In this document: positions 1 to 53,943 of the stretch, one piece after another
How the letters are laid out: each line of letters starts with the position of its first letter
How positions within the stretch are numbered: position 1 is the stretch's first letter
NCBI GenBank assembly: GCA_964533265.1
Contig: CAZHJW010000002.1
Location: forward strand, 1-53,943
Source of the DNA: an uncultured Pedosphaera sp.
GTDB lineage: Bacteria; Verrucomicrobiota; Verrucomicrobiia; Limisphaerales; UBA1100
DNA: 53,943 nucleotides
Direction of reading: 5' to 3'
Notes under the pieces: model-generated
What the model saw: the letters and a program-made list of their open reading frames with translations, nothing else
Database searches by the model: none
Told to the model about the DNA's origin: nothing
Position numbers and translations under genes: made by a program

Positions 1-60
1 GTGCCGGTACGGGTGCAGGCGCTCCGCCAGGTGCCGGTACGGGTGCTGGAGCTCCACTAG
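1..60. repeat. 30-nt tandem direct repeat x2 (coding, inside the P/A/G-rich CDS)
   Basis: gtgccggtacgggtgcaggcgctccgccag (1-30) versus gtgccggtacgggtgctggagctccactag (31-60). 26 of 30 positions are identical by direct comparison. It may continue beyond the window edge. Confidence 0.8.
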
Positions 61-328
61 GAGCAGTGCCAGGAAGAACAACACGCTGAGTCGCCGGTGG
101 ACCAGATGCAGGGGCTCCGCCAGGTGCAGGGGCTCCGCCAGGTGCAGGGGCTCCGCCACCTTTTCCCGGCAAACTAATTCGTATGGTATTCTTAGCGTCA
201 GGTTTGGGAGGAAGCCCAATTCGGACGGTAGCTTTTTTCTGCGTAGGCGCAGCTGCAGCCGGAGGAGGCGGTCCTCCCGTAGGTGGGGCTGCTCCCGGAG
301 GCGGCTGTGGTGCAGGCGGTGCCGACAT
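1..328 (-). CDS. Pro/Ala/Gly-rich low-complexity protein, N-terminal 109 codons (gene continues past the window start)
   Basis: The minus-strand frame is open from ATG (complement of 326-328) to the window edge. Translation: MSAPPAPQPPPGAAPPTGGPPPPAAAAPTQKKATVRIGLPPKPDAKNTIRISLPGKGGGAPAPGGAPAPGGAPASGPPATQRVVLPGTAPSGAPAPVPAPGGAPAPVPA. It is absent from the ORF track because there is no stop inside the window. Plus frame 1 hits TAG at 58-60. Low-complexity composition makes the coding call less certain. Confidence 0.55.
   Translation of the reverse strand, partial: MSAPPAPQPPPGAAPPTGGPPPPAAAAPTQKKATVRIGLPPKPDAKNTIRISLPGKGGGAPAPGGAPAPGGAPASGPPATQRVVLPGTAPSGAPAPVPAPGGAPAPVPA
111..160. repeat. 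18-nt tandem direct repeat, about 2.8 copies (encodes GGAPAP units on the minus strand)
   Basis: ggggctccgccaggtgca at 111-128 and 129-146 is identical. A partial third copy ggggctccgcca lies at 147-158. Confidence 0.85.
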
Positions 329-675
329 GTTTTAAACAAGGTCAGGGTGACAACCAAAAGCCACCAATCCCCTCAAATCAATTTACCACAGTTGTAATCG
401 CGGGCAAGGTTAATCAATTTAAGTACCTTTAATTAACCTGACAAATTGAAACTGCCAACGGTAAGCCATCCCAGTACGATTAAGAGCCCTAGTCAGCCAT
501 CTGTTGTACAGCAAGCGACGGATTATTTTGTCCTAAGAATCCGAGACTTTTCTGCTTTCTTTGCAGTGTTACGATGGTTATCGAAAATATGCAGCTCACC
601 CCTTCTCACAAAATGAGATTGGTTTACATATTGTCGAATTTCATTCAAACCGTTAAAGTCTACTGGTTGCATAAA

Positions 676-3423
676 ATGAGAGTTTTTGTCGCCATTTTCC
701 TGCTGAGCAATTTTGTCCAATTGCAGGCCAAACCCATCCTATTTGAGAAAGATATCCGGCCGATTCTAAAAGCGCATTGTTTTCATTGCCACGGTGAGGA
801 TGGCAAATTCAAAGGTGACCTCGATCTGCGATTGCGCCACCTGATTCTGGACGGTGGTGAACACGGGCCAGCCATCGTGGCCGGACAACCCAACAAAAGT
901 CTACTTCTGCAAAATATTCGCAGTGGCAAGATGCCCAAAGGACAAGCCAAACTCGCTGATGAAGACATTGCTCGGATCAGTGAGTGGATTACGCAAGGGG
1001 CCAAGACCTCGCGACCTGAACCGGAGGATCCGGATTCAGTGCTAATCACCGAGGAAGAACGCAATTTCTGGCTGTTCCAGCCAATCAAGAACTCGCCTGT
1101 GCCAAAAGATACAAAGAACCCCATCGATGCCTTTATCCTTCGCAAGCTAAAGGTCAAAGGCCTTAATTTCTCGCCACCAACCGACAAACGCACGCTCATC
1201 CGACGTGCTACATTTGACCTCATCGGTTTACCGCCCACACGGGGAGAGATCAAAAACTTTATTGAGGACCAATCGCCTGAAGCCTACTCCAAGCTCATTG
1301 ACCGCCTGCTCTCCTCACCACAGTACGGTGTACGTTGGGGCCGGCACTGGCTGGACGTAGCCGGCTACGCCGATTCCGAGGGCTATAATGAGAAGGATAC
1401 AGAGCGCGCGTGGGCATGGCGTTATCGCGATTACGTGGTCAATGCCTTCAACAAGGACATCCCTTGGGATCAATTCATCACCGAGCAACTCGCCGGCGAT
1501 GAGATGGTAAAGCCACCTTACAAGGAATTAAAACCCGAGCAAATCAACCGGCTCACCGCCACCGGTTTCCTGCGCATGGCGCCTGATGGCACCGGCTCAG
1601 TAAACAACGACGAGGCGCGCAATCAGGTGATGGCCGAAACGCTCAAGATCGTGTCTACCTCGCTGATGGGCATGACCGTGGGATGCGCTCAATGCCACGA
1701 TCACCGTTATGACCCAATTCCTCAACGTGATTACTACCAACTGCGCGCAATCTTTGAGCCCGCCCTCAATCCAAAGAAATGGCTAGCCCCCAGCAGTCGC
1801 CGGATCACTCTCTACACTGATGCCGACCGTAAAAAATCCTCAGATATTGAGACAAAGGCCAAGAAGATCGATACTGCGCGTCAGAAGAAAATAGACTTTT
1901 TTATAGAACAAACACTCACTTGGAAGCTTGAGACAATCCCTGAAGAAGCACGAAACCCACTACGTAAAGCGTACCGAACCGACTCAAAAAACCGAACCGC
2001 CGCTCAAAACGCGTTGCTAAAAAAATATCCCAGCGTGCGCCAAATCAGCGCAGGATCGCTATATCTTTATGATCGTGAATACAACGAAGAAATCAACAAG
2101 CTCACCACCAAACGTAAAAAGAGTCTAGAAAAGTTCCTTAAACGAACACGCGAAAAACTTGCCGATAAAGAAGATCTTAAAATCGATGAAAAGTCCCTAG
2201 CGAAACACGATCCTGAGGGGACAGAGGAACTGAAGCATATCGACGAACGCATCAAGTTTTTCAAGGAAGCGCTCAGCAAAAAAGTGCTCGATGACATGGC
2301 AAAAAAGGCCAAGGATATCCGTGCCACCAAGCCGGAAGAACCTTACATCCGTGCCCTAACCGAACCCTCGGCAACCCCGCCTTCAACACACGTTTTTTTT
2401 CGTGGTAACCACGATCAACCCAAGGATGTAGTAAAGCCATCAGATCTCACCGTTGTATCCTTCTCTGAAAATGTCATTCCCGATAACAACAATACCCTCC
2501 CCTCCACTGGGAGGCGAATCACATTTGCCAAGCATCTCACCAACGGCAAACATCCGCTCACTGCACGCGTACTAGTAAACCGTTTTTGGATGCACCACTT
2601 CGGACAAGGTATCGTCAATACCCCAGGAGACTTTGGTAAGCTTGGTGAACTTCCCAGTCATCCTGAGTTGCTTGACTGGCTGGCCACCGATTTCATGAAA
2701 AACGGGTGGCGTCTCAAGCGCCTGCACAAGCTCATTATGACCAGTCAGACCTACCGTCAGGTTACCCTTAGAAGCGTCCGGCAAGATAAAATTGACCCGG
2801 ACAATCGCCTGCTCGGCCGGATGAATGTGCGCCGTATGGAAGCCGAAATCGTTCGTGACGCCATACTAGAATTGAGTGGACGTATAAACCTAAAGATGCA
2901 CGGAAAACCTGTGTCTGTATCCGAAAACGAAGATGGACAGGTCGTTGTGGGGGTCAACACCACTGATAGCGCCAACCGACCCACCGGAAAAAAAGTTGAT
3001 CTTAAAGGTGAACAATTCAGGAGGAGCCTTTATGTGCAGGTTCGCAGATCCCTCAAACTTTCCTTTCTGGATGCCTTTGATGCCCCCACCATGGAGCCCA
3101 ACTGCACCAAAAGGCCTGTTTCAACCGTTGCACCGCAGGCATTAATCTTCATGAACAACCTGTTTGTGGTTGACCAAAGTAAAGACATGGCTGCGAAACT
3201 ACAAAAACTGGCCACCGACGATCTCGATGCCCAGCTGGCAATCGGCTGGGAACACGCCTTTGGGCAAACGGCGACTGACTCGGAACTTTCACATTCTCGT
3301 AAGTTTGTTCACCAGCAAACCGCCCTTTTCAAAGAACGCAAAGACAAGACACCAGAGCTGACCGCATTGGCCAACTTTTGCCAGGCGTTAATGAGTGCGA
3401 ATCGATTCGTGTATGTCTACTGA
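676..3423 (+). CDS. PSCyt1 / DUF1549 / DUF1553 family protein (PVC-type cytochrome-c-like domain protein)
   Basis: ORF 574-3423. The probable start is ATG 676, giving a signal-like N-terminus MRVFVAIFLLSNFVQLQA. CFHCH lies at 778-792 in the context ILKAHCFHCHGEDGKFKGDLDLR (planctomycete cytochrome C-like). DAFILRKL...LIGLPPT...SPQYGVRWGRHWLDVAGYADSEG is DUF1549-like. GCAQCHDHRYDP is DUF1553-like. Confidence 0.9.
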   Translation: MRVFVAIFLLSNFVQLQAKPILFEKDIRPILKAHCFHCHGEDGKFKGDLDLRLRHLILDGGEHGPAIVAGQPNKSLLLQNIRSGKMPKGQAKLADEDIARISEWITQGAKTSRPEPEDPDSVLITEEERNFWLFQPIKNSPVPKDTKNPIDAFILRKLKVKGLNFSPPTDKRTLIRRATFDLIGLPPTRGEIKNFIEDQSPEAYSKLIDRLLSSPQYGVRWGRHWLDVAGYADSEGYNEKDTERAWAWRYRDYVVNAFNKDIPWDQFITEQLAGDEMVKPPYKELKPEQINRLTATGFLRMAPDGTGSVNNDEARNQVMAETLKIVSTSLMGMTVGCAQCHDHRYDPIPQRDYYQLRAIFEPALNPKKWLAPSSRRITLYTDADRKKSSDIETKAKKIDTARQKKIDFFIEQTLTWKLETIPEEARNPLRKAYRTDSKNRTAAQNALLKKYPSVRQISAGSLYLYDREYNEEINKLTTKRKKSLEKFLKRTREKLADKEDLKIDEKSLAKHDPEGTEELKHIDERIKFFKEALSKKVLDDMAKKAKDIRATKPEEPYIRALTEPSATPPSTHVFFRGNHDQPKDVVKPSDLTVVSFSENVIPDNNNTLPSTGRRITFAKHLTNGKHPLTARVLVNRFWMHHFGQGIVNTPGDFGKLGELPSHPELLDWLATDFMKNGWRLKRLHKLIMTSQTYRQVTLRSVRQDKIDPDNRLLGRMNVRRMEAEIVRDAILELSGRINLKMHGKPVSVSENEDGQVVVGVNTTDSANRPTGKKVDLKGEQFRRSLYVQVRRSLKLSFLDAFDAPTMEPNCTKRPVSTVAPQALIFMNNLFVVDQSKDMAAKLQKLATDDLDAQLAIGWEHAFGQTATDSELSHSRKFVHQQTALFKERKDKTPELTALANFCQALMSANRFVYVY

Positions 3424-4852
3424 CAATACCCAACAACTTTCCAGTCGCAGACATTTCCTTGCGCAAAACGCCATGGGGATTGGCAGCCTTGCCTTCACCT
3501 GGCTTTTGCAACGCGAGGGTTTACTGGCAAACCCCGTGAAGCCAGATCTGGAGGCAACTAAACATAGTCTATTACCCAAGCATCCACACCACCAGCCGCG
3601 GGCCAAGGCAATGGTTTCATTTTTTATGCAGGGCGGCCCAAGCCAGGTGGATTTGTGTGATCCAAAACCGCTGCTCGACAAATGGGCCGGCAAAGATTTC
3701 CCAGAGAAAATCAAATATGACAACGCCGCGCAAGCCAGTAGCAAGGTGATGCCCAGCCCATGGTCATTCAAAAAACATGGCCAAAGCGGCATGGACTTTT
3801 CCTCGCTATTGCCAGGCTTCAGCGAAATTTCAGACGAATTGTGCCTTATCCGTAGCATGCACACCGGCGTTAACAACCACGGTCAATCCATACACGCGCT
3901 TAACAGTGGACGAACCATTGCCGGACGACCTGCACTCGGCAGCTGGCTTACCTATGGGCTTGGCAGCGAAAATCAAAACCTGCCCGCCTACATGGTGTTG
4001 CGTGACCCATCCAGCCTGCCTGTATTGGGTACATTCAACTGGTCGGCAGGCTGGCTACCGAGCCTGTATCAAGGAACCATGATACGCGCAAAGGAACCAC
4101 GTATTTTGAATCTGACTTCTCCATCACATTTACGGGGTAAACCTCAGGAAAATTATCTAAATTTTCTGGGAGAATTAAACCTGCAAAAGGCTGTACAGGG
4201 AGAACTGGATTTGGAGGCGCGAATTGCCAGCTTTGAACTGGCAGCCCGTATGCAGACCGCAGCGGCGGAGGTGATGGACGTTTCAGGTGAAAGTGAAGCA
4301 ACCCAGAAATTGTACGGATTAGATGTGGATGAAACTAAGGAATTTGGAACCCGCTGTCTCATTGCCAGAAGACTCATTGAACGTGGGGTGCGCTTCGTAC
4401 AAGTATTCACTAGGAATCAGTACTGGGATCATCACGGCAACATTAAAAACTCCCTGCCCGCATCATGTAAAAAAATTGACCGGCCCATTGCCGCATTGGT
4501 GAAAGATTTAAAAAGCCGTGGGTTGCTCGATAGCACAGTTGTTCATTGGGGTGGCGAGATGGGCCGGCTGCCAGTCATCCAGAACGAGAAAAGCCCTGGC
4601 CGCGACCACAATACCTATGGCTTCTCAATGTGGCTCGCTGGCGGAGGCTTCAAAGGTGGACATATTCAAGGAGCCACTGATGAATGGGGACACCGAGCCG
4701 TGGAAGGCACAGTGAACCATTACGATTACCACGCCACTCTATTACACCTCTTTGGCTTGAACCACACACGTTTGACTTACAAAAGGGCAAGTCAGGAACA
4801 AACCCTCACCGACGGGCAACCCGGCAATGTAGTGAAAGAGATATTGGCGTGA
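3413..4852 (+). CDS. DUF1501 family protein (sulfatase-fold, twin-arginine signal), copy 1
   Basis: ORF 3395-4852. ATG 3413 overlaps the upstream stop (3421-3423). Tat-like SRRHFLAQNAMGIGSLAF. Family-typical blocks MQGGPSQVDLCDPKP, IRSMHTG, GRDHN, WLAGGGFKGG. It sits downstream of a DUF1553 gene, the usual pairing. Confidence 0.9.
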   Translation: MSTDNTQQLSSRRHFLAQNAMGIGSLAFTWLLQREGLLANPVKPDLEATKHSLLPKHPHHQPRAKAMVSFFMQGGPSQVDLCDPKPLLDKWAGKDFPEKIKYDNAAQASSKVMPSPWSFKKHGQSGMDFSSLLPGFSEISDELCLIRSMHTGVNNHGQSIHALNSGRTIAGRPALGSWLTYGLGSENQNLPAYMVLRDPSSLPVLGTFNWSAGWLPSLYQGTMIRAKEPRILNLTSPSHLRGKPQENYLNFLGELNLQKAVQGELDLEARIASFELAARMQTAAAEVMDVSGESEATQKLYGLDVDETKEFGTRCLIARRLIERGVRFVQVFTRNQYWDHHGNIKNSLPASCKKIDRPIAALVKDLKSRGLLDSTVVHWGGEMGRLPVIQNEKSPGRDHNTYGFSMWLAGGGFKGGHIQGATDEWGHRAVEGTVNHYDYHATLLHLFGLNHTRLTYKRASQEQTLTDGQPGNVVKEILA

Positions 4853-6291
4853 ACGCCCCACTTGTCCAACAAACCCGTCGCCATTTTCTTTTCCAGAAAA
4901 CGATGGGTATCGGTGGAGTAGCACTCGCGTGGCTTCTCAATCGAGAAAGCCTTCTTGCCACGCCCAAAGATATTCCACGCACCCAAAACCGATTTGATCT
5001 CAAGCCTAAAGTTTCGCACTTTGCCTCCAAGGCAAAAGCGATGATCTCGTTATTCATGCACGGTGGTCCAAGCCACATGGACCTGACTGATCCCAAACCA
5101 TATCTGTCACGATTTGACGGTACGGATTATGCAGGAAGCGTTGATTACAGCTTCGCCAATGAAGCCAGTCGTAAACTATTCGGCAGCCCCTGGAAATTTA
5201 GTCGGCACGGCCAATGTGGCATGGATTTTAGCGAATTATTGCCATACACGGCGAAGATTGCTGATGAACTTTGCATGATCCGTAGCATGCACACTGGTCA
5301 CAACGGTCATGAAGTTTCAATCCGCTACATAAACGCCGGCATCCCCGGCGTGACAGGCCGTCCCAGCCTCGGTGCCTGGCTGACCTACGGTTTGGGTAGC
5401 GAAAACGATGAACTGCCGGCGTACATGGTCTTGAAAGACCCCGGTGGCAGCCCAGTCGACGGCAATCATAATTGGAATAACGGCTGGCTCCCGAGCCTTT
5501 ATCAGGGAACTGTGTTGCGAGCCAAGGAGCCGCGAATCTTCAATCTGGATGCACCGAGTCATCTCCGTGGCAAACCACAGGAGAATTATCTGAACTTTTT
5601 GGGAGCCATCAATTCGGCTCTGGTGAGCAGGCATCCTCAGGAGGAAGCCCTTGAATCCCGTATTGCCAGCTTTGAACTGGCAGCCCGCATGCAAACAACC
5701 GCCAAAGAAGCCTTGGATATCGCCGGGGAAAGCGAGTCCACCAAGAAACTTTACGGCATCGACCATAAGGATACGAAGGAATACGGCACTCGCTGCTTGA
5801 TAGCCCGAAGACTCGTAGAACGTGGCGTGAGGTTTGTGCAACTTTTCCTCAATGGCCAACCCTGGGACAATCATGAGAACATTCATAGTGCCCTCCCCTC
5901 CATCTGCCGCCGCACAGACCAACCCGCAGCTGCATTGGTGACCGATTTGAAACAACGCGGATTACTGAACTCCACAATTGTTCATTGGGGTGGGGAAATC
6001 GGCCGTTTGCCAGTAGTCCAATCACGATCTAAACCTGGTCGTGACCATAACGGGCAGGGTTTCAGCACCTGGCTCGCCGGTGGTGGCTTCAAACCCGGAA
6101 CTATATATGGCGAAACCGATGAAGTCGGTCACCGCGCTACAGTAAACAAAGTTACTGCCAATGACTACCAAGCCACTCTCCTTCACCAATTTGGATTGAA
6201 TCACAACGAACTCATCTACCACCACGGTGGTCGGTCTCAGAAATTGACTAACGACCGGCCTGCTCGTGTGGTGAAGGAAATTATTTCATAA
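4849..6291 (+). CDS. DUF1501 family protein, copy 2 (tandem paralogue)
   Basis: ORF 4684-6291. The likely start is GTG 4849, forming a GTGA overlap with the copy-1 stop at 4850-4852, which retains the Tat motif TRRHFLFQKTMGIGGVALAWL. The same blocks as copy 1 are present (MHGGPSHMDLTDPKP, IRSMHTG, GRDHN, WLAGGGFKPG). Confidence 0.88.
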   Translation: MNAPLVQQTRRHFLFQKTMGIGGVALAWLLNRESLLATPKDIPRTQNRFDLKPKVSHFASKAKAMISLFMHGGPSHMDLTDPKPYLSRFDGTDYAGSVDYSFANEASRKLFGSPWKFSRHGQCGMDFSELLPYTAKIADELCMIRSMHTGHNGHEVSIRYINAGIPGVTGRPSLGAWLTYGLGSENDELPAYMVLKDPGGSPVDGNHNWNNGWLPSLYQGTVLRAKEPRIFNLDAPSHLRGKPQENYLNFLGAINSALVSRHPQEEALESRIASFELAARMQTTAKEALDIAGESESTKKLYGIDHKDTKEYGTRCLIARRLVERGVRFVQLFLNGQPWDNHENIHSALPSICRRTDQPAAALVTDLKQRGLLNSTIVHWGGEIGRLPVVQSRSKPGRDHNGQGFSTWLAGGGFKPGTIYGETDEVGHRATVNKVTANDYQATLLHQFGLNHNELIYHHGGRSQKLTNDRPARVVKEIIS

Positions 6292-6987
6292 TCAAATCCG
6301 CTCTCCGGAATAAACGGTGATTTCCGATCCCTCGGCAAAAACCATAGTATCCGGATCGCCCGCAAGAGCCTCTTCCCACTGTGATCCATAGATCTCTTTT
6401 AGGTTTAAATCATAGCGATCTAAATCAACAGAACGTGTTCGCCAAGTTGTGTGTTCCACCTGGTATTCCATTGATACGTTATTTTTTTGGGTATTATAGC
6501 CCCAATAATGCTCGGTGATGAAGAGCTCCATCTCATTCTGATCTCTCCAAGGACCATTGGCTTTCAATCCTATCCCTTGCCATTCGTTGCCCAACTGCAG
6601 TTCATATAAGGCTCCTTCCTCGTTCACTTTTTGGCGCATGGGTAATGTCGCATAAGGTTCATTGTATAGTGTTCGAGCAACCCAACCGACCAACGGGTGC
6701 GGCGTCAGTTCCTGAACAAATACAACACCCCGTCTTACTTCGCCTTGCATCTCACGTTTGACATAAAAACGCAGATTAATCTCAGGGAAATCCTGATATC
6801 CGAATGCCGGCACACCTTTGACCGACATATCAAGAAAACGGAATCCAACCAAGCTGGCCCAGCAATCACCTTCCCAGCGGTCCAGCTCCACCCCAGAGGG
6901 CAAATATGGGGTCAATAAACTTTCTTTCACTCGCCAGTTAAGCAGCACCAAATCACGCCAAGCAGCGGTCAAAAAAGGCCTCGCCAT
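6292..6987 (-). CDS. DUF2071 (COG3361)-like conserved hypothetical protein
   Basis: 231-aa ORF with an ATG start. The N-terminus MARPFLTAAWRDLVLLNWRV and the block FPEINLRFYVKRE match my recollection of the DUF2071 family consensus. No function is known. Confidence 0.75.
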   Translation of the reverse strand: MARPFLTAAWRDLVLLNWRVKESLLTPYLPSGVELDRWEGDCWASLVGFRFLDMSVKGVPAFGYQDFPEINLRFYVKREMQGEVRRGVVFVQELTPHPLVGWVARTLYNEPYATLPMRQKVNEEGALYELQLGNEWQGIGLKANGPWRDQNEMELFITEHYWGYNTQKNNVSMEYQVEHTTWRTRSVDLDRYDLNLKEIYGSQWEEALAGDPDTMVFAEGSEITVYSGERI

Positions 6988-7043
6988 AGGTTACCTTAGC
7001 ATGCCCTTCTCCCAAACCCAAAATGTTTGGTAGAATTGCTCAG

Positions 7044-9506
7044 TCACCTCGAAAAAAGAATTCCTTGTGAATCCTCCAATCGCCAATCATCTGGCTTTAC
7101 TGTCAATCGGATGCCACCCAACTTGCGCACGCTGAAAACCTGTGCTCCGCTTGATCGTATCTCCTTGAGCCAATCAGTCGGAGCACGTTCAGTTACAGGG
7201 AAGTCACAATCGTGAATCAGAACCACTTTGGGCTGAACTAACCTTAGCATGCCTAAACCCAAAACTGAACTCCGATCCGGGACTGAAACCACCAGTACAT
7301 CCGCACGCAAATCTATATCACGTTTAATTAATGCCTGACGGCCTTCCCCTCCCAAATCGGACATCAATAAAATCCGTACTCCATGAAATTCCCCAACTAG
7401 CACCAGAGCATCATCCGAACTACGTGAATAATCCTCACCAAGGGCAGGATGAAGGACTTCCCAGTATCCAATCTTATCACCAGCTGAAACTATCCGTTTC
7501 CGATTGGAACTACCCAAAGTCTCCAACACCATTTTATGGACCTTTGATGTGCTACGAGCATGGCTTAAACAGACTTGTGCAACCGGTTGCTCTTCCAATA
7601 GGTCCACACACCCCCCCGCATGATGTTTCACCGAATGCGTAAGCACTAAGACTCCAACCTTGTCAGTCCCACGTGCGCGGAGATGTCTCGGAATTACATA
7701 TTCCACCATTCGTTCATCTCCACAATCAATCAACATCCCATTTTCCCCTTCCATATGTATGACCGGACCATCCGGCAGGAAGCTTATCCTCACTTCAATT
7801 CGATCTGCCTTCCATGCCCAGAATAGTGTTGAGACGAATACAACTATCACCCCAAGTAACCATGGCCGCAGCTTCGCCTTCAAAATCCAGCCTGCTCCAA
7901 TCGCGAATAATAGCACATACCATCCGATCATCATCCAAGGGTCTGGCGAACGTACATATTGCCAAGCCCCAGGCAAATCAGCCGCCCAGTGACTGATTGC
8001 CATCATCACGTTCATGTAAAACCACGCCGCATGATTAAAGAGCACTGAGACAGGCTCCAGCCACTCCCCAAATAATAAACTCGCCAAACAACTCGCCAAG
8101 GCTGCCATTCCGCATATCACCACCGGTACGTTGGCCAATAGAGCAACCGGATTGAACAAATTAAAGTGATGCGCCACCAACGGCAACGAGGCCAGCCAGG
8201 CTCCGAAGGAAACAGCTAGCGCACTAGCTAACCAATACGATGGCCAGAGAACCCATTGTCGCCACCGGGGCCACAATTGCTGCGGCAAATATGCATCCGG
8301 GCGAACCTGAGCGTGAAGCCACTCAACCACCGGTGGCACCACAATCGCTAAACTGAACACCACAGCAAACGACAGCTGGAAACTGGCTCTGAACAATTGC
8401 TGTGGATTCCACAGGAGAATCAGGAGCGCCGCCATTCCAAGTGAATTCAGCAGATTAACCGGCCTTTTGAACACCCACGCACTGAGCACCAAGGTAATCA
8501 TCGTCGTAGCTCGTACTGCTGAAGGTTGCCAGCCAGTCGCACCCGCATAAAACCAAAGCAATGGAATTGCCACCGCCCCAGCCCACTGACGGTTCATACT
8601 TATTACTCTAAGCAATGCCACCAAGATTCCTGCGACCAATGCCACATGTAAACCAGAGATGGCAAAGAGGTGCATTGTTCCTGAACGCATAAAGGGCTCA
8701 GCCGTTTCACCAGTTAAACCTGTGCGCCAACCAAGGCTCATCGCACATAATAACTCTATTGCGGGATCATTACTCGGGAACCCACGACTAAGCACTGACC
8801 GACCCCATTTCCGAAACCTTTCACTCCATGAAGGAGCGGGTAAATCCGGATAGACTGCCCATTTTGACAAAACATCTGCCCGCAACTCATGGTATATGCC
8901 AAGCCTAAGAAGTTGCCGACGGTGATCATAAAAATCCGGAGACGAAGCGCTTTCTGGAGGACTAAGTACGCCGTCCACTTGAATTTGTTTTCCAACGTTA
9001 TACGCCAAACCAAGTTTATTTGTTGTGATGACAACAACCCGCCCATACCCGACCTTCCATGATTCACGAAGGCGTATTGAGCTGACATCGACCGATAATT
9101 GCACACGTTCCCTCGTTCCAAAGCGCTGGATTTTTGGCGGTGCTATTATTCTACCTCTCACAGTGGCGATTACGCCATTTTCAGGAATAGTTCGTCGGAG
9201 ATCGTGAGGCGAAATGATCGAAGTTTCCCTCGTATAATTAAACCATCCCATCAAAACCACAATTGCCATAAGCAAAACGACCCTTGCTATCTCGCTGAGA
9301 CCGCCAGCCAAGTCCAATGGGCTTTCATAAAAATTCTGCCTCCCGATAGCAGTGGACAATCTTATAGCCAATTCATGGAACCCTATCCCAGCAAACCCAA
9401 CCATAATAAGTGCACCGAACAAAATGAAGAGGGGCACCTCAAAGTGATCTCCTAGAAACACTCCGAACCCGTAAAACACTGCTAGTATTAGAGCCGGGTA
9501 ATTCAC
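7044..9506 (-). CDS. comEC: DNA internalization-related competence protein ComEC/Rec2
   Basis: 820-aa ORF (GTG start at 9506). It has an N-terminal DUF4131-like OB region, a long polytopic Competence-type membrane core (TGETAEPFMRSGTMHLFAISGLHVALV) and a C-terminal metallo-beta-lactamase-like region (VLVLTHSVKHHAGG). Confidence 0.88.
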   Translation of the reverse strand: MNYPALILAVFYGFGVFLGDHFEVPLFILFGALIMVGFAGIGFHELAIRLSTAIGRQNFYESPLDLAGGLSEIARVVLLMAIVVLMGWFNYTRETSIISPHDLRRTIPENGVIATVRGRIIAPPKIQRFGTRERVQLSVDVSSIRLRESWKVGYGRVVVITTNKLGLAYNVGKQIQVDGVLSPPESASSPDFYDHRRQLLRLGIYHELRADVLSKWAVYPDLPAPSWSERFRKWGRSVLSRGFPSNDPAIELLCAMSLGWRTGLTGETAEPFMRSGTMHLFAISGLHVALVAGILVALLRVISMNRQWAGAVAIPLLWFYAGATGWQPSAVRATTMITLVLSAWVFKRPVNLLNSLGMAALLILLWNPQQLFRASFQLSFAVVFSLAIVVPPVVEWLHAQVRPDAYLPQQLWPRWRQWVLWPSYWLASALAVSFGAWLASLPLVAHHFNLFNPVALLANVPVVICGMAALASCLASLLFGEWLEPVSVLFNHAAWFYMNVMMAISHWAADLPGAWQYVRSPDPWMMIGWYVLLFAIGAGWILKAKLRPWLLGVIVVFVSTLFWAWKADRIEVRISFLPDGPVIHMEGENGMLIDCGDERMVEYVIPRHLRARGTDKVGVLVLTHSVKHHAGGCVDLLEEQPVAQVCLSHARSTSKVHKMVLETLGSSNRKRIVSAGDKIGYWEVLHPALGEDYSRSSDDALVLVGEFHGVRILLMSDLGGEGRQALIKRDIDLRADVLVVSVPDRSSVLGLGMLRLVQPKVVLIHDCDFPVTERAPTDWLKEIRSSGAQVFSVRKLGGIRLTVKPDDWRLEDSQGILFSR

Positions 9507-9537
9507 TAATGGAAATCTATCAATAAGGATGAAGTTG

Positions 9538-9565
9538 GCAAGCTAGCGGAATTTGAGTAGCTTGC
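9538..9565 (+). promoter_or_regulatory. Stem-loop in the pdxJ leader (8-bp stem, 12-nt loop) ending 4 nt before the GTG start
   Basis: gcaagcta (9538-9545) pairs perfectly with tagcttgc (9558-9565). It lies in the 63-nt comEC/pdxJ divergent spacer. Function is unknown. Confidence 0.3.
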
Positions 9566-9569
9566 GCGG

Positions 9570-10310
9570 GTGCTCAAGCTGGGTGTAAACATTGATCATG
9601 TGGCAACGTTGCGTGAAGTACGTTTTCGTGGTCAAAAAGGTGGCGAACCTTGCCCTGTTGCCGCAGCATTAACGTGTGAAGCTGCCGGGGCTCATGGAAT
9701 TACTGCGCATTTACGCGAGGATCGCAGACACATTCAGGACTCCGATGTGCAAGCATTGCGGCGTGAGATCAACACCCGCCTGAATTTTGAAATGGCCATC
9801 GCTCCAGAAATTGTTCGATTTGCCCTGAAAATAAAACCGGATGTCGTTTGCCTAGTCCCTGAAAAACGTCAGGAGATAACCACCGAGGGAGGATTAGAGG
9901 TCCCCAGACAGCTAACCTCCCTGAAGCGCATTTGCACCCGAATGCGCAAGGCAAAAATAGAGGTGAGTCTATTCATCAACCCCGATATCCAACAAATCGA
10001 TGCTGCAGCTCAAACCGGTGCCCAATTCATTGAGCTGCACACAGGTTCGTACGCAGAACATTTTGGTAATACCCGATCACGGCAGCGGGAACTCAACCGA
10101 CTTATTGCCGCCTCAACACATGCCCATTCACTTGGGTTGCGAGTAAATGCAGGGCACGGGTTGAACTACAATAATCTCTCTTCGCTGCATGTGGTACCTT
10201 ATCTTGAGGAACTAAATATCGGCCACAGTATTGTCAGTCGATCAATTGAGGCAGGCCTAACCAAAGCTGTGAAAGAGATGCTGCAACTAATGAAAGGATA
10301 TCACTCCTAA
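9570..10310 (+). CDS. pdxJ: Pyridoxine 5'-phosphate synthase
   Basis: 246 aa, GTG start. Motifs: LGVNIDHVATLR, HLREDRRHI, ELHTG, NAGHGLNY. The conserved pdxJ-acpS adjacency is present. Confidence 0.95.
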   Translation: MLKLGVNIDHVATLREVRFRGQKGGEPCPVAAALTCEAAGAHGITAHLREDRRHIQDSDVQALRREINTRLNFEMAIAPEIVRFALKIKPDVVCLVPEKRQEITTEGGLEVPRQLTSLKRICTRMRKAKIEVSLFINPDIQQIDAAAQTGAQFIELHTGSYAEHFGNTRSRQRELNRLIAASTHAHSLGLRVNAGHGLNYNNLSSLHVVPYLEELNIGHSIVSRSIEAGLTKAVKEMLQLMKGYHS

Positions 10311-10688
10311 ATGATAATTGGAACGGGCATTGACATCACAGACATCAAACGCATCGACCAAGCACACGGACGCTGGGGCGAAAAGTTTCTTCACAAGTTT
10401 CTTCGTGCTGATGAAATCGAATACTGTTTAAAGCAAAGCAATCCTTCGCCCAGTATTGCAGCTCGATTTTCAGGAAAGGAAGCAGTAAGCAAGGCCTTTG
10501 GCACCGGAATTGGAGGAAAGCTAAACTGGCACGATATCGAAATTGCTCACCATGAACGCAATCGCCCAATCGTGCGATTGCATGGCAAGGCAGACGCGCT
10601 TTTTTCCGAGCTTGGAGGAAAGACCCTACATATCAGTCTCAGTCACAGCGAGGGGCAAGCTGCGGCTTTAGCGGTGCTCGAGGCCTGA
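10311..10688 (+). CDS. acpS: Holo-[acyl-carrier-protein] synthase
   Basis: 125 aa. The ATG immediately follows the pdxJ TAA. Motifs: IGTGIDITDIKRI, FSGKEAVSKAFGTG, HISLSH. Confidence 0.92.
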   Translation: MIIGTGIDITDIKRIDQAHGRWGEKFLHKFLRADEIEYCLKQSNPSPSIAARFSGKEAVSKAFGTGIGGKLNWHDIEIAHHERNRPIVRLHGKADALFSELGGKTLHISLSHSEGQAAALAVLEA

Positions 10689-10689
10689 T

Positions 10690-13455
10690 TCAAGCCTCAT
10701 ATAGAGCTTCAATTACATGCCGAAGCATAGACTCAATAAACTGTTGCCGAGGTTTATCTTCGATTTTCAAGCCTTCCTCATCCGCGAGATAGAAACTGTC
10801 TGACACTCCTCCTTTTGCCGTATTGATGCGCGCAAGTTCAATTGATAAACCCAGTGTGGTTAGCGTATGGGCTACTGCATAAAGAAGTCCGATATGATCC
10901 TCCGCTTCCAAATCAAGTACGGTAAATTCGTCACTAGCATGATTATCAAAAAATATTTGCGTAGGAATACGGTCGCCACTCAGCGAGGTGTATTCCACAG
11001 CTGATTCAGGCAGTTCCGCAAAATCGAGATCGAGATTTGTTTCTGCTTTCAATGCTTCATCCAACCGTTCAGAAAACATTTCCCGTAATCCTGAGTCAGG
11101 CAATCCCCCAGTTCTAGCGTCCGTAAGAAAAAAATGATCAATCACAATAGAATCTTCACGAGTAAAAATCTGTCCACTTAGAATATTGAATCCGCACTCA
11201 GCAAACACTCCTGTCACCCGACTAAACAGCCCTTGTCGATCCCAAGTGCATATACCTACGCTGGAGCACCCTCGGTTCAAATCCCGTTCCCACACAACCG
11301 ATGGCCTCAGCATGCGGTCATTATATAAAATCTGTTGTTCAAAGAATTCGTGTACCAACTCGATATCCCCTGCGATTTCTTTGGCTGGCAATGCCCTAAA
11401 GTAACGCGATGGTAGATTATCAAAATGCGCTTCGATTTCCTCTGAGGGCACTTTTTTACCGAGAACTTTTATGATCTCAGCTTCAATTTCGTCGCGCTGC
11501 TGCTCTTCCACTCGAACCGCCCCAGGATCTCTTCGAAAGAACAAGTGACTCTTCCAATACAAGTCCCACTGAGTAGTTTCTTTGAAACCGTTCCAGAGGT
11601 TGTCAGCTGTTCCTAGTGAATCAGCCAATGTATGCAGCATAAGAAGGTTCAAGTTTTCTTCGGTCTCCATTGTTTCGCCAAACTGCCTGACTACCAACGG
11701 ATCCTCCAAGTCCCGACGTTGGGCGACCTGCACCATTAAGAGATGATGGCGAATTACCAATAATAGGCTTTCTGTTGCCGCCTCATCCAACCCCAAACGG
11801 TCAGCTACATGATCAGCCACACGCTCACTCTCACGTTCGTGATGATCGCTCTCAAATCCCTTGCCCGCATCGTGTAACAAAAGAGCCAAATACAAGGTAG
11901 AAGGCCGAGCAACATCCTCAAACACTTCACGATATTTTATATAAGCATCCCATTTTCCATCCCATAATCCGTCTAGTTTTTCGATACACACAAGTGTGTG
12001 TTCATCCACTGTGTACTGGTGAAAAAACTCATGTTGAACCAAGCATGTAAGCCGCCCGAACTCGGGAAGATATCTGCCCAGAATATCCAACTCATGCATC
12101 CGGCGCAAAACATGCCCCACGGCACCGGGTTGATTCATTATTTCAAGAAACGTCTCGTGCACGTGTGGATCCATGCGTAGTTTCCGATCCATCATCCAAG
12201 CACTGTCGCGAATAAGTTGCGCAAGGTTCGGGTGTAAACGCACGCTGTGGCGCTGTAGGAGAAGAAACACTCGCATAAGCTTGCGAGGCTGATCCTTAAA
12301 CACTCCACGTTTAACATAATTAATTTCGCCGTCAATAACTCGAAAACCGTCAATAACTTGCTCCTTACTTCCACTTACCCAACGCCCAATTGCCTGCTGC
12401 CATCTTGGTCGGGGCACAATGGCTAGCCGTCTCTCAATGGAACGCACAATCAAATCGATATTTCTCGCATGCCGATAATAATCACCCATAAACGCTTCCA
12501 ACCGTTTGGCGGGTGAACGATTTGTATAACCTAACCGCCAAGCCACCTTGGGCTGCACTGCCTTAGTCAGCGCATCCACGGGCCGATCGAGCTGATAGTG
12601 CAACTCATTACGAACACGCAGAAGAAAGGAATAAGCGGCCTCCAATTTTTCCGCGTCAGCTTTGCTGATCTGCTTTTCGGTTTCCAGATCCTCCACAAGC
12701 CTTACACCGCACTTGAAATGCATCATCCACCGTAGGTTTTGATAATCACGAAGCCCTCCACACCCATTCTTAATGTTCGGCTCCTGCATGGCAACTGCAC
12801 CGCCAAATTTCTCACGACGTGCCGCTTGATCCTCAACACGCATGGCTATGTATTTCTCCACGAATCCCTTTACGCACTTGACGTGCACCTGCTTTTCCAT
12901 TTGGACAAACAAAGCCTTATCTCCAATCACCAGCCTTGCTTCAATAAGTGCAGTTTTCGACTGCATATCCTTGTTTGCCTCTAAAACACAATCACGCACT
13001 CGCCGTACCGAATGACCAATCTTGAGCCCGAGATCCCAGAGCAGATAAAGAACGGTATCGATCACACTCTGTAAATACACGTCTGGTTTAGGCCCACTCA
13101 ACAAGCGATCTTCACAAAGGAACTGAATGTCAATGTCGCTATACGGGTTGAGTTCAGCTCGCCCATAACCACCAATGGCTACCACTGCCATTGCCGGCAA
13201 CGTCCCATCCCCTTGTTTTGGCGCAACTTGAACCGCTGCTTCAAAGAGGTGCTGGATGACAGCATCAATGATCGCTGCACGAACATGACATACTTCGCGG
13301 CCCAATCCGCCTTCTTGGTGTAGTTTTTTTAGACGACTCTCTTCTCCCTTGAGATAACGTTTGAACCGGGGCAATTCCTTGGACGGCAGAGTATCCTCAG
13401 GCATAGTCAATTGCTCTGCCGCGCGCGCCTGTACTTCTTCCGTCAATGATGCCAC
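10690..13455 (-). CDS. glnD: [Protein-PII] uridylyltransferase / uridylyl-removing enzyme
   Basis: 921 aa (GTG start, exact start uncertain). It has the nucleotidyltransferase block AIGGYGRAELNPYSDIDIQFL, the HD domain LLLHDAGKG, and two C-terminal ACT-like regions. Confidence 0.9.
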   Translation of the reverse strand: MASLTEEVQARAAEQLTMPEDTLPSKELPRFKRYLKGEESRLKKLHQEGGLGREVCHVRAAIIDAVIQHLFEAAVQVAPKQGDGTLPAMAVVAIGGYGRAELNPYSDIDIQFLCEDRLLSGPKPDVYLQSVIDTVLYLLWDLGLKIGHSVRRVRDCVLEANKDMQSKTALIEARLVIGDKALFVQMEKQVHVKCVKGFVEKYIAMRVEDQAARREKFGGAVAMQEPNIKNGCGGLRDYQNLRWMMHFKCGVRLVEDLETEKQISKADAEKLEAAYSFLLRVRNELHYQLDRPVDALTKAVQPKVAWRLGYTNRSPAKRLEAFMGDYYRHARNIDLIVRSIERRLAIVPRPRWQQAIGRWVSGSKEQVIDGFRVIDGEINYVKRGVFKDQPRKLMRVFLLLQRHSVRLHPNLAQLIRDSAWMMDRKLRMDPHVHETFLEIMNQPGAVGHVLRRMHELDILGRYLPEFGRLTCLVQHEFFHQYTVDEHTLVCIEKLDGLWDGKWDAYIKYREVFEDVARPSTLYLALLLHDAGKGFESDHHERESERVADHVADRLGLDEAATESLLLVIRHHLLMVQVAQRRDLEDPLVVRQFGETMETEENLNLLMLHTLADSLGTADNLWNGFKETTQWDLYWKSHLFFRRDPGAVRVEEQQRDEIEAEIIKVLGKKVPSEEIEAHFDNLPSRYFRALPAKEIAGDIELVHEFFEQQILYNDRMLRPSVVWERDLNRGCSSVGICTWDRQGLFSRVTGVFAECGFNILSGQIFTREDSIVIDHFFLTDARTGGLPDSGLREMFSERLDEALKAETNLDLDFAELPESAVEYTSLSGDRIPTQIFFDNHASDEFTVLDLEAEDHIGLLYAVAHTLTTLGLSIELARINTAKGGVSDSFYLADEEGLKIEDKPRQQFIESMLRHVIEALYEA

Positions 13456-13506
13456 ATCGCGTGGTTACCGCAAAACAGGCCTGATCAAAAGCCAAATAAG
13501 CCGGGC

Positions 13507-14331
13507 TTGCCTGTTTACCTCCTCAAACCCTACCGTACCTGCGTGCATCCGGTTGCCTTTGATCTCAGCGGACTCACCGTTCATTGGTACGGTATCCTTT
13601 TGGCAACAGGTTTTATGGTTGGCATGTGGACCGCGGGAAGGCGCGGCATGAAGATCGGCCTGAGCCCTGAAGATATTTCCAACCTGATGTTGTGGATATT
13701 TATCGGTGGGATAGCTGGTGCCAAGCTACTCTTTGTGATCAACCACTGGAACGGGCAGGAACCGATCAAGGCCCTCATACTGCAACGTTCAGGCATGGTC
13801 TTTCATGGCGCATTATTTGGAACCGCCATTGCCGTATGGCTTTTTACTCGTAAAACCAAAATGCCCCTCTGGGCCACATTGGATACTCTTGCCCCAAGTT
13901 TCGCTCTTGGTCATGCCTTTGGCCGCATCGGTTGCTTTATGACTGGCTGCTGTTACGGTCGCGCATGCGACTTGCCTTGGGCAGTGCAATTCCCTGAAAG
14001 CCATAGCACACACCCAATCCATGTACATCCCACTCAGATTTATGAAAGCCTACTAAACCTTGCGCTTTATGGTATCCTCGCGTGGCTCTTTCGGAACCGG
14101 AAATTCAATGGCCAGGTGTTTGCCGGTTACCTAATGGCCTACGCCGTCGTACGATTCGGCATGGAGTTCCTACGAGACGACGGTCGTGGTCGACTGTGGT
14201 TCGACACACTAAGCTCCGGACAGGGGATCAGTTTAATTCTATTAACAGGGGGCGTGGTGATGTGGCGATTGCTAACCGACCGCGAGAGACTTGAACCCCA
14301 GACCATGGAAGAGCCTGAAGAAACCGCATGA
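13507..14331 (+). CDS. lgt: Prolipoprotein diacylglyceryl transferase
   Basis: 274 aa. Motifs: HWYGILLATGFMVG and the Lgt signature GRIGCFMTGCCYG. The start is uncertain (TTG 13507 or GTG 13543). The stop overlaps the rluD ATG (ATGA at 14328-14331). Confidence 0.9.
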   Translation: MPVYLLKPYRTCVHPVAFDLSGLTVHWYGILLATGFMVGMWTAGRRGMKIGLSPEDISNLMLWIFIGGIAGAKLLFVINHWNGQEPIKALILQRSGMVFHGALFGTAIAVWLFTRKTKMPLWATLDTLAPSFALGHAFGRIGCFMTGCCYGRACDLPWAVQFPESHSTHPIHVHPTQIYESLLNLALYGILAWLFRNRKFNGQVFAGYLMAYAVVRFGMEFLRDDGRGRLWFDTLSSGQGISLILLTGGVVMWRLLTDRERLEPQTMEEPEETA

Positions 14332-15266
14332 ACCGCCGTGAGACACTGCGGGTGGAAATTTCACAACCCAAAGTACGGTTGGACAAGTTCCTTCAAAAAA
14401 AGTTTTCAGATATATCACGCGGCACATTCCAACGCTTAATTCAGGATGGAAATGTACTAGTGGATGGTAAAAGAACCAAGACCACCCATCATCCCAAGGC
14501 CTATGAAGAAATCATAATCACATGGCCAAACCCGCAGCCTTCCGAAGTCCTATCCGAGAATATTCCATTGGAAATTCTCTTTGAGGACGAGTGCCTGTTG
14601 GTCATCAACAAGCCCCCCGGAATCGTCGTGCATCCCGCTGCAGGACACACACACGGAACTCTGGTTAATGCCTTGCTTCACCATTGCGCCGGAGAACTTA
14701 GTGGAGTGGGTGGCGTAGCGCGCCCGGGGATTGTTCATCGACTGGACAAGGATACCAGTGGTTGTCTGGTGGTGGCCAAGCACGATTCAGCGCATCTTGG
14801 ACTTTCAGAACAGTTTGCCAAACGAGAAATCACCAAGGTTTACCAGGCCTTAGTGTGCGGACAACCGCAAAAGGAGCAGATAACTGTGAAGACTCCAATT
14901 GCACGACATCCGGTCCATCGAAAGAAAATGGCAATTGCGGAAAACGGCAGATCCGCACATACCGATTTCCTCACCCTGGAGATATTGAATGAGTCCGCCC
15001 TAGTTGAAGCTAAATTACATACAGGCAGAACCCACCAAATTCGTGTACACCTTCAACATCTGGGATACCCACTAATCGGTGATAAAGTCTATGGCGGAAG
15101 ACCGGCACGGGTGTTCTCTCAAACCACCGGCTATAATGCCACGAGACAGATGCTCCATGCTTCAGAATTGGGTTTCACCCATCCTCATTCTGGGGAAACC
15201 ATCCTTGCAAAAGCCCCGTTACCAGCCGACTTCGTAGACGCAACGAATTATCTCAAGATTCGTTGA
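14328..15266 (+). CDS. rluD: 23S rRNA pseudouridine synthase, RluA family (RluD-like)
   Basis: 312 aa. It has an S4-like N-terminus (RLDKFLQKKF...LIQDGNVLVDGK), the catalytic HRLDKDTSG motif, and GRTHQIRVH. Confidence 0.88.
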   Translation: MNRRETLRVEISQPKVRLDKFLQKKFSDISRGTFQRLIQDGNVLVDGKRTKTTHHPKAYEEIIITWPNPQPSEVLSENIPLEILFEDECLLVINKPPGIVVHPAAGHTHGTLVNALLHHCAGELSGVGGVARPGIVHRLDKDTSGCLVVAKHDSAHLGLSEQFAKREITKVYQALVCGQPQKEQITVKTPIARHPVHRKKMAIAENGRSAHTDFLTLEILNESALVEAKLHTGRTHQIRVHLQHLGYPLIGDKVYGGRPARVFSQTTGYNATRQMLHASELGFTHPHSGETILAKAPLPADFVDATNYLKIR

Positions 15267-15335
15267 AAATGGATTAATTTACCCTTTTTCTCCTTTAACA
15301 GCCTCATTGCCTACGTTAGTCTGCGCGGCTCATTT

Positions 15336-16568
15336 ATGGCGAAACTTTCCGTTAATGATCTAGATTTACAGGGTAAACGTGTACTTACCCGTGTAGACTA
15401 CAACGTCCCCATGGCCGAACAGGACGGGGCGATGGTCATCAACGATGACACGCGAATACGAGCCACCCTTCCAACTCTCAAGGTCATGATTGAGAAAGGA
15501 GCGAAAATCATTCTCGCGGCACACCTTGGCCGGCCAAAGGGTGAACGTGTAGACTCCATGAGCCTGCAACCGGTAGCTGAAAAACTCTCTGAACTAATCG
15601 GCCAAACAGTAGCCTTTTGCGACCAGTGCGTGGGGGATACGGTCACTGAAGCCGTGGCTCAACTGGAAGAGGGTGACCTACTTCTACTGGAAAACGTCCG
15701 ATATCATCCGGAGGAAGAAGCCAATGAGACTGCATTTGCAGAGCAACTTGCGGCTAATGCCGACATATATGTGAATGACGCTTTTGGGACAGCCCACCGC
15801 GCGCACGCATCAACTGCCGGCGTTGCCACAGTTGTGGCAGGACGTGGAGGCCAATGCGCTGCAGGTCTATTAATGGAGCGTGAACTACAGTTTCTGGGCG
15901 ACGAACTGGAGTCTCCGGAGAATCCATTTGTCGTTATTCTTGGCGGCGCCAAGGTCTCAGATAAAATAAAGGTGATTGACCGACTCTTGGAAAAAGCTGA
16001 CACAATTATTATCGGCGGGGCGATGGCCTACACATTTAAACTTGCTAAAGGGTTCACGGTCGGCAAATCGCTGGTGGAACCAGACAAGATCGACGTTGCC
16101 CAAGCCGCGCTCGATAAGGCGACTGAACGTAGCGTCCAGTTTTTACTCCCAACCGATAATATTGTAGCCGAACCAACCGAAATCGAGGGGAAATTCGCCT
16201 TTGGTGACTACCGGGTAAACGACAATGAGAACATTCCGGATAACATGGAAGGAGTAGACATCGGCCCCAAATCCGCTGAAGTCTTTAGCGAGGCCATCAT
16301 AGGAGCCAAAACAATCCTATGGAATGGCCCCATGGGCATCTTTGAGGATTCCCGTTTTGCTGAGGGCACCTACAACGTGGCCAAAGCCGTTTGCGAGGCA
16401 ACAGACAACGGTGCAATAAGCATCATCGGCGGAGGCGATAGCGTAAAGGCTTTGAACAAAGCTGGTCTAGGAGAACAGGTCACCTTTATGAGCACCGGTG
16501 GCGGTGCAAGCCTCGAATTTCTTGAAGGCAATGAACTCCCCGGGGTAACCGCTCTCACCAATAAATAA
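15336..16568 (+). CDS. pgk: Phosphoglycerate kinase
   Basis: 410 aa. Motifs: [46 protein letters not shown]. Confidence 0.97.
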
Positions 16569-16575
16569 TTTTAGA

Positions 16576-17343
16576 ATGGACAAAGAACGCAAACTAATCG
16601 TTGCCGGCAACTGGAAGATGAATAAAACTGTTGCTGAAGCGGTAGCTCTAGTGGAAACACTGGACCAGAACTTGGGTGGGCAAACTGATGTAGACGTGGT
16701 GGTATGCCCTCCCTTTACCGCACTGGATGCGGTATCCGTAAAACTCAAGAATAGCCTGATCAAAGTCGGCGCCCAGAACATGAGCGAATTTGATTATGGT
16801 GCGTTTACCGGTGAGATCAATGCGGGGATGCTGCGCGATTTACTCGTACACTATGTTATATTGGGACACTCTGAACGTCGTGAGTACCAACAGGAATCAG
16901 ATACACTTGTCAGTGCCAAGACCAAGGCTGCTCATGCCGCGGGCTTAAAGCCGATTGTCTGTGTAGGAGAAACACTCACCCAACGTGAATCCAATGAAAC
17001 TGAAACCGTGATCGGTCGACAGGTAGAAGGCAGCCTAGCAGGGCTGGATACAGAGCAAATGAAAGACACAGTGATTGCCTATGAACCGGTTTGGGCGATT
17101 GGCACGGGGAAAACTGCCACCACAGAACAGGCTCAACAAGTTCATGCCTTTATCCGCGGAAAAATCGGGGAAATCCACGGCCTCGAAGTCGCTCAGGCCG
17201 TCCGGATTCAGTATGGAGGCAGCGTAAAACCGGCCAACGCGCAGGAACTCCTCTCCCAACCGGATGTAGACGGGGCCCTAGTTGGTGGAGCCAGCCTTGA
17301 AGATCGCAGTTTTTCTGATATTATTAACAGCACACGAAATTAG
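16576..17343 (+). CDS. tpiA: Triosephosphate isomerase
   Basis: 255 aa. Motifs: AGNWKMN, ILGHSERR, YEPVWAIGTG, GGASL. The classic pgk-tpiA-secG order is present. Confidence 0.97.
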   Translation: MDKERKLIVAGNWKMNKTVAEAVALVETLDQNLGGQTDVDVVVCPPFTALDAVSVKLKNSLIKVGAQNMSEFDYGAFTGEINAGMLRDLLVHYVILGHSERREYQQESDTLVSAKTKAAHAAGLKPIVCVGETLTQRESNETETVIGRQVEGSLAGLDTEQMKDTVIAYEPVWAIGTGKTATTEQAQQVHAFIRGKIGEIHGLEVAQAVRIQYGGSVKPANAQELLSQPDVDGALVGGASLEDRSFSDIINSTRN

Positions 17344-17352
17344 ACAAATATT

Positions 17353-17718
17353 ATGGATCTCCTGAATAATCTTCTTACTGTGATACTGTTTCTTAACAGC
17401 CTCTTCCTAATCCTGCTGGTTCTGGTGCAACTACCTAAGAAAGAAGCGGGATTGGGCACCGCCTTTGGCGGGGGAGCAACGGACGCCCTCTTCGGGGCAG
17501 GGGCAGGCAATGTCCTCACCAAACTTACCAAATGGAACGCCATAATTTTTCTTCTCTTGTGCCTACTATTATCTCTGGATTTCATGCGCCCGAAGGATCT
17601 TAGTGAAACACTTGGACAGAATGATGCGGCAATCGAAAAAACTCCCGCATCTCCGGACCTCAATGGAACACAAAATAAATCGGGCAAACCCGATCCGGAA
17701 AAGAAAAAGAACGATTAA
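17353..17718 (+). CDS. secG: Preprotein translocase subunit SecG
   Basis: 121 aa. It has two hydrophobic helices flanking a Gly-rich loop (GLGTAFGGGATDALFGAGAGNVLTKLTKW). Its position after tpiA is typical. The stop shares a TTAA with the convergent ABC ATPase gene. Confidence 0.85.
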   Translation: MDLLNNLLTVILFLNSLFLILLVLVQLPKKEAGLGTAFGGGATDALFGAGAGNVLTKLTKWNAIIFLLLCLLLSLDFMRPKDLSETLGQNDAAIEKTPASPDLNGTQNKSGKPDPEKKKND

Positions 17719-19466
17719 GGGTTTCCGGATATCCGGTCTCGGATAAATTCAACGCTGTCACGCGGGATAGCATCAATAAGACGACGAGTGTATTCCTCTT
17801 CGGGATTAGCATAGATTGCCTCCGCTTCCCCCTGTTCTGCAATTTTTCCACCTTCCATTACAGCCATGGTGTCCGCCATAAACTTCACCACGCTAAGATC
17901 ATGGCTTATAAAGATATAGGTTAGCCCACGCCGAACCTGAAGTTCCTTAAGTAAATTCAATACCTGAGCCTGCACTGACACATCCATAGCGCTAACCGCT
18001 TCATCACATATGATAAATTCAGGCTCTAGAGCCAAAGCTCGGGCCACACAAACACGCTGACGTTGGCCTCCTGAAAACTCGTGAGGATAACGGCTCAGGA
18101 AGTGTGCTTCCAAATCGACTTCCTCCAGCAGCGAGACAACCCGATCCCGACGATCTTCCTTGGAACCAATACGATGAACCGCCAATGGTTCGGAAAGTGC
18201 CTGCTCAATTGTAAGGCGCGGATTTAGTGACGAATACGGATCCTGAAAGATTATCTGCATTCGTTTACGCAAAGGAAGCATCGCCTTGGAGTCCTTCCCA
18301 GAAATTTCCTCGCCCGAAAACTTCACCGATCCGCTGGTAGGTTTAACCAGATTTAATATTGCCCTACCTGTCGTTGTCTTCCCGCATCCTGACTCACCAA
18401 CCAATCCCAAGGTGCTACCACGTGGCACAGAGAAACTGATGCCATCCACTGCCTTTACCCAACCTTCCGGACCAGAGAAAAACCCCTGACGCTCCGGGAA
18501 ATGGACGCAGAGATCTTTGACTTCAAGGATAACATCCATTTCATCGATCTTAGGCGTTAAAATTTGCTGCATATCTTCAATACGGGCGTTCGCATCGGGT
18601 TTCTCCTTTAACTCCAACCGCCCATTCACATCCGTTTCATCCAGAAAATCGGAAACCGTAGGGAGCACTTTAAAGGTCGATTCAAGACGAGGACGACACG
18701 CCAAAAGCCCCTTGGTATAAGGGTGTTTTGGATTCTCGAATATTTGCAATACCTCTCCCTGCTCTACAATCTTTCCGCGATACATAACAATCACCTGATT
18801 CGCCAATTCGGCAATCACACCCAAATCATGGGTGATAAAGATCACCGATACACCAAGATCATCCTGAAGCTCCTTTAACAATCCAAGTATCTGCGCCTGT
18901 ACGGTCACATCTAAAGCTGTAGTCGGCTCATCGGCAATCAGCACCTCTGGCTTCGTAATCAGAGCCATGGCAATCATTACCCGCTGGCGCATACCTCCTG
19001 AAAATTCGTGAGGGTAGGAATGAATACGTTTCTCTGCGTCCACTATCCCTACATTCTCCAACATTTTGACTGCTCGCGGTAACGCCTCTTGGCTGCTGAT
19101 ATTATCGTGAATAATGAGAGGCTCGATAAGTTGCTCGGATATGCGCAAATAAGGGTTCAATGAAGTCATCGGATCCTGAAAAATCATCGCGATCCGTTTC
19201 CCCCGCAATGTCCGCAGAAATCGCTCATCTTCTGTCAGAAGGTCGGTATCATCAAATTTTGCAACGCCATCCTCTATCTTCCCTGGAGGTTGAGGTACCA
19301 ACCCCATCAAAGAATGCACGGTTACCGATTTACCCGAACCCGATTCACCCACAATACCCAATACTTCTCCTTTCTTCAGACTGAAGGAAATATCGTCTAC
19401 CGCCTTTACCACCCCATTACGGGTGTGGAAGTAAGTTTTAAGATTGTCAACCGTTATGAAAGACAT
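17715..19466 (-). CDS. Fused double ABC ATPase of a peptide importer (YejF/OppDF-like)
   Basis: 583 aa with two cassettes. Walker A: GESGSGKS and GESGCGKT. Signatures: FSGGMRQR and FSGGQRQR. Walker B: [11 protein letters not shown] and [11 protein letters not shown]. Confidence 0.9.
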
Positions 19467-19468
19467 TG

Positions 19469-20608
19469 TTAATCCTTTGAAACCCGAACATCCAGTGCAT
19501 CCCGTAGTCCGTCACCCAAAAAATTCAGTGAGAAGAGCGTCATGGCCAAAATCATTCCAGGGAAAAGCATCAACCATGGAAACTCCTCCAAAACTTTGGA
19601 GCCATCCCGGATCAGCAATCCCCAGGAACTCATCGGCGGCTGTACGCCAAGACCAAGAAAACTGAGAAAAGCCTCCAGCAACATTACCACTGGAATAGTC
19701 AGTGTAGTGTAAACAATAACAGTTCCCAGACAATTGGGAATGATATGGCGCAATACGATTCGCCATTGGGGGATACCCAGGGCAATCGCAGCTTCAACAA
19801 ACTCCTGTTTCCTCAGCGAAAGTACCTGCCCACGAACAATACGGGACATAGTCAGCCATTCCACAGCTCCAATGGCCAAGAATAGGTTCCAAATATTCCG
19901 ATCAAAAATGACGGTTAAAAGAATTACAAAAATTGTGAAGGGTAATGCATAGAGAATATCGACAAATCGCATCATTAAATCATCCACCCGCCCACCAAAA
20001 AATCCAGCCACTGCACCGAAGAGAACACCGATGGTGAGTGAAACTGCTGTTGCACAGAGCCCAACCATAAGAGAAATTCGGCCACCATAAAGGATGCGGG
20101 TAAAGAGATCGCGGCCAAGCTCATCGGTTCCAAGCAAATGACCTCGAGATTCCAATAATATAAAATTAGCTCTCTTTGGGTTTTCTTCGAGAGCTTCAAA
20201 CCCTTTCGAGGTAACAACCATTGCCATTAAGTTTGTGTCCCCCGAAGCGGAAGCAATCCAAACGGCATTACCGTAGTCTGCTGCATCAATGGTCCGATGC
20301 AACTCAGCCCAATCAGTGGGTAATAAGCCAATTTTCCCTTCATACCCTTCCGCCAAAACCCGAGCTCGCTCCTGAGTGCAGGTGCCATACACCAGCTGTC
20401 GAGTTTCCCATTCTAGTTGGGGCTCACTGGCTCCAAGTTCTAAATTTTGAGTTTCATACTTATAGGGGGCGATCCATGGGGCAAAGAGGGAGAGTAAACC
20501 TAAAGTTAACAAAACCGCTCCTCCAATGACCGCCATGCGGTTACGACTTAGACGAATCCACGCATCTTTCCAGAGTGAACTGGGGCTTTGCACGACGACT
20601 CTACTCAT
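19469..20608 (-). CDS. Peptide ABC transporter permease (YejE/OppC-like)
   Basis: ORF 19469-20635. ATG 20608 gives an ATGA overlap with the upstream permease stop. It has an OppC-type N-terminus, LLGTDELGRDLFTRILYG, and the EAA loop EAAIALGIPQWRIVLRHIIPN. There is an unusually long loop after TM1. Confidence 0.88.
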   Translation of the reverse strand: MSRVVVQSPSSLWKDAWIRLSRNRMAVIGGAVLLTLGLLSLFAPWIAPYKYETQNLELGASEPQLEWETRQLVYGTCTQERARVLAEGYEGKIGLLPTDWAELHRTIDAADYGNAVWIASASGDTNLMAMVVTSKGFEALEENPKRANFILLESRGHLLGTDELGRDLFTRILYGGRISLMVGLCATAVSLTIGVLFGAVAGFFGGRVDDLMMRFVDILYALPFTIFVILLTVIFDRNIWNLFLAIGAVEWLTMSRIVRGQVLSLRKQEFVEAAIALGIPQWRIVLRHIIPNCLGTVIVYTTLTIPVVMLLEAFLSFLGLGVQPPMSSWGLLIRDGSKVLEEFPWLMLFPGMILAMTLFSLNFLGDGLRDALDVRVSKD

Positions 20609-21525
20609 GCGGTGCGCAGACGAGGGTTGAGCCAAATTTGGACAATGTCCACCAACAGATTCAGCATGATAATTAAGGCCGCAAAGAAAAGAACTGTGCC
20701 CATCACCATCGTATAATCACGATTGAAGGCCGCCTCCACAAAGTGCCTGCCTAAACCGGGAATCTGGAAAATGGTTTCTACCACAAAAGAGCCGGATATA
20801 AGACCGGCGACCGCCGGCCCGAGAAAGGCCACAACGGGCATCAGTCCCCCTTTAAGAGCATGCTTCAAAAGAACACGTGTTTCACTGGCTCCCTTTGCAC
20901 GGGCCGTCCGGATATAATCCTGACTCATGACCTCCAGCATTCCACCGCGCGTGAGACGGGCAACATAGGCGGCATATACGCCTCCCAGGGTTAAGGCCGG
21001 CAACACACGATCAGACCATTGATCCCAACCTGAAGCATTAAACCACTCCAATTTCAGAGAAAACAGTAGGATCAAAATCGGTCCCATGACAAATGTCGGC
21101 ACACAAATACCAATCATGGCCAAAGTCATTGGAGTATAATCAAGGAAACTATTAGGCTTGATGGAGGCTATTAACCCCGCAGCTAATCCCAAAACCAACG
21201 CAACCAAAAGAGACCATAACCCCAATTCCGCTGAGACAGGAAAAGCTTTAACTATTACTTCATTGACCTTGCGATTTGAGTGTTTGAACGATGGTCCCAA
21301 ATCCCCGACAGCCAGTTTCCGCAGAAAATCCAGATATTGTCCCGACAGGGGTTTATCCAGCCCATAATGCGCTTCAAGTTGTTTTTTAATCTCAGGATCT
21401 TTAATCGGCTTTTCTCGGTCGAAGGGCCCTCCTGGGGTAAGGCGGAGCATGAAGAAGGTTATGGTGGCAATCACCAAAAGAATCGGAATGGCCTTGAGAA
21501 GCCTAAAGAAAATCAATTTCCACAT
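20605..21525 (-). CDS. Peptide ABC transporter permease (YejB/OppB-like)
   Basis: 306 aa. It has the N-terminal LLKAIPILLVIATITFFMLRLTPGGP and the EAA loop TARAKGASETRVLLKHALKGGLMPVV. Confidence 0.9.
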   Translation of the reverse strand: MWKLIFFRLLKAIPILLVIATITFFMLRLTPGGPFDREKPIKDPEIKKQLEAHYGLDKPLSGQYLDFLRKLAVGDLGPSFKHSNRKVNEVIVKAFPVSAELGLWSLLVALVLGLAAGLIASIKPNSFLDYTPMTLAMIGICVPTFVMGPILILLFSLKLEWFNASGWDQWSDRVLPALTLGGVYAAYVARLTRGGMLEVMSQDYIRTARAKGASETRVLLKHALKGGLMPVVAFLGPAVAGLISGSFVVETIFQIPGLGRHFVEAAFNRDYTMVMGTVLFFAALIIMLNLLVDIVQIWLNPRLRTA

Positions 21526-21540
21526 TGGAACTACGGAAGA

Positions 21541-23166
21541 TTAATCCCCCGGCACAACGGAAACATGTTTATACGGGTGATGGTTTAAAATAGTCGGATG
21601 CCATCCCTTAACCCTAGGGTTGGCCAGATATTTTGAAGTATAGTGATAAATCGGGATGATTGGCATCTCATCCAGTAATATTTCCTCTGCTTGTTCAAAA
21701 AGACTAAATCGCTTCTTTAGGTCGGCCTCCTGTCCGGCCGAATTAATCAGCTGATCAAATTTTTTATTGGTGAAACCGGTGTAATTATTCCCTCCACCGG
21801 TTAACCACATGTCCAGAAAAGTATTGGGATCATTATAATCACCAATCCAGCCAGCCCGGCTCACCTGATACTCCATCTTCTGTTGCGTATTTAGATAGAC
21901 CTTCCACTCCTCATTAGTGAGCTCAATCTGAATCTTGAGATTGTTCTGCCACATTTGCTGGATCGCCTCGGCGATCCGTTGATGTGCTTCTGATGAATTA
22001 TACAGTAATTTAAGTTTAGGGAATCCCTTCCCTTGTGGGTATCCGGCTTCGGCCAATAGCTGAGCAGCCCGATCGGGATCAAACTCAATCTTTGGGCCTC
22101 CATTGTATGTATATCCCCCCGTATCGGGTGGAGTAAAAAATGTGGTTGGCTTATCTGCTCCGCGTAATACGTTGCGAACCAGGCTTTCACGATCCATGGC
22201 AAGTGCAAGTGCCTGCCGAACCTCCTTTTTATTCAGCGGTGGTTCAGTAACATTTAGACGATAGAAATAGACTCCAAGGTAGGGATCCAAGCGAAGATCT
22301 TGAGGGTTCTTCTTACGATAAACATCAATCTTATTGAGTGGAATGGTATTAGAGACATGAATTTGACCACTCCGAAAAGCCCGCTCCTCCACTTCCGCGC
22401 TACTAATCGGCTTAAAGTTAATCTCCTTCAAAGTAACCTTCGCTTTATCCCAATAGGTCGGGCTCTTCTTCACCACAATCACATCGTTGACCTCCCATTT
22501 ATCGAGAACAAAAGGTCCGTTACCAACAAAATTGCCTGGCCGCGTCCAAGGGTTGTTGGGTGAATCAACCGGTCCATACTTTTTAACCGTTGGAATATGA
22601 ACTGGAAACCAAGAATAGTGATTCAGTAATGAAAGGAAATATGGAGTCGGTCCCTGCAGAGTAATCTTCAGGGTATGATCATCGACTGCCTCAAATCCCA
22701 CCTTGGAAAAGTCCTTCAAATCACCGGAGTTAAATTCCTTGGCATTTTTTACCACGTGCAACATATAGGCATATTGAGAAGCCAGTTTGGGTGAAAGCAT
22801 CCTTTTGAAACTTAAGACAAAGTCCTGTGCGGTGACCGTATCCCCTGTCGACCACTTTGCGTTCTGTCGTAATTGAAACGTCCAGATCAACCCATCCTCA
22901 CTATTCTCCCAGCGTTCAGCCACACCGGGAACCGGATGTAAATCCTTCGGATCCTCACCAACCAACCCTTCTATTAAAGCAACCAATATATTGTGCTCAG
23001 GAACCCCAGTAACCACGTGTGGATCCAAACCTTCCGGCTCTGCTCCATTCCCCAAATTTAGAATTTGAGGTGGGGCTGAGGGATCGCCGAATTCGGCTTC
23101 TGGAGAAGACTTGCCACAGCCTAGAAGAATACAAACCAGTACAGAAGTAAGCAACCGCTGGAACAT
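21541..23166 (-). CDS. Family-5 peptide/nickel substrate-binding lipoprotein (YejA/OppA-like)
   Basis: ORF 21541-23265. The probable start is ATG 23166, giving MFQRLLTSVLVCILLGCGKS (lipobox LLGC). Length and blocks (WSTGDTVTAQDFV, NPQDLRLDPYLGVYFY) are typical of SBP_bac_5. Confidence 0.9.
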   Translation of the reverse strand: MFQRLLTSVLVCILLGCGKSSPEAEFGDPSAPPQILNLGNGAEPEGLDPHVVTGVPEHNILVALIEGLVGEDPKDLHPVPGVAERWENSEDGLIWTFQLRQNAKWSTGDTVTAQDFVLSFKRMLSPKLASQYAYMLHVVKNAKEFNSGDLKDFSKVGFEAVDDHTLKITLQGPTPYFLSLLNHYSWFPVHIPTVKKYGPVDSPNNPWTRPGNFVGNGPFVLDKWEVNDVIVVKKSPTYWDKAKVTLKEINFKPISSAEVEERAFRSGQIHVSNTIPLNKIDVYRKKNPQDLRLDPYLGVYFYRLNVTEPPLNKKEVRQALALAMDRESLVRNVLRGADKPTTFFTPPDTGGYTYNGGPKIEFDPDRAAQLLAEAGYPQGKGFPKLKLLYNSSEAHQRIAEAIQQMWQNNLKIQIELTNEEWKVYLNTQQKMEYQVSRAGWIGDYNDPNTFLDMWLTGGGNNYTGFTNKKFDQLINSAGQEADLKKRFSLFEQAEEILLDEMPIIPIYHYTSKYLANPRVKGWHPTILNHHPYKHVSVVPGD

Positions 23167-23209
23167 TGTTGAATCGTGAGTCAAGCCGGCCCTATCGGGC
23201 AAGTGGATT

Positions 23210-24841
23210 CTATTGATTTGGATTTGGCCGCGGCCCCTCGACCACCGGTTCCTCGGGCAGTTCACCCTTTTTTAGTCCTAGCACCGTTCTCAAGCGTGCC
23301 ACCAAAACCGGATCCTCCTCGACCAAAAAAGCACGCAAGCGGGCAATCCGAACTGTCTGAAAGGGCGGAATACTAACACGGTTCTCAGCAGCATTGTCAA
23401 ACCTGTCAGTATAACGTTTATGAAGGTCTTCAGCCATGTTCAAATGCTTAACTGCTTCCTCCTCTTCACCCAAGGCCAAATGAGTAAAGTGCCGAATCAT
23501 GAGACCGATCAAAAGAGCCAACGTCTTATCAATACCTCCCCGACTAACCGCTTCTTTTAAACGGTTAAGAACAAACTTATCCATGTCATAAGTCCAATTC
23601 CCTTCATTATCTTTAGGTTCTATGCCTCCAGTAAAATAAACCATTTTATCAGGGTACCTATCCAAGGCGACCTTCAGCCATTTAACCGCATCCTTTTCAC
23701 GGTTGTAATAGTAATTCCACTCCACCACCCTCCGTAAAAAGTTCATGTGGGCAATTTCATAAGTACCTTCAACATGGGCTTCACGCTCCTTCTTAGCCAT
23801 AACGGCCATATCTATATAAGCCTGATGGGTGCGTTCGGTTAAATCCATATTAGGAACAACGGTAAGTGGATTATTGAAGTACTGATCGGGTGGAATCGAC
23901 TGACCTGAAGGTGTGTTTAATTTACCCCGATCAAAACTGTACATCATAGATTGGTAAACAATTCGCTCCAACTTCCGCAAATCATTCTCCTTGGACGGAT
24001 TATGCCGACAGCGCTTGAGTCCCACCATCCCCCAGTAAATTGCCTGAGTTTCGGGTTTGCGCCAATCCAAGGCGTAAACAACCGTTCCATCATCCTTCTC
24101 CACTCGCCCGTACTTCTCATTAACAGCCTTCATCTCGCGGGGATCAAGCTTGTATTCCTTACGTAATCGCTGCACACGTGCAGCGACCTCTTCATTGGGG
24201 GGATCAATTAACTCATCAAAGTTAGGCACCCCTCGCATGGTATTGGCCTGAGCTTCATCCTTCCACAACACTGCAGTCATCGCCTGCAACCAACGAAGCT
24301 TATAATAGCGATGATGATCATCCAAATTATGGCCAATCTTATGCTGAAAAATCCATCCTAACTCATGGTAGATAAGGGGTTCCTGCGGATTGTACTTTAT
24401 CCCGTGATCCCGTAATAAACTGACCCCCTCTGAAACATATTTCCACCTCGTCTCCGCATCAGGATAAGTCACCGATATATTGTAGGCCATGTTCCACGCC
24501 CGATTTCTCCATACCATGGAGACTTTCGGCTGAAGCTGCGCAACCCACTCTGAGAGCTGCATTTGTTCCTGATATTTTTTCTGCAGCTGCATTTCATTGG
24601 CACGCAGCCAGAGATAGGAAGAAATAAGGCCACGGAACCCTCCTAATGACTGAGTAGTTAACGCCAATAATGGCGGGGCATCCTGCAGTGGCTCCAGATA
24701 AGTTGGACTGAGTTCTCCACGCTGAGTATTAAGCCCATCCTGAACCAGAAACAGTCCCGCCAAAGAAACCATAACCATGCCAATCAACGCAATCTTGGGC
24801 GGCGTATCCATCGTGGTACTGCGGTTTTCCCTATCCATCAT
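23210..24841 (-). CDS. Hypothetical membrane-anchored protein (no family recognised)
   Basis: 543-aa ORF. Its ATG overlaps the stop of the upstream permease-like gene (ATGA at 24838-24841). It has one N-terminal TM (IALIGMVMVSLAGLFLV) and is otherwise helix-rich and soluble-looking (WNMAYNISVTYPD, YHELGWIFQHKIG). Confidence 0.7.
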   Translation of the reverse strand: MMDRENRSTTMDTPPKIALIGMVMVSLAGLFLVQDGLNTQRGELSPTYLEPLQDAPPLLALTTQSLGGFRGLISSYLWLRANEMQLQKKYQEQMQLSEWVAQLQPKVSMVWRNRAWNMAYNISVTYPDAETRWKYVSEGVSLLRDHGIKYNPQEPLIYHELGWIFQHKIGHNLDDHHRYYKLRWLQAMTAVLWKDEAQANTMRGVPNFDELIDPPNEEVAARVQRLRKEYKLDPREMKAVNEKYGRVEKDDGTVVYALDWRKPETQAIYWGMVGLKRCRHNPSKENDLRKLERIVYQSMMYSFDRGKLNTPSGQSIPPDQYFNNPLTVVPNMDLTERTHQAYIDMAVMAKKEREAHVEGTYEIAHMNFLRRVVEWNYYYNREKDAVKWLKVALDRYPDKMVYFTGGIEPKDNEGNWTYDMDKFVLNRLKEAVSRGGIDKTLALLIGLMIRHFTHLALGEEEEAVKHLNMAEDLHKRYTDRFDNAAENRVSIPPFQTVRIARLRAFLVEEDPVLVARLRTVLGLKKGELPEEPVVEGPRPNPNQ

Positions 24842-26853
24842 TCACCTCCTCCAGCATCGATAAGATCTCCCTCTCCTGCTGCAAGCCTGTGACGCAAGAT
24901 TAAGGCGACACCTATAATCCCAACTATGAAGGCCCCGGTTAGACCCCAAAGGAGCATTCCAACAAAAACGGCTAACAGCATAACGAGAAATTCGGTGCCA
25001 ATAAAGGAATCTCCTCCTCCGGACTCACTTGTAAGCGCCAATTGCCGACTGGAAAGAATATAACTTCCCAAGAATCCCAAGGTAAGACCGGAAATACCCC
25101 AAATATACCCGTATGCACGCAATAATTCCATCCAGGTGATACTCCGCCCCTCTGTCAGTTTTTCAATCGGAGAATAATCTTTTATCGGCTTAATCAAAGT
25201 AACCATCACTTTGAAGGCCGGTACGGCAAAGTTATCGACATAGGACTTGTCACGCTGGCCGTCAGTATAGGTCTGCATGATAGTTCCCTTATCAACCACA
25301 TCCTGCACCAGACCCAAGGCGGCAACCCCGATCAGGATACCCAAACAGGCAAATGCGGACATCGCGAAGGACATGAAACTCCCCGCAAATAAACCCAAAG
25401 CCGCCAGAGCCCCCAACCACGCAAAAACGATGCCCAAGGCACGGAAATAGTTTATCGCAAACCCCGTCTCCCGGTACACCATCTCAATTCCTTCACCCCC
25501 TATCCGCCCCCGCGAATCAAGATAAGGCACCTTCAACTTTGCCGGCCCTGCATTGTACATCGCAATCGACATAACGTCATTTGTACCGAAGATATTCACC
25601 CTCTTCCCCTTCTCATTTGTGGGCAATGATACAGGCATCGGCACCTCATGTACTTTTCTAGCATCCAATTGAATATCGCCACCCCGAAAACGTTGATTTC
25701 CCGGTCCAAAACGAAATAAAAGGGGATACAATCGGTCTGCCTTGTAACTTACCTGAGTATCCTCAAAATATAAACGCATGGTAAACATATCCAGTTCGTC
25801 GGGATTCCATCGCGCCGGCTTTTTAAATTGGAGCGCCAGGCCTTCTCCTTCGTTTAAAACCTGCGAATAGCCTTTAATTTCTGCTCTGATCTCGTTGGTG
25901 GCTTCCATTCTCTCAAAACTGTCCAGCTCTTGTGAAAGCTCACTCGGCTTAACACCCCCTTTCCTTTCAATTTCATTTTTTACCTGTAATAATTGAGCTT
26001 CACGCGTTGGCCAATACTGATCGAACATTCCTCCAATCCATGTTTCCAAAGGGCCACCCCTCGAACTCAAAGGCGCATTGGTAGCCGCCTGAAACAAAAC
26101 CCTTCGTTCGATTGTGGCTGTCATCGGGATGCGCGCGCGCGCCACCAATAGTTCCTCCCTTAGTTTCTTCTCCTCGACCCCGGCCAGTTCCTCCCTCATT
26201 TCGTCCGTCGGTCGTAATAAAGGTTCTCTTCCCTTAAGTTCATTGATCGTATTTTTTATCTGCTCCACTACCTGAGGATCCCCTCTCATTGCCTCACGTA
26301 AATCATCGAGTAAGGGTTGCGGCTCAGAAGTGCCCAAGGGAAGCCTATCGTTCTCGGGATCTTGGACAAAAACCGGGTTTCCGGAACGGATGGTTTCCAT
26401 GACAATTTCAAGGTCCGGTCGATTCTCCATTCTTTCCAACTCATCCCAAGTCAATTTGTTTGCCCGGTATTCCACCATGCCATACACGGTTCCCCCCGCG
26501 AAGATCAGTAAAACAAGATTCATGCTCATCACCCCGATCCACTTTCCCAACCAAATTTGCCAACGCGGGATGGGCTTGGTCACAACCATCTGTAATTGAT
26601 GATTCTCAATTTCATTAGCCAGTGAACCCGCTGAAATCCACAATGTAGCCGCCCCCATGATCGCAGTGATCATTGAGAGAGTGTAGGTAATCAGAATCTG
26701 GGTCATTCCAGCCGCAGATCCGTCATCTTTTACGATCAGTGGCAGCACCCCCACAGCCAATGTCAGAAGCACCAGCATTACCCAGAAGAAACGATAACGG
26801 ACCGAAGCCTTCCAAGTCAAAAAGACGACAGCGAATAGCGGTTTAACCCACAT
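24838..26853 (-). CDS. ABC-2-type permease-like membrane protein with a large soluble insertion
   Basis: 671 aa. The N-terminal TMs and the block SLANEIENHQLQMVVTKPIPRWQIWLGKW resemble the ExxxGT...KP..R motif of the ABC-2 (NosY/YhaP-like) permease family. About 340 charged, non-hydrophobic residues (roughly 25443-26472) are inserted before the C-terminal TM bundle. The gap to the ABC ATPase gene is 2 nt. Confidence 0.75.
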   Translation of the reverse strand: MWVKPLFAVVFLTWKASVRYRFFWVMLVLLTLAVGVLPLIVKDDGSAAGMTQILITYTLSMITAIMGAATLWISAGSLANEIENHQLQMVVTKPIPRWQIWLGKWIGVMSMNLVLLIFAGGTVYGMVEYRANKLTWDELERMENRPDLEIVMETIRSGNPVFVQDPENDRLPLGTSEPQPLLDDLREAMRGDPQVVEQIKNTINELKGREPLLRPTDEMREELAGVEEKKLREELLVARARIPMTATIERRVLFQAATNAPLSSRGGPLETWIGGMFDQYWPTREAQLLQVKNEIERKGGVKPSELSQELDSFERMEATNEIRAEIKGYSQVLNEGEGLALQFKKPARWNPDELDMFTMRLYFEDTQVSYKADRLYPLLFRFGPGNQRFRGGDIQLDARKVHEVPMPVSLPTNEKGKRVNIFGTNDVMSIAMYNAGPAKLKVPYLDSRGRIGGEGIEMVYRETGFAINYFRALGIVFAWLGALAALGLFAGSFMSFAMSAFACLGILIGVAALGLVQDVVDKGTIMQTYTDGQRDKSYVDNFAVPAFKVMVTLIKPIKDYSPIEKLTEGRSITWMELLRAYGYIWGISGLTLGFLGSYILSSRQLALTSESGGGDSFIGTEFLVMLLAVFVGMLLWGLTGAFIVGIIGVALILRHRLAAGEGDLIDAGGGE

Positions 26854-26855
26854 GG

Positions 26856-28058
26856 TTAGTCCCCACCCAAAAGGCCGGACAACTTGTCATCGACCTCATC
26901 GAGGCTTTTCTTTTCTGCCACCTTCTTTTCCATAGATGATTCTATTGGTGACTTGGGCTCCGGTTTGGTTTCGGAAAGTGAGTCCAGCTTCGCCTCGTCC
27001 ACTTTTGGCTCCGGAATTCCCACTGCTTCCACATCCCGCGTGGATTCGGGCTTGCCAGCTTCCTTGTCAGCCAAACGATTGAGCATCGTTTCAGCCTGAG
27101 TGGGCACAGGCTGGTCAGCCCGCAAAAATTCGGCAACTTCACTTCCTGAGGTTGCCCCTGAGGTCTCATCTGAAGCCCGCGCCTTTTCGACGACGTTCAA
27201 GAACAAGCTCTCAAGATTTTGTGAGGGATTATCCACTCGAATATTTTCCTTATCAGCGTGTCGCTGCATCACTTCTAGAACCTCCTTTTGAGCCACTTCA
27301 CTTAACGCAGGCATCGTAAACTGAACGGTATCACGCTCAGTCAAGAGTTCATCAAGCGTTCCGTACTGCTGAATTTTTCCCCCATAATAAATCACAGCAC
27401 GATCGCATACATCTTCTACATCGGCCAAAAGATGACTAGAAAGAAGCACTGTCTTACCACGGGCTTTCAAATTAAGGATGAGATCTTTGATTTCACGGCA
27501 ACCTACCGGGTCCATTCCTGCAGTCGGCTCATCCAAAATCACCAAATCCGGGTCATTAATGAGGGCTTGAGCAAGACCGATGCGCCGCTGCATCCCCTTG
27601 GAGAATTCACCTACCGTACGCATCTGCACGCCCTTTAGCCCAACCATTTCCAATAGCTGCTCAGACCGGCGCTTTTTTTCCCTTGAATCCAGCGCAAACA
27701 AACCCCCGAAAAAGTCCAGCGTCTCCTCCGAGTTCAGGTACCTATATAAGTAGGATTCCTCAGGCAGATATCCAATTCGCTCCTTGGTTTTCACGTCGCG
27801 AGGCGAACGACCAAAAATCCGCACCACCCCGCGCGTAGGATTTAACAACCCCAACAATACCTTGATGGTTGTAGACTTACCCGACCCATTGGGGCCTAAC
27901 AACCCAAAAACCTCACCCTTACGAACCTCAAAGTTAACTTCATCAATCGCCTTGGCCTTGGGCCGCCCCCAGAAATCACAGAACGTTTTCTCCAATGAAC
28001 GAACAACAACGACATCATCGCTGTTAGTCACCCCTTTGGTTGCTACAGGTGTTTCCAT
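26856..28058 (-). CDS. ABC transporter ATP-binding protein (ABC-2/CcmA-type) with a roughly 100-aa disordered C-terminal tail
   Basis: 400 aa. Walker A GPNGSGKST, signature FSKGMQRR, Walker B LVILDEPTAGMD, H-loop LLSSHLL. The C-terminal tail is rich in S/T/E/K/P (SDETSGATSGSE...SLSETKPEPKSPIESSMEKKVAEKK). Confidence 0.92.
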   Translation of the reverse strand: METPVATKGVTNSDDVVVVRSLEKTFCDFWGRPKAKAIDEVNFEVRKGEVFGLLGPNGSGKSTTIKVLLGLLNPTRGVVRIFGRSPRDVKTKERIGYLPEESYLYRYLNSEETLDFFGGLFALDSREKKRRSEQLLEMVGLKGVQMRTVGEFSKGMQRRIGLAQALINDPDLVILDEPTAGMDPVGCREIKDLILNLKARGKTVLLSSHLLADVEDVCDRAVIYYGGKIQQYGTLDELLTERDTVQFTMPALSEVAQKEVLEVMQRHADKENIRVDNPSQNLESLFLNVVEKARASDETSGATSGSEVAEFLRADQPVPTQAETMLNRLADKEAGKPESTRDVEAVGIPEPKVDEAKLDSLSETKPEPKSPIESSMEKKVAEKKSLDEVDDKLSGLLGGD

Positions 28059-28072
28059 TGGATCGATTTTTC

Positions 28073-30052
28073 TTATGCGGCGGCAGTTGCCATTTCGTCA
28101 GATTTATCGACCGAATCCCCAGTCTTTTGGAAAGAATCAGCCTCGGGCGTATCAAAGGCTTCAAATTCTTCGCCTTCGCGCACCAAACGTGCGCTGTTAA
28201 AGACAACAAAGAGTGACCCTAATACATTCAACATTGCCGCAAGAACCGGGGTAATAATGTTCAACGCCGCCAACACTAGTCCAACAATTACGAATAATAC
28301 TCCAAACACAAAATTCTGATTGATAACTGACCGGGTCATTCGAGAAAGATGCATCAGGAAAGGAAGCCGCCGTAAGTCGTTATTCATCAACGCGATTGTA
28401 GCACTTTGAATCGCAACATCGCTTCCTGCCGCTCCCATAGCGATACCGATGTCTCCAGCCTTAAGTGCTGGGGCATCATTTACTCCGTCCCCTACAAATG
28501 CGACCTTATAGCCTTTTGCGCGCAAGTCCTCCACATATTTAACCTTCTCAGCTGGGAAACAATCCGCCTGCACATTGTCACAACCCACCTCCGCGGCCAC
28601 ACGCTCAGCCACCGGAGCACGGTCTCCTGACACAATCGCGAGCCGTCTTACCCCCTCCAGGGTCAATTCACTCAGCGATTCACTCGCTTCAGAACGAATT
28701 TCATCGGTCATCCCAACCCACCCAATAAATTTTCCATCCCGGGCTACGTGCATCAGGCTGTATCCCTGCGTTTCATCCAAATCTACAGAACCTGCAATGT
28801 CCCCTTCTATTTCATTTTCCTCTAACCAAACCTGACGACCTACCAGAACCGACTGACCGTTCACTTGAGCCTTCACCCCTTTCCCCGCTATTTCTGAAAA
28901 ATCCTTGGGTTCAACCAAATCCACTCCCGCCTCAGTAGCCAAGGACATAATCGCCTTGGCCGTCGGGTGATTACTGTATTGCTCTGCAGAAGCAGTCAGC
29001 AACAAAAGCTCAGCAGGCTTGACTCCTTCCACGGGAGCTAAACGACTAACCTTGAGAGTGCCCGTTGTAATTGTTCCGGTTTTATCAAAAATGAATGCAT
29101 TAATTCGGGCAGCTAATTCGATGTCACTGACCTGCTTGATCATAATTCCCAAACGGGAAGCGGTCGCCACCGCCGCCACCATGGCCGTTGGCGTTGCCAG
29201 AATAAAGGCAACTGGACTGGAAACAATAAAAACAGAAATGACGCGGTTCAGGTCTTGGGTAAATGCCCAGACCAATGCTCCAATGACGAGGACAAGTGGT
29301 GTGTAAAAACCCATGTACTGGTCTACGATCTTTTCAAAATGAGTCTTGGACTGGGAAGCCTGTAGAATGAGTTCGCGCACCCGACCAAACTCAGTTTCCA
29401 CGCCCACCTTCGTGACTTTTACTTCCAATACACCGTCAATATTTATAGTGCCTTGAAACACGGGATCGCCGGGACTTTTGTCCACTGGCAATGATTCCCC
29501 AGTAATATTCGCCTGATTGATAGATCCACTACCTGTAAGTATATCCCCATCAGCCGGCACGTTGTCCCCCGGCCTCACGCGTATATGATTTCCAACCGCC
29601 AAATCATTGGCTGAAACCTCTTCTTCGACACCTTCCTCAGTAATTCGACTGGCCTTGGTTGGTGCACGCTCCAATAACCGGCGAATCGCCTCCTGTGCCC
29701 CCGAAGCTGTACGGGATTCAATCATTTCTGCGAGCAGCATGAAGAAAGCTACTAAGCCCGCAGCGTGATAGTCCCCGTGAGCAAAGGTGGCGAGTACCGC
29801 AATAGCCACCAGTTCATTCGTGGTAAGCAAACCCTGTTGCAGATCCTTAACGGTGGTACGGAAAATTCGAATGCCAAGAATAATTGCCCCTATCATTGCA
29901 CTGAAATCGCCAACCCGAGATTCTTCTCCAAGAATCCAGTCGGCAAAAAAGCCATTCACGATGAACACAATACCCGCAAATATAAATTTCACGGTTGTAG
30001 CCGACGACGAGTCCTCGTTTGCAGATTCAGATTGGCTCACCATGCTGTCCAT
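28073..30052 (-). CDS. P-type ATPase, P1B-like architecture, atypical (SPV instead of the CPC-type motif, no N-terminal metal-binding domain)
   Basis: 659 aa. Motifs: TGES (ITGESLPV), DKTGTIT, the N-domain HP dipeptide (SNHPTAKA), GDGVNDAPAL. Four TMs precede the A-domain, as in P1B pumps. The TM4 motif reads VSSPVAFILATPTA (SPV = 29210-29218). Confidence 0.9.
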   Translation of the reverse strand: MDSMVSQSESANEDSSSATTVKFIFAGIVFIVNGFFADWILGEESRVGDFSAMIGAIILGIRIFRTTVKDLQQGLLTTNELVAIAVLATFAHGDYHAAGLVAFFMLLAEMIESRTASGAQEAIRRLLERAPTKASRITEEGVEEEVSANDLAVGNHIRVRPGDNVPADGDILTGSGSINQANITGESLPVDKSPGDPVFQGTINIDGVLEVKVTKVGVETEFGRVRELILQASQSKTHFEKIVDQYMGFYTPLVLVIGALVWAFTQDLNRVISVFIVSSPVAFILATPTAMVAAVATASRLGIMIKQVSDIELAARINAFIFDKTGTITTGTLKVSRLAPVEGVKPAELLLLTASAEQYSNHPTAKAIMSLATEAGVDLVEPKDFSEIAGKGVKAQVNGQSVLVGRQVWLEENEIEGDIAGSVDLDETQGYSLMHVARDGKFIGWVGMTDEIRSEASESLSELTLEGVRRLAIVSGDRAPVAERVAAEVGCDNVQADCFPAEKVKYVEDLRAKGYKVAFVGDGVNDAPALKAGDIGIAMGAAGSDVAIQSATIALMNNDLRRLPFLMHLSRMTRSVINQNFVFGVLFVIVGLVLAALNIITPVLAAMLNVLGSLFVVFNSARLVREGEEFEAFDTPEADSFQKTGDSVDKSDEMATAAA

Positions 30053-30058
30053 ACCTCG

Positions 30059-31162
30059 CTACTTTTGCTCCTCTTTTTCCATCTCCGGTGGCGGCTGGTT
30101 AATCAATAGTCGCAACTTCGTAGGACTTAATTTTCCCGTCTTGGAGACCAGGATGATCTTTATATCTTTGTTTTCAGTAATACTCTTCATTGTTTCAAAG
30201 TACAACTGTTCCATATAACGCCTTCTAGAGACCGAATCAGGATACTTTTGCACGATGTCCCTGAATCGATTGGCCAGAGAATCAACTGAAGCCCGTAATG
30301 CCTCCGCCTGATTTTCCGCCTGATTTCGAATTAACCCTCCCTCTCCACTATCGGAGACAATTGCCCGGCGAATAGCATCGGCACCGCTCTCTGCAGAGCT
30401 AATTGCCTCAGCAACTTGCGCATCCATTCCGTTGAAACTATCGTAGGCGTCCTGCGTCATGAATGGAAGTTTCACATCCTTACCGCTAATATTTACACGA
30501 AGCACCTCCACTCCGAGGTCATAGCTACGCACCAACTTATCGACTCGCCTCTTAACTGTTTCAGTAAACGCTGTTGGGTTTTCGAGTATGGCCGACAGAT
30601 TAGCCTCAGCAGCCGAGTAGGTGAGCCCATTATCCAGAACAAGTTGTAAAATTGTCGTGGCATCCGCAAAATCAAAAGTAAACCTGCTGGGTTCAGAAAC
30701 CCGATAGGTCATTTCAGCCTTAACGTGAATAATCTTATCATCCATCGTGATGGCGTATCCATCATACATGGCATCTACTGGACGTTGGTTTACATTGTCA
30801 CCAACTTCCATCCGACCTATGGGCGCGTGCCACGCAGCAACCGACTTAACGGGCCTCTCACGCGCAATTTCTACTTTTTCATCAATTGGAAAAGGCCAGG
30901 CAAAGCGAATGCCCGCCTTATACACATCCTCCGCACTGGTTGTTCGAGCTTGACCAAAACGCAACAAAATCGCCCCTTCACTATCTTCATCCACTGAAAA
31001 GGTATTGGAAAAAATCAGGTACACCACCAGAACCGCGATCACGAGTTTAAGTATCGTAAAACTACTCTGTAACGCCTGCTCCATGGCGCGCGAACCGGCC
31101 TCGTCTCCCAAGTCCATTTCCGGACCGTCTTTCAATTTGGTAGAATCTTTATTCATGACCAT
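30059..31162 (-). CDS. SPFH/band-7 domain protein (HflK-like)
   Basis: 367 aa. It has one N-terminal TM (ILKLVIAVLVVYLIF), then a VDEDSEGAILLRFGQ...IRFAWPFPID start typical of HflK/HflC family SPFH domains, and a helical C-terminus. Confidence 0.85.
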   Translation of the reverse strand: MVMNKDSTKLKDGPEMDLGDEAGSRAMEQALQSSFTILKLVIAVLVVYLIFSNTFSVDEDSEGAILLRFGQARTTSAEDVYKAGIRFAWPFPIDEKVEIARERPVKSVAAWHAPIGRMEVGDNVNQRPVDAMYDGYAITMDDKIIHVKAEMTYRVSEPSRFTFDFADATTILQLVLDNGLTYSAAEANLSAILENPTAFTETVKRRVDKLVRSYDLGVEVLRVNISGKDVKLPFMTQDAYDSFNGMDAQVAEAISSAESGADAIRRAIVSDSGEGGLIRNQAENQAEALRASVDSLANRFRDIVQKYPDSVSRRRYMEQLYFETMKSITENKDIKIILVSKTGKLSPTKLRLLINQPPPEMEKEEQK

Positions 31163-31186
31163 GTGGCCTAGTTACTGACAAAAAAT

Positions 31187-32125
31187 TTACTCTTTTGGCT
31201 GCTCTTCTTTGAGGGGCGAATCCAGCCCTCTCAATAAGCCGAATGGCCCCATGGTATCATCCAAGATCAGCGTGGTTTGCTTTTTGACCGAGTTCTCCAA
31301 TGCCTCAAGCTGCATCAGGAAAGTGGCCAACTTGGGGTCCTGCTCCATCAGTTTAAACTGCTGCAGGGCATCACCTTGAGCTTTGGCCAAAGTTGCCTTG
31401 GCTTCAGCATGCGATTTTTGAAGGGCTGTTTCCTTATCGTTTAGTGCCTTTGCTCGAAGAACATTCGCCTCTTGGTGAGCAATATGCACGGCAGTCCCGG
31501 CCTTATTGGTCCACTGGGTTACCATAGCGTTTAATACAACATCCAAATTACTCTGGGGCACACCGACTTTTCGAATTCCGACAAATTGTATTTCCACTCC
31601 CAGCTTCTTTGCCTTTTCCTTGGCCGCATCCCGAATGTTCTGCTCCAACTCACTAAACTTTACCTTCTGGTTATTCTTGGCCTCACCTTCCTGAACAAAA
31701 CTACCAAAACTGGTGGCTACCGCACTGACCTGAGCGTTCTTTTCGGTATCCACGATTACGAGCAACTGCTTCTCCGCATCCTTCATTCGCGCGTCTGAAT
31801 CAGAACCACTCGTACGCTCCATGAAACGTGCAGGGTCAGAAATCTTCCACCCAAAATAAAACTGCATCATCACGCTCTTGCCGTTCTGAGTCATTACCTG
31901 ATCATAACGGGTTGTTTTTACGTGAATTCGTCTATCAAACTTATAGACATGCTCAATTGGCCACGGCCACTTGTGCCTGAGCCCTGGTTCTACAATAGGA
32001 TCACTGTTCTTTCCGAGACGGTTCACAAAAGCGATCTCGTCCTGACGCACTTGAAAGGTAAACATATAAGAGCCAAAGATAAGCAACAGTAAACCAAAGA
32101 TTACGATGTTAACGATTTTCTTCAT
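31187..32125 (-). CDS. SPFH/band-7 domain protein (HflC-like)
   Basis: 312 aa. It has an N-terminal TM (IVIFGLLLLIFGSYMF), then VRQDEIAFVNRLGK...LRHKWPWPIEHV, and a coiled-coil-like C-terminal half. Confidence 0.85.
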   Translation of the reverse strand: MKKIVNIVIFGLLLLIFGSYMFTFQVRQDEIAFVNRLGKNSDPIVEPGLRHKWPWPIEHVYKFDRRIHVKTTRYDQVMTQNGKSVMMQFYFGWKISDPARFMERTSGSDSDARMKDAEKQLLVIVDTEKNAQVSAVATSFGSFVQEGEAKNNQKVKFSELEQNIRDAAKEKAKKLGVEIQFVGIRKVGVPQSNLDVVLNAMVTQWTNKAGTAVHIAHQEANVLRAKALNDKETALQKSHAEAKATLAKAQGDALQQFKLMEQDPKLATFLMQLEALENSVKKQTTLILDDTMGPFGLLRGLDSPLKEEQPKE

Positions 32126-32131
32126 AATGAG

Positions 32132-34114
32132 TTATTTTTTCTTGGTGGAAGGAACCTTAATATCCGTCATTCCTCGCCGAATGGCTTCATGCAAATCGAG
32201 ATCCACCTCTATTTCATGATTTCTCGCAGCCACTACAAACTTACGCCCATTTGCAACCGCACGCTCAAAAGTAGTGAGATAGAGCCACAAGGGATATACA
32301 TTGGCCGCCTGCCTGAACGGTTCCTGAGAACCCTTTTGTCGCTGGAAACGAACTTGGGCCTCCAGCCTAAGCAAATCTGACGTCACTTTTGCATTGTATT
32401 CAATAAGCCCAACCTCATTGGTACGCTCGGCATCGAGCCTCATTTTCTCGTGAACAGCCTCAAGTTTATCCAGCTGACTCATTAATCCAGCCGTAACTGG
32501 ATCCTCGAACGCCGCCGCCACCGGCATGCCGTATAAGTCCGGCCTCTCATCTCCGGGATCAGCTCCCCTCTCTATGACATTTTGGGGCGATTCAGCGGGT
32601 GGACGGAGGTTGGCCACCCCAACAAACAGCACCTCTACTCCCAGATCATTAACCTTGTCTTGAATATTACTCTTTAGACTCTCCTGAGCGTTCTTACGCC
32701 CTTTGATGAGCAACTCTCCAAAATCATGATTTAAAAAATAGTTGACCACTTCACGAGTCGCAATGTTCCTAAGTAACTGTTCAGGATTCGAGTATCTAAG
32801 CCAACCGTCTTCCAACCCCTTCAGTTTTTTACCGTCACCGACGCTGCGAATACGATACAGAACCGGCACACTGGCCACCATAAGATTGGCCTCAACCGTT
32901 TCGTCACCGCTACCAACCAGAAAGAAGAGCTCCCCGGTTTTCTTTTTCGACTCATAATCCTTTCCATCCGGCTGCATCCACAAGCCGGGTCTATCGATAA
33001 ACTCAGGTGGCATATCATCCTCAGGCAATGGTTCCAAACCCACGTAAAAAGTGTGTACCTGATCGGGGTAGAAACGCTCTATTGAAGCAAATGGCCAGGG
33101 CCATTTCAGGTGAATTCCCGACTCCAGCAACGACGATTGTTGCCCCTGCCGTGCTCCATCCACCAACCTACCGCGTACTGAAGGCTCAATCACAACAATT
33201 GTGGTCGAGAGCCAAAGAATAATAATCTGCAGGCCAATAATAACCCCCAAGCGTTCGCGTAAAAACTGATATCCCCATGTTTCAGACACCTTGAATCCAA
33301 ACTGGTAGTCCAAAATCTGCCCAGCCGTAGTGAAGAGGTTCTCAGGCTTGGCAACCAACCCGATCAAACGACTCTGATAAAGCAGGCGAGACTGGCGGCC
33401 CGTAACTCGCGGCCGATATATTTCAAAAATCATCCCTAGCAGGTTCTCCACCGCCGCCACTCCAAGTAAAATGGTTAAACCAGAGGCAACATACACGTCG
33501 GCCCGGGCATCCTTGAATGAAACGGCCACAACCGCGGCCAAAATGAAATTCAGATACGCGCCGAAAAGAATATAATCGGAAGCTGGTTGTAAAAACCGTT
33601 GCTTCTCAATCCGCGCCAGATTCGAGGCAAACTGACCACGCAGGAAAAAAATCAAACCCATCAAAGCCGCGCCGAAAAGCGCCTTGTAGGGATCAACAAT
33701 CACCCAACTATCAAGTGTTTCAAATGCAGCAGACAATCGTTGGGTGGAAATAAAATAAATCCCATAGATTTGAAGACCGAGCATTATGGTGGTCACCATA
33801 GGCATCCCCCATTTCTCAAATTGCTCACGCGACCTTTTAGCCGGAAGTACTTCGCCTTCTTCAAAGAGTGCCTCGGCAGTCGCCCCCTGTTTAATCTCCT
33901 CAAGCTCTCTTGCCTCCATCTGCTCACGCTCACGCAACTGCATGTGGAGGAGGCTTACCATCGCCACCACAAAACCAAGAATCATAAAGGCGGCAATCGC
34001 ATAGGTAGTCACCGAACTGGTTCCCAATGCTAAAAGAACCGAACCCACAACACCTAGCAAGGTGATAAGCAGGTTCCATAAACCACCACGTCTATCGATT
34101 TTATCCGTTGCCAT
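32132..34114 (-). CDS. Polytopic membrane domain fused to an SPFH/band-7 domain
   Basis: ORF 32132-34120 (GTG). ATG 34114 is more likely. About 6-7 N-terminal TMs (for example LLITLLGVVGSVLLALG, MVTTIMLGLQIYGIYFI, LGVIIGLQIIILWLSTTIVVI) are followed by an SPFH start, IHLKWPWPFASIERF, and an HflK/C-like helical tail. It overlaps the upstream gene by 14 nt. Confidence 0.8.
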   Translation of the reverse strand: MATDKIDRRGGLWNLLITLLGVVGSVLLALGTSSVTTYAIAAFMILGFVVAMVSLLHMQLREREQMEARELEEIKQGATAEALFEEGEVLPAKRSREQFEKWGMPMVTTIMLGLQIYGIYFISTQRLSAAFETLDSWVIVDPYKALFGAALMGLIFFLRGQFASNLARIEKQRFLQPASDYILFGAYLNFILAAVVAVSFKDARADVYVASGLTILLGVAAVENLLGMIFEIYRPRVTGRQSRLLYQSRLIGLVAKPENLFTTAGQILDYQFGFKVSETWGYQFLRERLGVIIGLQIIILWLSTTIVVIEPSVRGRLVDGARQGQQSSLLESGIHLKWPWPFASIERFYPDQVHTFYVGLEPLPEDDMPPEFIDRPGLWMQPDGKDYESKKKTGELFFLVGSGDETVEANLMVASVPVLYRIRSVGDGKKLKGLEDGWLRYSNPEQLLRNIATREVVNYFLNHDFGELLIKGRKNAQESLKSNIQDKVNDLGVEVLFVGVANLRPPAESPQNVIERGADPGDERPDLYGMPVAAAFEDPVTAGLMSQLDKLEAVHEKMRLDAERTNEVGLIEYNAKVTSDLLRLEAQVRFQRQKGSQEPFRQAANVYPLWLYLTTFERAVANGRKFVVAARNHEIEVDLDLHEAIRRGMTDIKVPSTKKK

Positions 34115-35828
34115 CGCCACTTAATTCCCTGTTTTCAAACATCCATATTGCCGCCGATAAAGCCAAAGTTACGTAAAGTAACACATATATACTGGCCGTG
34201 CCCAAATACCGCATCGGAACAATGCCCTGATCATATTTAGTCTTAAAACGCGTCTCACCCAATTCCTCCGTCTGCGGATTCATGGAATCGGAGAGCCAGA
34301 AAAGCTGCCAGTTAGGGACCAAAACGTAAAGAAATTTTGCCCATACTGAGCCTGCTGTAATGCTAACCTCACGTTCGGTGGAAGAATCCCACTTATTTAA
34401 ACCGCCATTTTCAAGTTCCACCCAAAATGCCAGATGCCCAGGCACCACCGGAGTCTTTACCTGTTCCTCCAAACGTCGGAATTCAATAAGAACCTCTTTT
34501 TTATCATCGTTCCGCTCCAAATCTGCCTCCCGGTTTTCGATTTCCTCCATTATCTTGGGTAACAGTGTCACCTCCAATGACTCACCGGGGAATTGTTCAG
34601 GCATCAATTGGCGCCCCAAGCGAATCATTTCTCGCTCCACCGGAACATTCCAACGCTCTTTCATGTCGTAATCCAAAAGTTTTTTCAAGCCATCATAATC
34701 AATCTTTACTACATTCGTCTGAACATTCCCCAGTGAAATTAGACCTTCTTTGGCGTTGAACTCTTTGAGGTCGGGTTTGGAGCCGGTCACATCTACTTCA
34801 ACCTTGTACTCCATATTTGCCAAGCGTGGAACCCCTCGCAGCTGCATCCGGAAGGCGGAGTAGTTGCCTGCCTTATTCCCAGGCGGATTCCAGGTCATAT
34901 ATTCACCCGCTCGAAGAAGCCCACCTCCTTGAGCAGCTGCCCCTAAAAGGTAATCGGACATCAAACCCAATATAAATAGGCCCGAACAAATCAACATCGT
35001 TGGCATCCAGCCGAACCTGGTGGAGCACATCAATGCGATTGCGGCCAATACCCATAGGGCAAATAAAATCAACAAGGCCAAACGAATCAACGACCAGTCC
35101 ACATCATCAGCAAAATGAGCCTTCTCTTCAGTGGGCAGAGGCTTTCCATCTGGGTCTATCCCTGCTCCATCAGTGAAAATCCAGATGTCGGAAAACTCAA
35201 CAGTAATCCCTGCCCCTGAATCGACCAAGTACCATGCACGAACTTTGTCCTGTGAGCATACGGTGAGAAAACCCAAAGTCATAGCCACTGCCAGCAGTCC
35301 CATGGCCCACGGCACAAACGGTTTTTGGAGTAAGTAATTGGCTAACCCTGCTATTAGAAACGCCAAGCCCACAAAAACACCAAAGGTCACGACTCCTACA
35401 ATGTCAGGATTACCATAAGCATCATAAGCCTGCCGACCAGCTAAAAGCAGCACGATTAAATTTAGGTAAGTTCCCGCTGTTAAGCCCGCCACAATACCCA
35501 AATATTTACCGATAATAAAATGCATCCGGCCCACAGGCTTAGAAAGCACGGCTAGAGCAGTACCGGTCGAAATTTCTCGAGAGAGGGATGAGGAAGCACA
35601 GATAACCGCCGCAACAAGTCCTGAGAAAAACATGACGGACAAGGTTCCATCTTTGACCATCTTAATATCAAAATTAACTGGAGCGTTATCGGTCCCGCCA
35701 AAACCAAAATATGGCACTGCCGCCAACATCAGCATAACCAAGGGTGATAACGTAAAAAGCAACAGGAAAACCGGTTGTCGAACCAGTTCCATGAACGCGT
35801 TGAGGGCGATGGTTGGAATCTGCCGCAT
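34101..35828 (-). CDS. ABC-2-type permease-like membrane protein with a C-terminal soluble domain
   Basis: 575 aa. The N-terminus IALNAFMELVRQPVFLLLF and the block SREISTGTALAVLSKPVGRMHFIIGKYLG are typical of ABC-2 (NosY-like) permeases. A roughly 200-aa non-hydrophobic region precedes the last TM. It is the first gene of the minus-strand operon. Confidence 0.75.
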   Translation of the reverse strand: MRQIPTIALNAFMELVRQPVFLLLFTLSPLVMLMLAAVPYFGFGGTDNAPVNFDIKMVKDGTLSVMFFSGLVAAVICASSSLSREISTGTALAVLSKPVGRMHFIIGKYLGIVAGLTAGTYLNLIVLLLAGRQAYDAYGNPDIVGVVTFGVFVGLAFLIAGLANYLLQKPFVPWAMGLLAVAMTLGFLTVCSQDKVRAWYLVDSGAGITVEFSDIWIFTDGAGIDPDGKPLPTEEKAHFADDVDWSLIRLALLILFALWVLAAIALMCSTRFGWMPTMLICSGLFILGLMSDYLLGAAAQGGGLLRAGEYMTWNPPGNKAGNYSAFRMQLRGVPRLANMEYKVEVDVTGSKPDLKEFNAKEGLISLGNVQTNVVKIDYDGLKKLLDYDMKERWNVPVEREMIRLGRQLMPEQFPGESLEVTLLPKIMEEIENREADLERNDDKKEVLIEFRRLEEQVKTPVVPGHLAFWVELENGGLNKWDSSTEREVSITAGSVWAKFLYVLVPNWQLFWLSDSMNPQTEELGETRFKTKYDQGIVPMRYLGTASIYVLLYVTLALSAAIWMFENRELSGDGNG

Positions 35829-35976
35829 TCGTTTCTTGCTAACAGGGGGGCGCGCATCATACGCAAATTTAACTTTATGGCAATGCGAAACCTACGGCCT
35901 TTATTGCACGTTGAATCTCGACAATTCCGCGTTATTCCCTTAGGTTTTTTACACGCGTGGTGGGCATTACGCGGCT

Positions 35977-35982
35977 AGGAGG
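35977..35982 (+). promoter_or_regulatory. Shine-Dalgarno-like AGGAGG, 7 nt upstream of ATG 35990
   Basis: aggagg at 35977-35982, followed by aattccc and then ATG. This supports 35990 rather than 35957 as the kinase start. Confidence 0.5.
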
Positions 35983-35989
35983 AATTCCC

Positions 35990-38473
35990 ATGGCGACACC
36001 AGTGGTGAAACTGATCACCCGAAACAACAGTCGGGTATTGGCGTGTTTTGATTTGGTTCCGGGCGATTATTCAATCGGCCGTGACCCTTCCTGCTCCATT
36101 ACACTGGATAGCCCTGATGTATCACGTAAACACGCCCTACTTACCGTCACTGAAGAAAGCTGCACTCTTGAGGATATTGGTGGCCGTTTCGGTACCTTAA
36201 TTGCCGATCGGCAAATTGTTGGCAAAGTTCGCCTTCAACTTGGCCAGACATTTACACTCGGACGAACGACCGTTGAACTGACCTCAGTTGAGCCCAAATC
36301 AGAAGGTGCCGCAACCACACAATCAAGTCATTCGGAGCGCTATGAGATTTCCCGAAAACTAGCCAAAGGCGGCATGGGAGAAGTTTACCTCGCTCTTGAC
36401 CACCAACTTCAAAGGCATGTCGCTCTCAAAGTAATGACCCCGGAAGTCGCTGCAAATAAAGACCTTGCCAATCGATTTACTCAGGAGGCTCTGGTCTTGG
36501 GAAAGTTAGATCACCCTCACATTGTTCCCATCCACGACTTGGGCAACGATACTAAAGGACGAAACTACTATGCCATGAAATTTGTGCGAGGCACTACCCT
36601 CAAAGATGTGCTTCACGCCCTTCGGCAAGGACAAACATCGGTCGTAGAGTGCTATCCGCTTTCCCGATTACTAGATGTGTATAGTAAAGTTTGCGATGCG
36701 GTTGCCTACGCCCACTCCAAGGGAATTATTCACCGCGATTTGAAACCCGCCAACATTATGATTGGTGAATTCGGTGAAGTTATGGTGATGGATTGGGGCA
36801 TATCTAAGATTCTAAACCAACCTGAAAGTGGAATACTTCCGGTGGAACCCTTCACCCCTAAAGAAGGCACCCAATATGGCACAATCATGGGAACCCCCAG
36901 TTTCATGGCCCCCGAACAAGCTGCGGGTCAACTAGAAATCATAAACGAACGGACCGATATTTACTCATTGGGTGCGATTTTATATAACATCCTTACACTA
37001 CGACCGCCCATTACTGGTAGCAGCACGAATGCGAAAGTAATGGAACGAATTAAGTCTGGTCAAATCAGTACTCCTATCGCCTTCACCAATGATTCGAGTG
37101 ATGCAACCGTGCTTCTCCACTGTCCAGACCATCAGATACCCGAGGCACTTTCGGCTGTAGCAATGCAGGCTCTATCGAAAGACCAATCTGAGCGCTATCC
37201 CGATATTCATTCACTTCAGCGTGATGTAGCTGCTTTCACTGCTGGCTACGCTCCAAAGGCTGAAAAAGCCGGTTTATTTCGCCTAATGCGCTTAACAGTT
37301 CGCCGTCATGCCGTTCTAGCCGCAGCCTCTAGTGTCATAATCCTTCTGACCCTCATTTTTGCCTCTCACGCATACTGGAGCGAACGCCAGCAGAGTAAAG
37401 TAATTGCCCAATATGCCGCAACAGCGCCAAAATGCCACGAACTGGCAGGCCAACTGATGAACCGAGGGCTTTTCCAGGAAGCTCTTTCCCCGGCAGAATT
37501 ATCCACTCAACTCGTTCCGGACAAGGCAAAATACTGGCGGCGTTTGGCCCGAGTACAACTGGCTCTTCATCAACCTACCCTAGCTCACCGCTCTATTCGG
37601 TGGGCAGAGAAGCTTGGCGGCTCTGATAAATTCACCTTACAAGCCAAGAAAATATGCCAACAGCTTTCTGATGCGTACGGATCAAATACACTGCCACTTC
37701 ACGCATTAGGAGCCATATTTCACTGGCAGAACCGACGAGGGATGTCGATGGACGCACGCTACACTCTGGCACGAATTGAAATAGAGAAAACCAATACTTG
37801 GAGATCTGCTCAAACTGCCATAAAAAAAATCGGGCTCTCCGGCCGTGTACAACGAAATCAACACGGATATTTAAAGATTAATCTGGCCAGCACAAAAACA
37901 CGCGATCTTTCACTTTTTTCCCGTATGCCAATCTACTCGTTAAACCTCTGGCAGACACAAGTCAGAAACCTTGAAGCCTTGAAACAAATGCCGCTACGTC
38001 AGCTTTCGCTTGCGTATACATCTGTATCCGACCTCACTCCCTTAAAAGGAAGGCCTCTGCAATCATTGACCATTGCCTACTCTCCTATCGAAGATCTCAC
38101 TCCATTAAAGGGAGCCCCACTCATACATCTGCACCTGAGCAGCACAAAGATTGACAATCTTTCGCCACTAAAAAATATGCCTTTGAAAACACTGCATCTT
38201 GACCGAACACTGATTACAAACCTCAAACCCTTAGCCGGATTGCCAATTCATGAGTTGCGTCTGGACGGTTGCGAGAAATTACAAGATCTAACACCTCTGG
38301 CACAGTGTACTGAACTAGAGGTGCTCATCCTGCCACGCAATCATGGGAATATCGATTTTTTACGAAACCTTCCGAAACTGAAAAAGTTATCCTACCGTTT
38401 TGAAAACGATCCGGCAAAACTGGAGTCTGCCTCGCAATTCTGGCAGACAAGAAACATCGCATCCAAGCGTTAA
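35990..38473 (+). CDS. FHA domain / Hanks-type Ser/Thr protein kinase / single TM / extracytoplasmic LRR sensor protein
   Basis: 827 aa from ATG 35990. The FHA-like N-terminus reads YSIGRDPSCSITLDSPDVSRKHALL. Kinase motifs: LAKGGMGEVYLA, HVALKVM, HRDLKPANIM, DWG (a DFG variant), FMAPEQ. TM: AVLAAASSVIILLTLIFASHAYW. The C-terminal region ends in 7-8 LRRs of 21 aa. Confidence 0.9.
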   Translation: MATPVVKLITRNNSRVLACFDLVPGDYSIGRDPSCSITLDSPDVSRKHALLTVTEESCTLEDIGGRFGTLIADRQIVGKVRLQLGQTFTLGRTTVELTSVEPKSEGAATTQSSHSERYEISRKLAKGGMGEVYLALDHQLQRHVALKVMTPEVAANKDLANRFTQEALVLGKLDHPHIVPIHDLGNDTKGRNYYAMKFVRGTTLKDVLHALRQGQTSVVECYPLSRLLDVYSKVCDAVAYAHSKGIIHRDLKPANIMIGEFGEVMVMDWGISKILNQPESGILPVEPFTPKEGTQYGTIMGTPSFMAPEQAAGQLEIINERTDIYSLGAILYNILTLRPPITGSSTNAKVMERIKSGQISTPIAFTNDSSDATVLLHCPDHQIPEALSAVAMQALSKDQSERYPDIHSLQRDVAAFTAGYAPKAEKAGLFRLMRLTVRRHAVLAAASSVIILLTLIFASHAYWSERQQSKVIAQYAATAPKCHELAGQLMNRGLFQEALSPAELSTQLVPDKAKYWRRLARVQLALHQPTLAHRSIRWAEKLGGSDKFTLQAKKICQQLSDAYGSNTLPLHALGAIFHWQNRRGMSMDARYTLARIEIEKTNTWRSAQTAIKKIGLSGRVQRNQHGYLKINLASTKTRDLSLFSRMPIYSLNLWQTQVRNLEALKQMPLRQLSLAYTSVSDLTPLKGRPLQSLTIAYSPIEDLTPLKGAPLIHLHLSSTKIDNLSPLKNMPLKTLHLDRTLITNLKPLAGLPIHELRLDGCEKLQDLTPLAQCTELEVLILPRNHGNIDFLRNLPKLKKLSYRFENDPAKLESASQFWQTRNIASKR
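37931..38400 (+). repeat. 63-nt coding periodicity (7-8 leucine-rich repeats of 21 aa, LxxLxLxxTxIxDLxPLxGxP)
   Basis: Units read from the translation: LRQLSLAYTSVSDLTPLKGRP, LQSLTIAYSPIEDLTPLKGAP, LIHLHLSSTKIDNLSPLKNMP, LKTLHLDRTLITNLKPLAGLP, IHELRLDGCEKLQDLTPLAQCTE, LEVLILPRNHGNIDFLRNLPK. Confidence 0.75.
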
Positions 38474-39921
38474 GGAACTAATGGCTTGAATTCACCAGCC
38501 ATCCTTTTGGCTTGTTCCAACTGGGATTCATTCAGTTTTTCAGTCAATTCATCAACCGATTTGGAAGCACCTTTTACCTTGCCGGCCAAAGCTAAGCGCA
38601 ACCATTTTAACGCTTCAATCGGTCGACTTTCTTTGATGGCCAAACCGCGTGCAAACTGCGCTTCAGGATCGCCATATTCGGCACCCGCAATTTGAACACG
38701 AACCTCTTGCCCTTCCGGCCGTTTCCAACTCCTTGATCGTTTTAGCCCATCCAAAATTTGGTCGGGTTTCAGGTCGCTGGTAATAATACCCTGCAACGCT
38801 TTTAAACTCTTCTGTTGTTCCTCTGACGCAGCCCCTCGGCGAGCGATCAGCATCCAGTAGTAGGCCTCAGGCAAGTTTTTTTCTACTCCATCACCTTTCG
38901 CACTGGCCACGGCATAATCCACTTGAGCACCACCATGGCCCAATCGGGCCGCCAAGTTCCAGTATCGGGCGGCATGTTTAGCATTCTTTTCTATTCCTCT
39001 ACCCATCATCAACAGTCCACCCAAGTGATGACACGCATTAGCCGAACCCTGACGAGTAGCCATATTCAACCATTTTACCACGGCTGAAAAGTCCACCTTC
39101 ACACCCGCTCCAATTTCATAGCGCTGAGCCAGTTCCAACTGGGCGTTTAATTGGCCTTCTTTGGCCTGTTTTTCCAAAACATCAATTTGCGGCCCTTCCT
39201 TGGGTGGATTTGCCTGTAAACGACTTAACAGATCCCGGGCTTGTTTGGCATAGCTAGGGTGACGTTGAGTCGACGCCTTCTTCAGCCAATCCAGTCCAGA
39301 TTTAACATCTTGCCGACACCCAGTTCCTTGAATATTCAGTAGTCCGAACTGAATTTGTGCCGACCCATATCCGGCTTTTGCAGCTTTCTCAAACCAGTAC
39401 CCAGCCGTGGTCGGGTTACGCGCCACGCCATTGCCAAGAAGATAGGCCCCTCCCAAATCCACCTGCGCCTTGAGAAAATCCGCCTTAGCGGCTTGTTTAA
39501 ATAGTTTGGCCGCCACTTCTAAGTCCTTTTTCACTCCGACTCCCCGTGCATAAAGAATCCCGAGTTTGCTTTGAGCATCTGCATCACCCTCATTTGCCAA
39601 AACCTTCAAGCCAACCGCTGATTTCAAAAAAAGCTGCAACGCTTCAGGTTGACGTTTTTTACCATTTTCACCCGTATAGATAATGGAAGCCAACCGATAC
39701 TGGGCTTTGGCATATCCCTGATCCGCCGCCTTACGCGCCCATTGGGTTGCCTTGGCATAATCCTGATCCACTCCTTGAGCTTCCGCATACATTTCAGCCA
39801 AACGATATTGAGCCTCGACATCACCTCTTTCTGCCCTTTGAAGAAGAGCCTTGAAATCAATTCCTGATAAGTTCCCGGTCAACAAAAGGAAACCGATGAA
39901 ATTGAGTGCAAACCGACTCAT
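38470..39921 (-). CDS. Sel1-repeat (SLR/TPR-like) secreted protein
   Basis: 483 aa. Signal-like MSRFALNFIGFLLLTGNLSG. Many SLR units are present (AQYRLAEMYAEAQGVDQDYAKATQWARKAADQGYAKAQYRL and similar). ATGA overlap with the upstream SLR gene. Confidence 0.88.
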   Translation of the reverse strand: MSRFALNFIGFLLLTGNLSGIDFKALLQRAERGDVEAQYRLAEMYAEAQGVDQDYAKATQWARKAADQGYAKAQYRLASIIYTGENGKKRQPEALQLFLKSAVGLKVLANEGDADAQSKLGILYARGVGVKKDLEVAAKLFKQAAKADFLKAQVDLGGAYLLGNGVARNPTTAGYWFEKAAKAGYGSAQIQFGLLNIQGTGCRQDVKSGLDWLKKASTQRHPSYAKQARDLLSRLQANPPKEGPQIDVLEKQAKEGQLNAQLELAQRYEIGAGVKVDFSAVVKWLNMATRQGSANACHHLGGLLMMGRGIEKNAKHAARYWNLAARLGHGGAQVDYAVASAKGDGVEKNLPEAYYWMLIARRGAASEEQQKSLKALQGIITSDLKPDQILDGLKRSRSWKRPEGQEVRVQIAGAEYGDPEAQFARGLAIKESRPIEALKWLRLALAGKVKGASKSVDELTEKLNESQLEQAKRMAGEFKPLVP

Positions 39922-42095
39922 GGCATTGGCTTAAAATTACGTACCTTTTTCTTCGCTGCTATAATATCGTCCAACTCTAGGCCATGAGCCTTTGTCATTT
40001 TAGAACGATCCAATAGTGCCTCCTCCAATCCTTGATTGAAGGCCAGCGTATACCACATGTATGATTCAATCGGATCCGGCTTCATTCCATCTCCTTCAGC
40101 AAAACGACGAGCCAACTCTACTTGTGACTGAGCTTTCCCTTGATTGGCCTCTTCAATCAACATGTCCAAGTCACCAGCTTGGGCAATTACAATCTCTTTC
40201 TCCGGAAAATACTGATTCTGTGCTACAAACTGACTCGCCTCATTTAGCGCGCGTTTAATATCCCTCGGCTCCATTTCCTTTTGCAAGTAATCTAGTGCCC
40301 GATCCATATCCGAAACCCCACCCCTCTTAGCCAGTGTTAACCATTTAAAAGCGTGTCGTTTGTGATCCCCGCGTTTGGGTAGTTTGGATGGCAATACACC
40401 CTTCCCCTCAAGATACAACAACCCCAAGGTTCGTTGAGCCAACCCATCACCCTGCATAGCCCCGCGGCGAGCCCATTTAGCAGCCTTGGAATGATCAGGA
40501 CCATCCACCAAGCCTTGGGCGAACATGACCGCCAAAGAACCTTCTGCACTCGAATAATGTTGAGCCGCAGCCTTGTGCATCCATTCCATCGCTCCTTTGA
40601 TATCCTGTTTGACCACGTCACCTTCGTAAAGCAATCCTCCCAGCCGCGTTTGTGCTTCAGCATTCCCCTTTTCGGCTGCCTTCCTGAACCATTCAATCGC
40701 TTGACTAGGTTTGCTTCCCGGCAGATTACCTCTCAAAGCCATTCCTCCCAGCGACGTCATGGCCTCAAGGCTATTGTTCTCTGCAGCTTTCTTGAGCCAA
40801 TGACTACCTTTTTGATAAATCGGCTCCCCACCGAAATCACCCAAAACGTACTTTTGGCCTAAAGCTTCCATGGCATCAACAAACCCCTTATTGGCAGCTT
40901 TCTCAAGCCAGTATTCGGATTTTTTGTGTTCCCTTTTATCGGAGTAAAACATTCCCAAACTAAACATTGCTTCGGCATCTCCAAAACCTGCAACCCGCGT
41001 CAGGTTGTCCAACCTTAATGACTCTTGGATACTGTTATCGGCCCCCTCTAGCCCCAAAGAAGAATTAGTCGTAACGGCCGTTTCTTCTGCTTTAAATTCG
41101 TTGGCACGCTTCAGAAGATCTAGCTGAACCAAGGGATCAATTTTAGAACGCACTTTTTTGAGGTGATTTTGAGCTTTAACCCGCGTCTGATTTTCCGCAG
41201 CACGCGTTGCAAGTGTGAGCCAAAAGAACGCTTCCTTAGCATCTTCCTTTTGCCCCGATTCTTTCGAGCCGGTAGCGTACAAGAGTCCCAACAAAAACTG
41301 GCATTCTGCATTCCCTTGATTTGCTGCCTTCCGAATCCAAGGCACCGCCGTTTTCTTGTCTAACTTTAAGCCCAACTTTCCCTCAGCCAGAACCATGCCA
41401 TACTTCCACTCCGCCAGCATCAAACCAGACCCCGCAGCCTGCTTTAAATATCTAACAGCGTCCTTTTCTGAAACAATCTCTTTTCCAGAAACATTATGCA
41501 TTATCCATACGTGAAAAGCCGCGTCAGCAAAACCGGCATCAGCCGACTCTTTGAATAACTGCAGAGCTTTGGTGTTATTCTGTGAAGTCCCCAAACCAAG
41601 CCGAACCATATATCCAGCTAAATATGCCGCCCGGGCATGACCCAAGGCCGCCGCTGCGCGGAAATTTGCCAGTGCCCTTTTATCATCTGGATTAAAGTGA
41701 TTGGAATTAATTAAACCCAACTGATACAGCTTGCCCGTTTTGTAAAGCGCGTCGGGGTTCTTTTTCTCCGCCAATTTCTGCAATCCCGGGATAGCTTTGG
41801 TCAAGAGTTCAAATCCCTTTTTAACATCCTGTTCCATCCCTTGACCTAGGAGCAAATGAACCGCATGCCGGTATTGAGCCAAAGGATTATTCTTTAATGA
41901 ACCTACCAGCGCATAACTGGCCGATTGCTCCAAATCACGCTCCACACCGTCAGCCCAATACAGAGCTTCAGCCAGCTCATATGCTGCCTGTGCATTTCCG
42001 CTTTCGGCCTTTTCCTGTAAAACTTGAAGTCTGTCTTCAGCAAACAGTCCAAAGGTTAGCAAAAAAGAGAAGACCAGTAGTCGTAGTGCATCCAT
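39918..42095 (-). CDS. Sel1-repeat (SLR/TPR-like) secreted protein, large
   Basis: ORF 39918-42098 (TTG). ATG 42095 is more likely. Signal-like MDALRLLVFSFLLTFGLFA. It contains more than 12 SLR-type units (for example AAYELAEALYWADGVERDLEQSASY, AQTRLGGLLYEGDVVKQDIKGAMEWMHKAAAQ). Confidence 0.88.
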   Translation of the reverse strand: MDALRLLVFSFLLTFGLFAEDRLQVLQEKAESGNAQAAYELAEALYWADGVERDLEQSASYALVGSLKNNPLAQYRHAVHLLLGQGMEQDVKKGFELLTKAIPGLQKLAEKKNPDALYKTGKLYQLGLINSNHFNPDDKRALANFRAAAALGHARAAYLAGYMVRLGLGTSQNNTKALQLFKESADAGFADAAFHVWIMHNVSGKEIVSEKDAVRYLKQAAGSGLMLAEWKYGMVLAEGKLGLKLDKKTAVPWIRKAANQGNAECQFLLGLLYATGSKESGQKEDAKEAFFWLTLATRAAENQTRVKAQNHLKKVRSKIDPLVQLDLLKRANEFKAEETAVTTNSSLGLEGADNSIQESLRLDNLTRVAGFGDAEAMFSLGMFYSDKREHKKSEYWLEKAANKGFVDAMEALGQKYVLGDFGGEPIYQKGSHWLKKAAENNSLEAMTSLGGMALRGNLPGSKPSQAIEWFRKAAEKGNAEAQTRLGGLLYEGDVVKQDIKGAMEWMHKAAAQHYSSAEGSLAVMFAQGLVDGPDHSKAAKWARRGAMQGDGLAQRTLGLLYLEGKGVLPSKLPKRGDHKRHAFKWLTLAKRGGVSDMDRALDYLQKEMEPRDIKRALNEASQFVAQNQYFPEKEIVIAQAGDLDMLIEEANQGKAQSQVELARRFAEGDGMKPDPIESYMWYTLAFNQGLEEALLDRSKMTKAHGLELDDIIAAKKKVRNFKPMP

Positions 42096-42109
42096 CAATC
42101 GAAGCCTCT

Positions 42110-43027
42110 TTATCTGTTCTGCATCAATAACGAATTAGCCGGATAATAGACGTGAATTTCTCGGCGGAATCGATCAAGTTTCCTGCTCATTTGCTGTTCA
42201 AATATTTCCTGAGACAAACGCGCTTCAATCAACTTATGTACTTGGGCAATTGGTATTTCATATTTCTCCCAGCGTTTTTCAACATAGAGTAGATGGTAGG
42301 CCTGCTCATCAATTTCCAAACCCACCTCTTTGTCCTCCAAAATAAAAACTCCCGCAGCAACCTCATCATTGAATTCATTCTGTTCATCCTTATGAACTTT
42401 ACCCTTGTGTCCGCCAAGAGGCACCTTACGGCTTACGGCCAATTTCTTGAAATCCGCCAGTGACTTAATTCCATTTTTCAGCTGCTGAGCCTTAATCAAA
42501 CTCATCCCCTCTTCGTCGCGAGGAATACGGATTGCGTATAAATCAGCTGTCACCCCCTTGTTGTTGAGATCGGGATTTTCACGATAGTACTTTTTAATGG
42601 CGGCTGGCGAAACCTGAACAGCTTGACGCACGGTACGCTCTGCGCGCCTCAGCAACCAGTTGTCCACCAATTCTGTTTCACGCTGCTGCACCGTCTTACC
42701 TTGAATGCGCAATGCAGCGATCATCTTATTTCGATCCTTACCATATCGATTTTTAATTTCTCCTTTGAGAAGCAACTCTGCCAATCCTGCGGGCTCCACA
42801 TAACCTTTCTGCCCTCTGATATTCATTATCAGCAGGGCATCCTGCTCCAGTTTTTTCTGGGCTAAAGCCGGATTCATCCGCGACCGGCGTGCCTCACGCT
42901 CAACATCCCACTGGGTAATAATTTTTTGCCCGCCCACAACCGCTTTGATTGAGTTAGCTACCTGTGGCTGGGACCAGGCAGATTGTGAAAAAAGCACTCC
43001 TGCAAAAATAAAAACAACCCCTCTCAT
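42110..43027 (-). CDS. SurA-N / parvulin-like periplasmic chaperone or PPIase family protein (divergent)
   Basis: ORF 42110-43078. ATG 43027 gives the signal peptide MRGVVFIFAGVLFSQSAWS. The SurA-like N-terminal helical region and a degenerate parvulin-like C-terminal half (GGHKGKVHKDE...AYHLLYVEKR) were assigned by eye only. Confidence 0.65.
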   Translation of the reverse strand: MRGVVFIFAGVLFSQSAWSQPQVANSIKAVVGGQKIITQWDVEREARRSRMNPALAQKKLEQDALLIMNIRGQKGYVEPAGLAELLLKGEIKNRYGKDRNKMIAALRIQGKTVQQRETELVDNWLLRRAERTVRQAVQVSPAAIKKYYRENPDLNNKGVTADLYAIRIPRDEEGMSLIKAQQLKNGIKSLADFKKLAVSRKVPLGGHKGKVHKDEQNEFNDEVAAGVFILEDKEVGLEIDEQAYHLLYVEKRWEKYEIPIAQVHKLIEARLSQEIFEQQMSRKLDRFRREIHVYYPANSLLMQNR

Positions 43028-43070
43028 GGGCGGCAAATTTAGTTGGGGTGAGACCGATGTCAAGAGCGGC

Positions 43071-43391
43071 TCATTCACTTCTGACTGTATTCACTTCAAT
43101 CCATTGCAAGTATTTTTGGTTACCTTTATCAATTGGCCAAGCCACAAACTCGGGCCTGTCATAGGGATGATGCTCAACCACAAAAAATTCCAATTCCGGC
43201 AAACTCCTAGCGGTGGTTTTCAGTATGAGTAGGACCTCGTTTTCCTGACAAATTTCACCTTCCCACCAGTAATGGGATTCGATACCGGACACTACATTAG
43301 CACAAGCAGCCAAGCGTTCTGAAAGAATACCCTTAGTCAGCATGCGGGCGACTTCCAAGCTTGGTGTAGTGACAAAAACAATATAGTGCAT
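43071..43391 (-). CDS. cutA: Divalent-cation tolerance protein CutA
   Basis: 106 aa. VFVTTPSLEVARMLTKGILSERLAACANVV...ESHYWWEGEI...E..LILKT...HPYDRPEF is the typical CutA1 pattern. Confidence 0.9.
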   Translation of the reverse strand: MHYIVFVTTPSLEVARMLTKGILSERLAACANVVSGIESHYWWEGEICQENEVLLILKTTARSLPELEFFVVEHHPYDRPEFVAWPIDKGNQKYLQWIEVNTVRSE

Positions 43392-43449
43392 GAACTAACT
43401 GTCTATTTTGGCAGTTGAAAAATCAACTCCCATCCTTACTCTCCAGCCC

Positions 43450-44202
43450 ATGAATCAAATCAATCTTTCAGGCCGAAACGCAGTCATCACCGGCGGCGCA
43501 CGCGGTATTGGCCTCGCTATTGCCAAGCGCCTGCTGCAATCGGGTGCTAATGTAAGCTTGTGGGATGTGGATCCTGAGGCTGCCGCTAAGGCAAAAGTAG
43601 ACCTTAATGAATACGGTACAGTAGAAACCCAAAACGTAGAACTTACCGATGCAGACGCCGTGACTTCCGCCACCAAAGCTACCATCAACGCACTGGGACA
43701 CATTGATATTCTCTGCAACAATGCAGGCATAGCCGGAGGCATCTACAAAACGTGGGAATATCCGGTGGAGGAATTCCGCCGGGTAATCGATGTGGACCTT
43801 AACGGAGTATTCATCTGTTGCCGTGCCGTGGTGCCACACATGCGCGAACGCCGGTACGGACGCATCATCAATACCGCCTCAATCGCCGGAAAGGAAGGCA
43901 ACCCCGGGGCCAGTGCCTACAGCGCAGCCAAAGCCGGCGTTATTGGTCTCACCAAAAGCCTCGGCAAGGAACTCGCACAGGACGGCATATGTGTAAATTG
44001 CTTTACTCCCGCAGTAATCAATACTGATATCCTCAAACAAGTCACCCAACAGCACATCGACTACATGCTCAGTAAAATCCCGATGGGGCGATTTGGTGAA
44101 GTGGAAGAGGCAGGTGCTCTGGTTGCCTGGCTAGCCAGTGAGGATTGCTCTTTTACCACCGGCGGTGTGTTCGATCTTTCCGGTGGACGCGCCACATACT
44201 AG
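43450..44202 (+). CDS. Short-chain dehydrogenase/reductase (FabG-like 3-oxoacyl-ACP reductase family)
   Basis: ORF 43408-44202 (TTG). ATG 43450 is preferred. Motifs: TGGARGIGLAIA (TGxxxGIG), NNAG, and the catalytic YSAAK (YxxxK). Confidence 0.9.
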   Translation: MNQINLSGRNAVITGGARGIGLAIAKRLLQSGANVSLWDVDPEAAAKAKVDLNEYGTVETQNVELTDADAVTSATKATINALGHIDILCNNAGIAGGIYKTWEYPVEEFRRVIDVDLNGVFICCRAVVPHMRERRYGRIINTASIAGKEGNPGASAYSAAKAGVIGLTKSLGKELAQDGICVNCFTPAVINTDILKQVTQQHIDYMLSKIPMGRFGEVEEAGALVAWLASEDCSFTTGGVFDLSGGRATY

Positions 44203-44211
44203 ACTGCATTC

Positions 44212-44439
44212 ATGGATCGCGCCGAAGCTAGTGAGAAGATCAAGGGTCACTGTAAAACGATTGCCTTGGAGATGATGGATCTAAACCCAACCATTACCAA
44301 CCTTGACGATGAGGAAACTCAGGAAGCACTTTTTGAAGCCAGCTACGAATTAACCAAACAACTAGAAATCATCAAGAAACGCGTGATCAAACTTGAACGA
44401 CGAGGTGATGTAGGAGCCGATTCCTCCTCAGAGCTTTGA
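44212..44439 (+). CDS. Small hypothetical protein (75 aa, acidic, helical-looking)
   Basis: The ATG lies 9 nt after the SDR stop. No family was recognised. The coding call rests only on ORF length and tight spacing. Confidence 0.45.
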   Translation: MDRAEASEKIKGHCKTIALEMMDLNPTITNLDDEETQEALFEASYELTKQLEIIKKRVIKLERRGDVGADSSSEL

Positions 44440-44449
44440 ATTTAAAAAT

Positions 44450-45499
44450 TCACCAACCCAATACGTGGGCAAAAATCAAAGGCGCAACGATGGTGGCGTC
44501 ACTTTCGATGATAAACTTGGGTGTATCTTCCTCGAGCTTGCCCCAGGTAATCTTTTCGTTGGGCACCGCGCCGGAGTAGCTCCCGTAGCTGGTAGTGGAA
44601 TCACTAATCTGGCAGAAGTACGCCCAACAAGGACACTCAAGCCTAAGATCTTGATGAATCATTGGCACCACGCAGATCGGAAAATCACCGGCAATACCTC
44701 CGCCGATCTGGAAGAAGCCGATCGCAGTACCGTTGGGGGCACATGGACCTGCATTCTTAGGAAGATTAGCCGTCTCTGCCAAAGAGGAGGACTGCTCACA
44801 CACGTTTTGAATCATGGTGGTTTGGAGATACCAATCGGTGAGGGCTCCCATGTATTCGGTACCCGAACGCACACACCCATAATCCAAATTACCCGCCAGA
44901 CAATGAGCAACAAAAATATTACCCAGCGTGGAATCCTCCCAACCGGGAACAAAAATCGGGAGATCTCTTTCTGCAGCCGCAACAAGCCAAGAGTTTTTCG
45001 GATCGATTTGATAATGCTCCTTTACTCGATCCTCACGTATAAGCCGGTAAAGATACTCGTGGGGAAAATAGCTTTCGCTCTTACGATGTGCGTCATCCCA
45101 CAAAGTCAACACGACACGTTCAATCCGGCGCATGGCTTCCTCTTCAGGGATACAGGTGTCGGTCACGCGGTTCATGTGCCGATCAAGTAGTGCCTGTTCA
45201 TCAGCGGGTGTCAGATCGCGATAATGCGGAACCCGTTCATACTGATCGTGGGCAACCAAATTGAATATATCCTCCTCGAGATTTGCACCAGTACAGGTAA
45301 TGGCGTGTACTTTGTCCTGCCGAATCATCTCAGCCAGTGAAAGCCCCAGTTCAGCCGTACTCATGGCTCCGGCCAGCGTCACCAACATTTTGCCGTCACC
45401 TTCAAGGTGTGCCTGATACGACTTTGCCGCATCCACTAGTGTCGCCGCGTTGAAGTGGCGATAGTGATGACCAATAAACTGACTGATTGGACCGCTCAT
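44450..45499 (-). CDS. Deoxyhypusine synthase-like protein (bacterial DHS/homospermidine-synthase-like family)
   Basis: 349 aa. The blocks LAGAMSTAELG, ITCTGANLEEDIF, FQIGGGIAGDFPICVVPM and QISDSTTSYGSYSGAVPNEKITWGKL match my recollection of bacterial DHS-like proteins. Confidence 0.88.
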   Translation of the reverse strand: MSGPISQFIGHHYRHFNAATLVDAAKSYQAHLEGDGKMLVTLAGAMSTAELGLSLAEMIRQDKVHAITCTGANLEEDIFNLVAHDQYERVPHYRDLTPADEQALLDRHMNRVTDTCIPEEEAMRRIERVVLTLWDDAHRKSESYFPHEYLYRLIREDRVKEHYQIDPKNSWLVAAAERDLPIFVPGWEDSTLGNIFVAHCLAGNLDYGCVRSGTEYMGALTDWYLQTTMIQNVCEQSSSLAETANLPKNAGPCAPNGTAIGFFQIGGGIAGDFPICVVPMIHQDLRLECPCWAYFCQISDSTTSYGSYSGAVPNEKITWGKLEEDTPKFIIESDATIVAPLIFAHVLGW

Positions 45500-45508
45500 G
45501 GTGCGGAT

Positions 45509-46735
45509 TTAGTTTTCGTTGAGGAAAAAAGCATCATGCAATTGCCGCGTAGCCACCTCACCCTTCTCTGATTCCACAACCACTGAAATCTTGATTTCAC
45601 TGGTGGAAATCATCTCAATATTAATACCACCTGAGGCCAATGTCTCGAATACTTTCGCAGCAATACCTGAATGGGTGCGCATTCCCACCCCAACCACGGA
45701 CACTTTCGCGATATCCTCATCAGAAATTACTTCCGCAAACTCAATCTCCTCCCTTAACCCCTCAATCACCTTCAGTGCCTTGGCTAGATCTGGCTTGTCT
45801 GTCGTAAAGGACATATCGGTCGCCGGCGTGGCCGAACCATGGCTGATATTCTGTACAATCATGTCCACATTAATCGCACCAGCCGCCAGCGCACTAAAGA
45901 TTCGTGCGGCCATACCCGGCGTGTCGGGCACTCTCACCAAAGTAACCTTAGCTTGATTCTCGTCCAACGATACGCCGCGTACAACGACGTCCTCCATACT
46001 GTCAGTTTCTTCTTTCACGATTGTTCCGGGGTTATTGTTTAGGCTCGAGCGCACCTCAAACTTCACATTAAATTTTTTTGCAAACTCCACCGAACGGCTT
46101 TGCAAAACTCGGGCTCCAAGACTCGACAATTCCAACATCTCATCATAGGAGATTTCATCTATCTTCTGCGCGTCTGACACCAAACGTGGATCGGTGGTAT
46201 AAACTCCATCCACATCCGTGTAAATCTGACACAAATCCGCCTCTAAAGACGAAGCCAGCGCGATCGCAGTCAGATCTGACCCTCCACGCCCTAATGTAGT
46301 GATCCGTCCATCAGGCGTCATGCCTTGAAAACCTGCCACGATGACTACATTGCCTTCATCAAGCATGGTGTGCACCTGCTTCGGAGAAATATTTTTGATC
46401 TTTGCCTTGGTGTGCTCCCCATCAGTCATAATTCCCGCCTGTGCCCCGGTTAGGGATACCGCTTCCAGGTCGAGCGAATGCAGGGCCATTGCCAAAAGAG
46501 CAATGGTTGTTTGCTCGCCTGTGGCCAACAACATGTCCATTTCACGCTCACTGGGCAGTTGATTAATCTCACTGGCGAGCCGGATCAAATTATCAGTCCC
46601 TCCTCCCATGGCAGAAACCACAACCACAATCTGATCCCCTTTTTGACGGTATTCAGCCACTCGTTTCGCCACATTTTTGATACGATCAGTATCCTTGACG
46701 GATGACCCGCCATATTTTTGGACAATCAGCGCCAT
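45509..46735 (-). CDS. lysC: Aspartate kinase
   Basis: 408 aa. It has MALIVQKYGGSSV, VVVVSAMGGGTD, and two C-terminal ACT regions. Confidence 0.95.
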   Translation of the reverse strand: MALIVQKYGGSSVKDTDRIKNVAKRVAEYRQKGDQIVVVVSAMGGGTDNLIRLASEINQLPSEREMDMLLATGEQTTIALLAMALHSLDLEAVSLTGAQAGIMTDGEHTKAKIKNISPKQVHTMLDEGNVVIVAGFQGMTPDGRITTLGRGGSDLTAIALASSLEADLCQIYTDVDGVYTTDPRLVSDAQKIDEISYDEMLELSSLGARVLQSRSVEFAKKFNVKFEVRSSLNNNPGTIVKEETDSMEDVVVRGVSLDENQAKVTLVRVPDTPGMAARIFSALAAGAINVDMIVQNISHGSATPATDMSFTTDKPDLAKALKVIEGLREEIEFAEVISDEDIAKVSVVGVGMRTHSGIAAKVFETLASGGINIEMISTSEIKISVVVESEKGEVATRQLHDAFFLNEN

Positions 46736-46736
46736 A

Positions 46737-47819
46737 TCACAATCCCATTGCCCCCTTAACAGCCTCCAAATCAGCCTCTATCACCTTCGCTTCGGAGTTC
46801 GCGTAGGTCAAAGCACTATCAGGATCCTTCAATCCGTGGCCTGTCATCGTAGCTACGACGATGCTCCCTTCATCAATTCCGTCCGCTCCAGTCACCTTGA
46901 TTATTCCTGCAAGCGCAGCGGCACTAGCCAGCTCCACAAAAATTCCCTCAGTGGAGGCGAGTTGTTTGTAAGCAGAAATGATTTGCTCATCAGTAACCTT
47001 ATCGATTTTACCACCTGAGAATTGTGCTGCCGCTTTGGCCCCCTGCCAACTGGCGGGGTTTCCGATACGAATAGCACTCGCAACAGTCTGCGGATTGGCA
47101 ACCGAGTCACCATCCACAATGGGAGCAGATCCAGCTGCCTGAAAACCCATCAGGCGTGGCAATGTATCGCTCTTGGCCGCCTCTTCGTATTGCTGGTAAC
47201 CTTTCCAGTACGCGGTAATATTGCCTGCGTTTCCAACGGGCAAAAAATGGAAATCAGGCGCGTCGCCCAAGGCGTCACAAACCTCAAAGGCAGCCGTTTT
47301 TTGTCCCTCAATCCGGACGGGGTTAATGCTGTTCACCACTTCTACTCCCTTGATTTCACCCAATCCACGCACAATATCCAAAGCCTGATCAAAATTACCC
47401 TGAACCTGAAGGGTTTGAGCACCGTACATCATGGATTGAGCCAATTTGCCTAGAGCAATATTCCCTTCTGGGATTAATACCACACACTGCATACCTGCAC
47501 GCGCAGCATATGCTGCAGCCGCAGCTGAGGTATTGCCGGTGCTTGCACAAACCACTATTTGAGCTCCGCGTTCCTTGGCCTTGGAGACCGCTAGTGTCAT
47601 CCCCCGATCCTTGAAGGAACAAGTCGGATTAACCCCTTCGTATTTCAGGTAAAGATCATACTCACCACCAACGGCCTTCACAAAATTAGGCACCCTCACC
47701 AATGGCGTATTACCCTCCAACAGGGTCACTACCGGGGTGTCATCACTCAAGGGTAGATGCTCGCGATACCGGTCAATCACTCCGCGCCATCCTGCTGTGT
47801 TTTGTACGCCTTGACTCAT
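46737..47819 (-). CDS. thrC: Threonine synthase
   Basis: 360 aa. It has the PLP-lysine block NPTCSFKDRGM and VVCASTGNTSAAAAAY. ATGA overlap with the hom stop. Confidence 0.95.
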   Translation of the reverse strand: MSQGVQNTAGWRGVIDRYREHLPLSDDTPVVTLLEGNTPLVRVPNFVKAVGGEYDLYLKYEGVNPTCSFKDRGMTLAVSKAKERGAQIVVCASTGNTSAAAAAYAARAGMQCVVLIPEGNIALGKLAQSMMYGAQTLQVQGNFDQALDIVRGLGEIKGVEVVNSINPVRIEGQKTAAFEVCDALGDAPDFHFLPVGNAGNITAYWKGYQQYEEAAKSDTLPRLMGFQAAGSAPIVDGDSVANPQTVASAIRIGNPASWQGAKAAAQFSGGKIDKVTDEQIISAYKQLASTEGIFVELASAAALAGIIKVTGADGIDEGSIVVATMTGHGLKDPDSALTYANSEAKVIEADLEAVKGAMGL

Positions 47820-49117
47820 TCTAAACTCTCCACTCGTATCATCACCGGCTCGGTCTTCACAGAAGACAATTTTTGGATCGCTTTCAACGCCTTAGTCATG
47901 GCTGCATTTTTCGCGTAATGGAGCATGAGAATTAGCGGCACACTCCCTCCCTCATGACCTTCAGGCTGGGTAACAGAGGAAATACCAATCTTATTCTTGG
48001 CTAAAATAGCCGAGACCTTCGCAAGAACACCTGGTCGGTCGAGTACTGAAAGCCGAAGATAATAGCAGCTCGTCGTTTCCCCAATCTGCCGCACCGCTCC
48101 ATTGGATTCATGCGGGATAAATGCCTTCAAGCGATCGGTCGAGCCGTGTTTCAGATCCAGCACTGCGTCACCGATATCACTCAACACCGCACTGGCCGTA
48201 GCATCCGGGCCCGCTCCCTGTCCATAATGCAATGTGTCACCCACCACGTCACCGCGCACAAGGATGCCATTATAAACATCACTTACATTTGCGAGCACGT
48301 GGTCATCGGGTACCAATGCTGGATACATGCTTACCTGAACTGAACCTGCCTTGGAGGTTTTCACTATTCCAAGGAGCTTGATCGCATAGCCCAAGGTTCC
48401 GGCAAACTCCAAATCCAATGGGGTGATATCGGTGATCCCTTCAGTATACACCTCCTTGGGTTTCACCCAAAATCCATGAGCTAAAGAGGCTAATATGCCC
48501 ACTTTATGTGCCGCATCATGGCCATCCACATCAAGGCATGGATCAGCCTCAGCATAACCCTGTTGCTGTGCAAGTTTCACCGCAATATCAAAATCCATCC
48601 CCTCCTTCATCTTGGTTAGGATAAAATTACAAGTGCCATTGAGGATTCCAAAAAGATGGGTAACGCGGTTTCCCACCAACGCTTCACGGATAACTTTAAT
48701 GATTGGAACTCCGCCCGCCACACTGGCCTCGTAATACAGGTTGGCACCGGATTTTTCCGCTGCCGCAAATAGCTTCTCTCCATGAAAAGCCAAAAGAGCC
48801 TTATTAGCCGTTACAACGGGTTTTCCCACACGCAGAGCGGCCAATACGACGTCTTTGGCGGTAGTCGTTCCCCCGATGAGCTCCACCACCAAATCGATCT
48901 TAGGATCATTCACCACACTCTTCCAATCGGCAGTCAACACCCCTTTGACCAACTTGAAATCGCGCTTTTTCTTCAGACTTCGAACAGCTACCCGCCCCAC
49001 ACGTAGACGCGCCCCAAGACGTGATGCCATTAGGACACCATTCCGACGTAATGCCTGCAAAACACCACCACCTACGGTGCCGGCGCCAACCAAGCCAATA
49101 TTGACTGTTCGCGTCAT
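47816..49117 (-). CDS. hom: Homoserine dehydrogenase
   Basis: ORF 47816-49159. ATG 49117 gives MTRTVNIGLVGAGTVGGGV (Rossmann GxGxxG). It has a C-terminal ACT-like domain (YYLRLSVLDRPGVLAKVSAILA). Confidence 0.93.
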   Translation of the reverse strand: MTRTVNIGLVGAGTVGGGVLQALRRNGVLMASRLGARLRVGRVAVRSLKKKRDFKLVKGVLTADWKSVVNDPKIDLVVELIGGTTTAKDVVLAALRVGKPVVTANKALLAFHGEKLFAAAEKSGANLYYEASVAGGVPIIKVIREALVGNRVTHLFGILNGTCNFILTKMKEGMDFDIAVKLAQQQGYAEADPCLDVDGHDAAHKVGILASLAHGFWVKPKEVYTEGITDITPLDLEFAGTLGYAIKLLGIVKTSKAGSVQVSMYPALVPDDHVLANVSDVYNGILVRGDVVGDTLHYGQGAGPDATASAVLSDIGDAVLDLKHGSTDRLKAFIPHESNGAVRQIGETTSCYYLRLSVLDRPGVLAKVSAILAKNKIGISSVTQPEGHEGGSVPLILMLHYAKNAAMTKALKAIQKLSSVKTEPVMIRVESLE

Positions 49118-49208
49118 AAAAAGGGGCGGGACTATGGCGATAAAACCCCAACTACTCAAGATTTTTGCCCTTTTTTACGGGCAGGATGCCCCTCATACTC
49201 TCTGCCCT

Positions 49209-50513
49209 ATGGCTTGGTACAAGCAGCTACACTGGCAGATCATTTTTGGCATGGTAATGGGAGCCCTCTATGGAGTGCTCGCAGCAAATCAGGGCTGGGG
49301 TGAATTCACTCAGAATTGGATTAGTCCTTTCGGTGAAATTTTTCTGAACCTTCTGAAACTTATTGCAATGCCGCTAGTCCTTACCTCGCTAATCTGTGGG
49401 GTCGCATCATTATCTGATTTTAAAAAGCTTTCGCGGATGGGAAGTAAAACCATCGGCCTCTACCTTGCCACCACCGCTATCGCTGTCACGATTGGCCTAT
49501 GCGTAGTCAACACCATCAACCCTGGCGATAGGCTGCCCAAGGAAACCATTAACAATCTTAAAGCACAATACGAAGCTGATGTAGCTAAACGCAGCGAGAT
49601 AGCGGACAGTGCAAAAGAGCGCGGACCACTACAACCGTTAGTGGATATGGTGCCTGATAACTTCTTCGGGTCAGCCAGCAGTAACCGCAATATGTTGCAG
49701 ATTGTTTTCTTTAGCCTACTCATGGGGATTGCCCTAATCCAGATTCAGGAAGACAAACGCAAACCGGTCTTTAATGTCATCAGCGGACTGCAAGAGGTAG
49801 TCATCAAGATTGTATTTATTATCATGTTGATTGCTCCAGTGGGTGTATTCGCATTAATCGCAAATACCATCACTACACTCGCCAAGGATGACCCTCATCA
49901 AATCGTCTCCTTGCTCGGATCCCTCGGATGGTATTGCGCAGCTGTCATCATTGGCCTCTTGATCCACGCGGTGGTCGTATACATCGGTTTATTGAAACTA
50001 TTCACGAAAATTTCAGTTACACATTTTTTGAAGAGCATTGGTCAGGCACAACTGCTTGCCTTTTCCACTAGCAGCAGCGGCGCCACCCTGCCGATCACCA
50101 TGAAGTGTGCGGAGGAAAAACTGGGGGCATCCAAGGAAGTCTCCTCTTTTGTCCTGCCCTTGGGAGCCACCATTAATATGGATGGGACGGCCCTCTATCA
50201 GGCTGTAGCAGCAGTCTTTATCGCCCAAGCCAGCGGAATTGATCTGACCATGGGAGCACAGATTACAATTGTGCTAACAGCCGTTCTAGCCTCGGTGGGT
50301 ACTGCAGCCGTACCCGGTGCTGGAGTAGTGATGTTAATCATTATTCTGGAGGCAATTAATGTGCCCGGAGCAGGCATTGCCCTCATTCTGGGAGTAGACC
50401 GCATTCTTGACATGTGCCGCACCGTGGTAAACGTTACAGGAGACTCGGCGGTGAACGCGATTATCGCCAGTTCGGAGAATCAACTGGATCCCCCTCCAGC
50501 TCCGACAACCTAG
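49209..50513 (+). CDS. Dicarboxylate/amino acid:cation symporter (DAACS, GltP/GltT-like)
   Basis: Track ORF 48855-50513. The first 118 codons are antisense to hom. ATG 49209 gives MAWYKQLHWQIIFGMVMGALYG. Family blocks: SSSGATLPITM, NMDGTALYQ. Confidence 0.9.
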   Translation: MAWYKQLHWQIIFGMVMGALYGVLAANQGWGEFTQNWISPFGEIFLNLLKLIAMPLVLTSLICGVASLSDFKKLSRMGSKTIGLYLATTAIAVTIGLCVVNTINPGDRLPKETINNLKAQYEADVAKRSEIADSAKERGPLQPLVDMVPDNFFGSASSNRNMLQIVFFSLLMGIALIQIQEDKRKPVFNVISGLQEVVIKIVFIIMLIAPVGVFALIANTITTLAKDDPHQIVSLLGSLGWYCAAVIIGLLIHAVVVYIGLLKLFTKISVTHFLKSIGQAQLLAFSTSSSGATLPITMKCAEEKLGASKEVSSFVLPLGATINMDGTALYQAVAAVFIAQASGIDLTMGAQITIVLTAVLASVGTAAVPGAGVVMLIIILEAINVPGAGIALILGVDRILDMCRTVVNVTGDSAVNAIIASSENQLDPPPAPTT

Positions 50514-50529
50514 GATTCAACGAATCCTA
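50511..50529 (+). terminator. Stem-loop overlapping the symporter stop codon (8-bp stem, 3-nt loop), weak terminator candidate
   Basis: TAGGATTC (50511-50518), AAC, GAATCCTA (50522-50529), a perfect complement. No U-tract follows (accccaactg), so intrinsic-terminator function is doubtful. Confidence 0.3.
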
Positions 50530-50542
50530 ACCCCAACTGAAA

Positions 50543-52196
<1,654 letters not shown>

Positions 52197-52346
52197 ACTG
52201 ATCCCTTGCCAGTTTTTAATCCTTGTTTATTTAAAATCGGCTTCCTTTTCGGCACCGCCAATGCCTTTTACTCAAGTCTTTTAAATTACTTATTCTTTCC
52301 CTACTTCTGGTTTGCGAGGTGACTCTATGGGGAGTAGAGTTATTCT

Positions 52347-53943
52347 ATGAGGCGCACGTTCCTAGTCCTCCTGACATTCTGCCTGTGGCTTCCTTTGATG
52401 GGGGCGGACAGGGACAAACCAGTGCCATTGGAGCTCAGCGCTTTCTTCATTGATGAAGTGTGGGGAAAGGTAGGTGAGCTCTCCTGCCTGAAATGTCATA
52501 ATTTCTCGGGTGAAGCGAAAGACAGCGGATTTATCCTACAGGAAACGATCCTGTTGGAGGGCGCCAAACTCCAAATTAGCCATGCGGCCAATTTTAAGGC
52601 CTTCGCAAAAATGGCCAGAAAACGCAAATCGGACCAGCAATCCAGGTTGCTCTTGAAGCCAATCGGAGGACTTGATCACGAGGGAGAACAGGTGCTTAAG
52701 CTGAATTCAACCGGCCACCGTATCCTGAAAGGGTTCGTTACCAGAGTAGAAGGCAAGACTGATCTCGGCTCAAACGTTCCGAAATACAAACCACTACCAT
52801 TCTTTGAAGGCGTCACGATGATTGAAGATGCCAGCTTATTGCGGCGCCTTACTCTCTCACTGGCAGGTCGCCTTCCCAACGAGAGTGAGAAAAAGGCTAT
52901 TGAAGCAAAAGGTTTGTCCGAACTGGATGCAATCCTTGATCAGATAATGATTGAGGACGCCTTTTATATACGCCTCAAGGAAGGCTTCAATGACATCTTT
53001 TTGACCAACGGTTTCGATGGCAATGGAGAATTAATCCTATCCTATGATCATTTCAACAAAACACGTCACTGGTATCAAAAGCACGACCTCAGCCACATTG
53101 AAAATAAGAGAGAACGGCAAGAGGCGATTTGGAATCTGGCGCGGGTCTACCGCAAGGCAATCCGCGGCGAACCGCTCGAGTTGATCGCACATGTGGTGCG
53201 GAATAATCGACCGTTTACCGAAATCATGACTGCCGACTACATCATGGTTTCCCCATATTCGGCCAAGGGTTACGGTATTTACGAGCAGGTGAAAAATCGC
53301 TTCAAGGATCCCAATAACCCCTTCGAATACATACCTGCAAAACTCCCTGCCCTAAAGGCGAGAAACGGCAATGTGCAAGAATCAAAGACAGGATTCTACC
53401 CGCATGCCGGACTCCTCAGCATGTTTCACTACCTACGCCGCTACCCCACCACCGAAACCAACCGCAACCGACTGCGAGCCCGCATGTATTACCAACATTT
53501 CCTTGGTATCGACGTCATGGAGCTGGCCGATCAGGTCACCGATGCAGCCGCCATCGATGCAAAATACAAAACACCATGGATGGAGGCTGCTGATTGTGTC
53601 GTTTGTCACCGTACTATCGACCCCGTCGCTGGCTTGTTCCAAGATTTCTATAATGACAAAGGTCACTATGGGCCCCGCAAAAACGGATGGTTCAAGGACA
53701 TGTTCGCCCCTGGATTGGAAGGTGAGAATCTTCCAACCCAAGAGAAGTGGCGTTCATTGCAATGGCTTGGCGAACGCACCGTAAAGGATCCGCGCTTTGC
53801 CATAGCGATGACCGAACATGTGTGGTACCTGCTCAATGGTCGTAAAGCCTTGCAGCCACCGCAAGACATCGAAAATCCACTTTTCACTCCACGCCGACGC
53901 GCGTACGTGATGCAACGGCGAGAAATCGCTAAAGTCTCGAAAG
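52347..53943 (+). CDS. PVC-type CxxCH domain protein (DUF1592/DUF1588-like family), 5' part; continues beyond the window end
   Basis: I translated the frame by hand from ATG 52347 as far as 53340, and again at 53520-53609, without a stop; the remaining stretches to the window edge I read only quickly. It is absent from the ORF track because there is no stop in the window. Signal-like MRRTFLVLLTFCLWLPLMGA. CLKCH at 52485-52499. RPFTEIMTADYIMVSPYSAKGYG is DUF1592/1588-like. CVVCHRTIDPVAGLF at 53595 onward. Confidence 0.85.
   Translation, partial: MRRTFLVLLTFCLWLPLMGADRDKPVPLELSAFFIDEVWGKVGELSCLKCHNFSGEAKDSGFILQETILLEGAKLQISHAANFKAFAKMARKRKSDQQSRLLLKPIGGLDHEGEQVLKLNSTGHRILKGFVTRVEGKTDLGSNVPKYKPLPFFEGVTMIEDASLLRRLTLSLAGRLPNESEKKAIEAKGLSELDAILDQIMIEDAFYIRLKEGFNDIFLTNGFDGNGELILSYDHFNKTRHWYQKHDLSHIENKRERQEAIWNLARVYRKAIRGEPLELIAHVVRNNRPFTEIMTADYIMVSPYSAKGYGIYEQVKNRFKDPNNPFEYIPAKLPALKARNGNVQESKTGFYPHAGLLSMFHYLRRYPTTETNRNRLRARMYYQHFLGIDVMELADQVTDAAAIDAKYKTPWMEAADCVVCHRTIDPVAGLFQDFYNDKGHYGPRKNGWFKDMFAPGLEGENLPTQEKWRSLQWLGERTVKDPRFAIAMTEHVWYLLNGRKALQPPQDIENPLFTPRRRAYVMQRREIAKVSK

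What the first reader, a model, noticed from the sequence alone, without database searches (positions are those of the whole stretch)
23210..35828. Eight-gene, translationally coupled membrane operon: split ABC-2 transporter + three SPFH paralogues + Cys-less P1B-like ATPase + orphan
Seen in sequence: eight consecutive minus-strand ORFs have spacers of -14, 6, 24, 6, 14, 2 and -4 nt (ATGA at 24838-24841), so they are almost certainly one transcript. The order is:
- ABC-2-type permease-like, 575 aa
- polytopic SPFH fusion, 660 aa
- SPFH, 312 aa
- SPFH, 367 aa
- P1B-like ATPase, 659 aa
- ABC ATPase, 400 aa
- second ABC-2-type permease-like, 671 aa
- 543-aa orphan
The block then continues co-directionally, with gaps of 43 nt or less, into a YejABEF-like importer down to 17715.
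Established knowledge: SPFH proteins (HflK/C, stomatin, flotillin) build oligomeric cages or microdomains around membrane clients, classically FtsH or NfeD partners. Neither partner is encoded here.
Inference: the SPFH trio may scaffold or gate the two primary-active transporters encoded between and around them. I know of no characterised system with this composition, so it is my best candidate for an undescribed membrane system in this window.
Basis: partly seen in the sequence, partly recalled or inferred. Interest (0 to 1): 0.7.

Follow-up and report, generated by a model that had tools for sequence, protein, structure and literature searches.

The report
Conserved SPFH–metal pump–ABC transporter gene cluster
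Eight neighbouring membrane-protein genes (three SPFH scaffold proteins, a heavy-metal-type P-type ATPase, an ABC-2 transporter and a helical-repeat protein) stay together across two bacterial phyla and match no described system, so they probably form one uncharacterised membrane machine.

Summary
Eight minus-strand ORFs (23210-35828) have exactly the reported spacers and domain content.

The cluster is not a local accident. In 80 Verrucomicrobiota loci the order A-B-C-D-E-F-G-H is colinear in 38 of 43 loci with enough flank, and A-E are present in every eligible locus. Three Phycisphaerae (Planctomycetota) loci carry all eight components in a rearranged order.

- The "orphan" has more than 1,700 homologues. 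It models as a membrane-anchored TPR-like solenoid.
- The Cys-less ATPase is a derived state of this marine clade. Most orthologues have a His/Cys-rich N-terminal tail, CPC in TM4 and a TM6 His. All three are lost here, while the catalytic motifs are kept.
- The Opp/Yej-like importer downstream is not part of the conserved core.

The polytopic SPFH protein is a dedicated 7-TM plus SPFH fusion family. Its most conserved part is a cytoplasmic loop.

No profile cut-off files the cluster under HflKC, GldAFG or NosDFY. No NfeD, FtsH or defence-family match was found, and no paper describing it was found.

Best reading: an SPFH-scaffolded metal-pump/ABC-2 platform. Physical association and substrate are inferred, not shown.

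The parts
34101..35828 (-). A: ABC-2-type permease paralogue 1 (575 aa). The usual form in other genomes is about 320 aa. This clade carries an insertion of about 200 aa at residues ~300-495.
   Evidence: PF12679 scores 31.7 bits against a 27.2 cut-off. It lies directly upstream of B in 75 of 75 eligible loci. Its C-terminal module is related to that of G (hhalign probability 81.5%).
32132..34120 (-). B: 7-TM polytopic domain fused to an HflK-like SPFH domain and a long coiled coil (662 aa from GTG; alternative ATG at 34114).
   Evidence: Band_7 is. The AF2 model has pLDDT 81 and shows 7 TM helices, an SPFH domain and a helix at 534-622. Foldseek finds HflK/C chains 7vhq and 9cz2 at E 6e-11. 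The N-terminal domain occurs in 838 representative clusters, and the full-length proteins among the best 150 carry it N-terminal to further sequence; Band_7 was confirmed in the 10 scanned. The TM6-TM7 loop (residues 236-281) is the most conserved region.
31187..32125 (-). C: HflC-like SPFH protein with one N-terminal TM helix (312 aa).
   Evidence: Band_7 scores 66 bits. TIGR01932 (hflC) scores 90.8 bits, below its 134.4 cut-off. Present in 74 of 74 eligible loci.
30059..31162 (-). D: HflK-like SPFH protein with one N-terminal TM helix (367 aa).
   Evidence: Band_7 scores 39 bits. TIGR01933 (hflK) scores 83.2 bits, below its 159.4 cut-off. Present in 67 of 67 eligible loci.
28073..30052 (-). 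E: P1B-topology P-type ATPase (659 aa). Catalytic motifs are intact. The TM4 motif is SPV (usual form CPC), TM6 has Asn (usual form His), and there is no His/Cys N-terminal tail.
   Evidence: TIGR01525 scores 532 bits and TIGR01512 452 bits. Motif tables over 60 orthologues are. Present in 58 of 58 eligible loci and the most conserved protein of the cluster (median 65% identity).
26856..28058 (-). F: ABC ATPase of the DrrA/GldA-like (ABC-2) type with a conserved C-terminal extension (400 aa).
   Evidence: ABC_tran scores 113 bits. drrA scores 209 bits and GldA 207 bits, both below their cut-offs. Present in 46 of 52 eligible loci.
24838..26853 (-). G: ABC-2-type permease paralogue 2 (671 aa; the usual form is about 460 aa).
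   Evidence: PF12679 scores 27.9 bits against 27.2. The family profile weakly matches NosY 7o0y (E 0.1). It is related to A. Present in 44 of 49 eligible loci.
23210..24841 (-). H: protein with one N-terminal TM helix and an all-alpha TPR-like solenoid (543 aa). Its start overlaps the stop of G by 4 nt.
   Evidence: No Pfam, NCBIfam or PDB sequence match. More than 1,741 homologues. The AF2 model has pLDDT 82. Foldseek finds only generic TPR proteins. Present in 40 of 44 eligible loci.
35856..35883 (-). Promoter-like site (TTGCCA, 16 nt, TATGAT) 28 nt upstream of the start of A. Candidate only.
   Evidence: The number of such sites in the region does not exceed the shuffled expectation.

Best explanation
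The eight genes encode one vertically inherited inner-membrane module found in the PVC superphylum (Verrucomicrobiota and Phycisphaerae).

Shown:
- The gene set is kept together across two phyla.
- It contains three SPFH paralogues: an HflC-like protein, an HflK-like protein, and a dedicated fusion of a 7-TM domain to an HflK-like SPFH domain.
- It contains a P1B-type ATPase whose usual form has the hallmarks of a transition-metal pump.
- It contains the parts of a heterodimeric ABC-2 (type V) transporter: permeases A and G with ATPase F.
- It contains a TM-anchored TPR-like protein, H.

Inferred:
- B, C and D co-assemble into an HflK/C-style cage or microdomain that faces the periplasm.
- The 7-TM anchor of B and its ultra-conserved cytoplasmic loop dock the cytoplasmic ATPase domains of the pump and/or the ABC transporter.
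- Pump and ABC-2 transporter therefore work inside one scaffolded platform for export or periplasmic handling of a divalent transition metal. The TM6 His aligns with the metal-site His of the P1B-4 pump sCoaT.
- H acts as an adaptor for the G/F half.

In this window's marine clade the pump has lost its His/Cys tail, CPC and the TM6 His. It keeps DKTGT, TGES, SxHP and GDGVNDAP and remains highly conserved. So here the platform persists with an altered, or no longer thiophilic, substrate.
For: - Synteny. A is present in 75/75, C in 74/74, D in 67/67, E in 58/58, F in 46/52, G in 44/49 and H in 40/44 eligible loci. The full order is colinear in 38 of 43, with B down to about 32% identity.
- Junctions. 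Median spacers are 22 nt or less at every junction except E|F.
- Second phylum. Phycisphaerae loci L084-L086 carry all eight homologues in a different order and orientation.
- B family. The 7-TM domain sits N-terminal to further sequence in the full-length proteins among the best 150 of 838 representative clusters, and the 10 scanned have Band_7.
- B fold. Its best structural matches are HflK/C, erlin, prohibitin, stomatin and flotillin cage subunits.
- B loop. Residues 236-281 are the most conserved region across both phyla (mean top-residue frequency 0.76; 15 of 46 columns at 95% or more).
- E metal hallmarks. Most of the 53 orthologues outside the window's marine clade have His-rich tails, usually with a paired-Cys (CxxC, CxC or CC) motif; 51 of 60 have CPC; 52 of 60 have the TM6 His, which aligns with the 'HEGST' His of sCoaT.
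- E in this clade. 5 of 8 conserved Cys/His columns are lost, against 32 of 342 other conserved columns. Catalytic motifs are intact.
- Precedents. P1B pumps with dedicated PacL scaffold proteins are described in PMC13460109. A solved stomatin-aquaporin complex, 9zd2, is listed.
Against: - There is no direct evidence of physical interaction or co-transcription.
- C and D could simply be these organisms' general HflC/HflK, acting on an FtsH encoded elsewhere.
- The E|F junction is loose (29% of spacers exceed 150 nt), toxin-antitoxin modules insert there, and F-G-H is not nearby in about 10% of loci. The two halves may therefore be separable.
- No metal-binding motif was found in A, G or H.
- Loss of conserved His in the SPFH trio of this clade is only marginal (3 of 5 against 43 of 230, p 0.05, one lineage).
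- The window's own pump lacks every predicted metal ligand, so 'metal platform' may not describe this locus.
- The similarity of B's TM domain to CDF transporters is weak (E about 3e-3, TM-score about 0.5) and lacks the CDF site residues.
Confidence: 0.45

Rival explanations
1. Juxtaposed but independent systems. C and D are the lineage's ordinary HflC/HflK modulators of an FtsH encoded elsewhere. E is a stand-alone metal-efflux pump. A/F/G is a stand-alone ABC-2 exporter. They share only a chromosomal neighbourhood or an operon.
For: C and D give their best NCBIfam matches to hflC and hflK. In E. coli, hflKC is not adjacent to ftsH (established knowledge). The E|F junction is loose, and F-G-H is missing nearby in 4-6 loci.
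Against: Co-localisation survives gene-order rearrangement between two phyla. A-E are present in every eligible locus, at down to 25-35% identity. Permease A travels with the SPFH genes while its ATPase F lies beyond the pump, which interleaves the 'systems'. B is a dedicated fusion family seen only in this context in the loci examined. C and D score below the equivalog cut-offs.
Confidence: 0.25
2. A quality-control cage. The B/C/D assembly recruits an FtsH encoded elsewhere, as HflK/C does. The linked pump and ABC transporter are its preferred substrates or regulated clients, rather than partners in one transport pathway.
For: The best structural matches of B are the HflK/C-FtsH assemblies 7vhq and 9cz2. 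HflK/C is known to cage FtsH (established knowledge; PMC13220708).
Against: No ftsH lies in the window or in any of the loci with called genes that were examined. This reading does not explain the ultra-conserved cytoplasmic loop of B or the conserved TPR protein H.
Confidence: 0.15
3. A member of a described ABC-2 machine, either GldAFG-type gliding/secretion or NosDFY-type metallocentre assembly, with accessory genes.
For: F scores 207 bits on GldA. A and G weakly touch GldF. The G profile weakly matches NosY 7o0y (E 0.1). NosFY acts in copper-centre assembly (established knowledge), which would fit a metal pump.
Against: All scores are far below the cut-offs: GldA 207 against 402.6, GldF 20.6 and 16.7 against 288.5. 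No GldG, NosD, NosL or NosZ homologue is in the cluster or the window.
Confidence: 0.05
4. A mobile stress or anti-phage defence island.
For: Toxin-antitoxin modules are inserted at the E|F junction in several loci. F matches ABC-type ATPases in PADLOC.
Against: No other component matches PADLOC. The cluster is inherited vertically across a phylum in a housekeeping context, and its base composition is like the rest of the window.
Confidence: 0.03

Closest known systems
HflK/HflC-FtsH cage (E. coli; PDB 7vhq, 9cz2)
   Same: C and D are HflC-like and HflK-like, each with one N-terminal TM helix. The SPFH and coiled-coil part of B is structurally closest to HflK/C. Several paralogues are encoded side by side.
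   Different: There are three paralogues instead of two. One has a 7-TM anchor with a conserved cytoplasmic loop. All score below the equivalog cut-offs. No ftsH is nearby. The conserved neighbours are a P-type ATPase and an ABC-2 transporter.
PacL-CtpC/G/V 'effluxosomes' of Mycobacterium tuberculosis (PMC13460109)
   Same: A P1B metal ATPase is encoded with, and works with, a dedicated membrane scaffold protein.
   Different: The scaffold there is PacL, a small single-pass protein, not SPFH. No ABC-2 transporter or TPR protein is involved. Pfam found no PacL-type domain here.
P1B-4 ATPases such as sCoaT (PDB 7qbz), and the poorly characterised P1B-6 group
   Same: The core topology and catalytic motifs match. 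In the usual (CPC) form of E, the TM6 His aligns with the His of 'HEGST' in sCoaT. An 'H-N-x' TM6 motif recalls the P1B-6 hallmark quoted in PMC13460109.
   Different: TM4 is CPC in most orthologues and SPV here, not SPC or SCA. TM6 reads H[N/V]xGS. By my count the spacing from the TM5 Asn does not fit the quoted N-X18-H rule. The window's protein lacks all of these ligands.
NosFY / GldAF-type ABC-2 transporters
   Same: The permease family (ABC2_membrane_2) and the ATPase type (DrrA/GldA-like) are the same.
   Different: Two diverged permease paralogues carry an extra C-terminal TM module. There is no NosD/NosL or GldG. Scores are far below the family cut-offs.
SPFH genes with a dedicated linked membrane client (stomatin-NfeD operons; flotillin-associated rhodopsin, PMC10308929)
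   Same: An SPFH scaffold gene is kept next to a specific membrane protein (title and abstract only).
   Different: The clients here are two primary-active transporters. No NfeD is present. There are three SPFH paralogues.

Membership tests
HflK/HflC (FtsH modulators) | Match to the equivalog HMMs (TIGR01933 hflK, TIGR01932 hflC) above their cut-offs | tested here: not met
   C scores 90.8 bits against 134.4. D scores 83.2 against 159.4. B scores 22.9 against 159.4.
HflK/HflC (FtsH modulators) | N-terminal membrane anchor, SPFH domain and coiled coil | tested here: met
   Band_7 is found in B, C and D.
HflK/HflC (FtsH modulators) | Physical and functional association with FtsH | not testable with these tools
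   No ftsH is in the window or in the related loci whose genes were listed. Whole genomes could not be inspected.
P1B-type (heavy-metal) P-type ATPase | Catalytic motifs DKTGT, TGES, SxHP and GDGxNDxP, and a match to TIGR01525 above cut-off | tested here: met
   TIGR01525 scores 532 bits against 346. The motifs are present in the window sequence; DKTGT and TGES were tabulated and are present in all 60 orthologues.
P1B-type (heavy-metal) P-type ATPase | Cys-containing (C/S/T)P(C/H) metal-binding motif in TM4, plus TM5/TM6 ligands | tested here: not met
   The window has S-P-V in TM4 and Asn where orthologues have the TM6 His. The CopA ligand positions are replaced: Y/N by F/V and M by N. The feature is met in 51-53 of 60 orthologues from other lineages.
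P1B-4 subgroup (sCoaT-like) | SPC in TM4 and HEG[S/G]T in TM6 | tested here: not met
   Orthologues have CPC and H[N/V]xGS. Only the His position is shared. The window has neither.
ABC-2 (type V) transporter | ABC2_membrane-family permease(s) plus a DrrA/GldA-type ABC ATPase with intact Walker A and B, signature and H-loop | tested here: met
   PF12679 passes its cut-off for A and G. ABC_tran scores 113 bits for F. The F motifs GPNGSGKST, FSKGMQRR, LDEPT and SSH are readable.
GldAFG gliding-motility ABC transporter | Equivalog matches to GldA and GldF, and presence of GldG | tested here: not met
   GldA scores 207 against 402.6. GldF scores 20.6 and 16.7 against 288.5. There is no GldG match.
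NosDFY N2O-reductase maturation machine | NosY and NosF together with NosD (and NosL, NosZ) in the cluster | tested here: not met
   Only a weak match of the G profile to NosY (E 0.1). No NosD, NosL or NosZ domains are in the cluster or window.
Stomatin/flotillin-NfeD operon | An NfeD gene adjacent to the SPFH gene | tested here: not met
   No NfeD domain in any ORF scanned in the window, or in the called genes of L081 and L084-L086.
Known anti-phage defence systems (PADLOC) | Match of the components to defence-system HMMs | tested here: not met
   Only generic ABC-ATPase matches for F. There is nothing for the other seven proteins.

The most novel reading that the evidence does not exclude
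B, C and D form a three-paralogue SPFH cage whose enclosed clients are transporters (a P-type pump and an ABC-2 transporter) rather than a protease. The 7-TM paralogue uses its invariant cytoplasmic loop to couple the ATPase cycles to the periplasmic cage. This would be a PVC-specific 'caged transport platform'. In marine Verrucomicrobiales its pump has been re-tooled away from thiophilic metals.
Probability: 0.25. Interest if true: 0.85.

Novelty: new variant of a known kind. Interest (0 to 1): 0.62.

Why it matters
The roles of bacterial SPFH proteins beyond HflK/C-FtsH are largely unresolved. This cluster gives a genetically hard-wired link between an SPFH assembly and two primary-active transporters, kept across two phyla. 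That turns the question "what do SPFH cages enclose and why" into a tractable experiment.

It also defines three things that have not been described:
- a family of 7-TM plus SPFH fusion proteins;
- a large TPR-like protein family with no annotation;
- a P1B ATPase lineage with a natural series running from the full metal-ligand set to none. That series is useful for asking what a P1B pump does once its canonical site is gone.

Tried and rejected
- Sequence searches for H. A profile of H against PDB found nothing meaningful. Pfam scans of 40 H-family members gave only scattered sub-threshold hits.
- Fold search for H. It returned only generic TPR solenoids with TM-scores of 0.2-0.3, so no specific function could be assigned.
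- Profiles of A and G against PDB. A found nothing. G gave only NosY at E 0.1.
- CDF-like reading of B's TM domain. Foldseek gave YiiP, ZnT and SLC30A10 at E about 3e-3 and TM-score about 0.5. I do not rely on it, because the CDF DxxxD/HxxxD site residues are absent and any six-helix bundle can reach that score.
- PADLOC scan. It gave no defence assignment.
- Literature. Seven full-text searches found no paper on this cluster. One further call failed on a formatting error.
- Promoter and terminator scan. Site counts are no better than shuffles.
- Correlated loss of conserved His in the SPFH trio of the marine clade. It is only marginal (p 0.05) and rests on a single lineage, so it is not used as evidence.
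- Two protein-comparison runs failed on a frame error. They were replaced by a local BLAST/HMM comparison.


Full report
**Observation**

The ORF list shows eight consecutive minus-strand ORFs between 23210 and 35828. I call them A to H in transcription order.

| Gene | Coordinates | Length |
|---|---|---|
| A | 34101-35828 | 575 aa |
| B | 32132-34120 | 662 aa from GTG, 660 aa from the ATG at 34114 |
| C | 31187-32125 | 312 aa |
| D | 30059-31162 | 367 aa |
| E | 28073-30052 | 659 aa |
| F | 26856-28058 | 400 aa |
| G | 24838-26853 | 671 aa |
| H | 23210-24841 | 543 aa |

Profile searches confirm the domain calls:
- A and G pass Pfam's cut-off for ABC2_membrane_2, on their N-terminal parts only.
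- B, C and D each contain Band_7.
- E has E1-E2_ATPase and Hydrolase and scores 532 bits on TIGR01525 (heavy-metal P-type ATPase).
- F is a DrrA/GldA-like ABC ATPase.
- H matches nothing.

Downstream, at 17715-23265, lies an Opp/YejABEF-like importer: an SBP_bac_5 protein, two permeases and a fused double ATPase. Upstream and divergent is a gene for an FHA, Ser/Thr-kinase and LRR protein.

The rest of the window is ordinary PVC-type chromosome. It contains PSCyt/DUF1501 genes, glycolysis genes and threonine-pathway genes, with no ftsH and no NfeD. Base composition is uniform.

A promoter-like site sits 28 nt upstream of A, and a terminator-like site follows the importer. Such sites are no more frequent in this region than in shuffled sequence. 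Co-transcription is therefore plausible but untested.

**Is the cluster conserved?**

B has 651 or more homologues that cover its full length. A scan of one genome per GTDB species found at least 595 loci encoding a relative. The best 80, almost all labelled Verrucomicrobiota, were fetched with 10-kb flanks.

A tblastn of the window's proteins against these loci shows the same genes in the same order on the same strand. Counting only loci with enough flanking sequence:

| Gene | Present / eligible loci |
|---|---|
| A | 75 / 75 |
| C | 74 / 74 |
| D | 67 / 67 |
| E | 58 / 58 |
| F | 46 / 52 |
| G | 44 / 49 |
| H | 40 / 44 |

The complete colinear order A to H is found in 38 of 43 eligible loci. 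A 39th differs only by unrelated ABC-ATPase hits in its flanks. This holds with B at only about 32-35% identity.

Junctions are tight, with median spacers of 1-22 nt. The exception is E|F, with a median of 51 nt and 29% of spacers above 150 nt. In several loci toxin-antitoxin modules (HicAB-like, Phd/Doc-like) are inserted at that junction. In four eligible loci (six in the table) A-E are present but F-G-H are not nearby. The unit therefore looks bipartite: A-E and F-H.

The importer downstream is linked only in the nearest relatives, and the kinase only in a subset. Neither belongs to the core.

**Beyond the phylum**

The N-terminal polytopic domain of B (residues 1-315) was searched against 1.84 billion representative proteins.
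- It matched 838 clusters (653 at E of 1e-10 or better).
- Among the best 150, the full-length proteins (about 600-870 aa) carry it at their N-terminus; shorter hits look like fragments.
- The 10 longest or most distant hits scanned all have Band_7 behind it.

The most distant full-length group (about 810-830 aa) is annotated Phycisphaerae/Planctomycetes. Three such loci were examined, one of them on a 4.85-Mb contig. Each encodes homologues of all eight proteins in a rearranged layout: E on the plus strand, A on the minus strand, then B-C-D-F-G-H.

- Local BLAST confirms the homology. Identities are E 47-49%, F 52-56%, H 36-41% over its N-terminal 180 residues, A 26-32%, B 25-28%, C 27-29%, D 21-26% and G 28-40%.
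- The one F gene that was not called in the index was recovered by tblastn.

Gene content that survives a change of gene order between two phyla is the strongest evidence here for a functional link.

**The parts**

*B, C and D (SPFH proteins)*
- The AF2 model of B (pLDDT 81) shows seven TM helices, an SPFH domain and a helix of about 90 residues.
- Foldseek's best matches are HflK/C subunits in the FtsH cage structures (E 6e-11), followed by erlin, prohibitin, stomatin and flotillin cage subunits.
- Positive residues flank the cytoplasmic sides in a pattern that fits N-terminus in, SPFH domain out. This is the orientation of HflK/C. It is read directly from the sequence and is an inference.
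- Across both phyla the most conserved part of B is neither the SPFH domain nor the TM helices. It is the TM6-TM7 loop, residues 236-281 (EIYRPR ... LDYQFGFKVSETW). Its mean top-residue frequency is 0.76, and 15 of 46 columns are conserved at 95% or more. One intramembrane Glu (E225) is also invariant.
- C and D give their best matches to hflC and hflK but stay below the equivalog cut-offs. Family HMMs show that B is somewhat closer to D than to C.

*A, G and F (ABC-2 transporter)*
- A and G are paralogues. Both have a NosY-like ABC-2 N-terminal half, and their extra C-terminal TM modules are related (hhalign probability 81.5%).
- In most genomes A is about 320 aa and G about 460 aa. The window's clade carries large insertions in both.
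- F has all the ABC catalytic motifs and a conserved C-terminal extension.

*H*
- H is not an orphan. It has more than 1,741 homologues, all unnamed.
- It models confidently (pLDDT 82) as one TM helix followed by an all-alpha solenoid. Only generic TPR proteins resemble it.
- Which side of the membrane it faces was not determined.

**The pump**

The window's E has S-P-V where CopA has C-P-C, and the TM5 and TM6 ligand positions of CopA are also replaced. Aligning 60 orthologues shows that this is a derived state:
- 53 of 60 have Cys at the first position of the TM4 motif, and 51 have the full CPC.
- 52 of 60 have His in TM6. This His aligns with the His of 'HEGST' in the P1B-4 pump sCoaT (7qbz).
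- Most also carry an N-terminal tail rich in His, usually with a CxxC, CxC or CC pair, for example HDHEHGPSCGCGHEH.

Only the window's marine clade (the window plus L001, L002, L004, L006, L008 and L009) has SPV and Asn and no tail. L079 (CPV plus His) and L055 (CPS plus Tyr) look like intermediates.

DKTGT and TGES are unchanged in all 60 orthologues, and SNHP and GDGVNDAP are present in the window's protein. E is the most conserved protein of the cluster.

In this clade 5 of 8 otherwise conserved Cys/His columns of E are lost, against 32 of 342 other conserved columns. This comparison is descriptive, because the changes belong to one lineage.

NCBIfam places both forms above the cut-off of the 'cadmium family' IB2 model.

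I infer that the usual form of E is a divalent transition-metal pump. In this window the ATPase cycle is retained but the thiophilic metal site is gone.

A 2026 review notes that M. tuberculosis CtpC, a CPC pump grouped with the poorly known P1B-6 class, works with a dedicated scaffold protein, PacL, in 'effluxosomes' (PMC13460109). That is the nearest described concept.

**How it most likely works**

*Shown*
- The gene set and its conservation.
- The domain architectures.
- The motif states of E.

*Inferred*
- B, C and D co-assemble into an HflK/C-type structure on the periplasmic face.
- The 7-TM anchor and invariant cytoplasmic loop of B contact the cytoplasmic ATPase domains of E and/or F.
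- The pump and the A/G/F2 ABC-2 transporter therefore operate in one scaffolded membrane patch, with H as an adaptor.
- The substrate in most lineages is a transition metal. The substrate of the ABC-2 half is unknown.

I put about 0.85 on 'one co-functional system', and about 0.3-0.4 on the specific picture of a cage around the transporters.

*Rivals*
- An ordinary HflKC pair that happens to sit next to two independent transporters.
- An FtsH-recruiting quality-control cage for these transporters.
- A GldAFG-like or NosDFY-like machine. The cut-offs are missed by a wide margin and the hallmark partners are absent.
- A defence island. PADLOC gives no support and inheritance is vertical.

**Comparison and novelty**

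Every domain family here is known. The combination is not described in any library searched (Pfam, NCBIfam, PADLOC, PDB), nor in seven full-text literature searches. The 2009 survey of prokaryotic SPFH families also has no match for the search terms Verrucomicrobia, ABC or ATPase.

I classify it as a new variant of a known kind, namely an SPFH scaffold with dedicated clients. It comes with a new 7-TM plus SPFH fusion family and a new TPR-like family.

**Verdict**

Interest is 0.62.

Noticed in passing
window 35957-38473 (+): A gene for an FHA, Ser/Thr-kinase and LRR protein is transcribed divergently from A. The same gene sits in the same position in L001-L010, L017, L020, L043, L047 and L079, but not in most other loci. 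F carries a conserved Thr/Ser-rich C-terminal motif, ETSGATSG at residues 298-305, which could be a phospho-site. No link was tested.
   Followed up: partly
window 17715-23265 (-): An Opp/YejABEF-like importer lies directly downstream. As listed (GTG at 23265), the SBP ORF overlaps H by 56 nt. A lipoprotein-type signal (MFQRLLTSVLVCILLGC) begins at Met34, so the real start is probably at 23166, which leaves a 43-nt gap. The linkage to the cluster is seen only in close relatives.
   Followed up: partly
L030 9600-9997; L032 16212-16807; L065 15945-16522; L075 11968-12570; L059 16300-17975: Small toxin-antitoxin-like gene pairs (HicA/HicB-like, Phd/Doc- or Fic-like) are inserted repeatedly at the same E|F junction in different genomes. 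They were identified by eye from the translations, not by HMM.
   Followed up: partly
window 34101-35828 (A residues ~300-495) and 24838-26853 (G residues ~145-235 and further segments): The window's clade has large soluble insertions in both ABC-2 permeases, which are absent from most orthologues (A 575 aa against about 320; G 671 aa against about 460). The clades with insertions are also the ones that lost the pump's His/Cys tail. The fold and location of the insertions are unknown.
   Followed up: no
L010, L013, L016, L022, L026, L035, L041, L047, L058, L064 (record titles): Several MAG records that carry this Verrucomicrobia-type cluster are titled Akkermansia muciniphila, Klebsiella pneumoniae or Klebsiella sp., Proteobacteria bacterium or Candidatus Limnocylindria. 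The taxonomic labels are probably wrong, or the contigs mis-binned.
   Followed up: no
window 32132-34120, B residues 1-235: Foldseek gives weak but repeated similarity between the first six TM helices of B and the membrane domain of CDF metal transporters (YiiP 8f6h and 5vrf, ZnT3, SLC30A10; E about 3e-3, TM-score about 0.5). The CDF metal-site residues are not present. An invariant intramembrane Glu (E225) is.
   Followed up: partly
window 38470-43078 (-): Two tandem Sel1-repeat proteins (483 and 726 aa) and a PPIase-domain protein follow the kinase gene.
   Followed up: no
window 574-6291 (+): A PSCyt1/PSCyt2/PSD1 protein is followed by two DUF1501 paralogues. As listed, the two DUF1501 ORFs overlap by 169 nt, so at least one start is probably mis-set.
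   Followed up: no
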